From NCBI GenBank assembly GCA_002269645.1, contig NIVC01000694.1, forward strand, positions 1-64,000: DNA of 64,000 nt, written 5' to 3'. The position numbers were made by a program, and so were the translations under genes. This document shows positions 1 through 64,000 of this stretch, piece by piece; the first letter of the stretch is position 1; each line of letters starts with the position of its first letter. The notes beneath the pieces were generated by a model, which searched no databases, was not told the DNA's origin, and worked only from the letters and a program-made list of their open reading frames with translations. This DNA comes from Macrostomum lignano. Lineage: Eukaryota.

Positions 1-157
1 ACGCTTGGGTTGCAATCTGGACATCACGACGCGTCAGCTTTGAATGCGTTGGGAGCCTGAGCAGTGCTGAGCGATTCACTTTGGGGATCACGGCTGGCTT
101 TGATGAGGCTGGGAGACTGGAGGCGAAGTAGAGCCATTCGGTTGTCAAGGTACTTGG

Positions 158-343
158 ATTCTGGTGCTGCTGGCTCTGATCTCATCAGCTGTGGGATTCT
201 GGTGCTGCTGGCTCTGATCCCATCAGCTGTGGGATTCTGGTGCTGCTGGCTCTGATCCCATCAGCTGTGGGATTCTGGTGCTGCTGGCTCTGATCCCATC
301 AGCTGTGGGATTCTGGTGCTGCTGGCTCTGACACCATCAGCTC
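158..343. repeat. 38-bp tandem repeat, ~5 copies
   Basis: Unit CTGATCCCATCAGCTGTGGGATTCTGGTGCTGCTGGCT; starts recur at 214 and 252; internal ATCCCA/TGGGAT hairpin; no spacers. Confidence 0.9.
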
Positions 344-368
344 AGCGTGCACTTTTGATGTTGCTAGC

Positions 369-374
369 TTTATT
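369..374 (-). promoter_or_regulatory. AATAAA polyadenylation signal of the Kv gene
   Basis: TTTATT on + strand, ~140 nt downstream of the TGA at 516-518. Confidence 0.55.
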
Positions 375-515
375 AATCAAATTTATAAAATGCTGAGAAG
401 TCCCGGCTCCGATCCAAGACCCTTCTGGGGGCTGCACAAAGCAGCGGATGGTCCCAAATCCTGTTCAACCGTCCAGCTTCCGCCAGCGCATCTCCAGCCT
501 TGGGCGCCACAGGCC

Positions 516-2017
516 TCAGTGCCTGCCGCGGCCCGTCTTGTGAGTGTAGAACTTGTTGAAGTTCTCGGTGATGATGGGCACCGGGATGGCCAGGGTCAGC
601 ACTCCCGCGATCGCGCACACGGAGCCCACCACCATGCCCAGCGGGCCCTTCGGCACCTTGTCGCCGTAGCCCACGGTGCACATGGTGATCACCGCCCACC
701 AGAATGCGTCCGGGATGCTCTCGATCTGCGAGCCCTTCACCTCGCTTCCACATAGTAGATGGTGGAGGAGAACAGCAGGATGCAGACGATCAGCGCCACC
801 AGGAAGAGGCCGAGGCCCTCGATGCTCGCTCTGAAGGTCAGCACCAGCACCTGGAGGCCGTCGAAGTGCTTGGTGAGCTTGAACACCCGGATGAGGCGGA
901 CCACGCGGAGGAAGGCGAGCGAGGCGCTGGACTTGGCGCCCTCGCAGCTCATGGTGATGAGCACGTTGGTGAGCGTCACGTAATACGGCACGATGGCCGA
1001 GAAGTCCACGGCGTTCTTGATGTCCTTGATGAAGGCCTTCTTGGACGGGCAGACTGCGAAGCGGATGACGAGCTCCAGGGTGAACCAGGCGGTGCAGGCG
1101 GACTCGATTATAAAAAACGGGTCGAGGAAGTTGGGCAGCTCGTGGGCCACGCAGTGCGAATCCTTGAACTCCTTGAGCGTCTCCACACAGAACAGGATGA
1201 TGGAGATGACGGTGAACAGCACGGATATGATGGCCACCAGGAAGGCGGGCGTGCTGGTCTCCGGTACTCGAACAGCATCCAGATCTTGCGCTTGACCGGG
1301 TGCTCGGGCAGCACCACAGTCTCCGAGATGTAGCCCTCGTCCTTCTTGTAGGCGTCGATGACCTCCCGCTCGATCTCGTAGAACTCCAGCTCGGACAGGA
1401 AGATGTCGTCCGTGACGTTCGGCGGGCGCTTCAGCTTGCCGCCGTACTGATAGTAGTTGAAGATGGCCTCGAAGGTGGGCCGGTGCCGGTCGAAGAAGTA
1501 CTCGTGGTGCCGCCTGTCGAAGTACTTGGCCCGCTTCTGCGGGTTGCCCAGCAGGGTGCGCGGTGCTTCAGGACGCCCAGGCGGGTCTCGAAGTGCATGC
1601 CGGACACGTTCAGGCGGACGCGCTCGCAGCCGAGGAAGTGACAGTCGTGGAAGGCGCCCGCAACTGCCGGTGGCTGCGCTCGGAAATGCCTCGGCGAGGG
1701 CTGCGCAGATGAGGACTGCGGCGAGTCTTCCAAGCGGGAGCGGGCCGCTGGTTGCGCGGCTGCTGCTGCGGCTGCCGCTCGGGCTCGGCCTCGTCTGCTG
1801 ACCCTTCCGAGTCGTCGGAGTCGCGGCTCGATCGCCGCTGGTACAAATGCAGGTGCGAGGTCCTGGGCTCGAATCTAACTAGCTTGTTGTGCGACTTGTA
1901 GCTGCTCCGCTCGATGTGTGACTGGGTCTGGTAGGTGATCATGCTCAGGTCCTCCCTGGAGTGGCTCCCGCCGCCTCCATAGGAGCTGGGGCTCATGTAG
2001 GAGGGCACGTACAGCAT
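516..2017 (-). CDS. Shaker/Kv1-type voltage-gated K+ channel alpha subunit, intronless, with 4 apparent single-base frameshifts
   Basis: Stitched frames give a T1 domain ([46 protein letters not shown]), S1-S4 ([15 protein letters not shown]), pore [17 protein letters not shown] and S6 LAIPVPII. Frame breaks at ~1680-1740, ~1562, ~1263 and ~743. Confidence 0.9.
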
Positions 2018-2580
2018 GCCGACGCTTTTCTCTGCCCGGCTCGCCCTATCGCGATTGGCGCGCTGCTATTGGCTGCTGCCGTTGCTGCGGGCTCCGGCCA
2101 TAGGGGGGCTACGGGCCGCGAATTCCTCCAGCAATCCCTGCCGGCTGCAAGGGCGGGCGGCGGTGAGAATTCAGCGAAATGCAAAGAAGAGAGAAGTGGA
2201 AAATTGAATTTTTATATCAGGCCTGATTATCGGCCAGTTTTGCCCGCTCGGCCGGCCCGCTGATTTCAGGGGGCGGTGAGCACTCAGCCCGGACCGGCAA
2301 AAAGCCCCGAGCTCAATCTAATTTGCCCGGCCCCCGGCACGCCAGGAGGCAGAGCAGCGGACCGGAGCCCGCCAACAATGAGAGCCGGCAGGGTGGCTCT
2401 CGTAGAGAAGAATGTTCGTGCGCTGCCCCCGGCTGCTTGTTTTTGGAATCGAAACTTCCCGTGCCGCCTGAGCAAACCGGGCCTCTGATTCCCTCCTGAC
2501 CTCGGAAAGTCAACATGGGCTCTCCTTGCCGCCTTTCCGCCCGGCCACTTCATCGATCCGTTGGGTATCTCTGGCTGCGG

Positions 2581-2724
2581 GAGCTGTCCCTGAGCCTGAG
2601 CTGTGCCTGAGCCTGAGCTATCCCTGAGCCTGAGCTGTCCCTGAGCCTGAGCTGTCCCTGAGCCTGAGCTGTCCCTGAGCCTGAGCTATCCCTGAGCCTG
2701 AGCTGTCCCTGAGCCTGAGCTGTC
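2581..2724. repeat. 17-bp tandem repeat, ~8 copies
   Basis: Unit GAGCTGTCCCTGAGCCT; starts at 2581 and 2598. Confidence 0.9.
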
Positions 2725-3269
2725 CTGCTCCCCACTCTGACTAACCAGTGGCAGCAGATCTTCATTTTTGGCATCCCTTTAATCGTCCGGTTCTGATAGC
2801 TTGTCGGGCGGCTTGTTAGCGATGGCTCTCGGTGGCTCACCCTCCGAGGTTACTCGCGAAGCACTCTCGCTTCCAATCACGGTTTCACAGTTTCTTAAGG
2901 CTTTATGATGCATGCGATTCAATGCGTGCTGCGGATTGAGACATCAGAAGCCACTCATGCTACTGGCAGTAGTGCAGTGCTACAGTGACTTTCCGTGGTG
3001 GAGTTTTTATATTAGAAGCTGGGCGAGCGGCACGAAGGCCTTGAGGCTCGTCTGCAGTTTGAAACGAGTTCTTTGTTTTTCTGTCAGCCCCATTTTCAAA
3101 GCTGCCACAGGCTGCAAACAGCGGGAAGGGGGCGCGGGCAAACACGGCACGCTGCTCCGCCTGCCTGCCGCAGCTCGCGATGCAGCGGAAGAGGCTGGGG
3201 TGCTGGGCTGGGCAAACTTTGTGACACCTGGCAGAAACCAGCTGCTGCCGACAGTGTCTTGCTCCAGCT

Positions 3270-4275
3270 GACACTGGCACTTTCTGTTTGAGCCTTCCCC
3301 ACCTGACACTTTCTGTCTGAGCCTTCACTACCTGACACTTTTTGTTTGAGCCTTCCCCACCTGACACTTTCTGTTTGAGCCTTCCCCACCTGACACTTTC
3401 TGTTTGAGCCTTCACTACCTGACACTTTCTGTTTGAGCCTTCACTACCTGACACTTTCTGTCTGAGCCTTCACTACCTGACACTTTCTGTTTGAGCCTTC
3501 ACTACCTGACACTTTCTGTCTGAGCCTTCACTACCTGACACTTTCTGTTTGAGCCTTCACTACCTGACACTTTCTGTCTGAGCCTTCACTACCTGACACT
3601 TTCTGTTTGAGCCTTCACTACCTGACACTTTCTGTTTGAGCCTTCACTATCTGACACTTTCTGTTTGAGCCTTCACTACCTGACACTTTCTGTCTGAGCC
3701 TTCACTACCTGACACTTTCTGTTTGAGCCTTCACTACCTGACACTTTCTGTTTGAGCCTTCCCCACCTGACACTTTCTGTCTGAGCCTTCACTACCTGAC
3801 ACTTTCTGTTTGAGCCTTCCCCACCTGACACTTTCTGTCTGAGCCTTCACTACCTGACACTTTTTGTTTGAGCCTTCCCCACCTGACACTTTCTGTCTGA
3901 GCCTTCACTACCTGACACTTTCTGTTTGAGCCTTCCCCACCTGACACTTTCTGTCTGAGCCTTCACTACCTGACACTTTCTGTCTGAGCCTTCACTACCT
4001 GACACTTTCTGTCTGAGCCTTCACTACCTGACACTTTCTGTCTGAGCCTTCCCCACCTGACACTTTCTGTCTGAGCCTTCCACCTGACACTTTCTGTTTG
4101 AGCCTTCCCCACCTGACACTTTATGTTTGAGCCTTCCCCACCTGACACTTTCTGTCTGAGCCTTCACTACCTGACACTTTCTGTTTGAGCCTTCACTACC
4201 TGACACTTTCTGCCCTGAGCCTTCACTACCTGACACTTTCTGCCCTGAGCAACACTGTCTGACACTTCTGTTCTG
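3270..4275. repeat. 29-bp minisatellite, ~34 copies
   Basis: Unit CTGACACTTTCTGT(T/C)TGAGCCTTC(AC/CC)(T/C)AC. Confidence 0.95.
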
Positions 4276-6769
4276 AGCCTTCACTGCCTGACACTTCTCC
4301 CTGAAGCACTCTGTTCAGAGACCGTTTCCTAATTAATGTAAATCCCCGCAAACAAGGGGTTCCAACTGCTTACGGGGGCGGCATGCGGAGAAGCAACGCT
4401 CGCACTGCAGCACCAGTTCCAGTTCTCCGCAGAAGCAATCAAGCAAGCTATATTTATCTCATCAAAAGCAGCAACTCCAGCTTCCCCAGCCCCATCTTCC
4501 AGACAACACAGGAGACGCCTGGTGTGTCCCTAGGAAGAGGAACAGAGCTGGGGCTGACAGGCGAGGCACTTCAAGTGACCGGCTGTCAGCAAGTGACGCT
4601 GAAATGTCAGCGAATTGAAGAGAGTGACGATTGAATGGCCGGGAGGGCCCTTTGAAAGGGTTTCTTCTAGTAGAAGAATGATAGCAACGCAGCAATCGAG
4701 CTTCGGCAAGCTCCATGCACTGCGGGAGCCGGCGACGGGCGGCTCTCGGCCGTCCGAGCGGGAAATCGATGGCCGATTCGTTAGACCGATTGATTCCTGC
4801 GGCTGCCAGGGGGAGGCTGGGAGACCGCGGCGGGCTGCAGGAGCTGCATGGGAAGCGCGGCCTGCTGCTGCACTGCAGGAATCGATCAGGCAGCTGGCCT
4901 GCCCCAAACCCTCCAACCAGGCCCCCAAGCGGGCCTCCGGATTTCACTATCTTTCGGCAACAAATTTGCGAGATGGGGCAGTCGCTAACGAGCGGCCGGG
5001 CGCGCGGAAGACGGACTCTCTTCTAGGAGGAGTTCAAGACAGCTGAAACAAGTTCAAGCGGCAGCTTGGAGACTGTTCGGAGTACTGTTTGAGGACACAC
5101 GGATATGCACTCGGGACCTGCAGTGCCAGCCAGCCCAGGGCTCAGAACACACCCGGGACCTGCAGTATAAACCCTGTAGCACAGTTACACACCGTCAGAG
5201 ACTCCTCAGACTCAAAGGCTGGAGCTGTGGGACCAACAGCAACTTGCCGAAATAGGCGGTAAAGGCGTGCTAACATGGAAGCCAAAGAAGCTGTTTTCCG
5301 TCCCTCCCTGAGGAACCCTGCAGCTGACAATGGGGGGGGGCTTGAAGTCGCTAATTTTAATTTCCCAACTGCAGCAGCGCTCTGACCTTTAAATCTCAGT
5401 CCGCACTGATTCACTCCGCAGCCGGGGGTGCCGCATCCCCGCCAACTCCGGTTCGTGTTGCTATGCGCCCCGTGACGCCCGCCGCTCAAGCTTGTAAATC
5501 CCGCTCTCCAGCGGCCACAATGGGATTTTTAATCCGTGTTGATCGCGCCTGACCCCCAGGGGCAGAGTCGGCAGGGCTAAATGCTCCGGTGCACTCAGCC
5601 TGCAGCGGTGTTGCCTCACCTCCTTTTTTCTATCAGTTTTTATTCAGATGAAACGCTGCAGAGGATTCCTGAGCCATTAAGGCAGATGGCGCTGACGAAG
5701 CTGAGCTCACAGGCCTCATGTTTTATGCCACTGTGGGCCACAGCTGCAGCCCGAATTTCGCATCGGAACTGAGCAGCCTGAGCGCTTGAATGGCTCGGAA
5801 AAAATCACTGGCGCGCTGCTGGGGCAGCTGCACGCGCTGCTCAGACTGGGAGACAAAGCCAGCACCGGCCATTCATTCTGAGTCTCCCGCAAAAAGCATT
5901 TTTAAACCGTTTGACTGTCTGCCCCAGGCCCGGCAATCCCATTTGCCAGCTGATGCTCCCTGACTGCAGCTGCAAAGCCGGCAAGAAGAGGGGAAGGCAA
6001 AGTCGCGGCAAAGTACTCCGCATTTCCCCCGCCCCGAGTACAAACAGGTTCTCACCAGAATTTTTTAGTACCAAGTCCTGAGCTCGAGTCCTGTGGGAAT
6101 CAGCTGAGTAGCGTCCGCTGCTCAGCTCTCCAAGCAGTCACGGTCCGCCTCGGCTCCTTCCTCCTGCGCCCGGCCTCCCTTAACTCCCTCCGCGAGCCCC
6201 CCCCCCACTCCCAGATCCTGCCGCCTCTCATTGGCCTCCGGCGCTCCAAATCCTCAGCGTTGGCCGCGAATTGGGGAGGCCCCCGAAATCAGCAACTTCA
6301 AAAGAATTTCCACCGACACGGCCGGCCCAACAACCTCCAGCAGCCCCCCCCCCCGAGGACTGACTTCCGCTCCGCTCCACTCCTGCCGCCGAGGCCTTCA
6401 GCCTTCCCCTCTTCCTCTCCGCCCCTGGCTTCTGTCTTCCGCCCGGCCTCAATTGAATTTTGGCGCTTCTTGTGCGGCAACACGGGCGGAGGGCGGAGGA
6501 GGGGGTCTTCAAGCCGCAGTCTGACTGGGTGAGCACGCCCCCCGCAGAGCTGAGGCTGCGGTTCTTGAGTATCTGCTCACGATCGGCTGCCCGGGTGTCG
6601 GTCGATTTGATAACAGACCGAGCTGGGAAAGGCAAACTGGCCTCATTAGCCTGATGTCTGCCATCGGTTGTGAAAGTGCAAATTGGTCATTTGCCGGCTG
6701 GTTAATATGCTGGGGAACTGTTGACCTCACTGAGTGACTGAAACATTCATTGGACTATAAACATCCTCC

Positions 6770-9127
6770 TAGTGCAATCAACATCCTCATAGTGCAACCA
6801 GCATTCTCATAGTGCAATCAACACCCTCAAGTTGCAATCAGCATCCTCACAGTGCAATCAACACCCTCATAGTACAATCAGCATCCTCACAGTGCAATCA
6901 ACATCCTCACAGTGCAATTAACACTCTAATCGTGCAATCAACACCCTCACAGTGCAATCAACATCCTCACAGTGCAATCAACATCCTCACAGTGCAATCA
7001 ACATCCTCACAGTGCAATCAACACCCTCACAGTGCAATCAACATCCTCACAGTGCAATCAACACTCTAATCGTGCAATCAACACCTCACAGTGCAATCAA
7101 CACCCTCACAGTGCAATAAACATCCTCACAGTGCAATCAACATCCTCACAGTGCAATCAACATCCTCACAGTGCAATCAACATCCTCACAGTGCAATCAA
7201 CATCCTCACAGTGCAATCAACATCCTCACAGTGCAATCAACACCCTCACAGTGCAATCAACACCTCACAGTGCAATAAACATCCTCACAGTGCAATCAAC
7301 ACCCTCAAAGTGCAATCAGCATCCTCACAGTGCAATCAACACCCTCATAGTGCAATCAGCATCCTCACAGTGCAATCAACATCCTCATAGTGCAATTAAC
7401 CTCTAATCGTGCAATCAACACCCTCATAGTGCAATCAGCATCCTCACAGTGCAATCAACATCCTCATAGTGCAATTAACACTCTAATCGTGCAATCAACA
7501 CCCTCACAGTGCAATCAACATCCTCACAGTGCAATCAACATCCTCACAGTGCAATCAACACCCTCACAGTGCAATAAACATCCTCACAGTGCAATCAACA
7601 CCCTCATAGTGCAACCAGCATTCTCATAGTGCAATCAACACCCTCAAAGTGCAATCAACACCCTCACAGTGCAATCAGCATCCTCACAGTGCAATCAACA
7701 TCCTCACAGTGCAATTAACACTCTAATCGTGCAATCAACACCCTCACAGTGCAATCAACATCCTCACAGTGCAATCAACATCCTCACAGTGCAATAAACA
7801 TCCTCACAGTGCAATCAACATCCTCACAGTGCAATCAACATCCTCACAGTGCAATCAACATCCTCACAGTGCAATCAACATCCTCACAGTGCAATCAACA
7901 TCCTCACAGTGCAATCAACACCCTCACAGTGCAATCAACACCCTCACAGTGCAATAAACACCCTCACAGTGCAATAAACATCCTCACAGTGCAATCAACA
8001 TCCTCACAGTGCAATCAACATCCTCACAGTGCAATCAACACCCTCACAGTGCAATCAACATCCTCACAGTGCAATCAACATCCTCACAGTGCAATCAACA
8101 CCCTCACAGTGCAATCAACACCCTCACAGTGCAATAAACATCCTCACAGTGGAATCAACACCCTCATAGTGCAACCAGCATTCTCATAGTGCAATCAACA
8201 CCCTCAAAGTGCAATCAACACCCTCATAGTGCAATCAGCATCCTCACAGTGCAATCAACATCCTCATAGTGCAATTAACACTCTAATCGTGCAATCAACA
8301 CCCTCACAGTGCAATCAACATCCTCACAGTGCAATCAACATCCTCATAGTGCAATTAACACTCTAATCGTGCAATCAACACCCTCACAGTGCAATCAACA
8401 CCCTCATAGTGCAATCAACATCCTCACAGTGCAATCAACACCCTCACAGTGCAATCAACACCCTCACAGTGCAATCAACACCCTCACAGTGCAATAAACA
8501 TCCTCACAGTGCAATCAACACCCTCATAGTGCAATCAACACCCTCACAGTGCAATCAACATCCTCACAGTGCAATTAACACTCTAATCGTGCAATCAACA
8601 CCCTCACAGTGCAATCAACATCCTCACAGTGCAATCAACATCCTCACAGTGCAATCAACACCCTCACAGTGCAATCAACACCCTCACAGTGCAATCAACT
8701 CCCTCACAGTGCAATCAACACCCTCACAGTGCAATCAACACCCTCACAGTGCAATCAACACCCTCATAGTGCAATCAACACCCTCACAGTGCAATCAACA
8801 TCCTCACAGTGCAATTAACACTCTAATCGTGCAATCAACACCCTCACAGTGCAATCAACATCCTCACAGTGCAATCAACATCCTCACAGTGCAATCAACA
8901 CCCTCACAGTGCAATCAACACCCTCACAGTGCAATCAACTCCCTCACAGTGCAATCAACACCCTCACAGTGCAATCAACATCCTCACAGTGCAATAAACA
9001 TCCTCACAGTGCAATCAACATCCTCAAAGTGCAATCAACACCCTCACAGTGCAATCAACACCCTCATAGTGCAATCAACACCCTCACAGTGCAATCAACA
9101 TCCTCACAGTGCAATTAACATCCTCGT
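6770..9127. repeat. 20-bp satellite, ~118 copies
   Basis: Unit GTGCAATCAACA(T/C)CCTCACA with a recurring variant GTGCAATTAACACTCTAATC; explains all QSTSSQCNQHPH ORFs. Confidence 0.97.
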
Positions 9128-10126
9128 CGTTAATACAAAATCCTTATAGTTAATCCTCATCGCAAAACCAACCTTTTTTGTGAAAGCAACATCATCGCTG
9201 TTTAACAAACATCCTTATTGGCGCGTCAACATCCTTGAACCGCCGCAAAAAGCGCTGCGTCAGTGGAAAATGCCAGCGCTATGATTTCCAGCCAATAAGG
9301 GCAGCAGAAATGCAGCGGGAGGCGGCAGCACCCAGCCTGCAGATTGGCGGACTGATTAGTAAACTCGGGCCAAATCCGAAACACACCGGGCGGGTGTCCG
9401 CACTCGATGAGCAAAACAGAAACTCGAAGTTGCGCGGTTGGGAGGCCGGCCGCCCCGCCCTACCCTGGCTGGCTGGCTCTGATTTTGGATTCCAGATCGG
9501 CACGGCCCGCGGCGGGAACATGACTGATTGCGGCACAGCTGCCAGAGCCCCGCGCCAGTCAGTCAGCCAGGGCGGACAGCAGAGCCCGCGATAACTGGAA
9601 AAGTGCGAATTCCGGACACGGGCCGATCTCGAGCCAGAAGATGAGGCGCCGATCGAAAATGACCAGAGCCGCTTGGAGTAAATCCGGTTCTGCTCACCGA
9701 GAATGAGGAAGAGCGGCGGGAGGAGCTCTTTGTGAGGGACAAATGCGATCCTGGGGGAGGCTTAATTAATTCGCCAATCATTCCAGCCCGCTGCCCAGCA
9801 CGAGTCTCTTCCGGGCCGCTGCTTTACCGCCGCCACTTGCTGGCAAATTTCGAATCCCGGAATTCAGGACAGGGGCCGGCCGCCGGGACCTCGGGCTGCT
9901 CCTCTTTGAGCAGCCGATGCTAATCTGTCAATCAGCCTGCTGTAAATGGGACATGAGCTCATGGACAACTCGACCGAGAAGGGTTCCTCGAAAACATCAT
10001 TGTTTCCTTTTTCAAATTTTGCTGGAGAAAGAAGCAACAAGAAACAAGCAAGTCAGTGATGAAGTTCCAACGAAATATCTGCTGTTTCTGTTGCATTTTC
10101 TAGACAGTTTGATCTTGACGAGTTTG

Positions 10127-10362
10127 GCTATGGCAAAACCCCACTCTGTACAGTTAATGCGGACCTAAGCACAAGTCTATGGCTAAACCCCGTTTCATAT
10201 AGTTAATGCAGCTCAGCACAAGTCTATGGCAAAACCCCGTTCCATATAGTTAATGCAGCTCAGCACAAGTCTATGGCAAAACCCCGTTCCCTATAGTTAA
10301 TGCAGCTCAGCACAAGTCTATGGCAAAACCCCGTTCCATATAGTTAATGCAGCTCAGCACAT
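10127..10362. repeat. 47-bp tandem repeat, ~5 copies
   Basis: Unit GCACAAGTCTATGGCAAAACCCCGTTCCATATAGTTAATGCAGCTCA. Confidence 0.9.
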
Positions 10363-11244
10363 GAAAACCTACAAAATGTTACAACGAGAACAGCTTTGAA
10401 GTTGAGAAGTTGAGATACTGCAGTTTATTTGTGATTTGGGAAGTGCAGGGACAGCGCAAGAGCTACTGGTCGATATCCCATTTAGTACGAGTGGTCCAGT
10501 TCCATCAGGCTGGCCCGCCCGCATCGGCACAACGGTTCGCGATGAGCAGTGAATCAATCTAAATGAGTAATTGGACCCGAGTTTAACAGAGCGATTCCAT
10601 TGATTTTCAACAGAGTGGCTGGCACAGCAGTGGGTTGGGGGGGGCTTTAATTTGCGTGCTCTGCTAGTGAAAAGGGGGAGGCCTGAGGCCTATGAAGTCC
10701 CACTGCTGCCTTGCATGACTGAGCAAGGCGAGGCTCACTCTGAGATAAGAGACGGGGCAGAATTCACAATTCCAGGTGGGACCGGAGACGCTGTGGCAGA
10801 GGCGCTGCCAAGCCCTCCTGTCCGACTCAAAATCCTGCTCAAACTGCTGCTGGGGGTGGCTGGGGATTTGAGGAGAAAGTGCAGGCTGGGCCAGCGAGAC
10901 AATTGAGTGACGGGGGGGGGGGGGCTGGGAGGAGCCGCACCGCTCCCAGTGAGGACTGACAGGAGGGTGGGGATCGAGAGCCGCTCCCGGCTGGGCCCAA
11001 AAACTCCCGCCTGCCCCCTTTGGCACTCGAAAGCTGCGCTCTGCCGCCAGCTGAAAATTGCAGCCTGCCGCCCATTGATTTGGGGGCTCCGGGACTGCTC
11101 CGTGTTTGATTTTCTTGAGACGCCTCAAGATAATGGCTGCTGGTGTTGCACTGCTCAAATTCTACCTGTGCTTCCTTAGTTTCCAAAAGGAATTTTCTGC
11201 ACCTGGAAATGCCTGTCCTATTGGGCATGTAAGGTTGTGAAGAC

Positions 11245-12640
11245 TGATATGTGAGTGACTGTGGCTGATAGATCAGCTAGATATGTGAGTGACTGTGGCT
11301 GCTAGATCAGCTAGATATGTGAGTGACTGTGGCTGCTAGATCAGCTAGATATGTGAGTGACTGTGGCTGCTAGATCAGCTAGATATGTGAGTGACTGTGG
11401 CTGATAGATCAGCTAGATATGTGAGTGACTGTGGCTGATAGATCAGCTAGATATGTGAGTGACTGTGGCTGATAGATCAGCTAGATATGTGAGTGACTGT
11501 GGCTGATAGATCAGCTAGATATGTGAGTGACTGTGGCTGCTAGATCAGCTAGATATGTGAGTGACTGTGGCTGATAGATCAGCTAGATATGTGAGTGACT
11601 GTGGCTGATAGATCAGCTAGATATGTGAGTGACTGTGGCTGATAGATCAGCTAGATATGTGAGTGACTGTGGCTGATAGATCAGCTAGATATGTGAGTGA
11701 CTGAGGCTGCCAGATAAGCTAGATATGTGAGTGACTGAGGCTGATAGATCAGCTAGATATGTGAGTGACTGTGGCTGCTAGATCAGCTAGATATGTGAGT
11801 GACTGTGGCTGATAGATCAGCTAGATATGTGAGTGACTGTGGCTGATAGATCAGCTAGATATGTGAGTGACTGAGGCTGATAGATCAGCTAGATATGTGA
11901 GTGACTGTGGCTGCTAGATCAGCTAGATATGTGAGTGACTGTGGCTGCTAGATCAGCTAGATATGTGAGTGACTGTGGCTGCTAGATCAGCTAGATATGT
12001 GAGTGACTGTGGCTGATAGATCAGCTAGATATGTGAGTGACTGTGGCTGATAGATCAGCTAGATATGTGAGTGACTGTGGCTGATAGATCAGCTAGATAT
12101 GTGAGTGACTGTGGCTGCTAGATCAGCTAGATATGTGAGTGACTGTGGCTGATAGATCAGCTAGATATGTGAGTGACTGAGGCTGATAGATCAGCTAGAT
12201 ATGTGAGTGACTGAGGCTGATAGATCAGCTAGACATGTGAGTGACTGAGGCTGATAGATCAGCTAGATATGTGAGTGACTGTGGCTGCTAGATCAGCTAG
12301 ATATGTGAGTGACTGTGGCTGATAGATCAGCTAGATATGTGAGTGACTGAGGCTGCTAGATAAGCTAGATGTGTGAGTGACTGTGGCTGATAGATCAGCT
12401 AGATATGTGAGTGACTGAGGCTGATAGATCAGCTAGATATGTGAATGACTGAGGCTGATAGATCAGCTAGATATGTGAGTGACTGAGGCTGATAGATCAG
12501 CTAGATATGTGAGTGACTGAGGCTGATAGATCAGCTAGATATGTGAGTGACTGAGGCTGATAGATCAGCTAGATATGTGAGTGACTGAGGCTGATAGATC
12601 AGCTAGATATGTGAGTGACTGTGGCTGCTAGATCAGCAAG
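11245..12640. repeat. 34-bp minisatellite, ~41 copies
   Basis: Unit GATATGTGAGTGACTG(T/A)GGCTG(A/C)TAGATCAGCTA. Confidence 0.97.
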
Positions 12641-14481
12641 ATTGTTCTTTCTGATACAGCGCGCCATAAAGTACAGAAATAAAGTTAAAATTATGGCAGT
12701 TCAGCGTGAGCAGAGTTGAGCTCAGGACTCAATCAAGCCGGGCTAAGCTGTCAACAGTTGCCGCACCGTCAGAGCAGAGCAAAAGGCGGCAGCCAGCAGC
12801 TGGCCTTCAAGAGCTGTCCGGCGGCACTTCAGGCCGCAATTTCCCTCCCGTGCTGCGGGTCAACACGGGCTGAGAGCTCCGCTGAGCAGTGGGCGGCCAG
12901 CCACTCAATGCTGCTGCTGCTCTCCCCTGCTTCCGCAATAAGCCGCGTCAATCACAGCCGGGGATGCCGGAGCCACAGGAGAAGGAGATTGCAGAAGAAG
13001 TCGGTCAGCAAAATCTCAAAATTGATTTCTGAGTTCCATACCCGCGCTGACTTGGCCAAGTCATTGTTGTCACAGCTGCCACACAGAGGACATCCGGCAT
13101 TGCTGCGGCCCTCATGCTGAGGGACTGTGGGTTTTAGTTCCCGTTGAGTCTGCAAAGCCCCAGGCTGACACCGGCAATGAAAGAGAGGAGCGGCCGGTGA
13201 CGCGGGATCGGAGAACAGGATCGTAGCATTTGCAACACTGAGATCGCAGAGTGAGTCGCTCCCGGCTCTCTATTCAAAGGTATGGGCCATACATTTGAGA
13301 TCCCCGAGACTATCACTTCTATGTGGGGATTTCTAGTGGAGTCAATCAGTAAGCTAGGTTAGTTTCGAGAAATTCTCCAGGACAATAAGCGGAAGAGTAC
13401 GCGGTTGAGACAGGCAGATTTGGAAGCACAGACTCTTCAGTTTAGTTAAATACATATGTAGTTAGTTACTTTGGATGCTGCCAAAGTCATAAAAGCCACA
13501 ACTATATATTCTATTTTGATCATGCATACTCGTCGTAATGACAAAAGTAATGACAGCCTTAATTGCTTGGGTCACCCGGCTTCCTGCTGTATCATCGCTT
13601 CTTTGACGCTTCATCGAAGCTTTGGACGAGGTTTGCTTCTCTTCTTTCATAAGACCCGATGCTCGATAATTTTAATAGCTCTGCGTTATTATATTATATC
13701 ATTATGCTGGAATTATACGGGCAATATGCTGTAATATTCTATAAATTTGACGATATTAACACAAGGGGTTTGGAATACCCGGATTTATAGCGAAGTAACT
13801 GTGCCTTTCAATAAAGCAAAAACGAATGGTATTTTAGTCTCAAATTTATGAATTCGGAAAATCTATCAACAATCAAGAGCTGATTATTTAGTGTCTTTAC
13901 ATTTTTCGAAAAATAATTTCAATGAGTGATTTTTTGTTTTTCGCTTTCAAGCATTTTCGATTTCAATTCGATATATATGGAGCCCGGCTCACGAGGACAA
14001 GACAAGACCGCTATCCGCGAGACGTACTCTTTGCATATGCTCGTTCGTTTTTATTTCAAGGTTTTTCCTTCGTTAAAAATATCAGTACTTACCGCACCCA
14101 GTGTAAGCTTAATGTTGTGCTATGACTTTACTTTGAAATAACGTGAATTTACATGTCCACGATGTTTGAAATTTAGTTTTTTTCTGGTTTTTTGTATGTC
14201 TTGCTGCAGATAATAAAGATGAATAACCGAACAGGAATAAAAATTAAATGAAGAGGCCTATATTAGAGTTCTTCCACTAGAATATATCAAGTATGCCTCC
14301 TGCCTTTCCTTTTCCATATACTACACACACCATTTTATCAATTGTCGTAACTCTCTTCTTGACTCACAAATTAAATTTTGTTTGTATATATATTTAGAAA
14401 GCTACTCTTTATATTTGTTGTTAAAATATATCTTATAAATGTATTTTCTATATTTTAAAATAACTTTTAGAATTGACAAAA

Positions 14482-14553
14482 ATGTAGTTAGCTAAAGTGC
14501 TTCTCATTTTGACTCTTCTGGTTTCTATCCAACTTGGACCATGTTTAGCCTAG
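14482..14553 (+). pseudogene. Dead duplicate of exon 1 of the neighbouring ISG12-family gene
   Basis: ATGTAGTTAGCTAAAGTG...CATGTTTAGCCTAG aligns with ATGCAGTCAGCTAAAGTG...CATGTTTAGCCTGC at 14873. Codon 2 is TAG; upstream TAACTTTTAGAATTGA context is shared. Confidence 0.75.
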
Positions 14554-14872
14554 AGGCAAGATTAAACAACCAACCAGAAGGCAGCAAGGGGAGAAGACAA
14601 GAATCCAAAGATTGAACTGGATATAGAGACCTAAGAGAAAACAGAGTACAAGCCAAATGGAGATATGTGCAAATAAAATGAAGAAATAACAGAAATTTAT
14701 AATAAGCTTTAATAAAGTATATCAGTTTTGTAAATAGAATATATCAAGTGTGCTTCTAAACATTATAGTAAATCAAGTGCAATTAGTGTTTATGCTTGGC
14801 TGATGTTCATTTGTTAAATATTTATATATAACTATATATTGTATCTTTCTATAACTTTTAGAATTGAAAAGA

Positions 14873-15388
14873 ATGCAGTCAGCTAAAGTGTTTCTAGTTT
14901 TGGCTCTTCTAGTTTCTATCCAACTTGCACCATGTTTAGCCTGCAAAAAAGTAAAAACATGTAAGTCCACTTTTTAACTAAATATTTGCACTTGTCTGCA
15001 ACAAGGCTCTCTTCGCATGGCTTTACATTTGGCCTTCTGCATTGTTGTTGCTCACTCAGGTTACAATGGTTGGAAAGCAGGAGCATGCCTTGCTGCTGGA
15101 GGAGCAGCTGCTGTTGGATCCTTTTTTGCTGCACCTTGGGCTGTTGGTCTGCTTGGATTTAAAGCAGGTGGAATTGCTGCTGGCTCAATTGCAGCCTGGA
15201 TGCAAGCTTTTGGAGGAGGCATCACCCCATTTATTGTGTCTCTCGGCCAGAGCATTGGAGCAGCTGGACTGTCAGGAACAGCAGCTGCTGGCACTGGAGC
15301 CGCCATTGCAGCATCCTGTGGAATATACAATGTTGGAATCACAGAGGAGTGCCACAGTGGCGACAGCTATGAAATTGTTTGTATCTAA
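14873..15388 (+). CDS. IFI6/IFI27 (ISG12)-family protein with signal peptide, 138 aa, 2 exons (14873-14960, 15060-15388)
   Basis: Exon 1 MQSAKVFLVLALLVSIQLAPCLACKKVKT; GTAAGT donor at 14961; CTCACTCAG acceptor ends at 15059 and keeps frame. LGFKAGGIAAGSIAAWMQ..GGG..VSLGQSIGAAGLS matches the ISG12 motif (GFTxxGIAAGSxAAxM..LQSxGAxGL). Confidence 0.8.
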
Positions 15389-15474
15389 AAAGCACAGTTT
15401 GACGAATACCCAAGCTGCCTTGTGCAATAATGATCTGGCATAACCTGCAAGGGACAGCAAGGTGAAGTTTAATT

Positions 15475-16160
15475 TGAACTTAATAAACTGCCTGATTAAT
15501 TTTTGGCTTTGTGGCGGTGTTTTCTGTCTTTAGATATTATCAATTGAAATGTTTAAAAACAATATTGATTTTTGCGTAGTTTTTAAAATGATTTATTACA
15601 CATTACACATGTAGGTAGATGATGATGAAAATCAAGCAGATATTCAAAGTGGGCAGTGCCTCAGACACCAGCATCTCAATCCAGTCTCTCAATGTAATCC
15701 CCATTTACTTCGATGCACTTCCTGATGCGCTGCACACAGCTTTTGAAGCACCAGATAAAATGGCCTTTTTGGAGCAAATTCAGCTGCTCATTAATTTATT
15801 TTAATGGAAATAACCAGAAAATCAGCGGCTTTGATGCCAGAAGCCTCAATGTGCTGCGCACGTGTGCTGTGCTGTGCTGTCTTTTGGGAGGGGGACGCTT
15901 GCTACGAGTTCTTGAAACGCCTATAGCTTCGATATGCCATTTCCAGCGCTCTTACCTGTGATTTTTTAGTCAGACTTTTATAATATGTAGCTCGTAGTTG
16001 TACATTTGATTCCATATTTATGCATGTTAATTTTTTTGCCCTATAGGATTGAATACTGTTATAAATTTTTAATAATGAATTGGATAAAGTTTATAAGTTT
16101 ATAATATTATAATTTTAATTTTTGCACTTTTTTTCTTGTGTACTTTTCTTTACACTTTTA
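15475..16160 (-). mobile_element. Segment containing a mariner transposase 3' end (copy 1 of a diverged direct duplication)
   Basis: Minus strand reads IFWLFP and VQRIRKCIEVNGDYIE* (~15680-15735), like the mariner C-terminus; aligns with 17713-18480. Confidence 0.6.
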
Positions 16161-16599
16161 AATAAACTTTTAGCTTATAAAACTAAAAATAACGATTTTG
16201 TCTGTGGCGAAAGTAACCAAGCTTGTCTTGTTCCTCATGTCAAAAGCAGCGCCCTCGTCCATTGCTTCAACGATTTTAGCGAGCTCTACAAAGCGACGCA
16301 GCAGTTTTGATTCCCTCCTCCCAAAATCTCCAAGGCAGATCGAGCGCATCGAGAGATTCGTTGGCCGCCACAATGACTTCCTCACAATGGTAAAGACGCG
16401 ACCTCGCAGGCTTCTTCATCCTCAAAACGAATTAAAATCAGTGATGGCGAGGTCTTGTGAATGAGGTGGGTGACTAAGCTGCCGAAAGCCGAGCTCTTGC
16501 ACTTTTATTGTGGTGGCCGAGGCAGCGTGAAGGCGAGCGTTGTCCAACAAAATGATGGCTTGGTTGTATAATACAGCACTTCTTGAGGACAACCTCTAC

Positions 16600-17230
16600 C
16601 TTGCACATAGGTGGGGATTGATGGTGGCCTTTCTGGCAGGTAGTCGGCCATCAGTACCCCGAAGGCGTCAAACCACTCAGTGCACATGGTGTTGCATGTC
16701 CACGCCGACTTCATTGGCTTTGTGTGTGGCTTACGGAATCTGAGCCTCCGCTGCACTGCATGACTGCTGATTAGTCATTAATTAAACATTGACAGTGGTG
16801 TCATCCATGCTGATTAGAAGTCATTTAAGTCGTCGTTAGACTCTTGACGAGTTTATCACCTTGAGGATGCGACTCACAGAAGCAATGCAGATGCCGCAGA
16901 CCTCCTCAACTTCACGCACTGTGGAAGAAAGATTGGCGCTGAGACAGTCACGGAAAACGTTTGCTGTTTTCGTCTGCTGACATGCGAGGGCGACCATGAC
17001 CTCGCGATATGCCTTGCAGTGAGCATGAACCCGCGCTTGCGATATCGCCTGTTCTCCAAATGCCTGATTCAGGTCCTGAGCAATATCGCACGGTTTCTCT
17101 CCTAGTTGAAGCAGACCAGCGGTAAAATGCCCTTTCCGTTGCCCTTCCTTCGATCCAACATCTGAACGACTTTTCGGACGTTCCTGCAAAATTATTTCCA
17201 GGAAATTTTGCCCACAGCTCGTAGAAAGCA
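16600..17230 (-). mobile_element. Degenerate mariner transposase, 5' part
   Basis: HTH-like LGEKPCDIAQDLNQAFGEQAISQARV, then STVREVEEVCGICIASVSRIL, then WFDAFGVLMADYLPE / ATIN (cf. VFFDxxGvllvdylpxGqTIN). Confidence 0.65.
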
Positions 17231-17712
17231 AAAAGAGGGGCTCTTATCAGAAGTTAGGTGTTCTTAACGGAGTAAACAGCAGACATTTTTAGATTTTTTC
17301 AAGAACTTTTAAGAAGTTAAGACAAAAATCGTCGTCAAAAATCGTAATTTTTTATCTTAAGGTGGAGTCCTGGACTTTCATATAAGATAACACAGTTGCA
17401 TTGATAAAGCTCAGAATTAAGTTTGTTGTCTAGGCATATGTGTGACATTTTTTACCTAAATGTCGAGTTCATATGTATATTCAGTCGAAATTTATAACAA
17501 AATTCTCTTTATTTTTGTAACACTCGCATGTCTGCTAAAAAATCATAGCCCAGCTGCCATTCAATTATTGATTTTCCATAGCTCCGCAGCGCATGCTGGA
17601 AAAGTTGCGCCATTCTCACAAACTAGCTAGATAGGGAGACCACTGCTTTGTGCCTCTACTCCGATCACACACGTTCACGCACTTTCCTGTTGCAGCCCCC
17701 CTTAGAATTTTA

Positions 17713-18480
17713 AATTTAACTTAATAAACTGCCGGATTCGTATTTGGCTTCGTGATTGTGTTTTCTGTCTTTAGATATTATACGCTCGTATCCATTCCAA
17801 TATTTAAAAAATAAAGTCTGGTTAAAATATTTTATACTGATTGTTGCGTAGTTGTTAAAATGACTATTACTTACACATGCAGTCCGAGTGGTGTTTTTAA
17901 CGTTTGTAGAAAGTGTTAGTAAGTAAGCAGAAATAAGTGGGCAGTGCCTCAGATATCAGCACTCCAATCCAGTCTCTCAATGTAATCCCCATCGAATACG
18001 ATCCGCACTTCCTGATGCGCTGCACACAGCTATTGAAGCACCTGGTAAAATAGGCTTTTTGAGAAAATTCAACTGCTTATTCATTGATTTTGTTGGAAAC
18101 AACCAGAAACTGCACAGTGCCAGGTGAATATGGAGGAACACCCACCAGCTTGAGGCCAGTAGCCTCAATGTGCTGTGCTGCACACATGTGCTGTGCTGTG
18201 CTGTCTTTTGAAAGGGTAACGCTCTCTATGAACTTTTGAAACGCCTCTCGCCTATATCATTTCCAGTGCTCTTACCTGTGATTTTACGACCTGTGATTCT
18301 GTTCATTGTTTGTTCTTATTTTTGCCTCATAATGGATTGAATACTGTATCATCAATTTTCAATAATAGATTTGATAAAACGAATAATAAACTTTTTTATA
18401 ATTATATAGCTAAATTCTATATATAATTGTTTATTTTCACTGTATTGCTTATTTTGCACTTTTCTTTATACTTTTTAACC
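17713..18480 (-). mobile_element. Segment containing a mariner transposase 3' end (copy 2)
   Basis: PPYSP (18122-18136) followed by LALCSFWLFP, i.e. the HPPYSPDLAPxDFWLF motif with a frameshift; similar to 15475-16160. Confidence 0.6.
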
Positions 18481-18835
18481 ACCGTCTATGCGGCGCGGAT
18501 AGGCTATTTTAATTTCTTGTTTAGCTAGCCTGGGTGTTTAGGCGCTGAGTGGACCCACGTTCGAGAGCTCCGTGCTTGTTTCTCGCCCCAACACTCGCCT
18601 GCCATTCCCATTGGCGTTGGTTTTATGCTTTACAAGCTTCCCCCGTTTCTTCCTCACCCTTGCGTAATACCGCATTCTCAAATTCTCCTTTTGTTAGTAT
18701 TAGTAATCGTGTGAGAAATTTCGCGAATTCCCTTCTCTAATTTAGTGATATCTTGGTTTCACCTGCAACAATCGCTTTCCTTAGATCTCAGTCCATCCTG
18801 TAAATTCTATTGAAGACCGATTTCAGTTGTACGGG

Positions 18836-19480
18836 AAGCTGGTGCATGGTTGTGGATCACTGGGGAGACAAGCTGGTGCATGGTTGTGGATCACTGGGGA
18901 GACAAGCTGGTGCATGGTTGTGGATCACTGGGGAGACAAGCTGGTGCATGGTTGTGGATCACTGGGGAGACAAGCTGGTGCATGGTTGTGGATCACTGGG
19001 GAGACAAGCTGGTGCATGGTTGTGGATCACTGGGGAGACAAGCTGGTGCATGGTTGTGGATCACTGGGGAGACAAGCTGGTGCATGGTTGTGGATCACTG
19101 GGGAGACAAGCTGGTGCATGGTTGTGGATCACTGGGGAGACAAGCTGGTGCATGGTTGTGGATCACTGGGGAGACAAGCTGGTGCATGGTTGTGGATCAC
19201 TGGGGAGACAAGCTGGTGCATGGTTGTGGATCACTGGGGAGACAAGCTGGTGCATGGTTGTGGATCACTGGGGAGACAAGCTGGTGCATGGTTGTGGATC
19301 ACTGGGGAGACAAGCTGGTGCATGGTTGTGGATCACTGGGGAGACAAGCTGGTGCATGGTTGTGGATCACTGGGGAGACAAGCTGGTGCATGGTTGTGGA
19401 TCACTGGGGAGACAAGCTGGTGCATGGTTGTGGATCACTGGGGAGACAAGCTGGTGCATGGTTGTGGATCACTGGGGAGA
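18836..19480. repeat. 34-bp minisatellite, ~19 near-identical copies
   Basis: Unit GGTGCATGGTTGTGGATCACTGGGGAGACAAGCT. Confidence 0.97.
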
Positions 19481-20074
19481 TCGTTTTTTGGGGACCGGCA
19501 CAGCAGTGCGATAGCGCAGTAGGGTATAAATATGACTATAAAATCTCGCGCTAAAATGTCACCTGCTGACTACCTCTGATTAACCGGTAATAACGATATA
19601 TTTTCAATAACGGCGACGAGAAGGGAAAAGTGGAGGGGAGTAAAAATCGGAGCAATTGCACGCAGCGCCAAGGCCAGGGTTTAAACCCCCCCCCCTGGCA
19701 CGCGGCAGAGGAGAGGAGGGCGCAAGGGGGAGGGGTGGGGTTAACACACTTTACTCTGAGACACCCACGTCTCAAACAGCCGCACGGACAGCGTGCAGTG
19801 CTGAGCATTCCGCCAGCCAGTGCTCCCCAGTTTCGGGCGCCTCCCCGCAACGTTTGCATGTGGGGTCCTCAGCTGGGTTGACAAACCTGGCTGTATGGGT
19901 GGAGGGCGCTGCAGTGGCCCGCTATCTCTGATGCGGGCGATGAGGACGGCGTCCCGGCGACAGGAAACTCGCGTCGCTCTCGTTCTTCCGAGTGATCGAA
20001 ATAGGCGATAGCCATATTCAGACTACAGCGGCTGATGAACGTCCTGGCACAGTTGAAGGTGACCGGGAGCGGCT

Positions 20075-20190
20075 GGGGGGGGCGATCCCCGCAGCGGCAG
20101 CCTCGTTTGCCAGGGCGTCAGCCAGCTCATTTACCTGAAGCCCGCAGTGTCCAGGGACCCACTGCAGGTGGTGGGGCCCGCGGCGCTCTA
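20075..20190 (-). mobile_element. Non-LTR retrotransposon-type RNase H fragment
   Basis: HLQWVPGHCGLQVNELADALANEAA matches the RNase HI WVPGHxGxxGNExADxLA motif carried by I-group LINEs; no RT seen nearby. Confidence 0.6.
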
Positions 20191-22198
20191 TTGGCACATT
20201 ACGGCTGTACACATTGCACATTAAACGCTACAAAATATAGCTGCCCACCGATTGATGACCGCTAGATGGCACACTAAATCTTTTAAATGAGAAAGAAAAT
20301 GCAAAATTATGAGTTGCTAAGTCGGATTCGATAGTTACCCCCGTAGGTCAACCGAGTGTTCCCGCACAACACTGCTGTGATCGGTGGGAGCAGAGGCAGG
20401 CAGCTCAGCGGTGACCATTATCGATGACCGTCCGCATACACTTGAGATCACCTGGCTAAGTGGTTCACAGGTTCTCGAATTCGCTCAGCAGCTCTGTGCC
20501 CCTCTTCTTGCTCTGCCACCTACGAGATCGAGGAGTACAAAACAATTTGATGCGGGCTTGCTCCCGATCCTCAGCCGAGTTTCAATTAACGATAACATGG
20601 CTTCAATGTCTTTTTGATGGGCTTCTAGCCGTGAAGAGTTCTATAGATTTACATTCGTAGCAGATTAGCCAGCTGGTGATACTGCAAGTGTCACGAGCAG
20701 TGTGCTCATAGGATTTTAACCCACCGAGTCGGCTTATATTGCAGTTATGCAAACCTCCTGCACATTGGATCACGCAATCACGCGGGCAAACCTCTCGGCG
20801 GGAAAACTTCCTGAAGGAAATTCTCGTGTTCCCGTATTAAAGACAGCCACGGCACTTCCCCGCTGCCAAAAAAAATCAGAAGCACCAACAAAGTCAATAA
20901 CAAGGAAATAAACAGCGCTCACCAAAGCTCACCTTCACAACAAATTCAGTCCAGCTAGTTTACTTGAATTCGATGGCACTCATGACTAAACGTCACCATC
21001 TCAAAGGTTATTTGTTGTTTATTTAGAGTAAATAAATTAGAGTCTGCGTTTTTGACTAGAAAAGGGTGAGACTTGGGTCACATTCAGGTTAACATTTACC
21101 ATATTTGGAAGTTCTAAAGAATGAGAACCGGTTGAGAACCGGTTTTTCGGACAATAGCATAGTCACTCGCTGTTTGCGTAATATTACTGGTATTACTAAA
21201 AGTAGAGTAGAGTAGAGTATGCATAAAGTAGAGTATGAGATGAAAGCTATAGGTAAATGTAAATGTGAAAGTTTCTAAACTTCTCACTCTATGCGGTTCG
21301 ATGCAATGTAAATTATTTTAAGTCCAGGAGCAGAGTCCATGCCATATGCATGTTCTCTCATTGACGTTTAGAGGCCCCTCGCTATTTCCGTGACTTTTTC
21401 TGCAGCGGCATGCATGATAGCTGGCGAAGCCAACCGAACCGATGCTGTCGGACTGCAGGGCGCCGACAAGATTTTCCATAAGATTCAGCAGCCCACAGTA
21501 GAAATCAAGCCTTCGCTACCAGCAGCATCGGCCACCTTGTCTTTTGACAGTGGGGAGCCGTTGGTACCGATGGAGACTTTATGATCGGAATCAATGCAGA
21601 TGGAACAGGCGATCCGGCAGACTGGCTCCGGCATGTAAGTCGCATATGCTGGTGTGAATTCCAACAGGTCGGCTCTCCTCTGATCTCTAATGCCTTGATC
21701 TCCATGGGTGCGCGATCGAGAATTGAGCCTTCGACAAAAAACCGTCAGTCTCACTCTGAGCTACCTGGAATTATCTCATGCACTGTGGCACTTATGCACT
21801 TGTGCGCATATCTGAATGCATCAATGTTTCCCAGAATTTTTTGTGTTATATTACCGTATACAGCTCGTAGCTTTATGTTTCTCAATGCGCATTTCTACTA
21901 ATATGTTGAATAATTTTTTTAAAATTTTAGTCATAGTCACCACAAAGTTGCTCGATAGATGATGTTTATACTGATAAAGTAAAAACTGCGTTGCGAATAA
22001 AATTGCTATAAAATGTACTGATGCTTACTTGCTCTGAAATGAAATGAAACTTTTTTATCTTAGTAACTAACAACTCTACTAAATAAATCAATAAGAGGGA
22101 TTCTAAAATTATCCTCGCATAAGCTTCTTTTTACAAATAATCACTTTTGGAAAGCAAAAGCAGCATTTTATAAAAAACCGCATAAAAATCGGCTCAAA

Positions 22199-22990
22199 CC
22201 TCATCTTGCAGCTGGGGTAAAAATCCTTGCATGTCCCGATGCTAGCTTAAGAAATACATGAATTGCGAGTAAAGAGGAGCCGCAGATTATTGACAAATAA
22301 AACAGCATTAAGTTCTGAATTCGCCACTTGGATATAAAAAATTACGTTTTCTAAAATCTTGTGAAAAACTGTCGGACTAATATCATATCAAACAGGAAAG
22401 CTCGAATTGACGAAAGAAGCCAATTTTGGCGCCAGGATCCCCAATTTCAGCTTCTCGGCGCCTATTTTAGCGCCTTGGCAAGGTCAAGACAATCAGCGCT
22501 CACGCACTGGAGCCGAAAAAAGTTTTTTTTATTATTCGAATTAGTGCCATGTATCTTGCGAACCAACCAATGCGAGTCAAGTTCTGGCGTCTGCTTCTCC
22601 ACAGCCCCACAATGGCATATCTCAACCATTGTGGGCTGGCCCGCGCTAGCGGGAGCCCACCCCACCGTGGGGCGGACCCCGCTAACGGGCTTTTTTAGCG
22701 AGGGATGGGCTCCGCCAGGTACTTCTTAAGCTAGCACCGACACACGCAAGGTTTTTTACCCCCAGCAAGATGAGGCCGGTTTTGGCCAATTGTGTCATGT
22801 GTGTGGCTGATTTCAACAGAAGTGATACGCACGCTAGTGGTTATTTTAAAAGGTTTTTAAGCAGACAAAGCAAGCAAGTTTGTCAGTTTGTGCATTTCAT
22901 CCAGGGACTCCTGTAAAAAACCGGCCTCATCTTGCAGGGAAACCGTGACTCATGTCCATACCTTGCGTGTCCCAGTGCTAGCTTAAGAAG
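22199..22990. repeat. Three copies of a ~55-75-bp motif in +/-/+ orientation with a branched hairpin between copies 1 and 2
   Basis: CCTCATCTTGC..CCTTGC..TGCTAGCTTAAGAA at 22199-22253 (+), 22722-22783 (-) and 22915-22990 (+). Confidence 0.75.
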
Positions 22991-23725
22991 TCCTTGGCTC
23001 CGCTATAGCGGGCGGCCATAAGCTGCCATAAACTGCGCGTGTCGCCACTCCCCTCCGGAAAAGATGCAACAACCAACCAACAACCAGATCCAGCCCCCAG
23101 CCCAACCCTTCCCATCGGTACGCTAACGTGCGCAATCGCGTAGAAAATTAAGCTCTTTTCTCAACTCAATTCTTTCCTTCCCAAACAAATGTATGAAAAT
23201 AGTGGTGTGCACTCGGGCTTTCAGGGCATAAATTCTAAACAGTCTGGATTGGATTAGACAAGTTCCGTTTCTAAGACCGCGCTGAGCGTAGTCATAGAAG
23301 AGCAGAGCTCCCTGTGGACTTTAGCCATCTCTTTTTCAATGCAAATTAAGATGGAGATTGGAGAATACTACAATAAGTAATCGGCAAGTCGAGGTAAGTG
23401 TGTTATCTCATATGCGATGGATTTTGTAATTAAAAATACATTTATATTTTACATATACTCATCAACATTGAAAGTCGCCATCCTTTGCGCCAGTCAGCAG
23501 CTTCTCTTAGATCTCCCTTGCAAGTTGAAAACTCTCTCGCTTTACCGTGGGGGCATTCACTCCGTAATCACCACGCTGAGCAATAGGGAGCAACGTTTCA
23601 GTTACTGGCACAAAGGGAGGCGACTTTTCAATGTTTTCTGAGTAGCTCGTATATACTTTTACTACTAATAGCATTCATTCATTATGCGTTAAACTTCCAT
23701 CGATTTCAGTAACCAAAGAATCGTT

Positions 23726-28436
<4,711 letters not shown>

Positions 28437-28854
28437 GAGCAATGAATTTGGAGCACAGATGACACTGATTATGCAGTTTTATGTTCATACTAACATGTTC
28501 CATTGGCCATAAGCTTTTTTCTAATTAGCTCATAGGTACAGTCTTGAGCAAAATTAAAATCGAATCCAAACATGATTCGACATGAAATCGAATCCATCAT
28601 GGCGTAGCTTTGAAATTTAACATGCAGGCATCTATCAAAATTTTATGCATAAGGTTGATGACATGGCTAGCGCTTCCTTGTTTTCATGATATGCTAATTT
28701 CAAGTCAGTTATTTGAGGCCCATAAATGGCTGATGAAAAGTTTTAACACTTGCACTTGGACTTTTATACAGTTAGATGGATCAAAATTATGGCCAATGCT
28801 GAAGAGTTCTTGAGCTAACAGCAAAACTTGCTTACCGATTATTTGCCGTTTCCG

Positions 28855-30510
28855 TGACCAATTATCTGTTTTTTGCTTTTGCTGACCAATTATTAGTTTT
28901 TTGCTTTTTGCTGACCAATTATTAGTTTTTTGCTTTTTGCTGACCAATTATTTGTTTTTTTGCTTTTTGCTGACCAATTATTTGTTTTTTGCTTTTTGCT
29001 GACCAATTATTTGTTTTTTGCTTTTTTGCTGACCAATTATTTGTTTTTTTGCTTTTTGCTGACCAATTATTTGTTTTTTGCTTTTTGCTGACCAATTATT
29101 AGTTTTTTGCTTTTTTGCTGACCAATTATTTGTTTTTTTGCTTTTTGCTGACCAATTATTTGTTTTTTGCTTTTTGCTGACCAATTATTAGTTTTTTGCT
29201 TTTTTGCTGACCAATTATTTGTTTTTTTTGCTTTTTGCTGACCAATTATTAGTCTTTTGCTTTTTGCTGACCAATTATTAGTCTTTTGCTTTTTGCTGAC
29301 CAATTATTAGTCTTTTGCTTTTTGCTGACCAATTATTAGTCTTTTGCTTTTTGCTGACCAATTATTAGTTTTTTGCTTTTTTTGCTGACCAATTATTTGC
29401 TTTTTTGCTTTTTGCTGACCAATTATTTGTTTTTTTGCTTTTTGCTGACCAATTATTTGTTTTTTGCTTTTTGCTGACCAATTATTAGTTTTTTGCTTTT
29501 TTGCTGACCAATTATTTGTTTTTTTTGCTTTTTGCTGACCAATTATTTGTTTTTTTTGCTTTTTGCTGACCAATTATTAGTCTTTTGCTTTTTGCTGACC
29601 AATTATTAGTCTTTTGCTTTTTGCTGACCAATTATTAGTCTTTTGCTTTTTGCTGACCAATTATTAGTCTTTTGCTTTTTGCTGACCAATTATTAGTTTT
29701 TTGCTTTTTTTGCTGACCAATTATTTGTTTTTTTGCTTTTTGCTGACCAATTATTTGTTTTTTCTTTTTGCTGACCAATTATTAGTTTTTGCTTGTTTGC
29801 TGACCAATTATAAGTTTTTTGCTTTTTTGTTGACTAATTATAAGTTTTTTGCTTTTTGCTGACCAATTATTAGTTTTTGCTTTTTAATTGCTGACCAATT
29901 ATTTGTTTTTTCTTTTTGCTGACCAATTATTTGTTTTTTTGCTTTTTGCTGACCAATTATTTGTTTTTTCTTTTTGCTGACCAATTATTAGTTTTTGCTT
30001 GTTTGCTGACCAATTATAAGTTTTTTGCTTTTTTGTTGACTAATTATAAGTTTTTTGCTTTTTGCTGACCAATTATTAGTTTTTGCTTTTTAATTGCTGA
30101 CCAATTATTTGTTTTTTGCTTTTTGCTGACCAATTATTTGTTTTTTTTGCTTTTTGCTGACCAATTATTAGTCTTTTGCTTTTTGCTGACCAATTATTAG
30201 TCTTTTGCTTTTTGCTGACCAATTATTAGTCTTTTGCTTTTTGCTGACCAATTATTAGTCTTTTGCTTTTTGCTGACCAATTATTAGTTTTTTGCTTTTT
30301 TTGCTGACCAATTATTTGTTTTTTTGCTTTTTGCTGACCAATTATTTGTTTTTTCTTTTTGCTGACCAATTATTAGTTTTTGCTTGTTTGCTGACCAATT
30401 ATAAGTTTTTTGCTTTTTTGTTGACTAATTATAAGTTTTTTGCTTTTTGCTGACCAATTATTAGTTTTTGCTTTTTAATTGCTGACCAATTATTTGTTTT
30501 TTCTTTTTGC
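28855..30510. repeat. T-rich ~27-30-bp satellite with higher-order blocks
   Basis: Core GCTGACCAATTATT(T/A)GT(T)nGC(T)n; a distinctive variant block recurs near 29790, 29995 and 30380. Confidence 0.95.
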
Positions 30511-31454
30511 TGACCAATTTATTTGTCGTTTCTTCTGTCGCTGACCAATTATTTGTTATTTTGCTTGTCACTGATCAATTGTTTATCGTGTCTTCTGTTT
30601 CTGACAATTTTTTGTCGTTTCTCCCGTTGCTGACCAATTATTTGCCCTATCCTGGTTGCTGTATGCCATGCTTTTGCGCTGGTTCGCTGTCAATATTTAT
30701 TTTCAGTTTCTGGTTTCAGTGGCGAATTTTATTGAGTCAAAAGAATTTGGTTAAAATAAAAATTTTGCACCTGCCAGCCTAACTCTAACGATGCCATGGC
30801 TTGAGAAAAGTCACTGAGATTCCATTGGTTAATGTGGAATGCTGAGATGCCATGGCTTGAGAAAAGTCACTGAGATTCCATTGATTAGTGTGGAATGCTT
30901 GGCGCTGTCCAAGCTTGGTATCGGGCGTGTTGTTGCTTCTTCAGCTCTAAACAAAATTTAATCTCTAAATAAACAATTGTGACTATGCACGGCTTTTACA
31001 TGTAGATTACATGTACATGGGGCCAAGATCGCTAGCATGCCAGCCTACAAGAGATCCACTTCTCATCCTATTCATGCTACTCATCAGTAGTCAATCTCAT
31101 AAGATAAAAAATGCAGCAAATAAAAGATGAAGCTCGTAGGCAATTCTGATTTTTACAGAATCAGTGCACAGATCTGCTGCAACAGACAAATGAAGGGTGC
31201 TGAGCAGCCGCACTTGCATGTATTCAAGGCAGTAAGAATTAAACTGTGATTGTTGGTCCAACCAGAGCAGAGCTGAGTTTTGAATGACCTTCGGATTCAG
31301 CGCGAGAATATTTAATTGGCAGGTGAATTGTTTTCATTGCGTTACAAAATCGGGTGAGAGTGGATATAAAAACAAGTTCAGAAAAGATAACAAAAGGCGA
31401 AACACAACTTCAAAAACTCCAGCTTCAGCAAAAAGCTCCATCTTTTTGGAGGTA

Positions 31455-31562
31455 CAGCCTCATCAGCCCGCTAGTCCAGCCTCATCAGCCCGCTAGTCCA
31501 GCCTCTGCATCAGCTGGTCCAGCCTCATCAGCCCGCTAGTCCAGCCTCTGTATCAGCTGGTC
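31455..31562. repeat. 22-bp repeats built from the 3' end of the HAD gene
   Basis: GCTAGTCCAGCCTCATCAGCCC units contain the reverse complement of AGG CTG GAC TAG. Confidence 0.8.
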
Positions 31563-32252
31563 CAGCCGCTCAATCCGCAGCTCCTGGGGGACGTCGGCGG
31601 CCTCGCGGCCGGCTGGGTCCAGCAGCAGCGCCCGGAAGCCGCAGGCGCGCGCGGCCTCGAAGTCGTTGCGCCGATCGTCGCCGACGTGCAGGATGGCTCC
31701 GGGCTCCTCGCCGAGCCGCTTGGCGGCCAGCGCAAAGATGTGGGGGTCCGGCTTGACGAGGTCGGCCTCGAAGCTGGAGACCACGGCGGCGAACCTGTCG
31801 GCCACGCCCAGACAGGCCAAGATGTCCGGCAGGCGGTCGTCGAAGTTGGACAGGACGCCCAGCTTCAGGGAGCGGGCGGCTAGCGCCTCCAGCGTCTCCG
31901 AGCAGCCCTCGGTCAGCTCCACGGCGCCCGGAGTCTTGTAGAAGTTCCTGAGATTCTTGCACATGATCTCGGGAACGTCCTTCGGCTTCAGGGCGCCGTC
32001 GGAGGCTGCCACGAACAGGCGGCGGATGAACTCGCTCCACCAGGCCTCGGCGGTGGCCGCGCCGCTGGCACGGTCGAAATTCGGCCGCTCCGTCAGCATG
32101 GTGGACAGCGTGGAGGGCACGGCGGCGTCCAGCCGCTCCTGGCTGACGGCATCGATGCCGTAGCTCTTGGCGTACTTCAGGTACTGGTAGCCCACCGACT
32201 TGCGGGCCCGGACCAGCGTTCCCCACGCGTCGAATGTGACGGCTGCGAGTCT
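31536..32252 (-). CDS. HDHD3: HAD-superfamily hydrolase (HDHD3/REG-2-like); exon begins at an AG acceptor, start Met not encoded locally
   Basis: RLAAVTFDAWGTL (motif I), VLSNFD (II), KPDPHIF (III), HVGDDRRND (IV). Pyrimidine tract plus CAG at 32255-32253 immediately precedes AGA CTC GCA in phase 0. Confidence 0.85.
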   Translation of the reverse strand, partial: RLAAVTFDAWGTLVRARKSVGYQYLKYAKSYGIDAVSQERLDAAVPSTLSTMLTERPNFDRASGAATAEAWWSEFIRRLFVAASDGALKPKDVPEIMCKNLRNFYKTPGAVELTEGCSETLEALAARSLKLGVLSNFDDRLPDILACLGVADRFAAVVSSFEADLVKPDPHIFALAAKRLGEEPGAILHVGDDRRNDFEAARACGFRALLLDPAGREAADVPQELRIERLDQLIQRLD

Positions 32253-32271
32253 CTGCGGACGAGGCGATGGG

Positions 32272-32760
32272 GATTGGGAGGCTGGGCACTGGCTTGATGC
32301 AGCTGAGGATGCTGAGGACTGGCATGATGCAGTTGAGGATGCTGGGGACTGGCCTGATGCAGATGAGGATGTTGGGGACCGGCCTGATGCAGCTGAGGAT
32401 GCTGAGGACTGGCCTGATGCAGTTGAGGATGCTGGGGACTGGCCTGATGCAGATGAGGATGTTGGGGACCGGCCTGATGCAGCTGAGGATGCTGAGGACT
32501 GGCCTGATGCAGTTGAGGGTGCTGTGGACTGGCATGATGTAGATGAGGATGCTGGGGACTGGCCTGATGCAGATGAGGATGTTGGGGACCGGCCTGATGC
32601 AGATGAGGATGCTGGGGACTGGCATGATGCAGTTGAGGGTGCTGTGGACTGGCATGATGTAGATGAGGATGCTGGGGACTGGCCTGATGCAGATGAGGAT
32701 GTTGGGGACCGGCCTGATGCAGATGAGGATGCTGGGGACTGGCCTGATGCAGCTGATGAT
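32272..32760. repeat. 30-bp minisatellite, ~16 copies
   Basis: Unit GCTGGGGACTGGCCTGATGCAGATGAGGAT with variants; directly upstream of the HAD acceptor. Confidence 0.95.
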
Positions 32761-33054
32761 TAACGAATCGACAAAGAAATCTCGCAAATCCAATAAATTC
32801 GTTAACACAGTAACAAACTTTTCTATTATGAAATCGTAGAAAGAAAAAATATTGCAAACCAATAAAAAGGGAATTTGATGCATTGAAAACGCCATATTTC
32901 ACCACGACGCTATTGATTTCAGTGGGTAAAACAACGACAATGTCTGGATAGGAATTGCAAAAAGATAAATAGGAATTTATACTTGTTTATATCTGGAAGG
33001 ACACCCATAGGGAATACAAGGCGGAATCGCGAATTATTTTAAGCATGAGGCTGA

Positions 33055-33508
33055 GCGTGATTCTCATGTGTGATTCTCAGAGCTGTGATTCTCAGGTGTG
33101 ATGCTCGTGTGTGATTCTCAGGTGTGATTCTCAGAGCTGTGATTTTCAGAGCTGCGATTCTTACAGCTGTGATTCTCATGTGATTCTCAGACTGTGATTC
33201 TCAGGTGTGATGCTCGTGTGTGATTCCCAGGTGTGATGCTCGTGTGTGATTCTCAGGTGTGATTCTCAGAGCTGTGATTCTCAGAGCTGTGATTCTTAGA
33301 GCTGTGATTCTTAGAGCTGTGATTCTCATGTGTGATGCTCGTGTGTGATTCCCAGGTTTGATGCTCGGGTGTGATTCTCAGGTGTGATTCTCAGAGCTGT
33401 GATTCTCAGGTGTGATTCTCAGACTTTGATTCTCAGGTGTGATGCTCGTGTGTGATTCCCAGGTGTGATGCTCGTGTGTGATTCTCAGGTGTGATTCTCA
33501 GAGCTGTA
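33055..33508. repeat. Mixed 13-15-bp tandem repeat
   Basis: GTGTGATTCTCAG / GCTGTGATTCTCAGA / GTGTGATGCTC units. Confidence 0.9.
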
Positions 33509-33907
33509 CCACTGGGGGGGGGGCGTAGGCGCCGCAATCAGGCCGAGGGCCCCTATCGCAGGATTCTTCACAAATTCTCAGATACAATCCATAGGTGCGA
33601 TTCACAGGTGCAATTCACAGATGTGCTTCTCAAGTGCGATTGTCAGGTGTGATTCTCAGAAAATAAAGCATATTTTGTAAATCTTGTAAGCAGCGCTGCA
33701 TAGCAGGTGAAAGCAACACAAAAGCACAAAATGCCATGACGGAAAGCGGCGCACACTGCAGCTGTAAAAAATGACCAGCAGAAGCAGAGCAGAAAACTGT
33801 AACTCAGGAGAATACCGATTAATGCATGGCAAACAAGAGCCAACTACCTGATTCCGCATAAAAATCGCAGAAAATATTAATTCAAAACTTCTCAATCAGT
33901 CTGCCTA

Positions 33908-35536
33908 TCAATGACCAGCTGCCGCCTCCTTGGCGTGGAGCAGCGAGTGCCTCTTCAGGTGTTTGCTCTTCAGGAAGCGCCTGCCGCAGAGCTCGCAGGC
34001 GAACGGCCCGTCGCCGGCGTGGGACGGCAGTTGGCGCCGCAGCCAGGCCGGGCTGGCGAACACCCGGCCGCAGTGCCTGCAGCGGCTCCCCCCGCCAGCT
34101 GTGCCGGCGGCTGCTGGCTCGGCCCCGCCAGCGCCCGGCCTCCCAGCCTCCCTGGCGTGGGTCAGCGAGTGCCTCTTCAGGTGGTCGAGTCGGGAGAACA
34201 GCAGGCCGCAGCGCTCGCAGGCGAAGGCCCGCGTGCTGGCGTGGCACAGCAGGTGGCGCTTCAGCTTATACGGATTGCTGAACACCTTGCCGCACTGCTC
34301 ACAGCTGGCCTCCGCCGGCACTGGGGCGGCCCTGCTGCCGGCGCCCTGATGACCTCCTGGCGGGTCTGGGCTGCTGCCCGCGCTCTGATGACCTCCTGGC
34401 GATTCTGGGCCGCTGCCCGCGCCCTGATGACCTCCCGGCGATTCTGGACCGCTGCCCGCGCCCTGATGACCTCCTGGCGATTCTGGGCCGCTGCCCGCGC
34501 CCTGATGACCTCCCGGCGAGTCTGGACCGCTGCCCGCGCCCTGATGACCTCCCGGCGAGTCTGGACCGCTGCCCGCGCCCTGATGACCTCCTGGCGAGTC
34601 TGGGTCGCTCTTCATCACGTGGCTGAGCACGTGCTCCAGGTACAGCGGCAGGCGCAGCTGGCCGAAGCTCTGGCAGCAGACAGGACAGTCCGGACAGTTG
34701 GCCATGTCGCGCCAGACTCGCATCCTTGACGCGTGCTTGGCGCCCCGGTGCCGGCACAGAGCGGACTTGGAGGCGTAGGTTCGCTGGCAGACGTCGCAGC
34801 TGAACGCCTGGACGCCGTTGTGGGCCCTCATGTGCAGGCGGAGGCTGCGGTAGGTAGGGAGCAGCTTGCAGCACACCAGGCACTGTCTGGGCCCGTCGGA
34901 GCCTTCGCTGCTGGCAGCCTTCACGCCGCACTGAGCCGACCTGCAGTGCGCCCGCAGAGTGTAGAGCTCCCAGAAGCCTCTGCCGCAATTTTGGCACCTG
35001 TGCGGCTTTTCCTTGACGTGATGGACCAGCAGGTGTCTCCTCAGGTGGGTGGACTGGATGAAGCACTTGTCGCAACGGTCGCATTTGAAAGGCCGCTCGC
35101 CGCTGTGCACCCGGAGATGGGTGTTGAGGGTACTGAGCTGGCGGAAGCGCTGGTCGCAGTGCTGGCACTGGAAGGGCCGCTCGCCGCTGTGCACCAGCCG
35201 GTGCCGCCTCAGGCCGGTCGGGTAGGTAAACGACTTGCTGCAGTGCTCGCAGTCGAGCCGCTTCTTTGTCTGCACCAGCAGCTTTGAGCTTCTCTGACCG
35301 GCCCCGCCAGCAAGTTCAGCTGAGGTCGGTGGGTCCTCTCGATTCCCTTCGGCATCAGGTTTCTCCAAACCGTCCACCAACTGATCCGCACTATTCGGCA
35401 CCCTTGATGGCCGGATCACGTACTCATCCTTGATGTTGGCGGGTTCCGCCGCGGCCGCAGGCTCAGGACTGGCCGCATCGGGCAGGCGGCAGACCAGAAA
35501 GTCGCCGATGTCGCACAAATGGCCGAGCTCTGCCAT
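33908..35536 (-). CDS. C2H2 zinc-finger protein, 542 aa, ~11 fingers (some degenerate)
   Basis: CxxC..HxxxH repeats with HSGERPF linkers; seven in-frame 13-aa repeats between finger clusters. Confidence 0.92.
   Translation of the reverse strand: MAELGHLCDIGDFLVCRLPDAASPEPAAAAEPANIKDEYVIRPSRVPNSADQLVDGLEKPDAEGNREDPPTSAELAGGAGQRSSKLLVQTKKRLDCEHCSKSFTYPTGLRRHRLVHSGERPFQCQHCDQRFRQLSTLNTHLRVHSGERPFKCDRCDKCFIQSTHLRRHLLVHHVKEKPHRCQNCGRGFWELYTLRAHCRSAQCGVKAASSEGSDGPRQCLVCCKLLPTYRSLRLHMRAHNGVQAFSCDVCQRTYASKSALCRHRGAKHASRMRVWRDMANCPDCPVCCQSFGQLRLPLYLEHVLSHVMKSDPDSPGGHQGAGSGPDSPGGHQGAGSGPDSPGGHQGAGSGPESPGGHQGAGSGPESPGGHQGAGSGPESPGGHQSAGSSPDPPGGHQGAGSRAAPVPAEASCEQCGKVFSNPYKLKRHLLCHASTRAFACERCGLLFSRLDHLKRHSLTHAREAGRPGAGGAEPAAAGTAGGGSRCRHCGRVFASPAWLRRQLPSHAGDGPFACELCGRRFLKSKHLKRHSLLHAKEAAAGH
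34336..34607 (-). repeat. In-frame coding VNTR, 39 bp x7 (P[D/E]SPGGHQGAGSG)
   Basis: CTGATGACCTCC recurs every 39 nt. Confidence 0.9.
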
Positions 35537-36366
35537 CGGCGGCGCGGCCCTGGCAGCAAAACCGACAGGCAGGCAATCAGGTGATAATGAGCTGGCCTAC
35601 CAGGCAGTGTACGTACCCAGACTATATATACAGACTTTGGTATACAGACTTTGGTTCCCCATGAAAACGGTACCTAAGCGAAGCGTCCCAGAGCCACTTG
35701 CGTCGCTCCAGAGTCGTTTCAGAATCGTTGCAGATGACAGGTAAAATAGGACATATGATGTCACGGTACAAATCGCCTAAGAGTAACTTTAAAGCGTTTT
35801 ACTCTGGGGCGACGGCACATCGACTCTGTGGCCGTAGAGTCGTATTTGAGGCGTGCTGGAGTCGCTGCAGAGTCACTGAGTTGTGCTTGAAGCGTTACAT
35901 CTCTATGGGAAAGTTAAGCGCCAACTCAATGATTCTTGGAGGGCTCTTTCACGCTTCTACAACTCACGTGACGCGCTTGTGACGCAACTCCGTCGCATTA
36001 GACACGTTTGAGTCGTTAAAAAGTCATAACAGAAGCCGCAGAATGGTTTTTTGTCATGGTATCTTTTTTAGCGGGTTCCCTGGCAAAAAGTTTAAAACCC
36101 CGAAATTAGCTAATGATAAATTTTATCAGACCTACTAGTCCAGTACAAAAGAAAACTCAATTGCAAAGAAAATCTGCTATAATGTTATAAAAAAGGACGG
36201 AGTTAAATCGCAGTGCAGTTTTTTTGTGAAACAGACTTGCATATCAATAGTTAAGCAGCTACACATAACAACAGTACAAATGTTCCAGCAACTGCAAAAG
36301 ATTAATTTTTAAACCCTAATAACACAATGAAATGGCATCTTGGAGGAGTCTGGCAGACGCAAGCGC

Positions 36367-37425
36367 TCAGGACAGGAAGAACAGGTCCTCCAGCACTCCG
36401 GAGTCGTCATCGCCAGACTCGTCACCCTCGCCTTCGTCAGCGTCGCCGAAGCCGCCGAAGGCCTCGCCATCGATCTCCTCCTCCTCATCGTCGAACTGAG
36501 GGCCGTCGAGCGACTCGACGATGTCCAGCAGCGAGTCCGGCCGCGGCGACGGCGATCTGGGAGGCGGCGGCCGCACTGGGGTTCGCCGAATCCGCGACCG
36601 CGCCGGCGGCTGCGGCGGCCCGAGCACCTCCGGCAGGACGAAGAACTCGTCGGCGGAGTCGGCGTGCGGCTGGCGCAGAATCCGGTTGCCTCCGCTGCGG
36701 CCACCGGCGGCTGCGGCGCCGCGGTCCCGCGGGCCTTCGTTGTCGGGCAGCTTCTTGGCGCTGACTCCGCTGAGCTCGCGCAGCTGCCGGCAGAGGTGCC
36801 GCTGGGTCCGGTCGGTGAGCCGCAGCTGCTGCCGCAGCAGCGCCAAGATGGCGTCGTCGTCCTCGCCGGGCTGCGGCTTGGCGCCAGACGGGGCAGCGCC
36901 GATTTCTCGGTCGATCCGCTCTGTAAAGGCGCGCCGCCGACCGCCGGACGACACAGGAGGGGCCTGCTTTGGCGGCGGCGGCGATGGCGATGGCTTTGTC
37001 GACTCGTCGCACTGGCTAGCGACGCTGCGCGGACCCCGCCGCCGCTCAGTATCGGCCGCCAGGCGGGCCTCCAGCTCCGCCAGGGTGCGCCGCTGCCGCT
37101 CGAGGTCGGCGCGCAGGCTGTCCACCTCGCGACGGCGCAGCTGGCGCTCTTCGGCGAGTCCCTTCTCGGCGCGCGCCTTCGCCTCGGCCAGGTGGCCGAG
37201 CTCGGACACCAGCTCGGCCAAGCGCTGCCGCTCCGCGGGGCCGAGGTCGGCAAAAGACCGGAGCTGCTGGGGAGGTTGTGGGGGCGGCGCAGATTCTGTC
37301 AGCTGCTGCTTCTGCGGCTGCGCCGGCCGCTGTCGCTTTTTGGCCGCAGGGCTGGCGGCGTCGGGCTCCCTCAGGCCGGACACCCAGGCGGCTTTCGGCC
37401 GGGTGTCCAGGCGCTGCTGGTCCAT
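36367..37425 (-). CDS. KIAA1328: Hinderin/KIAA1328-like coiled-coil protein, 352 aa
   Basis: SFADLGPAERQRLAELVSELGHLAEAKARAEKGLAEE resembles the hinderin conserved block ([28 protein letters not shown], from memory); acidic C-terminus; coding-like GC bias. Confidence 0.65.
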   Translation of the reverse strand: MDQQRLDTRPKAAWVSGLREPDAASPAAKKRQRPAQPQKQQLTESAPPPQPPQQLRSFADLGPAERQRLAELVSELGHLAEAKARAEKGLAEERQLRRREVDSLRADLERQRRTLAELEARLAADTERRRGPRSVASQCDESTKPSPSPPPPKQAPPVSSGGRRRAFTERIDREIGAAPSGAKPQPGEDDDAILALLRQQLRLTDRTQRHLCRQLRELSGVSAKKLPDNEGPRDRGAAAAGGRSGGNRILRQPHADSADEFFVLPEVLGPPQPPARSRIRRTPVRPPPPRSPSPRPDSLLDIVESLDGPQFDDEEEEIDGEAFGGFGDADEGEGDESGDDDSGVLEDLFFLS

Positions 37426-37631
37426 CGGAGGAAGCAGGCCGGTCAGGAACTGACGCTATGGACCTCGCGACCGCCCGGTAGCTGCAGTATGTGCGGGGCC
37501 GGGTTCGAGAGCTATTTAGGTAACGCATGGGAATCAGGCTAGAGTAATGCTAGATGCTAGAGTAACTTTCAGGGAGTTTCTAGTCCATTTGGGAACATCT
37601 AATCCTTTAGCTAATACTCAAGCACCTTAGG

Positions 37632-38555
37632 GCGATCCCATCCCTACTTATCCAATGGAGATCCCATCCCTACTCTTCCAGGGAGATCCCATCTCTTACT
37701 CCTTCAGAAAGATCCCATCCCTACTCCACCAAGGATATCCCATCTCTACTCCTTCTGGAGACCCCATCTCTACTCTTCCAAGGGAGATCCCATCCCTACT
37801 CCTCCAGGGAGATCCCATCCCTACTTCTCCAAGGAAGACCCCATCCCTACTCCTCCAAGGAAATCCCATCCCTACTCCTCCAGGAGACCCCATCCCTACT
37901 ACTCCAAGGAGGTCCCATCCCTACTCCTCTAGGGAGACCCCATCCCTACTCCTCCAGGGAGACCCCATCCCTACTACTCCAAGGAGGTCCCATCCCTACT
38001 CCTCCAGGGAGACCCCATCCCTACTCCTCCAGGGAGACCCCATCCCTACTACTCCAAGGAGGTCCCATCCCTACTCCTTCAGGGAGACCCCATCCCTACT
38101 ACTCCAAGGAGGTCCCATCCCTACTCCTCCAGGGAGACCCCATCCCTACTCATCCAGGGAGACCCCATCCCTACTCCTCCAAGGAGATTCCATCCCTACT
38201 TCACCAAGGGAGACCCCATCCTTACTCTTCGAGGTAGATACCATCCCTACTCGTCGAGGTAGACCCCATCCCTACTCCTCGAGGTAGATCCCATCCCTAC
38301 TCCTCCAAGAGAGACCCCATCCGTACTCCTCGAGATAGATCCCATCCCTACTCCTCCAAGAGAGACCCCATCCCTACTCCTCGAGGTAGACCCCATCCCT
38401 ACTCCTCCAAGAAAGACCCCATCCCTACTCCTCCAAGAAAGACCCCATCCCTACTCCTCCAAGAAAGACCCCATCCCTACTCCTCCAAGAAAGACCCCAT
38501 CCCTACTCCTCCAAGAAAGACCCCATCCCTACTCTTCGAGGTAGATCCCATCTCT
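37632..38555. repeat. ~25-bp degenerate minisatellite
   Basis: Unit AGGGAGACCCCATCCCTACTCCTCC with variants. Confidence 0.92.
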
Positions 38556-38878
38556 AGAGCTTCAGTGTCCTCACAGAGCTGTTGAAAGTCCAAGCCAGAT
38601 GTGTAAGCTGAAGTCAAATAATGAAGCAAAGACTGCAACGATTAATTATGGCTAAGAGTACAGGGGCTACAGTGCAGTCATTATATTTATTATATTAATT
38701 TAATATTTCCGTCCCAATTACTTAAGTTTTACAAATTAACAAAGCAGCTCAGATGTTGAGCTCATTCCAGACGCTGTTAAGACCCAGCAGCTCACTGGCT
38801 GCACTACACGGCTATGCTACAGGGGCAAATAAGCAGTTTACATATTTCAAAATATAGATGAGTCAGATGAGTCAGCGT

Positions 38879-39148
38879 TCACTTCTGATCCGGGATGCCC
38901 TCCAGCGAGATGGTCTTGTAGATGGCCTTGTTGCCGGACAGGGCGCCGCCGAACAGGTTGCGGTAACCGGCCTGGTGGACGAGGCGCTGGTCGCGGGCGA
39001 ACAGCGGGAAGTCGTAGGCGTCGTTGAGGACGGCGCGCTGGTACCAGCGCCGGTCCCGCAGCGTGTAGTTGCCCGCCCAGTGCAGCACTTGGAAGGCGTT
39101 CATGCAGATAAACACGAGGGCCGCCGAGGGAATAATTTCGTACCACAT
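38879..39148 (-). CDS. NDUFA1: NADH dehydrogenase 1 alpha subcomplex subunit 1 (MWFE), 89 aa
   Basis: Starts MWYEIIP (cf. MWFEILP), one TM helix, L-x-x-RD-x-R, ends SLEGIPD (cf. GLENID). CTGCAG acceptor 13 nt upstream of ATG; AATAAA at 38691-38686. Confidence 0.85.
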   Translation of the reverse strand: MWYEIIPSAALVFICMNAFQVLHWAGNYTLRDRRWYQRAVLNDAYDFPLFARDQRLVHQAGYRNLFGGALSGNKAIYKTISLEGIPDQK

Positions 39149-39359
39149 CGCTGCTGATGCTCTGCAGACTACTCACAACTGGCAGTAGTAATAGTAGTGC
39201 AGTGCGGTCGCGTGGACCATGCAAATTGTAAATAATAAAAGCATCAGCTATCCTCATATTGGCTCATTGATGTCAGAAAAACATGGAGTCCTTGGTACAA
39301 AAACTAGATTGGAAACTCCGACTACACGCGCCCTAGGTTCCTGGGTTCGATTCCCGTAA

Positions 39360-40184
39360 GTTTCCAATCTAGAAAGCTATTCTAGAAGTCCATGATCCCC
39401 ATCCCACCAGCACAAGTATCGGTGAGTTTCCAATCCAGACAGCTATTCTAGAAGTCCATGATCCCCATCCCACCAGCACATAAATCGGCAAGTTTCCAAT
39501 CCAGACAGCTATTCTAGAAGTCCATGATCCTATCCCACCAGCACAAGTATCGGCAAGTTCCCAATCCAGACAGCTAGTCTAAAAGTCCATGATCCCCATC
39601 CCACCAGCACAAGTATCGGCAAGTTCCCAATCCAGACAGCTAGTCTAAAAGTCCATGATCCCCATCCCACCAGCACAAGTATCGGAGAGTTTCCAATCTA
39701 CTTCAGCTAGAGAGCTATTCTAGAAGTCCATGATCCTATCCCACCAGCACAAGTATCGGTGAGTTTCCAATCCAGACAGCTATTCTAGAAGTCCATGATC
39801 CCCATCCCACCAGCACAAGTATCGGTGAGTTTTCAATTCAGAGTTATTCTAGAAGTCCATGATCCTATCCCACCAGCACAAGTATCGGTGAGTTTCCAAT
39901 CCAGAGAGCTATTCTAGAAGTCCATGATCCCCATCCCACCAGCACAAGTATCGGCAAGTTCCCAATCCAGACAGCTATTCTAGAAGTCCATGATCCTATC
40001 CCACCAGCACAAGTATCGGTGAGTTTCCAATCCAGAGAGCTATTCTAGAAGTCCATGATCCCCATCCCACCAGCACAAGTATCGGCAAGTTCCCAATCCA
40101 GACAGCTATTCTAGAAGTCCATGATCCTATCCCACCAGCACAAGTATCGGCAAGTTCCCAATCCAGACAGCTAGTCTAAAAGTC
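39360..40184. repeat. 66-bp minisatellite, ~12 copies
   Basis: Unit GTTTCCAATCCAGACAGCTATTCTAGAAGTCCATGATCCCCATCCCACCAGCACAAGTATCGGTGA; starts at 39426 and 39492. Confidence 0.95.
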
Positions 40185-40988
40185 CGTGAGCAAACACGAA
40201 AGGAATAAAGTAGCGAAAGCCAGGCAACGATTAGAAGACTTTGCTCATCTTGGCTACATATTTGCCTTTCAATTTATATCTGCTGCGCATAAACAGAGCC
40301 AGACAGAGCCGCATTTTAGGCACGGAAAGCAAAGGTGCGGCTGCTGTACAGACAGCCAGCTGCCTCGACAAAATTACACAGAGGGCGCAGAGCTGGCTGG
40401 GCAACATGGCTGAAGGGTGGAGACTGCGGACCTCCCCGGAACACATGCCTGCTGCTACTAGGAGCAGCAATTTCGTTAGCAGGGGAACAATGCCGGGAGT
40501 CATCAATTAGTCATGACTGACAAGTTGCGGACCCGGCGGAGCAGTGAATGCGGGGTCAAGCAGCTGAGCCGCTGCATGCAGGAAGCTGGTTCAGCTGCAT
40601 CACTGGCCAACTGTGAGCTGCAGGCGCAGCGGGGGCCGGGGCACTTCTAGCACTGCGTGGTGAGTGCATGAGGCGCTAGCGAAAACAGAAGCTCTTTTGC
40701 CAATTTTGGCAGATGGCGTTTTACATTTTAAAAGTTTTTTTGTGGTCAGAGAGACGAGAGAAGCAGACCGATTGCAACAGAAATGCTGAATTGCCATTCA
40801 AGTAATTTGCTTACAGCTGCCTGCTGGAAATGAAACATCTTTGCAGGTTACAATTGCACCTATTGTACTTTATGGTTAGCATGCAGCTAAATTAGCTAAC
40901 TGAAGCGTGTGAGCGAATCAGTCACACAGAGACTGCAATACTGCCTGGGGATGCCGCCTGGTCTTCTCGTGTTGTAAAAAATACAGTT

Positions 40989-41342
40989 GCTCAGCCTGAG
41001 GATCTGGGAGGCTGGCTGCTTAGCCTGAGGATCTGGGAGGCTGGCTGCTCAGCCTGAGGATCTGGGAGACTGGCTGCTCAGCCTGAGGATCTGGGAGGCT
41101 GGCTGCTCAGCCTGAGGATCTGGGAGGCTGGCTGCTCAGCCTGAGGATCTGGGAGGCTGGCTGCTTAGCCTAAGGATCTGGGAGGCTGGCTGCTTAGCCT
41201 GAGGATCTGGGAAGCTGGCTGCTCAGCCTGAGGATCTGGGAGGCTGGCTGCTTAGCCTGAGGATCTGGGAGGCTGGCTGCTCAGCCTGAGGATCTGGGAG
41301 GCTGGCTGCTCAGCCTGAGGATCTGGGAGGCTGGCTGCTTAT
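40989..41342. repeat. 29-bp minisatellite, ~12 copies
   Basis: Unit CTCAGCCTGAGGATCTGGGAGGCTGGCTG. Confidence 0.95.
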
Positions 41343-41438
41343 TCTGACAGTACGAAAGGCTAAAGAAAGCTAAGGACCTATATAGCAGGGGACCCCAGCG
41401 CAAACAGGTAGTCTCAGTCAGACGGGTCAGCCAGGCCG

Positions 41439-42206
41439 TCAGCCCAGCCGCTTGCGCTGCAGCACGATGCTGATGCCCAGTAGCACAGTCAGGTTGTCCA
41501 CCAGCAGCCTGGCGTGGCACCAGAAGTCCATGCCGACCCGGTACAGCCAGTAGTTGGGCCGCATATCGTTGGCGAGGGTGACGCAGAGCATCGTGCAGGC
41601 CAGCAGCTTGAGGGCGCCGTAGAAGCTGACGTTGGACAGCAGCGCCAGGCCGGCCATGCAGTAGAGGATGGCTACGACCCAGTGCGCCTGCGGCACGAAG
41701 TCGCCGATATTGCGGCGCAGCGCCTCCGCCTCCTCAGGCACGGTGGCGAAGGCGTAGGCGGAGCCGATGGCGAAGACGCCAAGCAGGGAGCGGCCGGCCT
41801 GACGCAGCTGCCCGGAGGTCGAGGCCAGCGTGTCGCAGATGGCGGCGAAGTAAAGGAAGACGGCGCAGCAGCCCAGGCTGGGCAGGGCGAGGCGGGCTCG
41901 AACCCAGGACTTGTAGCGCAGGGCGGGCGCGGTGACGGTGAGGTAGGCCATGTACATGAGCAGGCCGCAGTAGATAAGCAGCGCCTGCCGCCTGCGGATG
42001 TTCAGGGAGACGGCAAAGCCCAGGGCCACGCAGCCGAACACCAGCACGTAGATGAGGCGGGGAGCTAGCGGCGGCTCAGACTCCCGCTTGGCCCGCTCGC
42101 TCAACAGCATCAGCAGCGTCAGGGCGTTGGCGAAGGGCACCCGTGTGAACAGCACCACCAGAAACTTGAAGGACATGCTGCCTGCTGTGCTCTCCTGCTG
42201 CGCCAT
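41439..42206 (-). CDS. TMEM101: Transmembrane protein 101, 255 aa
   Basis: LFTRVPF, LMLLSERA, WVRAR and DFWCHARLL correspond to TMEM101 LLTRCPF, LMLYAERA, WLKVR and EFWNQMKLL; multi-pass hydrophobicity; TTGCAG acceptor 8 nt upstream of ATG. Confidence 0.85.
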   Translation of the reverse strand: MAQQESTAGSMSFKFLVVLFTRVPFANALTLLMLLSERAKRESEPPLAPRLIYVLVFGCVALGFAVSLNIRRRQALLIYCGLLMYMAYLTVTAPALRYKSWVRARLALPSLGCCAVFLYFAAICDTLASTSGQLRQAGRSLLGVFAIGSAYAFATVPEEAEALRRNIGDFVPQAHWVVAILYCMAGLALLSNVSFYGALKLLACTMLCVTLANDMRPNYWLYRVGMDFWCHARLLVDNLTVLLGISIVLQRKRLG

Positions 42207-44948
42207 TGGCTGCTCTGCAACAGAGGCAGTGAGAAGTCAAATTGCAAGATTTTAAGATTTCAAAGCAGATTGCGATAATAGAAACAGTCTTAGACAGTCA
42301 CAGCTACTCTTTGTCATTGATCCGGACAACGTTCCCGGGTTTCTGAGGCATGCAACATTTATGCACACAAGGAAGGGCCAATCAACCTCCAGATTACTGT
42401 ACTTGTCTGACATGTGTGCTCTAGCTGTGGGTCGAACCTAGTCAGAAGCTGAGCCAGAACCCACAGCCGATCACGCATTCGGGGCAAGTCCGACCCCGTG
42501 TTTCTCACTGCTACAATAATATTTAATGGACTCCTAAATCTCCTTGTCGTAAGCTCATGGATGCAATGCTCCAGTAAGCAGGAAGCATCGTATCAAACAG
42601 ACAGGATAAACCTCTGAGACTTGAATTACATTGGGAAAGGGTTGGTCAAACGGCTGTATAAAATAATACGAGATGACCTATACTCGTAGGCTACAGAAGA
42701 AGGTAGACAAAACAAGAGATCGATTCCCGACGATATTCGCTTTGACCGATCAAAGCCTTCCTTCCAGACTTTCATATCAGACCATAAACCGCCCATGTGC
42801 ATCCATGTGCCACGCCCACAAACCGATGCAGCATTTAGTATATGGAATTGAGACACTGCTCCGATGTGACACAATTCACCTCGACACCAAGATGGACAGA
42901 CAGACAGCCAACACAGGCCCGACAGCGAGTCCAAGACGCAAATTCAAGATCAGCGCACAGATGAAGGGAGCACAAGGCAATAATACAAGGCCGGCCTAAA
43001 GCAACTAAAAGACGGCGCATGAAGGCTACGCAGGGAAGCGGAACCAGGTAGCTGCATGGGCGAGGGCATCGGGAGAGCATCAAATTACAGATCCGCCCAC
43101 GCAGTCAGTTATAAAAAAACACTGCAGCTGCCTCCCATCCTATTGTCGCTAACTACATTAGCGCAGAGATGCGAGACGCCGAGGCAACAGGAGTTGAAAT
43201 AGGAGGCGCGGTCAGCCGCCAGCAATTACCAAAGCAAGAATCTCAAAGCAGAGGCAACTAAGCAGAGATTAATGCTAGTCCAGTTGCTCATCACTGGTAC
43301 TTCCTATTGTTACCAAGGCTTTGGATAGGCGGTAGCAGCTGACCCTCGGCCATCGTTGGCTAACAAGCTTGGCAAAGCAACCCAGATGCCACACAAAGCA
43401 TAAAATCAATCAGCTCTTGGCAACGGCTGCTGCACAACCCCAGCCTCCCCAGTGGTTAAACTGGACTGGAGACGCCAATGCAGCCAGTGATCAAGTAGTC
43501 AAGAGTTGAAATTGAATCCGCTGCGCAGGGGCAACGCGTCTATTTGTGCATAGAAATGATTGGCATTTAGCATTTTAATGACGATGAGAGTTGCAACAGG
43601 AGCCGGGCAAAACTGGGAGAGACAAGCGGGGCGCCTGTGGCGACTACAATGCGGGCTGCCAATGCAGGTCCGGGGATGCGGTGAGCACAGGATCTCATTT
43701 GTAGATTTGACTACAGGGAATTCATGATGGGACACCAATTTGCTCTCCCAACACGGAGCAAACAATCAAACTGTGAGCATGCAATGCAACCCCTCCCGAG
43801 GTTCACGCAGGACTCATTAGGCTATGCAGATGAAGGTAAGCGACCGGAGATGCACAGAACAAGTATCGCGTCAGCATAGAGGCCGGGCAATGCGCGGCAA
43901 GATAGCCACAGTTAAAAATATGAGCAGAAAATTGATGAAAAGCTTTGACCAATACAACCGGTCTACAAGCTGACAAACACTTATTTGCACTGGCTAATCC
44001 ATGTCTCATCGAGAATGTTTGCATGCATGGAGACAAAAATCCATCACCATTCCGAGTCCCCTACTCCAGCGCCGATAATGAGATCCCTAGTCGTGTCTAT
44101 CCCCCCCCCCGACAGTGAAACCCGGGCAATACCTCGGCAGTCCCCAGTGCTACATGCGCCATGACGCAGGGACAGCCGGATCCCATGCATGGAAGCCCAG
44201 CTGCCAGCTCCCATGCTGCCGGGCCGCATCCCGGTATTTCTACTCGAACGGAAGGTGAGGAGCTGAGGCGCAAGACAAGGAGGGCGCAGGCCTTCGATTG
44301 ACAGGCATCGACCCTGTGAAGTGAAATCCCGAGTGAGACAGACTGGGAGGTGTCGGCAGGGAGGGGGCGATCACTGCCGAGCGAGGCGCGCCTGCTATTG
44401 ACCAGAGTGCGCAGACGGGCAAGTGCGCCAGACTGCAGCAGAAATCAATGGGGACGGCTAACAGGACAGCGGGAACAGGAGGGAGAGCGTCTTTCCGCGG
44501 CGGTGAGCGCGCGGGACCCGTCAAACAGCTGGCCCGGGGACGAATTGCAAAGGCGAATGCCAGCCGCAGTAGGCAGGCTGGGTCAGGTGCAGCTTCCTGC
44601 TGTGACGGTGTAATTGTCGCCAGGGCAGGCCGGGCTCTCGCTAGCATTCCCTTCGACCTTTATATTCATCCCAGATCCAAGGCCCCAACCAAAAAGTGCA
44701 TACTAACCCCCATAATATTCCTCTCTGTTCTTTTTACATGGATCAGCAAAATGGTGATATGTGAGAGACAGACGGGGGAGTAGAAATGCGAAAAAGTCGC
44801 GTAAGAAAATTCCTCCATAGCGTACAGAATTGGTTTAGAAGGTCATAGTAATCTCAGAGCACAGGGTTGCGATGTCCATCATGATAAAACATGTCCATCA
44901 ACTGTCATTAGCCAGTCATAGGCACACTGAATACTCTACAGTTGCGTT

Positions 44949-46895
44949 CTACAGTTGCGTTTCAGTTTCCGGCAGCTGTTTCTGGCTGCTGCTGCCGTTG
45001 CCAAGCCGGTTGTCGGGACGCCGCCGGCGACTGCTGCCGCTGCGGTGCACAACAACGGAGGAAGCGCAAACAGCGCTGGTACCCGAGGTGGACGCGGCTG
45101 AGTCAGAGGCCGAAGCAGAGGCGATCTGCTGGCGCGCTGCCAGCAGGTAGTCACGAATGAGGTGCGCCGCCTGGTTGGCCTGGCGGCAGTGCAGCGACAG
45201 GCGGCCCTGGCCACGCAGCTGAAGGGACAGCTGGGCGCGGCTGTCGGAGCCAAATCCGAGCAGGTCCGGGTAGGAGAACGCGGCTAGCGGTGTCGACCGC
45301 CGCCAGTCAGCTTCGACAACATCGCAATCGTTGTCGTCAGCGCCGGCAACGGCAGACTCCGGCAGGAGCTGCAAGCCCGCTTCGCCGACAGCGAGAGCGC
45401 AGGCGTCTCCAATGGTCGTAGTGGCCGCCGCCAGCGGGCTGTGGAGGCGGGCGGGGAAGACAGCGCAGCCAAACAGCGGAGATGCGGAGCGGCAGGCAGC
45501 CAGGAGCTGCAAGTCGAGGGCACGTCGGCGGTCCGGGCCATCTTCAGGGGCGGCGCCGGCCGCCACAGAGGCGGCAGCAGTGGCGGCTGCGAGCACAGCG
45601 TCGAGCGGGACGCGGTTGCGCCAGCGCCGAGGCAGGATCCGGCGCACGAGGCTTGGGTCGGTGCCGGCTGCGGAGGCTTCCCGGGCTGCCTGAAGGCCGC
45701 AAAGTTTGGTCGCCAGGTCCAGCGTGAGCGGCAAGCGGGCCTCGAACACGTCAGTGAGGCACTGGTGCGCCATCAGTGACACCTCCACAGCATCAGACTC
45801 GTCGACATAGGGCTCTATGAAGAGGCGCTTCTTCAGCACCAAGCGGACCAGCATCGGGCTGCCACTGAGCTGGCCGTGCTGCTCCCAGCGGAACAGAGTG
45901 TCGCCGATGAACTCAGCCGGCCCCGTGCAGCGCTCAGGCGCGCCAGGAAATTGCTCAAACAGAGACCAGCCGGTGGCGCCGGGCCGCAGCGGCACCTGAG
46001 CGATGACCGCGGCTGAGGCCTCCGCGCCAGTCAGGTAGGAGTGAAACTCTAGCTGGCGAGTCTCTCCGTTCAACAGGTGGACGCTGACGCGCGCATTGGC
46101 GCGAGCGAAGGTGGCTGCGAGCTCCGAAGCCGAGGGCGGGAATCTCCGCCTGGCAGGCCGGGCAGGTCTGGCGAGGCAGGCGAGGCAAAACTGCGCGCAG
46201 AGAGCCGGGTCACCTGACGGCTGCTGCCTAGACAGGTGAGCCAGGTGGCAGCGGAGAAGTCGCAGGACTGGCTCCCAGGCCGGTCTGAGGATGGCACAGG
46301 CTGCGCAGAGGAGCTGGTGCGGTCGGGGCGTTGTGGGCGGATGACTGCCTGACGATTCGCAGCTTGTTTGGCGCACGAGCTGCAGAAAGAGCTCGCTGGT
46401 GAGGCGGTCCGAGTCAAGGCAGCGCTGCAGCACCGCCTGCACAGTTCGGACCACAGCGGATTCGTCCAGGGTGGCGGCCCGCTCAACCAGGTGAATTGCC
46501 GCGGAGAATTTTACAGCAGCGGAGCGCGCCGTCTCGGAGGTGTGAATGAGCAACGGTTGCTTTAGCGGGGCCGCAGCCCGCGTCCAGTAGGCCTGCTTGA
46601 AGCAGACCGGGTCCGTGCAGCCAGCCGGCACCGGCGTTGGCGGCGTCACAAGGGGCTCCGACGGAGAGTCTCCGCCATTTTGGCTTCCCCGATTGGCGTC
46701 GCCGCTTCCGCCGCGCTGTCGGCGCTTGGCCCGACTGAGGAGTCGCAGTAGTGCGGACGCCGCGGCCTCCTGCGGCGGCTTAGCAAGGGCGCCAGAGGCT
46801 ATTAGAGCGCGCCGACAGTCGACTAGAGAATCAGGAGACGCCGAGGCAGCAAATAATGCAGACTCCGAGGTAATCGCTGCTGCTTCATCGGCCAT
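44949..46895 (-). CDS. MyTH4-FERM domain protein (PLEKHH/MAX-1-like), 648 aa
   Basis: MyTH4: YWTR...PLKQPLL..ELFLQLVRQT..RRFPPSxxE. FERM: VSVHLLNG..GWSLFE..D.L.RWE..RLVLKKRLF; LFGCAVF. Confidence 0.8.
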   Translation of the reverse strand: MADEAAAITSESALFAASASPDSLVDCRRALIASGALAKPPQEAAASALLRLLSRAKRRQRGGSGDANRGSQNGGDSPSEPLVTPPTPVPAGCTDPVCFKQAYWTRAAAPLKQPLLIHTSETARSAAVKFSAAIHLVERAATLDESAVVRTVQAVLQRCLDSDRLTSELFLQLVRQTSCESSGSHPPTTPRPHQLLCAACAILRPAWEPVLRLLRCHLAHLSRQQPSGDPALCAQFCLACLARPARPARRRFPPSASELAATFARANARVSVHLLNGETRQLEFHSYLTGAEASAAVIAQVPLRPGATGWSLFEQFPGAPERCTGPAEFIGDTLFRWEQHGQLSGSPMLVRLVLKKRLFIEPYVDESDAVEVSLMAHQCLTDVFEARLPLTLDLATKLCGLQAAREASAAGTDPSLVRRILPRRWRNRVPLDAVLAAATAAASVAAGAAPEDGPDRRRALDLQLLAACRSASPLFGCAVFPARLHSPLAAATTTIGDACALAVGEAGLQLLPESAVAGADDNDCDVVEADWRRSTPLAAFSYPDLLGFGSDSRAQLSLQLRGQGRLSLHCRQANQAAHLIRDYLLAARQQIASASASDSAASTSGTSAVCASSVVVHRSGSSRRRRPDNRLGNGSSSQKQLPETETQL

Positions 46896-47834
46896 TTGTT
46901 TAGTGTGGGATGAGCAGAATACTTAGCGCTGGCTCTCTTAAAGCAGGAGAGGACAGGGCAAGGAGTCGCTCAGGTCAGCTCAGCCCATCTGCTCGCCAAG
47001 CCGCAGAGATGCACAGTCCTCTCTCGTATGTCGAATAGCAGTCGGCGGGGATTTTCCGGTGCCTCAGCGGTTTTGGATTTGCCTGACTTTGGCTGGATAA
47101 GCGGGCATACCAGAGCAGAAGCTGAGGCTGAGAACCTGAGTGACTGAGCGAGACTGGGAGATCGTCGGCTGTCAGCTACCGTGGGTGCAGCAAGCCCTGG
47201 GTCCTCACGCCATGTATGCAAATACGCTCGCTTCCTCAACCCCAGCCAGCTGCCCATGCCAGGCCGGCAGAGCCAATGCCAAAGCCGTGCGGCCCTGCCC
47301 TGCACTGGCGCAGTCCCCTCACTCCCGTTCCTTGCAAGCCGCTGGCCCGGCATCCTGCAGACACGCCGCAAACACAGCGGCCCGATTATAAAAAGCCAAG
47401 GCTTATGAAGGAGGCAGGAAGCCCTGGATGGAAAGACGGGACTCGGCACGAGGGAGCACAAAAGCTGCGCATGACGGCCCAAGCAAATAAACAATAATGT
47501 CAGTCAACAGCGCAGCAGAGATAGCGGGGCAGATGACAGGTGCACAAACAGTGAGCTCAATAAGCAGTTGTCACCAGTTTAACATCCCACTGTTCTCAGA
47601 TCAGTAGGCTATTATAAGCATTGAATTTTATTGAGAACATTGCCCGCCAGAGTGCGGCACCTCCGAGAAGCAAATCAAATTATGGATGGACTCTCAGTCA
47701 CGCAATGCCTAGCCCAAATCAGAAGACCTCTTAGGCTCGTACCGATTGCATGCAATTGAGACGCAGTGCACGCCTGATACGACATTAAGTGGAGACAAAG
47801 ACTGGGCTGTCTAGTGCCGTGGCAACAGGCTATG

Positions 47835-48160
47835 GAGCTGCCAGTGTAGACAAGCGAGAGTGAAGCTGCCAGTGAATACAAGCAAGAGTGAAGCTGCCAG
47901 TGAAGACAAGCAAGAGTGAATCTGCCAGTGTAGACAAGCGAGAGTGAAGCTGCCAGTGAAGACAAGTGAGAGTGAATCTGCCAGTGAAGACAAGCGAGAG
48001 TGAATCTGCCAGTGAAGACAAGCGAGAGTGAATCTGCCAGTGAAGACAAGCGAGAGTGAATCTGCCAGTGAAGACAAGCGAGAGTGAAGCTGCCAGTGAA
48101 GACAAGACAAGCAAGACTAAAGCTGCCAGTGAAGACAAGACAAGCAAGACTAAAGCTGCC
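47835..48160. repeat. 28-bp minisatellite, ~11 copies
   Basis: Unit GCCAGTGAAGACAAGCGAGAGTGAA(T/G)CT. Confidence 0.92.
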
Positions 48161-49597
48161 AGTTTAGACGCACTATAACAAATCGTTAAAAAGTAGAGCC
48201 AAGTGAATCTGCCACAGAAAAGGCGCATGAGTGAGGACGCAGGCAGGTCATTTATTATGAATTATGCTGAGTGCCAAAAAGGCGCGAAAATTCCTAGCCT
48301 AAGCAACAGTCTGAAAGCCTAAAGTGGACAGTGGGATGACACAATACAGTTGGTGAGATGCAGATAGGCATCATGGCGGTTGTGAAAGGGGCTAAATAAT
48401 TGAATTGCAGACACTGGGGTGATTGTACATCAGAGCCATGGACAGCAGCAACCATCATTGGGTTACCAAGTTATAGTAAATAATCAGACAGGCCCATCAA
48501 AACTATGCAGAGCAGCCATGCCAGTAAACAGAAAATTGAAATTCAAAGGCCAATGTTGATAGAGACACGGATATAATATAAGAGCAAATGTTCTTGTCAT
48601 ACTACTACAACCTATAAAAAGTAGCATGATGCTTTTTTAGAACAAGCAGATATTTCTTTTTTATAAAGGCAAAGATTTGCATTAAAATAGTATTTGTATA
48701 CTAAATTAGTATATCAGATTTATACTAGCTAAAGCTTTGCAATAGTTAAGCTAAATATATTGGTATTTGATTTGATTTTCAACTTTAATTTAAATATTTT
48801 TGGATATAAGTAAAAAGAAATTAATTAGTAAAACCAAATACCAATTTAACTTTCCTAATATAGTTTTTCTATGAATCAAAATATACACATTTTACTACCA
48901 TAACTTGTATGTAAGGTGTAATATATTCATGTCATTGACATTATGTTGCTTATCGTTAAAGTATAAAGGTATCTGAATTTATACAATAGATGCAAAAATA
49001 TTAGTGAATAAATATGTTTTTTACAATTATAAATTAAAAATGCTTAAACAACTTTGTAAAAAACAAATAACATGCCTAATAGGCATTAAACATACTCTAT
49101 AGTTAAACATATTCTAGGCCTTCCTTAAATAAAAGTGATATATATCATTTTTGTGAATTAACAAAAACTTTTAGAATATAACAACTAGTAGTATATCAAG
49201 ATGCTATGCTCATGATTCATAGAAAAACTTTTGAAGGCTGATTTATAAAGTATGTTGATTCTTACTGTTTGGAAATATATATAGACATGATTTTTGGTGA
49301 ATAGGTATATCACAATGTGTAATTTACTTTAAAAAACTTTCAATTTTTGTCTTTGCTCTATTATGTTACAATATGATCATTATTTGGATCTTCTAGCTTT
49401 AGAAATGTTAGTTAACAATTAAGTGAAAGGATATTAAGACAATAAACTATTACAAATCAATAGGCCTAGATCAAGGGTTAGGCTAGCAAACTCTAGATTC
49501 TATAGATTCTAGATTTATTTTCTAGATTTAGATTTAGATTCTATAACCAGAAAAAGGTACATAACCTTAAAAAGTCCCAACTTGTAAAATTTATATG

Positions 49598-49720
49598 TAC
49601 GAGAGGTGTTTCAAAAGTAATGAGAATTTTATTATAACTTTTGACTGGATGAAGGTATGAACTTGAAATTTTCACCCAACAATTCTACACATATGAACAA
49701 CTAATAGCTTTATTTTAAGC
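49598..49720 (+). mobile_element. Solitary mariner-like terminus
   Basis: TA|CGAGAGGTGTTTCAAAAGTAATGAGAA resembles mariner TIR starts; partner end not found. Confidence 0.45.
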
Positions 49721-49728
49721 CTTATATA

Positions 49729-49993
49729 CACTCAGCAACATCGAAAAGTTGCCATCACAGAACATTCCTTTTTGCGAGGGTGGCAGGTAAAGTCTCTCAA
49801 TCTTTGCGAGTGACGCAACTCAGCTACGCTGCGGCAGACTTGAGTTGAGGAATGAAGTGGGGGGGAGCAGTGTGCGAGGGTTGGACGGATCAAAGCTACC
49901 CTGATCAGTTTTCTCAAATCTTTTATTTCAGAATAGTTCAAGAGGAATTGCTCACTGGCGCATAGAGTGGCCACTTTTCAACGTTGCTGAGTA
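49729..49993. mobile_element. Tc1/mariner-type MITE, 265 bp
   Basis: Imperfect ~25-bp TIRs (CACTCAGCAACATCGAAAAGTTGCC / reverse complement TACTCAGCAACGTTGAAAAGTGGCC); TA on both sides. Confidence 0.75.
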
Positions 49994-50403
49994 TAGTAGC
50001 TAAATATAAAGCTAAATATAGTAGCTACAAAGCTTATATAGTAGCTAAATAAGGCTAAATTTAGGTTTTAGCATACACATATAAAATTTTAGAGTATGTG
50101 CATGACAATACAAGTCATCATAGTTGTAGGCCTAGTTATAATAGTTGTCCCATCCATGCATATAGGCTATATAATTATAGAATTCAAAAATTAATAAATT
50201 GCAAAACAGATTTCCATGTTCTTTATAAGGTAAGCACTTTGGATTTTTACAAAATGTCTTTATTTGAAACAAACAAGTTTGAAACAAACAAACTTATAGA
50301 TGATTGTAATATATATAAAATGCTATACAAATAGAATTCTGACTTTTTAGTTTTGTCTTCTTTAAATTTAAAAACCAAATCACTAGTATTATAAGTCTAC
50401 TTT

Positions 50404-50667
50404 TGTGATAACTTTTTTAACTGAGGCAGAAGTGTGGAATTGCAGGAGTGAGAAAAGGTGCTCGCTTGAGAGCTAGTCTGACAGTATTTATTAGTTAGCA
50501 ATGAGGTGGTGGGTGCAGACAGATTCAATCGCGTGCATGGGGTGGGGTTGAATACAATACCATTCAAATCATTAAGCTGGTCAATAGCAATCGCCACTGC
50601 TAGTGAGTCAACATTCAGTACAAGTACACACAAACTATTTGAAAGTCCATCGTGTCGCTATGTCGCA
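50404..50667 (-). repeat. 3' LTR (264 bp)
   Basis: TGTGATAACT...CTATGTCGCA; about 13 substitutions and 3 indels versus the 5' LTR by eye. Confidence 0.92.
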
Positions 50668-50689
50668 TCTCCCCCCTTAGATAACGCCC

Positions 50690-53600
50690 TCACTGCAGCA
50701 TCAATCTGTCAGATGGTGCTCGAACTCGATTCGGGTAGCGCCGGGGTGCCTCGTTAGCAGAGTCAGCCGTGTCTGCCTGTGGCGAGGCCGGCGTGCCGCC
50801 AGCGTCAGATGCCGCGCAGTCCTCGGTCGGGGTAGTGCTGCTGTTCGACTCGGCCAACCCAGCGGGAGCCGCCAGCAGCTGGTCAGCGTGTCGCGCTTGT
50901 ACACCGCGTCCAGAATCGACTGTGCAGTTGCGAGTGCCGGCATTGACGATATCACCTTCGGCCCAGCGGCTGCTTTCTCCAGTACGAGCAGCAGTGCTGA
51001 AATCGCGGTAGAGCACGCGATCTCCAGGCTGGAACTGGCGCGCTGGCCGCTGCTGCTGAAGCTGCTGTCGCTGTTGCATGGCCGAAGTCAACGACGGTGT
51101 CAGGAGGTCCAGCCGGCTGCGCAGCCGGCGGCCAATGAGCAGCTGACTCGGCGCGGTGCCACTGACGCTGTGCGGAGTGTTGCGGTAGGCCATCAGCAGT
51201 CGTTGAAGTTGCGCGTCGGAGTGACCGCACTTACTCAGATGCCGCTTCAGCACCTGGACGAAGCACTCGGCCTGGCCGTTGGTCGCCGGGTGGAATGGCG
51301 CCGAGAAGATGTGCCGGATGCCGTTGGAACTGACGAACTCAGCGAACTCGGCTGAAGCGAATTGAGGCCCGTTGTCCGACACCAAGGTTCTCGGTAGGCC
51401 GAGACGAGCGAAGATTTCTCGCAGGCAGCTGATCGTCGCAGTTGCAGTGGTGCTGCTCATCCTGTGCACCTCTGGCCACTTGCTGTGTGCGTCGACCAGG
51501 ACCAGGTAAGTGCGGCCGTCCACGGGTCCCGCGAAGTCGATGTGCAACCGCTCCCATTGCTCAGTCGGGAATGGCCATGGCTGCACCGGGGCCTTGGATG
51601 GATCCGCCTGATTGAGCTGGCAGGTGCGACAGGCTTTTACTGCGGCCTCCAGGTCTTTGTCGATACTTGGTCACCAAACGTAGCTTCTCGCGAGGGCGCG
51701 CATGCGGCTGATGCCAGGGTGGGCTTGGTGCAGCTCGTTCAACACTTGTTGTCGCAAGGCGGCTGGCACCACAACTCGAGCGAACCACAGCACGCAGCCC
51801 TGGTCAATGGACAGCTTGCTCTGGCGCCTGGCGAAGTCGGTCAGGTCGGCGCAGATGGTCGAACCCGTCTGCAGACAGCGCAGCACGCGCCCTAGCACCG
51901 CATCCGTCCTGGTGAGCCGCGCCACCGTCGCTGCAGTGGCGGCCGAACCTGCGCTCTCGTCGATCAGCAGCGAGTTAACCGCTGTCTCCTCCTCGAATTG
52001 CTGCGGCAATGGCAGCCGCGACAGCGAGTCTCAGTTGGCGTGCTTCTCCGTCGGCCGAAACTCTAGCGCATAGTCATAGCTCGCCAGCCGGATCGCCCAC
52101 CGCTGCATGCGGGCTGCAGCGTGTGCCGGGATGCCTTTCCGCTCGCCCAGTAGCCCGAGTAGCGGCAGGTGATCAGTGAATATCGTGAATCGACGGCCAT
52201 AGAGGAATTGATGGAAGCGGTGCAGCCCGAACATTATGGCCAGCGCTTCCTTGTCGAGCTGCGAGTAGCCCCGCTGTGCTGCGTTCAGGGTGCGGCTAGC
52301 GAATGCCACTGCGCAGTCTTTGTTGCCGATGCGATGGGACAACACCACGCCCACTCCGTATGGTGAAGCGTCACACTCGAGCCGCAGCGGCAGATCCGGA
52401 TTGTAGTGCACCAGCACAGGTGAATGGAGCAGCAGACGCTTAGCTTCGCTGAAGGCGGTTTGCTGCGGCTTGTCCCCACGTCCAACGAACGTCCTTGGCC
52501 AGCAGCTGATTGAGCGGCGCCACTACGGTGGACAGGTTAGGCAGGAACCGGCCGTACTGAGTCAGCATGCCGAGGAACGAGCGCAGCTGGCTGATGTCCT
52601 TCGGCGCTGGGGCGTCTTGAATTGCGGCCACCCTGTCCGTCAGCGGGCTGAGTCCACATGCGTCAATGCGGTAACCCAGATACTCGACAGAGTCCATGAA
52701 GAACTGGCTCTTTTGCTTGTTCAGCCTGAGTCCCGACTCACGGAGGCGCTGCAGAACTTCTTCCAGGTTTTTCTTATGTTGGTGCATCGTCTTCCCGGTG
52801 ACCAGGATGTCATCGAAAAACACCTGGACAGAGTCGAGATCTCCTAGCAGAGTGTCCAGCGTCCGTTGGAAGATCGCAGTGGCGCACTTGATGCCAAAAC
52901 CAAAAGGCATGCGATTGAACTGGTAGAGTCCCTTCGGCGTGTTGATCGTGACGAAGGCTTTGCTGTCTTCGGCGAGCGGAAGCTGCAGGAAGGCATTGGA
53001 CAGATCGAGCTTTGTCCACTTGCAGCCGCCTCCCAGCTTGGCAAACAGGTCCTGGATCTTGAGTAGAGGGTACTGCTCGGTCAGGCACCCCGGGTTGAAA
53101 GTTTGCGTATAATCACCGCAAATCCTGACGCCGCTATCCTTCTTCACCACCGGAACAATCGGAGAGGCCCAGTCGCTGTGCTTAACCACCGAAATATGCC
53201 GTTGGCCTCCAGTCTCTGCAGCTCCTCGTCCACGCGCTCTCGTAGTGCATACGGAACCGGGCGGGCTTTAAAGAACCGAGGTTGGGCACCGTCGACGACG
53301 TTGAGCCGCACTTTACCGTGTTGATATTCGCCAAGTCGTCCTCGAACACCGCAGCAAATCTCTCATGCAGGTCGCTGATGTCGTTATCGGTCGACACGGC
53401 GTGCACCTGGGCCATATTGTCGGCCAGTCCAGCCGAAGGTGAGCCAGCCAGTCTCGTCCCAGCAGCGCCGTGTCTCCTTTGTCGACTACAAGCAGTGGTA
53501 GCTGTAGCTGCTGGGCGTTGTGCTGGACGCAGACTGTGGCTTGGCCTCGCGGATGAAAGCGTTCATTGGTGAAGGTTCGCACAACTGCAGCCGATGGAGC

Positions 53601-53813
53601 CAGTTGTAGCTGAGGGAGCAACTTCTGCTGCAGCTGCTGCGGCATCAGCGTGACTGCAGAGCCGGTGTCGATGACAAACTGGCATTCCTGGCCGTTGACG
53701 AGCAGCATGACTGTCGGTCCAGCGTTGCTGCCTGTTGGTCGGACTGCGAAGATGGGCACCTGGGTGTCACACGCGCCTTCGACAGTAGGTGCCATCCGCT
53801 CCTCTTGTAGCAT
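50690..53813 (-). pseudogene. Gypsy pol (protease, RT, RNase H, integrase) split over several frames
   Basis: ORF pieces 53313-53813, 52440-53189, 52031-52417, 51671-52009 and 50690-51586; RT catalytic motif reads FFDD. Confidence 0.9.
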
Positions 53814-53819
53814 GTGCAG

Positions 53820-54574
53820 TTTGGCCTGCTTGGTAGACTGGCAGACCTTGCGGATATGGCCGACCTTGCCGCATGCATGGCACTTGGCGTCCCTGAACTT
53901 GCATAGATGACGCTCGTGGGATCTGTTGAACCGTTGCCGCTGCCGCCATTGCCGCTGAACCGATGCCCTCTGTGGTGCGCTGAAGGTGTCGCCTGTTTGC
54001 GGCTTCCTCTTTCGCTGATAAATTGCAGATTGGCAACAGACTCCGATGCCCTTTGTGACATCTCCAGGGACGAACGCTCTGCAGACTCGAGCGACATCGC
54101 TTTCTCTTGCAGGGATTCGAAAGTCGGCTCAACGACTTCCAGCAGCTTGGCTCGGAAGGCGTCGCTTCGAAGGCCGAACACGAGTTGGTCTCGGAGCCGC
54201 TCATTTAGCGACACACCGAAGTTGCAGTCAGCTGACAGAGCCTGGAGCCCCGCGATGAATGCCGTGAAGCTCTCGCCTGCTTGCTGAGTTCGTTGTTGGA
54301 AACGGAACCTCGCAGCTAGCTCTGAAGGCTTGGGTGCGAAGTGCGTTGTCAGCAGCTTCTTCAGGTCAGCGTAAGACTTCTGCGCCACTAGGACCGGCTG
54401 GCACAGACTCCGCAGTGTGATGTAAGCCTCCTCTCCAATCGACGTGATCAGAGTTGCCACTTTTGCCTCATCCTTCACCTCCTTGCAGATGAAGTACTGC
54501 TCGAGACGCTCTAGGAAGATCTCGATGTTTGTAGATGGTAGCAGCTGGCCCAGCGTGGGCAGACTCGTCGCCAT
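53820..54574 (-). pseudogene. Gypsy gag with CCHC knuckle (frameshift near the knuckles)
   Basis: MATSLPTLGQL..FLERLEQYF..ARFRFQQRTQQAGES..RLRDQLVFGL; alternate frame CKFRDAKCHACGKVGHIRKVC. Confidence 0.88.
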
Positions 54575-54842
54575 TGTGATAACTTTGTTAAGCGAGGCAG
54601 AAGTGTGGAATTGCAGGAGTGAAAAAAAGGTGCTCGCTTGAGAGCTAGGCTGACAACATTTATTAGTTAGCAATGAGGTGGTGGGTGCAGACAGATTCAA
54701 TCGTGTGCGCATGGGGTGGGGGTTGAATACAATACCATTCAAATCATTAAGCTGGTCAATAGCAATCGCCACTGCTAGTGAGTCAACATTCAGTACGAGT
54801 ACACACAAACTATTTGAAAGTCCACTGTGTCACTATGTCACA
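54575..54842 (-). repeat. 5' LTR (268 bp)
   Basis: TGTGATAACT...CTATGTCACA. Confidence 0.92.
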
Positions 54843-55386
54843 TCTTTGAACTGCCCCATAGCTGCAGTTAAACAAAAAATCATAAGTCCAGTAGTAGGAA
54901 AGCTTCAAAACTAATAATTTAGATCTTTATGACTTTAATATATTATTAGTTTTTATGCCACACTTAGAGACATGGCAACTGTGTCTATAATGCAAAAACT
55001 TATAAACATGGTGGCCATGTCAATAAAACTTGCATGGCAGCCATGTCATTAATATTGAATGAGTTCACACTTAGAGACACAGTAGGTGGCTGTGTCATTA
55101 ATATTGACTGGGTTCACACTCAGAGGCAAGGCTGCCATGTACTTGTATACAATCAATGTAGTTCTGTAATGTAGTTAACATTACAATATGTACTAAAATG
55201 GAAGTTTAAAATAATATAAAAGTCAAACTTTAACAATTTTTTCATTTGTGTTGAAATTTCAATGACTTTAATGAAAGAAAATTAGCACTAGAAAAAAATT
55301 TTTTCTTTCTTTTTCAGTTTTAAAAAACAAAAAATAAATAAATTGTATGCATCAGGATTTAGGATGTTGTGGGTGGGTAGGGTCCT

Positions 55387-55556
55387 CATGCTTGGGCGCA
55401 ACCTTAGGATTCACTCGGCCGTTTCTATTGGCAACACACACATGTAAGTCACTATTGGACGGAATAGCAGTCACGTGACTGCTCTCAGCCAATAGCGACT
55501 TACATGTGTGTTGCCAATAGAAATGGCCGGGTGATTCCCAAAGTTGCGCATGTATG
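55387..55556. repeat. ~170-bp palindromic element, copy 1
   Basis: Long inverted arms centred on AGTCACGTGACT. Confidence 0.88.
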
Positions 55557-57280
55557 AGGGTCCTATGCCCATGATGGCGCAGCATATAATTGTGTGTCGT
55601 GACATGCCATTGTATGCTATGGGGTACTTTCTCTAAACCATAGTATGCCGTATACACCGAAATTGGCCCAAAATTTCCCTGTGTATGCCAGAATTTTCTA
55701 AATAAAATGCCATCTTCCTGACTATGGTATAGAATAAGGTTGAGGCTTGAAATGAATTTACTAACTAAATTTTCATTCTACTAAACTATTCAATAAAACT
55801 TGACTTGAATAGGCCCTACTCAGCTCTACTAAACTACAAGTTAGGCTAATAGAATGTAGTAGTAGTAATATCACTTGACTACAAATACTAATTAACACAT
55901 ATGCTTATATATATATATAAATATATTCTTAGCTATCCTATACCTAAATAAGTCTGGATGCCAATGGTAGACCTTGATTTTGATCCCAACCAATCTCAAG
56001 TCCTGACTTTTATGAATTCAATCTTGCCCAATCCCACCCAACCAGATTTTTCCTATCTTGGTTGGGCTCTAATAGAGTAGGGCGTACTCTAAACTATGGT
56101 GTGACCCTGGGTTTAAATGAACTAAACAATTTGTAAGTATATAAAAAGTATAAAAGAATAAAAGCATAAATAAAAGCATAAATGTCAATCCTCTTAAAAA
56201 AATTTAATTGCATGCGATTTTGAAGCTGCACAATTGACAATTATGAATTAAGTTTACAATGCATCAAAGCTTAAACCTTAAATATTGGCAATTTAGTTGG
56301 CCTAACTAAAGTCAAAATTTCATTTTCAAGTAAGTAGATGATGTGGCACTAGTCTAAATGGTGTGTATATCTTTTAAATGTTTAAATGGTTTGGAAATAG
56401 TTAGATTCAAGTTAGAAATAAAGTTTTTTTAATACACACTCGTTATCTGTGTATGCCTATTATAGGCCTATTAAGTTTTTGGTTTATTATGAACTTTCGG
56501 GCATAGAAATTCAACTAGGGCCTAGTGACAATGATATTAGGTTAAACTAACAAACATACTAATTTAATTACTAACCACCAATAAAACTATGCTATGCGTT
56601 ATAAGTGGCTATCTATGCGTTAAACGCGCGTACAAGACAGAACTTTCGAGGAAATCGTCACGATTTTTGAAAAGATTGGCCATTGAATCTTTAAATATTT
56701 CAAAACGTAGCAAAACAAAATGATACGAACGTGAATTGTATGTTATACTCGTTGAAGTGAAATCTTGTAATTATGGCCTTTACAATAGTTTTTTAAAAAT
56801 GATTATAATTAGAGTTAATTCGTCCAGGATATGAGTATTGCAATTGTTCTAATTGCCGGCCGACATTACACATACGCTCTTCACTATTTAATGAATTTAT
56901 TCATTGCATAGTGACATTTTGTTATTTTTGTCTAATACTTTTCCTGCTCCAACTTTTACTATTTAGTTTCTGCTCCTCACATAACAACCGCAGTCAATAT
57001 TTAACAAAATCATGCATATACATGGACAAGCACAGACAGTCATGGGGCTTACATCAAGGACTACTTAAGTAGATATATACGTTACTTTAGTCGTCCTTGG
57101 CTTACATGTACCCATAGCATAACAACAGTATCAATATGGCATCAATGGCGATTTGACGTCTAAATACTGCCCAACAAACACAATTAAAGCACAGAACAGC
57201 TAGTGAAAAGAACCATTTTTAAACTAAAGAACCTTATTAGAAAGACAACTTAATTCACGTACGTGTTTAATTTAATTTTA

Positions 57281-57607
57281 GCCTTAGTGGTTAGAGAATC
57301 GGACTTACGAATCGAAGGTCTGGAGGTTCGATTCCCAATCCCACTGGAACAATTTGTGTCCTTGAGCAAGACACTTAACTCTGCATTGCTTTCAGTAGTC
57401 CCCCAGCTGTAAAAATGGGCACCAGCATAGCTGTGGTGTGGAGAGGACCGTGTGTGTGGAGACCCCCGGCCCCAAAGTCCTTGGACTGACCAGCCGTACG
57501 CAGCCTTAAGATGCGCCGCGTAATAGCTGCTGCTGCGAGCCGTCGGTTGCATATCTGGCCCGATATTGGGCAGGTGTATAATCAGTTATAATCAAGTATA
57601 ATCAAGC
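57281..57607 (+). mobile_element. tRNA-derived SINE with CORE-like central domain
   Basis: A-box-like TTAGTGGTTAGA, B-box GGTTCGATTCC, then TGTGTCCTTGAGCAAGACACTTAAC and CTGTAAAAATGGG (MIR/CORE-like); short TATAATCA(A)G tandem tail. The 3' boundary is approximate. Confidence 0.75.
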
Positions 57608-58126
57608 TGTTAACACTATACCCACCCTATACTAACATCTAATTCAACTTCGAAAGTGAAAAAAAGATTCCTTTTTTTACGGAAGTTATTGACTGCTCTG
57701 CAGGGAACGTCCCATATGTTTGAAATTAGTACGCCCAACAATTAACTAGCATATCTTTGTGGTAAGTGATAAACTGGAGCAATTACAATCAGGCCACTAA
57801 TTTGGGGAAGTTCCCCTCTGACGCATGAACTAACTGTACATACTTAACTGTACATATATTATAGTCCTGTCATATATAGACACTAACTGGTACAATTGCA
57901 CAAGAAAGCTCGCAGAAACCGTCAACCAACAAGGAACTTATATACAAGAACGCGCACTGGCCTTGTGCTCAATGAAGTAAATGACTAATTCAACTTGAAC
58001 TGAATGTACGCACATATGGCTTTTGTCCCGAGGATATTTAAACTTTGCGGAGGTTCCGCCGGGATTTATCAGAGTTTGACTCAGTCTCAATCCAACTGTA
58101 TCAATCTGAATAGGACCGGATTCGCA

Positions 58127-59053
58127 ATGACCGAGAAGTTGGCAGCAGTTGGCAAGGTCATGTCACACATTGACTCTGCCGTCAAGACGATGAAGCGCAT
58201 GAGGGACAGCGACGGCGAGCTTTTTCGAGTTATTGAACTGACGAAGAAAAGCGCAAACGATGTGGAGAAACTCGACCTGCCGGACAAGCCGCAACTAAAG
58301 GAGCTGAAGCCGCAGCTGGAGGAGCTGAAAGAATCGCTGAAGAAGGTGCAGGACTCCGAGTCCAAGCTGGAGGTCTGGCTCGAGAACTTCGAAAAGGAGA
58401 TTATCGAATTTGAGAAATTTGTGGAGACCAATATTGTAGGCAACAGGATCCCACAAAACACGATGACGATGAAGGAGTTCTGTAGGAAACTGATAAAAAC
58501 GGACGAAATGGCGACCTATTTTTACAAAGCATTCGAGCGCTTCATCAGCCACCTGAGTAATTCGCAGCAAGTCGCCAGGAATCTGACTGATACGTTGCAG
58601 AAGAAGGCGGAGGAGGCGGAGCGGAAGGCCGGCAGCGCAACGATACGCGGAGCCGTGGGGACAGCCGGCCTGGTGATAGGAGGCGCCGGTCTCCTGGCTC
58701 TCGGTATCTCTACTGGCGGAGCCGCCTGGATCGCCCTGGGCGCCATCGCAGGCGTTGCCGGCGGTGTCGTGGCCGGTGTGGTCGGGAGAAAGACTGTGAT
58801 TGACGTGAAGGCGATGCGGGACCTGGCCGAGGGCATCTGCGACAGCTCTAAAAAACTGCAAGTCATTGCCAAAGACTTGAAGAGCAGCAGCGACAGAGCC
58901 GGAGTCATCCAGCTGGACGAGTCGGCCACAGAGGCTCTGAAGACGTTGCTGGAGTTCGTGAAAAGAGATCTGGAGAAGGACGGAGTCATCGCTGCTAGGG
59001 ACGCGAGAATTGCAGAGCTGGAAAAGAGGCTTAAGCTACTCGGCCACGTCTAA
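58127..59053 (+). CDS. 308-aa helical protein with central Gly/Ala-rich hydrophobic hairpin (ClyA/Hbl-like or apolipoprotein-L-like architecture)
   Basis: Intact intronless ORF with coding-like composition inside AT-rich DNA; heptad-rich flanks; GAVGTAGLVIGGAGLLALGISTGGAAWIALGAIAGVAGGVVAGVVG. ATG 58127 is preferred over 58004 (TAG acceptor 13 nt upstream). Confidence 0.75.
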   Translation: MTEKLAAVGKVMSHIDSAVKTMKRMRDSDGELFRVIELTKKSANDVEKLDLPDKPQLKELKPQLEELKESLKKVQDSESKLEVWLENFEKEIIEFEKFVETNIVGNRIPQNTMTMKEFCRKLIKTDEMATYFYKAFERFISHLSNSQQVARNLTDTLQKKAEEAERKAGSATIRGAVGTAGLVIGGAGLLALGISTGGAAWIALGAIAGVAGGVVAGVVGRKTVIDVKAMRDLAEGICDSSKKLQVIAKDLKSSSDRAGVIQLDESATEALKTLLEFVKRDLEKDGVIAARDARIAELEKRLKLLGHV

Positions 59054-59782
59054 TCGATAAAAGCTGACTGTCTGAGGTGCACGAAAACAAATGCTTTGGA
59101 ATACAATTTGAAATTTCAAAACGTATCGTGTGCCCGACTGTACTGTATGGCTCACCTTCCTACATTTTAACTGATTTCGCTTTCCGTAGACCGTAGCACG
59201 CTCCGTGGCATATAGCGGGTGTATTTTGGTATTTTTGGTTGCTCACGAATGCAGTCACCGACAATTTGCTCATAATTTCCTATATTTTGGTCCTTATTCT
59301 ATGCATGTATAACATCTTGAAATTTATTCAATAATACGCTTGTAACTCTCGCAGGACAGCGACTTGACTTCTTTTTAATTCTTTGACTGTCTTTATTGCC
59401 ACTCCAAATAAAGATGATGTCAATGTATTTGAATTCAATTCAATGTTTCATACAGCACTGTAACAAGGACTTCTAGACTAGCAGGACGTAAAACTCAAAG
59501 ATCGTGTAAATTTTTAGGAGGACGATTTCCTGGAAAAAATACACTGCGGAGATAGGAGCAAATCATTTTTTCATCACAAAATCAATGATTGCATTTGATC
59601 TAAGGCAGCTAAGATAACCATTCTTTTTATTTAGCACGCACAACATGTTACTCTATTATATTTTAATGTAGTTGTGTCTTGAAAGTTTCATCTTCATATT
59701 ATTTTCTTTTTATTTCATAAGCCCCAAGTTGCAAAATACTCACAAGTGGCATTAGCCGAACTTTGTATTTTTCCTTTTTAAA

Positions 59783-59986
59783 ATCAAGTATATTTGCAAT
59801 AAAAATGCTGCATTACGGTAATATTAAGCCATTATTGTAGGTATAATTCCATTTCAATGTAGTAACTATACTAATAGACCTGTCTATGTAGTTAAATATA
59901 TAAGGACAATATTTACAATATGCCCCACCATTTTCATTTTTCTTGTTTTACCTAGGCCTCAAGTCTTTAGAAAGCTATCAGTTTTT
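59783..59986. repeat. Left arm of a long inverted repeat
   Basis: Reverse complement of 63796-64000 with one mismatch seen. Confidence 0.92.
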
Positions 59987-60262
59987 ACCTGAAAGCCAGA
60001 CAGAAAAAAATGGTTAGGGCCTAGGCCTAGTCACAAAAATGGGCACTAACCTTTTTTCTAGGTTTTTACACTTTTAATTAGGCTTAGATTTTTAATTTTT
60101 TATTGCAAATTTGAATACACTATACTATATAAACTAGGCCTAGCACCCAGCTGGTTTAGGTTTACCTTCCTTGAATTATATATTTTGTTGAATATAATAC
60201 CTTTAAAATTGCAATTTTAGTTTGTAATGGTATATTTCATATCATATTTGAATCATAGGCCT

Positions 60263-60441
60263 CATACATACGCAACCTTGGGAATCACTCGGCCATTTCT
60301 ATTGGCAACACAGAACACACACATGTAAGTTGCTATTGGATGGAATAGTAGTCACGTGATTGCTCTCAGCCAATAGCAACTTATATATGTGTGTTGCCAA
60401 TAGAAATGGCCGGGTGAATCCCTAGGTTGCACCCAAGCATG
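60263..60441. repeat. Palindromic element, copy 2 (inverted core)
   Basis: Same arms as copies 1 and 3; core orientation differs relative to the outer ends. Confidence 0.88.
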
Positions 60442-62206
60442 ATAGGCCTAATTATTAGATTATTATGATAGGTCTTTTATTATAAACTAAAAAATGGGTA
60501 ATACAATACTGCATGCCCACATTTATCTTAACTTTAGCATTTATTTACTATTGAAACTAGGCCTAGGCCTTATTGCACTCATAAAGCTTTGAAACTAGGA
60601 ATATTTAGGCCTATTCATTTTACTACCTTATATCTATTTATAAAACTAAGCTGGCTCTAATAATTGACAATGAAAATCTAGTTTTTAGTATTAATTTAAA
60701 ATTTGTTTATTAATTTAGTTATCTATATTCAGTTTTAATTTTATTTTTTATAGGTAAATATGATTTTTTAATTAGTATTATTTAATAACTTAGATTTTGG
60801 CTATTAGGGTCTAATCCAAATACTAAATAGTACTTAGATGTCTAATTGTTACATTTTTATTCAATAATCTTTAATTTTACTATAAGTATTTTGTACCAAT
60901 ATATTATCCTATCATCTATCTTAATAGATAGATAGTTATCATGCCAATTAAATTTTTGGTAGTAACTTACACTAGCAACCATTTTAGACAAAAGGCTGCA
61001 AAATCTAATCTTGTTAGATTTCAAACAGATTTCCTTATGATATAAATTATGTCTAGCATTGTATTTGACATACTTAATCCTTTGATCTTTCCAGTGCCTA
61101 TCTGACTTCAGTGGAAATTTTTGCAAAGCATCAACCTGCTAAAATGCCATTGCACAAGATGATATACTTTTGGATACCAATTAAAGTGATCCACAAAGTG
61201 TCTTTCCTGACACCACAAGGTCTTCATTACATTTGACTTTAGCAAGTGAGTAAACTTTCTAAATGTTGTTTTTTTTAATATATGGATAAGGGTTAGTAAA
61301 AAGCAAGGGTCAATGTGGTTGGGGCAAAAGATGATATATCCTTACCTTTTACATGGCTAGTTTCCCTAAATTTATGATGGCATAGTTTGTAGCAAAATTT
61401 ATGGTATAACCTTTTAGGAAAGTTCATTCCAATGAAAAGACAAAATTTCTCATTTTACCATTGCCCATACCTACCAACATTTTAGTGTGGTGGATGGACT
61501 CCAGCACTAGGCCTATTGCTCATCATTGCAGCACTCAAGTCAAAGTTTTGCATTTTTGGGCTTCCAACATCAACTAGAGCGATAGTCTCAATTGGAGGCC
61601 ATGGAAAGCAATCTCAAGCATGCTGGTAGAGCCTGGTGCCAACCTTGGAAAGAATTTGGAGCCCACCTGATTGTTAATCATTTTTCATCTGGCAGCTGCA
61701 ACTGAGCATTGGAAATGGAATTCACTATATCTATAACTGGCCAGCGGGAACTGCACACTGAGAAGCAATGCCCATGTCCTTCACCCCACATAACATTGAG
61801 GTCTCACTTTAGTGGTCTTAGCGATGTAGGATGCGATCTTCATAGACATGCCATTGAACCTGATCTGCTATGCCACATCTCAAGAAAGCTGACTAATGTT
61901 TTAAGGGTATAGTGCGGCAAGACTGAGTCTGATAGATAGTCCAATTTCAGCCACTGTAGGCCGACTGTGCAAAATTAATTGAAGCAAATAAGCTTCATGG
62001 TACTTGCTAATTTGCCAATTTTTTCTCTTTTTAAATACTGATATCTGCTTTTCTGTTTAGTTTAGCTACAAGTTGCGCAGCCATTGGAGCTAAGGCCGCC
62101 CACGCATTGCCTGGATGTAGTGCTCCTCACTAACCCCGTGCATAAAACTCCACATGGCCATGACAATCCAACTGCACTGTTAGTTCCACAAAAAAATTCT
62201 ATGCCG

Positions 62207-62376
62207 CATACATGCGCAACCTGGGGAATCACTCGGCCGTTTCTATTGGCAACACACATGTAAGTCGCTATTGGCTGAGAATAGTCACGTGACTACTATT
62301 CCATCCAATAGCAACTTACATGTGTGTGTTGCCAATAGAAATGGCCGGGTGAATCCCTAGGTTGCGCCCAGGCATG
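62207..62376. repeat. Palindromic element, copy 3
   Basis: Approximately the reverse complement of copy 1. Confidence 0.88.
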
Positions 62377-63795
62377 CTATGCCTGGTAAACACTTAACAC
62401 TACACTGCTGGTTATTATACTCATATTTCGACCTCCAAATTAAGCCAAGCCTTTACAGTATTTAAATTTACTTTTCTGATTTACTTTTGATTTACTTCAT
62501 AGATACAAGTACCATGTCATACAAAATATTTACTCAATTTTGCCCTTGCAGTTGCATATTATGAGCTGTGCATCTTTGTGCCTGGTTTATTTTTCCATTT
62601 CTGAAACATCAAACATTGCAAAAAACCAATTCAAAAACAAAGAACATTTTCTATTTTCTACATCAGTATGTATAAATAATGTATCTATACATTGCTCTTT
62701 TAATGTTTCAATGCACTGTATATATATTATAAATTACATCTTACATTCTTTGCAAGTCAAAACAGTTGAAAGTTCACATTTCAGATCTGTGAAACAAAAT
62801 AAAATTCATTTGAAATGAAAAAAAGTCTTGTCTTTTTTATTTACTAAGGTGAAAGAGAAGTTATTAACTTTGAGTTATTTATAAGAAAGACATCACCAGC
62901 AAAAATTAAGGTAGTGCCAATGAGTCTTGAAGTGCTAGTGTCAGCCAGCAAGCAGTTAAAGAACTGCAGTTGCTCATCTTGAATGCAGTGCACAGTAGAA
63001 TAGCCTCAAAGCTTGATGTTGTCTGGTTACTAGAGCACAGCAATCTTCTGTATGTTGACAACCAAACCAATTGCCAGCACAAAACCAACCAGCCTGCCTA
63101 GCTTTTTGGGTGGCAGGCTAGGTCACTGAGTTGTGACAAGTGAGCAGGACATGGAATGCCATAATGCAATCATTAGGTTGATCAAACATGAAGCATTCGC
63201 CAATACACAGCTAGTAGATAAGCTCAGAATGTAGGCTGAAAATCAGGCAGTGGCAATTGAAGCTTGTTGCTGGCAGCTGAAACAAAATATGTTGAAATAT
63301 AAAGAATTTAATTGTTCAGGGTTAATGCAAAAATAAATATTATCAAAGGTTGTCAATTGTATTTTAATATATAAGTCAACATAAAAAAAAGCTAATACAT
63401 AAGCAAAAGGTACAAAAATTCAATTAGAAGTTTTACTACTATATGATGTAAATTTTTAGCTAAAAAAGTAATTTAAACTTAAAATAGTACACATATAAAA
63501 CTATTTTAACAAATTCCTTTTTCTTAAACTATTATTTAACATTTACCTTTTCTAACGACTAATCTATTTATTTTGTTAATTATTAATGCAAATATATTTC
63601 TTATTAACACATTTTAACCTATAAAACTTGCAATTTAATAATAATAATAATAATAATAATATTAAAAGTTAAATACTAAAAAAATCTAGAATATTTCTTA
63701 TAGATAGGCCTACTTAGTAAAAATGGTTAGAGCTTGTTTTTGTGCCTAGGTCTATATGACTATATTCTTGGTCCTATATATGCAGGTCTAGCTTA

Positions 63796-64000
63796 AAAAA
63801 CTGATAGCTTTCTAAAGACTTGAGGCCTAGGTAAAACAAGAAAAATGAAAATGGTGGGGGCATATTGTAAATATTGTCCTTATATATTTAACTACATAGA
63901 CAGGTCTATTAGTATAGTTACTACATTGAAATGGAATTATACCTACAATAATGGCTTAATAGTACCGTAATGCAGCATTTTTATTGCAAATATACTTGAT
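63796..64000. repeat. Right arm of the long inverted repeat, truncated by the window end
   Basis: Matches 59783-59986 up to base 64000. Confidence 0.92.

What the first reader, a model, noticed from the sequence alone, without database searches (positions are those of the whole stretch)
31536..32290. HAD hydrolase with no genomic start codon: candidate for initiation from the spliced-leader AUG
Seen: the frame is open for ~170 codons upstream with no ATG. The first in-frame ATG (32100) lies after catalytic motif I. A pyrimidine tract plus CAG (32255-53) is followed in phase 0 by AGA CTC GCA GCC GTC ACA TTC GAC. Known: flatworm spliced-leader exons end in AUG, which can serve as the initiator Met (shown in Schistosoma). 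Inference: trans-splicing yields MRLAAVTFDAWGTL, a typical HAD N-terminus, so the gene would be translatable only after trans-splicing. The hinderin-like gene has a similar in-frame option (TAG acceptor 37458-56, adding MRQFLTGLLPP).
Basis: partly seen in the sequence, partly recalled or inferred. Interest (0 to 1): 0.7.

Follow-up and report, generated by a model that had tools for sequence, protein, structure and literature searches.

The report
Flatworm enzyme gene borrowing its start codon
This Macrostomum lignano gene for an HDHD3-like hydrolase has no start codon of its own and most likely gets one from the spliced leader added to its mRNA, a mechanism known in flatworms since 2006, so it is a sound but ordinary example.

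Summary
The window is Macrostomum lignano, Mlig_3_7 scaffold NIVC01000694.1:1-64000. On the minus strand, 32252..31536 encodes a complete HDHD3/REG-2-like HAD-IA hydrolase. It has no in-frame genomic ATG before Met52, which lies after the catalytic Asp. A C-rich tract plus CAG (32255-32253) sits directly in front of it.

The "170 open codons" upstream are not coding. They are a 16-copy 30-bp minisatellite that is stop-free in all three frames.

The M. lignano spliced leader ends in ATG. Joined at this CAG it gives MRLAAVTFDAWGTL.

Support is indirect:
- GenBank annotates both intact copies as 5'-partial.
- The family profiles are covered from position 2-3 onward, so no coding exon is missing.
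- The coding sequence is under purifying selection (9 synonymous versus 3 non-synonymous codon differences).
- No conserved upstream exon exists.
- In a paralogous copy, the 4 bases before the junction read GCATG, the last 5 bases of the leader. This is probably an imprint of leader-bearing RNA-seq reads, because the assembly was polished with RNA-seq.

No junction reads were seen directly. The mechanism is already known (Schistosoma, 2006), so this is a new member of a known kind. The hinderin-like gene has its own conserved ATG and does not need the leader.

The parts
31536..32252 (-). HAD-IA (HDHD3/REG-2-like) hydrolase coding region: 238 codons plus TAG, no genomic initiator ATG. GenBank annotates 32243..31536 as a 5'-partial CDS of 235 aa.
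32253..32255 (-). CAG, the proposed spliced-leader trans-splice acceptor (site A). The exon starts at 32252, in phase 0 with the leader's AUG.
   Evidence: Conserved in scaf1367. In scaf20 the same columns read ATG.
32256..32290 (-). C-rich polypyrimidine tract in front of the acceptor. It is identical in all three copies.
32243..32244 (-). Second AG (site B, GCAG|CC), 10 nt downstream of site A. A leader AUG joined here would be out of frame and open a 22-codon ORF. The annotated CDS of the window copy starts at 32243.
32229..32231 (-). GAC codon of the catalytic nucleophile Asp (motif I, FDAWGTL). It is residue 8 of the genomic ORF and residue 9 once the leader's Met is added.
32097..32099 (-). 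First in-frame genomic ATG (codon 52), downstream of motif I.
32277..32760 (-). 30-bp minisatellite of 16 copies in the presumed outron. It is stop-free in all three frames and carries out-of-frame ATGs at 32655, 32625, 32535 and 32325.
33057..33501 (-). 13-bp satellite of about 33 copies between the zinc-finger gene and the HAD gene. It contains the only nearby GTAAG (33164), a single-copy variant of the repeat unit.
33908..35536 (-). Upstream same-strand C2H2 zinc-finger gene, a possible operon partner. Its stop codon lies 1655 nt before the acceptor.
31455..31567 (-). Tandem duplication (43-bp unit, 22-bp sub-period) that repeats the last codons, the stop codon and the start of the 3'UTR.

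Best explanation
The gene is a complete, intronless HDHD3/REG-2-like HAD-IA hydrolase whose initiator codon is not in the genome. Its pre-mRNA starts either at its own promoter or as the tail of the upstream same-strand gene cluster. It carries a long outron full of satellites and out-of-frame AUGs. The 35-nt M. lignano spliced leader, whose last three bases are AUG, is trans-spliced to the CAG at 32255-32253. The outron is discarded. The only AUG of the leader lands in phase 0 before AGA CUC GCA, and translation gives a 239-aa protein, MRLAAVTFDAWGTL..., with the nucleophile Asp at position 9. Shown here: the gene anatomy, the lack of a genomic start, the completeness of the N-terminus, purifying selection and the sequence of the leader. 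Inferred: use of this particular AG, and initiation at the leader's AUG.
For: (1) The window is identical to NIVC01000694.1:1-64000 of M. lignano Mlig_3_7. That species' leader ends in ATG followed by a GTAAG donor (PMC8629364). PMC10468722 notes that the terminal ATG of the leader is a likely start codon in Macrostomum. (2) There is no in-frame ATG between the stop near 32762 and Met52. (3) No N-terminal coding exon is missing. TIGR02252 aligns profile positions 2-203 of 203 to residues 4-210, PF00702 aligns 3-191 of 191 to residues 4-205, and human HDHD3 (3k1z) aligns from its residue 4. A bacterial homologue starts MTTAVWFDLDGTL in the same columns. (4) GenBank annotates both intact copies as 5'-partial without a start codon. 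The scaf20 copy (PAA93799.1) starts exactly at AGA. (5) In scaf20 the junction reads CGCATG|AGACTC, against CCGCAG|AGACTC in the window and in scaf1367. This is the only run of 4 or more mismatches within well-aligned sequence across 18.5 kb (flank identity 0.98), and the result equals the last 5 nt of the leader. Mlig_3_7 was polished with Pilon using RNA-seq reads (PMC5730564), so the block is best read as an imprint of leader-AGACTC junction reads. If the ATG is real instead, it shows that MRLAAV... is the functional N-terminus. (6) Between the window and scaf20 copies the CDS has 9 synonymous and 3 non-synonymous codon differences and no indels, whereas the flanks are 5-11% divergent with indels. 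(7) An unspliced leader would carry six upstream AUGs in a frame that overlaps almost the whole CDS. (8) Use of the leader's AUG as initiator is established in flatworms: Cheng et al. 2006, as summarised in PMC9851317 and PMC12582326.
Against: No RNA read or cDNA with the leader-AGACTC junction was seen directly. The annotated 5' end of the window copy is 9 nt downstream (32243), next to a second AG where the leader's AUG would be out of frame. Annotated 5' ends of neighbouring genes differ among copies, and one (TMEM101 on scaf20) starts right after a genuine genomic ATG, so these ends are not nucleotide-reliable. The acceptor CCGCAG matches the published [T/C]TNCAG motif only in its CAG. The polishing-imprint reading rests on a single site; no second example occurs in the 20 kb that could be compared. 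The near-identical scaf1367 copy carries a frameshift.
Confidence: 0.75

Rival explanations
1. The window copy (and its duplicate on scaf1367) is a start-less, decaying paralogue. The functional gene is the scaf20 copy, which has a real genomic ATG at the same codon. The CAG in the window is just a mutated start codon.
For: The scaf20 assembly reads GC ATG AGA CTC. scaf1367 has a 1-nt deletion in GGGG at the column of window 32224 and no gene is called there. One T insertion or deletion interconverts CATG and CAG.
Against: The window CDS is intact. The overall 9:3 ratio of synonymous to non-synonymous differences argues against long neutral decay. The scaf20 difference is a 4-base block that reproduces the leader's tail, in an assembly polished with RNA-seq. 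The scaf1367 frameshift lies in a homopolymer, a typical PacBio error. GenBank annotates the scaf20 CDS as partial, starting after the ATG.
Confidence: 0.1
2. Trans-splicing occurs, but mainly at another AG. One possibility is site B (32244-32243), which gives an out-of-frame 22-codon ORF and little or no enzyme. Another is an in-phase AG inside the minisatellite, which gives a Ser/Ala/Pro-rich N-terminal extension.
For: The annotated CDS of the window copy starts at 32243, 1 nt before the site B exon. Thirteen further in-phase AG sites lie upstream. Neighbouring genes show several alternative annotated 5' ends among closely spaced AGs.
Against: Site B would make a conserved gene untranslatable. 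The minisatellite differs between copies by a 1-nt indel and in copy number, so an extension is not conserved. The GCATG imprint and the scaf20 CDS start both point to site A. Site A has the most pyrimidine-rich upstream 20 nt.
Confidence: 0.1
3. A cis-spliced upstream micro-exon supplies the ATG. An example would be ATG 33179 followed by GTAAG at 33164, 5 codons in phase 0, spliced to the CAG.
For: ATG 33179 is in phase, and a GTAAG follows 15 nt later.
Against: Both lie in a 13-bp satellite. The GTAAG is a one-copy variant of CTCTGAGAAT, and none appears in the scaf20 stretch read (L001 9000-9240). The only other GT[AG]AG within 2.7 kb lies inside the zinc-finger CDS. The ORF opened by the upstream ATG at 32895 hits a TAA after three codons in scaf20. 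The RNA-seq-based gene models of neither copy include such an exon.
Confidence: 0.03
4. Translation starts at a non-AUG codon, or at Met52, on an mRNA that is not trans-spliced.
For: No upstream genomic ATG exists, and Met52 is the first genomic one.
Against: Starting at Met52 removes the nucleophile Asp and strand 1 of the fold. Six out-of-frame upstream AUGs would intercept scanning ribosomes.
Confidence: 0.02

Closest known systems
Schistosoma mansoni mRNAs that use the 3'-terminal AUG of the spliced leader as initiator methionine (Cheng, Cohen, Ndegwa and Davis 2006, J Biol Chem 281:733; cited in PMC9851317, PMC12582326, PMC5832876)
   Same: A flatworm leader ending in AUG is spliced in phase to an ORF that lacks its own start codon. 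[quoted passage not shown]
   Different: The species is a different, free-living flatworm (Macrostomorpha). Here neither the junction nor the translation has been shown experimentally. A paralogous copy shows ATG in the assembly at the same codon.
slORFs: ORFs created by spliced-leader addition (Song et al. 2023, PMC9851317)
   Same: The start codon is supplied by the leader, so genome-only annotation misses it or marks the protein as partial.
   Different: slORFfinder was applied to nematodes, ascidians and euglenozoans with ribosome footprints. No such data were used here, and M. lignano was not analysed there.
Human HDHD3 (PDB 3K1Z) and the REG-2-like HAD-IA subfamily TIGR02252
   Same: Best solved-structure match, E 1.2e-23 over residues 5-234. 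TIGR02252 is covered at profile positions 2-203 of 203. Both share a short N-terminus, an SNFD motif II, a KPDP motif III and a motif I that lacks the second Asp.
   Different: The score of 153.6 bits is 1.6 bits below the curated cut-off. Motif I is DAWGT here against DVKDT in HDHD3. The substrate is unknown.
M. lignano trans-spliced genes and operons with repeat-filled spacers (Ustyantsev and Berezikov 2021, PMC8629364; Wudarski et al. 2017, PMC5730564)
   Same: Same organism and assembly. The paper reports that 30% of genes are trans-spliced, that CAG acceptors dominate, and that repeats inflate distances between operon genes. Here five same-strand genes are separated by satellites.
   Different: Those papers do not analyse use of the leader's AUG as a start codon. 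The HAD gene is annotated as its own transcriptional unit.

Membership tests
Flatworm mRNAs initiated at the spliced-leader AUG | The organism's spliced-leader exon ends in AUG directly before the GU donor | tested here: met
   The window belongs to M. lignano Mlig_3_7. The leader sequence ends in ...TTGCATG followed by GTAAG (PMC8629364). No leader gene lies in the window.
Flatworm mRNAs initiated at the spliced-leader AUG | An AG acceptor with a pyrimidine tract lies immediately upstream of the ORF, in phase 0 | tested here: met
   CCGCAG|AGA at 32255-32253|32252, with 75% pyrimidine over the 20 nt upstream. It matches the [T/C]TNCAG motif only in CAG.
Flatworm mRNAs initiated at the spliced-leader AUG | No genomic in-frame AUG is able to give a functional protein | tested here: met
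   No ATG occurs between the upstream stop and Met52. Met52 lies after the nucleophile Asp.
Flatworm mRNAs initiated at the spliced-leader AUG | The leader-to-exon junction is observed in RNA | tested here: inconclusive
   Only indirect evidence is available: 5'-partial GenBank CDSs and a GCATG block at the junction in the RNA-seq-polished scaf20 copy. No reads could be searched.
Flatworm mRNAs initiated at the spliced-leader AUG | Translation starts at the leader's AUG | not testable with these tools
   This needs ribosome profiling, N-terminal proteomics or a reporter assay.
HAD superfamily, subfamily IA, REG-2-like/HDHD3 (TIGR02252) | Profile score at or above the curated cut-off | tested here: inconclusive
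   153.6 bits against a cut-off of 155.2, full-length coverage, E 5.8e-45. The Pfam families PF00702, PF13419 and PF13242 all score above their gathering cut-offs.
HAD superfamily, subfamily IA, REG-2-like/HDHD3 (TIGR02252) | Catalytic motifs I-IV are present | tested here: met
   Invariant columns are D8, G11, T12 (motif I), S135, N136 (motif II), K167, P168 (motif III) and G191, D192, D197 (motif IV), and the protein aligns to HDHD3.
Downstream gene of an M. lignano operon | Same-strand upstream gene with a repeat-adjusted spacer under 1 kb and trans-splicing of the downstream gene (criterion of PMC8629364) | tested here: inconclusive
   The spacer from the zinc-finger stop to the acceptor is 1655 nt. 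About 1000 nt of it are tandem repeats, leaving roughly 640 nt. A joint transcript was not shown, and the HAD gene has its own unit name.

The most novel reading that the evidence does not exclude
The ATG in the scaf20 paralogue is real. Paralogous copies of one gene then make the identical protein in two ways: one from a genomic CATG start codon, the other from a CAG trans-splice acceptor plus the leader's ...CATG. Because the leader ends in CATG and acceptors end in CAG, a single-base indel would toggle a gene between owning its start codon and borrowing it, with no change in the protein. This would be a simple evolutionary route into and out of dependence on trans-splicing.
Probability: 0.15. 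Interest if true: 0.55.

Novelty: new member of a known kind. Interest (0 to 1): 0.3.

Why it matters
It gives a concrete M. lignano case of a mechanism proven in Schistosoma: a conserved enzyme gene that can be translated only after the leader is added. Three practical consequences follow. First, GenBank proteins of this model flatworm that are marked 'partial' may in fact be complete apart from the leader-encoded Met. Second, genome-only gene finders will mis-start or discard such genes. Third, the GCATG block in the paralogue suggests that polishing Mlig_3_7 with RNA-seq may have written leader bases into the genome at trans-splice sites, creating false genomic start codons. That is worth a genome-wide check.

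Tried and rejected
- Leader gene in the window: none, even with up to 3 mismatches. No TTATTGCATG occurs in the paralogous locus L001, the only locus held at that point.
- Gene name Mlig023196: absent from the paper library and from the held supplements of PMC8629364 and PMC5730564.
- RNA-derived contigs or proteins: the exact-sequence look-ups returned only Mlig_3_7 records for this gene and its neighbours, and no RNA-derived contig or protein starting MRLAAV came up.
- Cis-splicing: a scan for GT[AG]AG donors and upstream ATGs found only a chance variant inside a satellite and a site inside the zinc-finger CDS.
- The 170-codon open frame as evidence of coding: rejected. It is a minisatellite, all frames are open, and frame-breaking indels separate the copies.
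- One rule (0-3 leader bases left after trimming) to explain all annotated 5'-partial starts: none fits every case, so these ends were down-weighted.
- More Mlig_3_7 gene starts, to test whether the GCATG imprint is systematic: two window ORFs are not on record. A Kv-channel query returned no protein named as M. lignano, only unnamed fragments and one Schistosoma entry.
- A second imprint in the three aligned 20-kb copies: none found.
- Horizontal transfer as an explanation for the GC-rich, intronless gene: not pursued. Neighbouring genes are equally GC-rich and the best solved relative is human HDHD3.

Full report
**What is there.** On the minus strand, 32252..31536 holds a 238-codon ORF ending in TAG.
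- It matches Pfam PF00702 (74.8 bits), PF13419 and PF13242.
- It matches the REG-2-like HAD-IA subfamily TIGR02252 over profile positions 2-203 of 203. The score is 153.6 bits, against a cut-off of 155.2.
- The best solved relative is human HDHD3, PDB 3k1z, at E 1.2e-23, aligned from chain residue 4.
- Motifs I-IV are present: D8-G11-T12, S135-N136, K167-P168 and G191-D192-D197.
- The profiles are covered from their second or third position, and a bacterial homologue begins MTTAVWFDLDGTL in the same columns. Nothing but the initiator Met is therefore missing.

**Source.** The closest database protein is "BOX15_Mlig023196g1, partial [Macrostomum lignano]", 99% identical. A look-up of the neighbouring 89-aa gene returned three Mlig_3_7 scaffolds. 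One of these loci is base-for-base the reverse complement of window 28879..49148, with record coordinates equal to window coordinates. The window is therefore NIVC01000694.1:1-64000 of GCA_002269645.1.

**The observation.**
- The frame is open back to a TAA near 32762 with no ATG.
- The first in-frame genomic ATG is at 32099-32097 (codon 52), after the nucleophile Asp codon at 32231-32229.
- The open stretch is not coding. It is a 30-bp minisatellite of 16.1 copies at 32277-32760.
- All three minus-strand frames are open across it. In the paralogous copy it differs by 1-, 3- and 6-nt indels.
- CAG at 32255-32253 follows a C-rich tract (75% pyrimidine in 20 nt) and precedes AGA CTC GCA GCC GTC ACA TTC GAC in phase 0.
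- An in-phase AG is not remarkable in itself: 14 of the 44 AG sites in the 600 nt upstream are in phase.

**The leader.** The M. lignano spliced leader is CGGTCTCTTACTGCGAAGACTCAATTTATTGCATG, followed in its gene by GTAAG (PMC8629364). Its only ATG is its last three bases. Joined at site A, it gives a 239-aa ORF beginning MRLAAVTFDAWGTLVR. The authors of the M. cliftonense and M. hystrix genomes note that the terminal ATG of the leader is probably a translation start (PMC10468722). In Schistosoma mansoni the leader's AUG is in frame in 28% of trans-spliced transcripts, and more than 40 cDNAs need it (Cheng et al. 2006, as summarised in PMC9851317; also PMC12582326).

**Three copies of the locus.**
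- scaf1367 (L004) is 99.8% identical to the window over the gene. It has the same CCGCAG|AGACTC junction. It has a 1-nt deletion in a GGGG run at the column of window 32224, and no gene is called there.
- scaf20 (L001/L003) is a syntenic paralogue, 89-95% identical in non-coding DNA.
- Between the window and scaf20, the CDS has 9 synonymous and 3 non-synonymous codon differences and no indels. This indicates purifying selection.

**Annotation.**
- GenBank annotates the scaf20 CDS as 5'-partial, starting exactly at AGA (PAA93799.1).
- The window CDS runs 32243..31536: 235 aa, starting AVTFDAW, with no start codon.
- The window's start lies 9 nt downstream of site A and 1 nt before the exon of a second AG (GCAG|CC). 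A leader AUG joined there would be out of frame and open a 22-codon ORF.
- The annotation pipeline set 5' ends from leader-containing RNA-seq reads (PMC5730564).
- These ends are not nucleotide-reliable. The three TMEM101 copies have three different starts, and one begins right after a genomic ATG that all copies share.
- I therefore take them only as evidence that the mRNA 5' end lies at this cluster of AGs, and that no upstream coding exon was seen.

**The junction in scaf20.**
- It reads CGCATG|AGACTC instead of CCGCAG|AGACTC.
- This is a block of four consecutive mismatches. About 45 nt upstream and 123 nt downstream are identical.
- Across 18.5 kb of aligned sequence it is the only run of four or more mismatches in well-aligned context (flank identity 0.98). 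All other such runs lie in poorly aligned or repeat sequence.
- The new bases spell GCATG, the last five bases of the leader.
- Mlig_3_7 was polished with Pilon using Illumina DNA reads and RNA-seq reads mapped with STAR (PMC5730564).
- The simplest reading is that reads starting inside the leader's tail overwrote the genome. This would happen in the one copy that paired reads can place uniquely; the other two copies are near-identical to each other.
- If so, the block is a fossil of leader-AGACTC junction reads.
- If the ATG is real instead (a deletion of C plus an insertion of T would do it), it shows that MRLAAV... is the functional N-terminus of the paralogue. The window copy can reproduce that N-terminus only through the leader.
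- Either way, site A is favoured. I found no second imprint in the 20 kb available, so the artefact reading rests on one site.

**Alternatives.**
- Cis-spliced upstream exon. The only GT[AG]AG motifs within 2.7 kb are a one-copy variant inside the 13-bp satellite (33164, with an in-phase ATG at 33179) and a site inside the zinc-finger CDS. None appears in the scaf20 stretch read (L001 9000-9240). The ORF opened by the upstream ATG at 32895 hits a TAA after three codons in scaf20.
- Unspliced mRNA. It would carry six upstream AUGs in a frame that overlaps almost the whole CDS. Removing the outron is therefore needed in any case.
- Start at Met52. This would delete the nucleophile Asp.
- Decaying copy. 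This cannot be excluded but fits the 9:3 substitution pattern poorly.

**The hinderin-like gene.** The in-frame option after TAG (37458-37456) exists. However, all three copies have a conserved genomic ATG GAC CAG (window 37425), and the annotation uses it. The leader's AUG is not required there.

**Context.** Five genes lie on the minus strand: TMEM101, an 89-aa gene, the hinderin-like gene, a C2H2 zinc-finger gene and the HAD gene. The spacers are 2290, 1453, 830 and 1655 nt. GenBank names (Mlig030440.g1.g4.g7) place three of the first four (TMEM101, the zinc-finger gene and the hinderin-like gene) in one transcriptional-unit family; the 89-aa gene's name was not seen. About 1000 of the 1655 nt before the HAD gene are tandem repeats. 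The repeat-adjusted spacer of roughly 640 nt is below the 1-kb operon threshold of PMC8629364. The HAD gene may therefore be the last gene of a polycistron, but this was not shown.

**Verdict.** The mechanism is well known, the terminal ATG of the leader in Macrostomum has been remarked on in print, and GenBank already flags the protein as partial. This is a new member of a known kind. The most interesting residue is technical or evolutionary: either RNA-seq polishing has written leader bases into the reference genome, or paralogues toggle between a genomic CATG start and a CAG acceptor.

Noticed in passing
L001 9996-10000 (NIVC01000020.1, about 423,992-423,996), aligned to window 32257-32253: The paralogue has GCATG, the last 5 bases of the spliced leader, where the window has CGCAG. 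It is the only 4-mismatch block in well-aligned sequence. The assembly was Pilon-polished with RNA-seq, so leader-bearing reads may have been written into the genome and created a false ATG.
   Followed up: partly
L002 6955, L003 7165, L004 7074 (TMEM101; window about 42194): The three copies of TMEM101 have three different annotated 5'-partial CDS starts within 25 nt. The scaf20 copy starts right after a genomic ATG that all copies share. No single read-trimming rule explains all of them.
   Followed up: partly
window 31455-31567 (-); L001 10700-10990 and beyond: The last codons, the stop codon and the start of the 3'UTR of the HAD gene are tandemly duplicated (43-bp unit, 2.3 copies). The paralogue has a long 22-bp array after its stop codon. 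The gene is thus flanked by minisatellites on both sides.
   Followed up: no
window 31536-42194 (-): Five consecutive same-strand genes: TMEM101, an 89-aa gene, the hinderin-like gene, a C2H2 zinc-finger gene and the HAD gene. GenBank names seen for three of the first four indicate one transcriptional-unit family, which suggests an operon with satellite-filled spacers.
   Followed up: partly
window 561-674 (-): Rfam RF00485, the potassium-channel RNA editing signal, scores 53 bits against a gathering score of 51. It lies inside a Kv1-type channel gene at the scaffold start, and that gene's reading frame breaks just before the pore region.
   Followed up: no
L004 near 16830, aligned to window 32224; L003 about 14204: The scaf1367 HAD copy has a 1-nt deletion in a GGGG run. 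The scaf20 zinc-finger copy changes frame at residue 216/217. These are either homopolymer assembly errors or real inactivations of paralogues.
   Followed up: no
window 24385-28436 (+) versus L001 12787-17364 (-): A 1525-aa CBM_20-annotated gene is one intact ORF in scaf20. In the window copy it is split over several frames.
   Followed up: no
window 50693-53189 (-): Fragmented reverse-transcriptase (RVT_1) and integrase (rve) ORFs of an LTR-type retroelement remnant.
   Followed up: no
window 32247-32252 (-): The first six exon bases, AGACTC, also occur inside the leader (GCGAAGACTCAA). This is probably chance, but it could confuse leader trimming.
   Followed up: no
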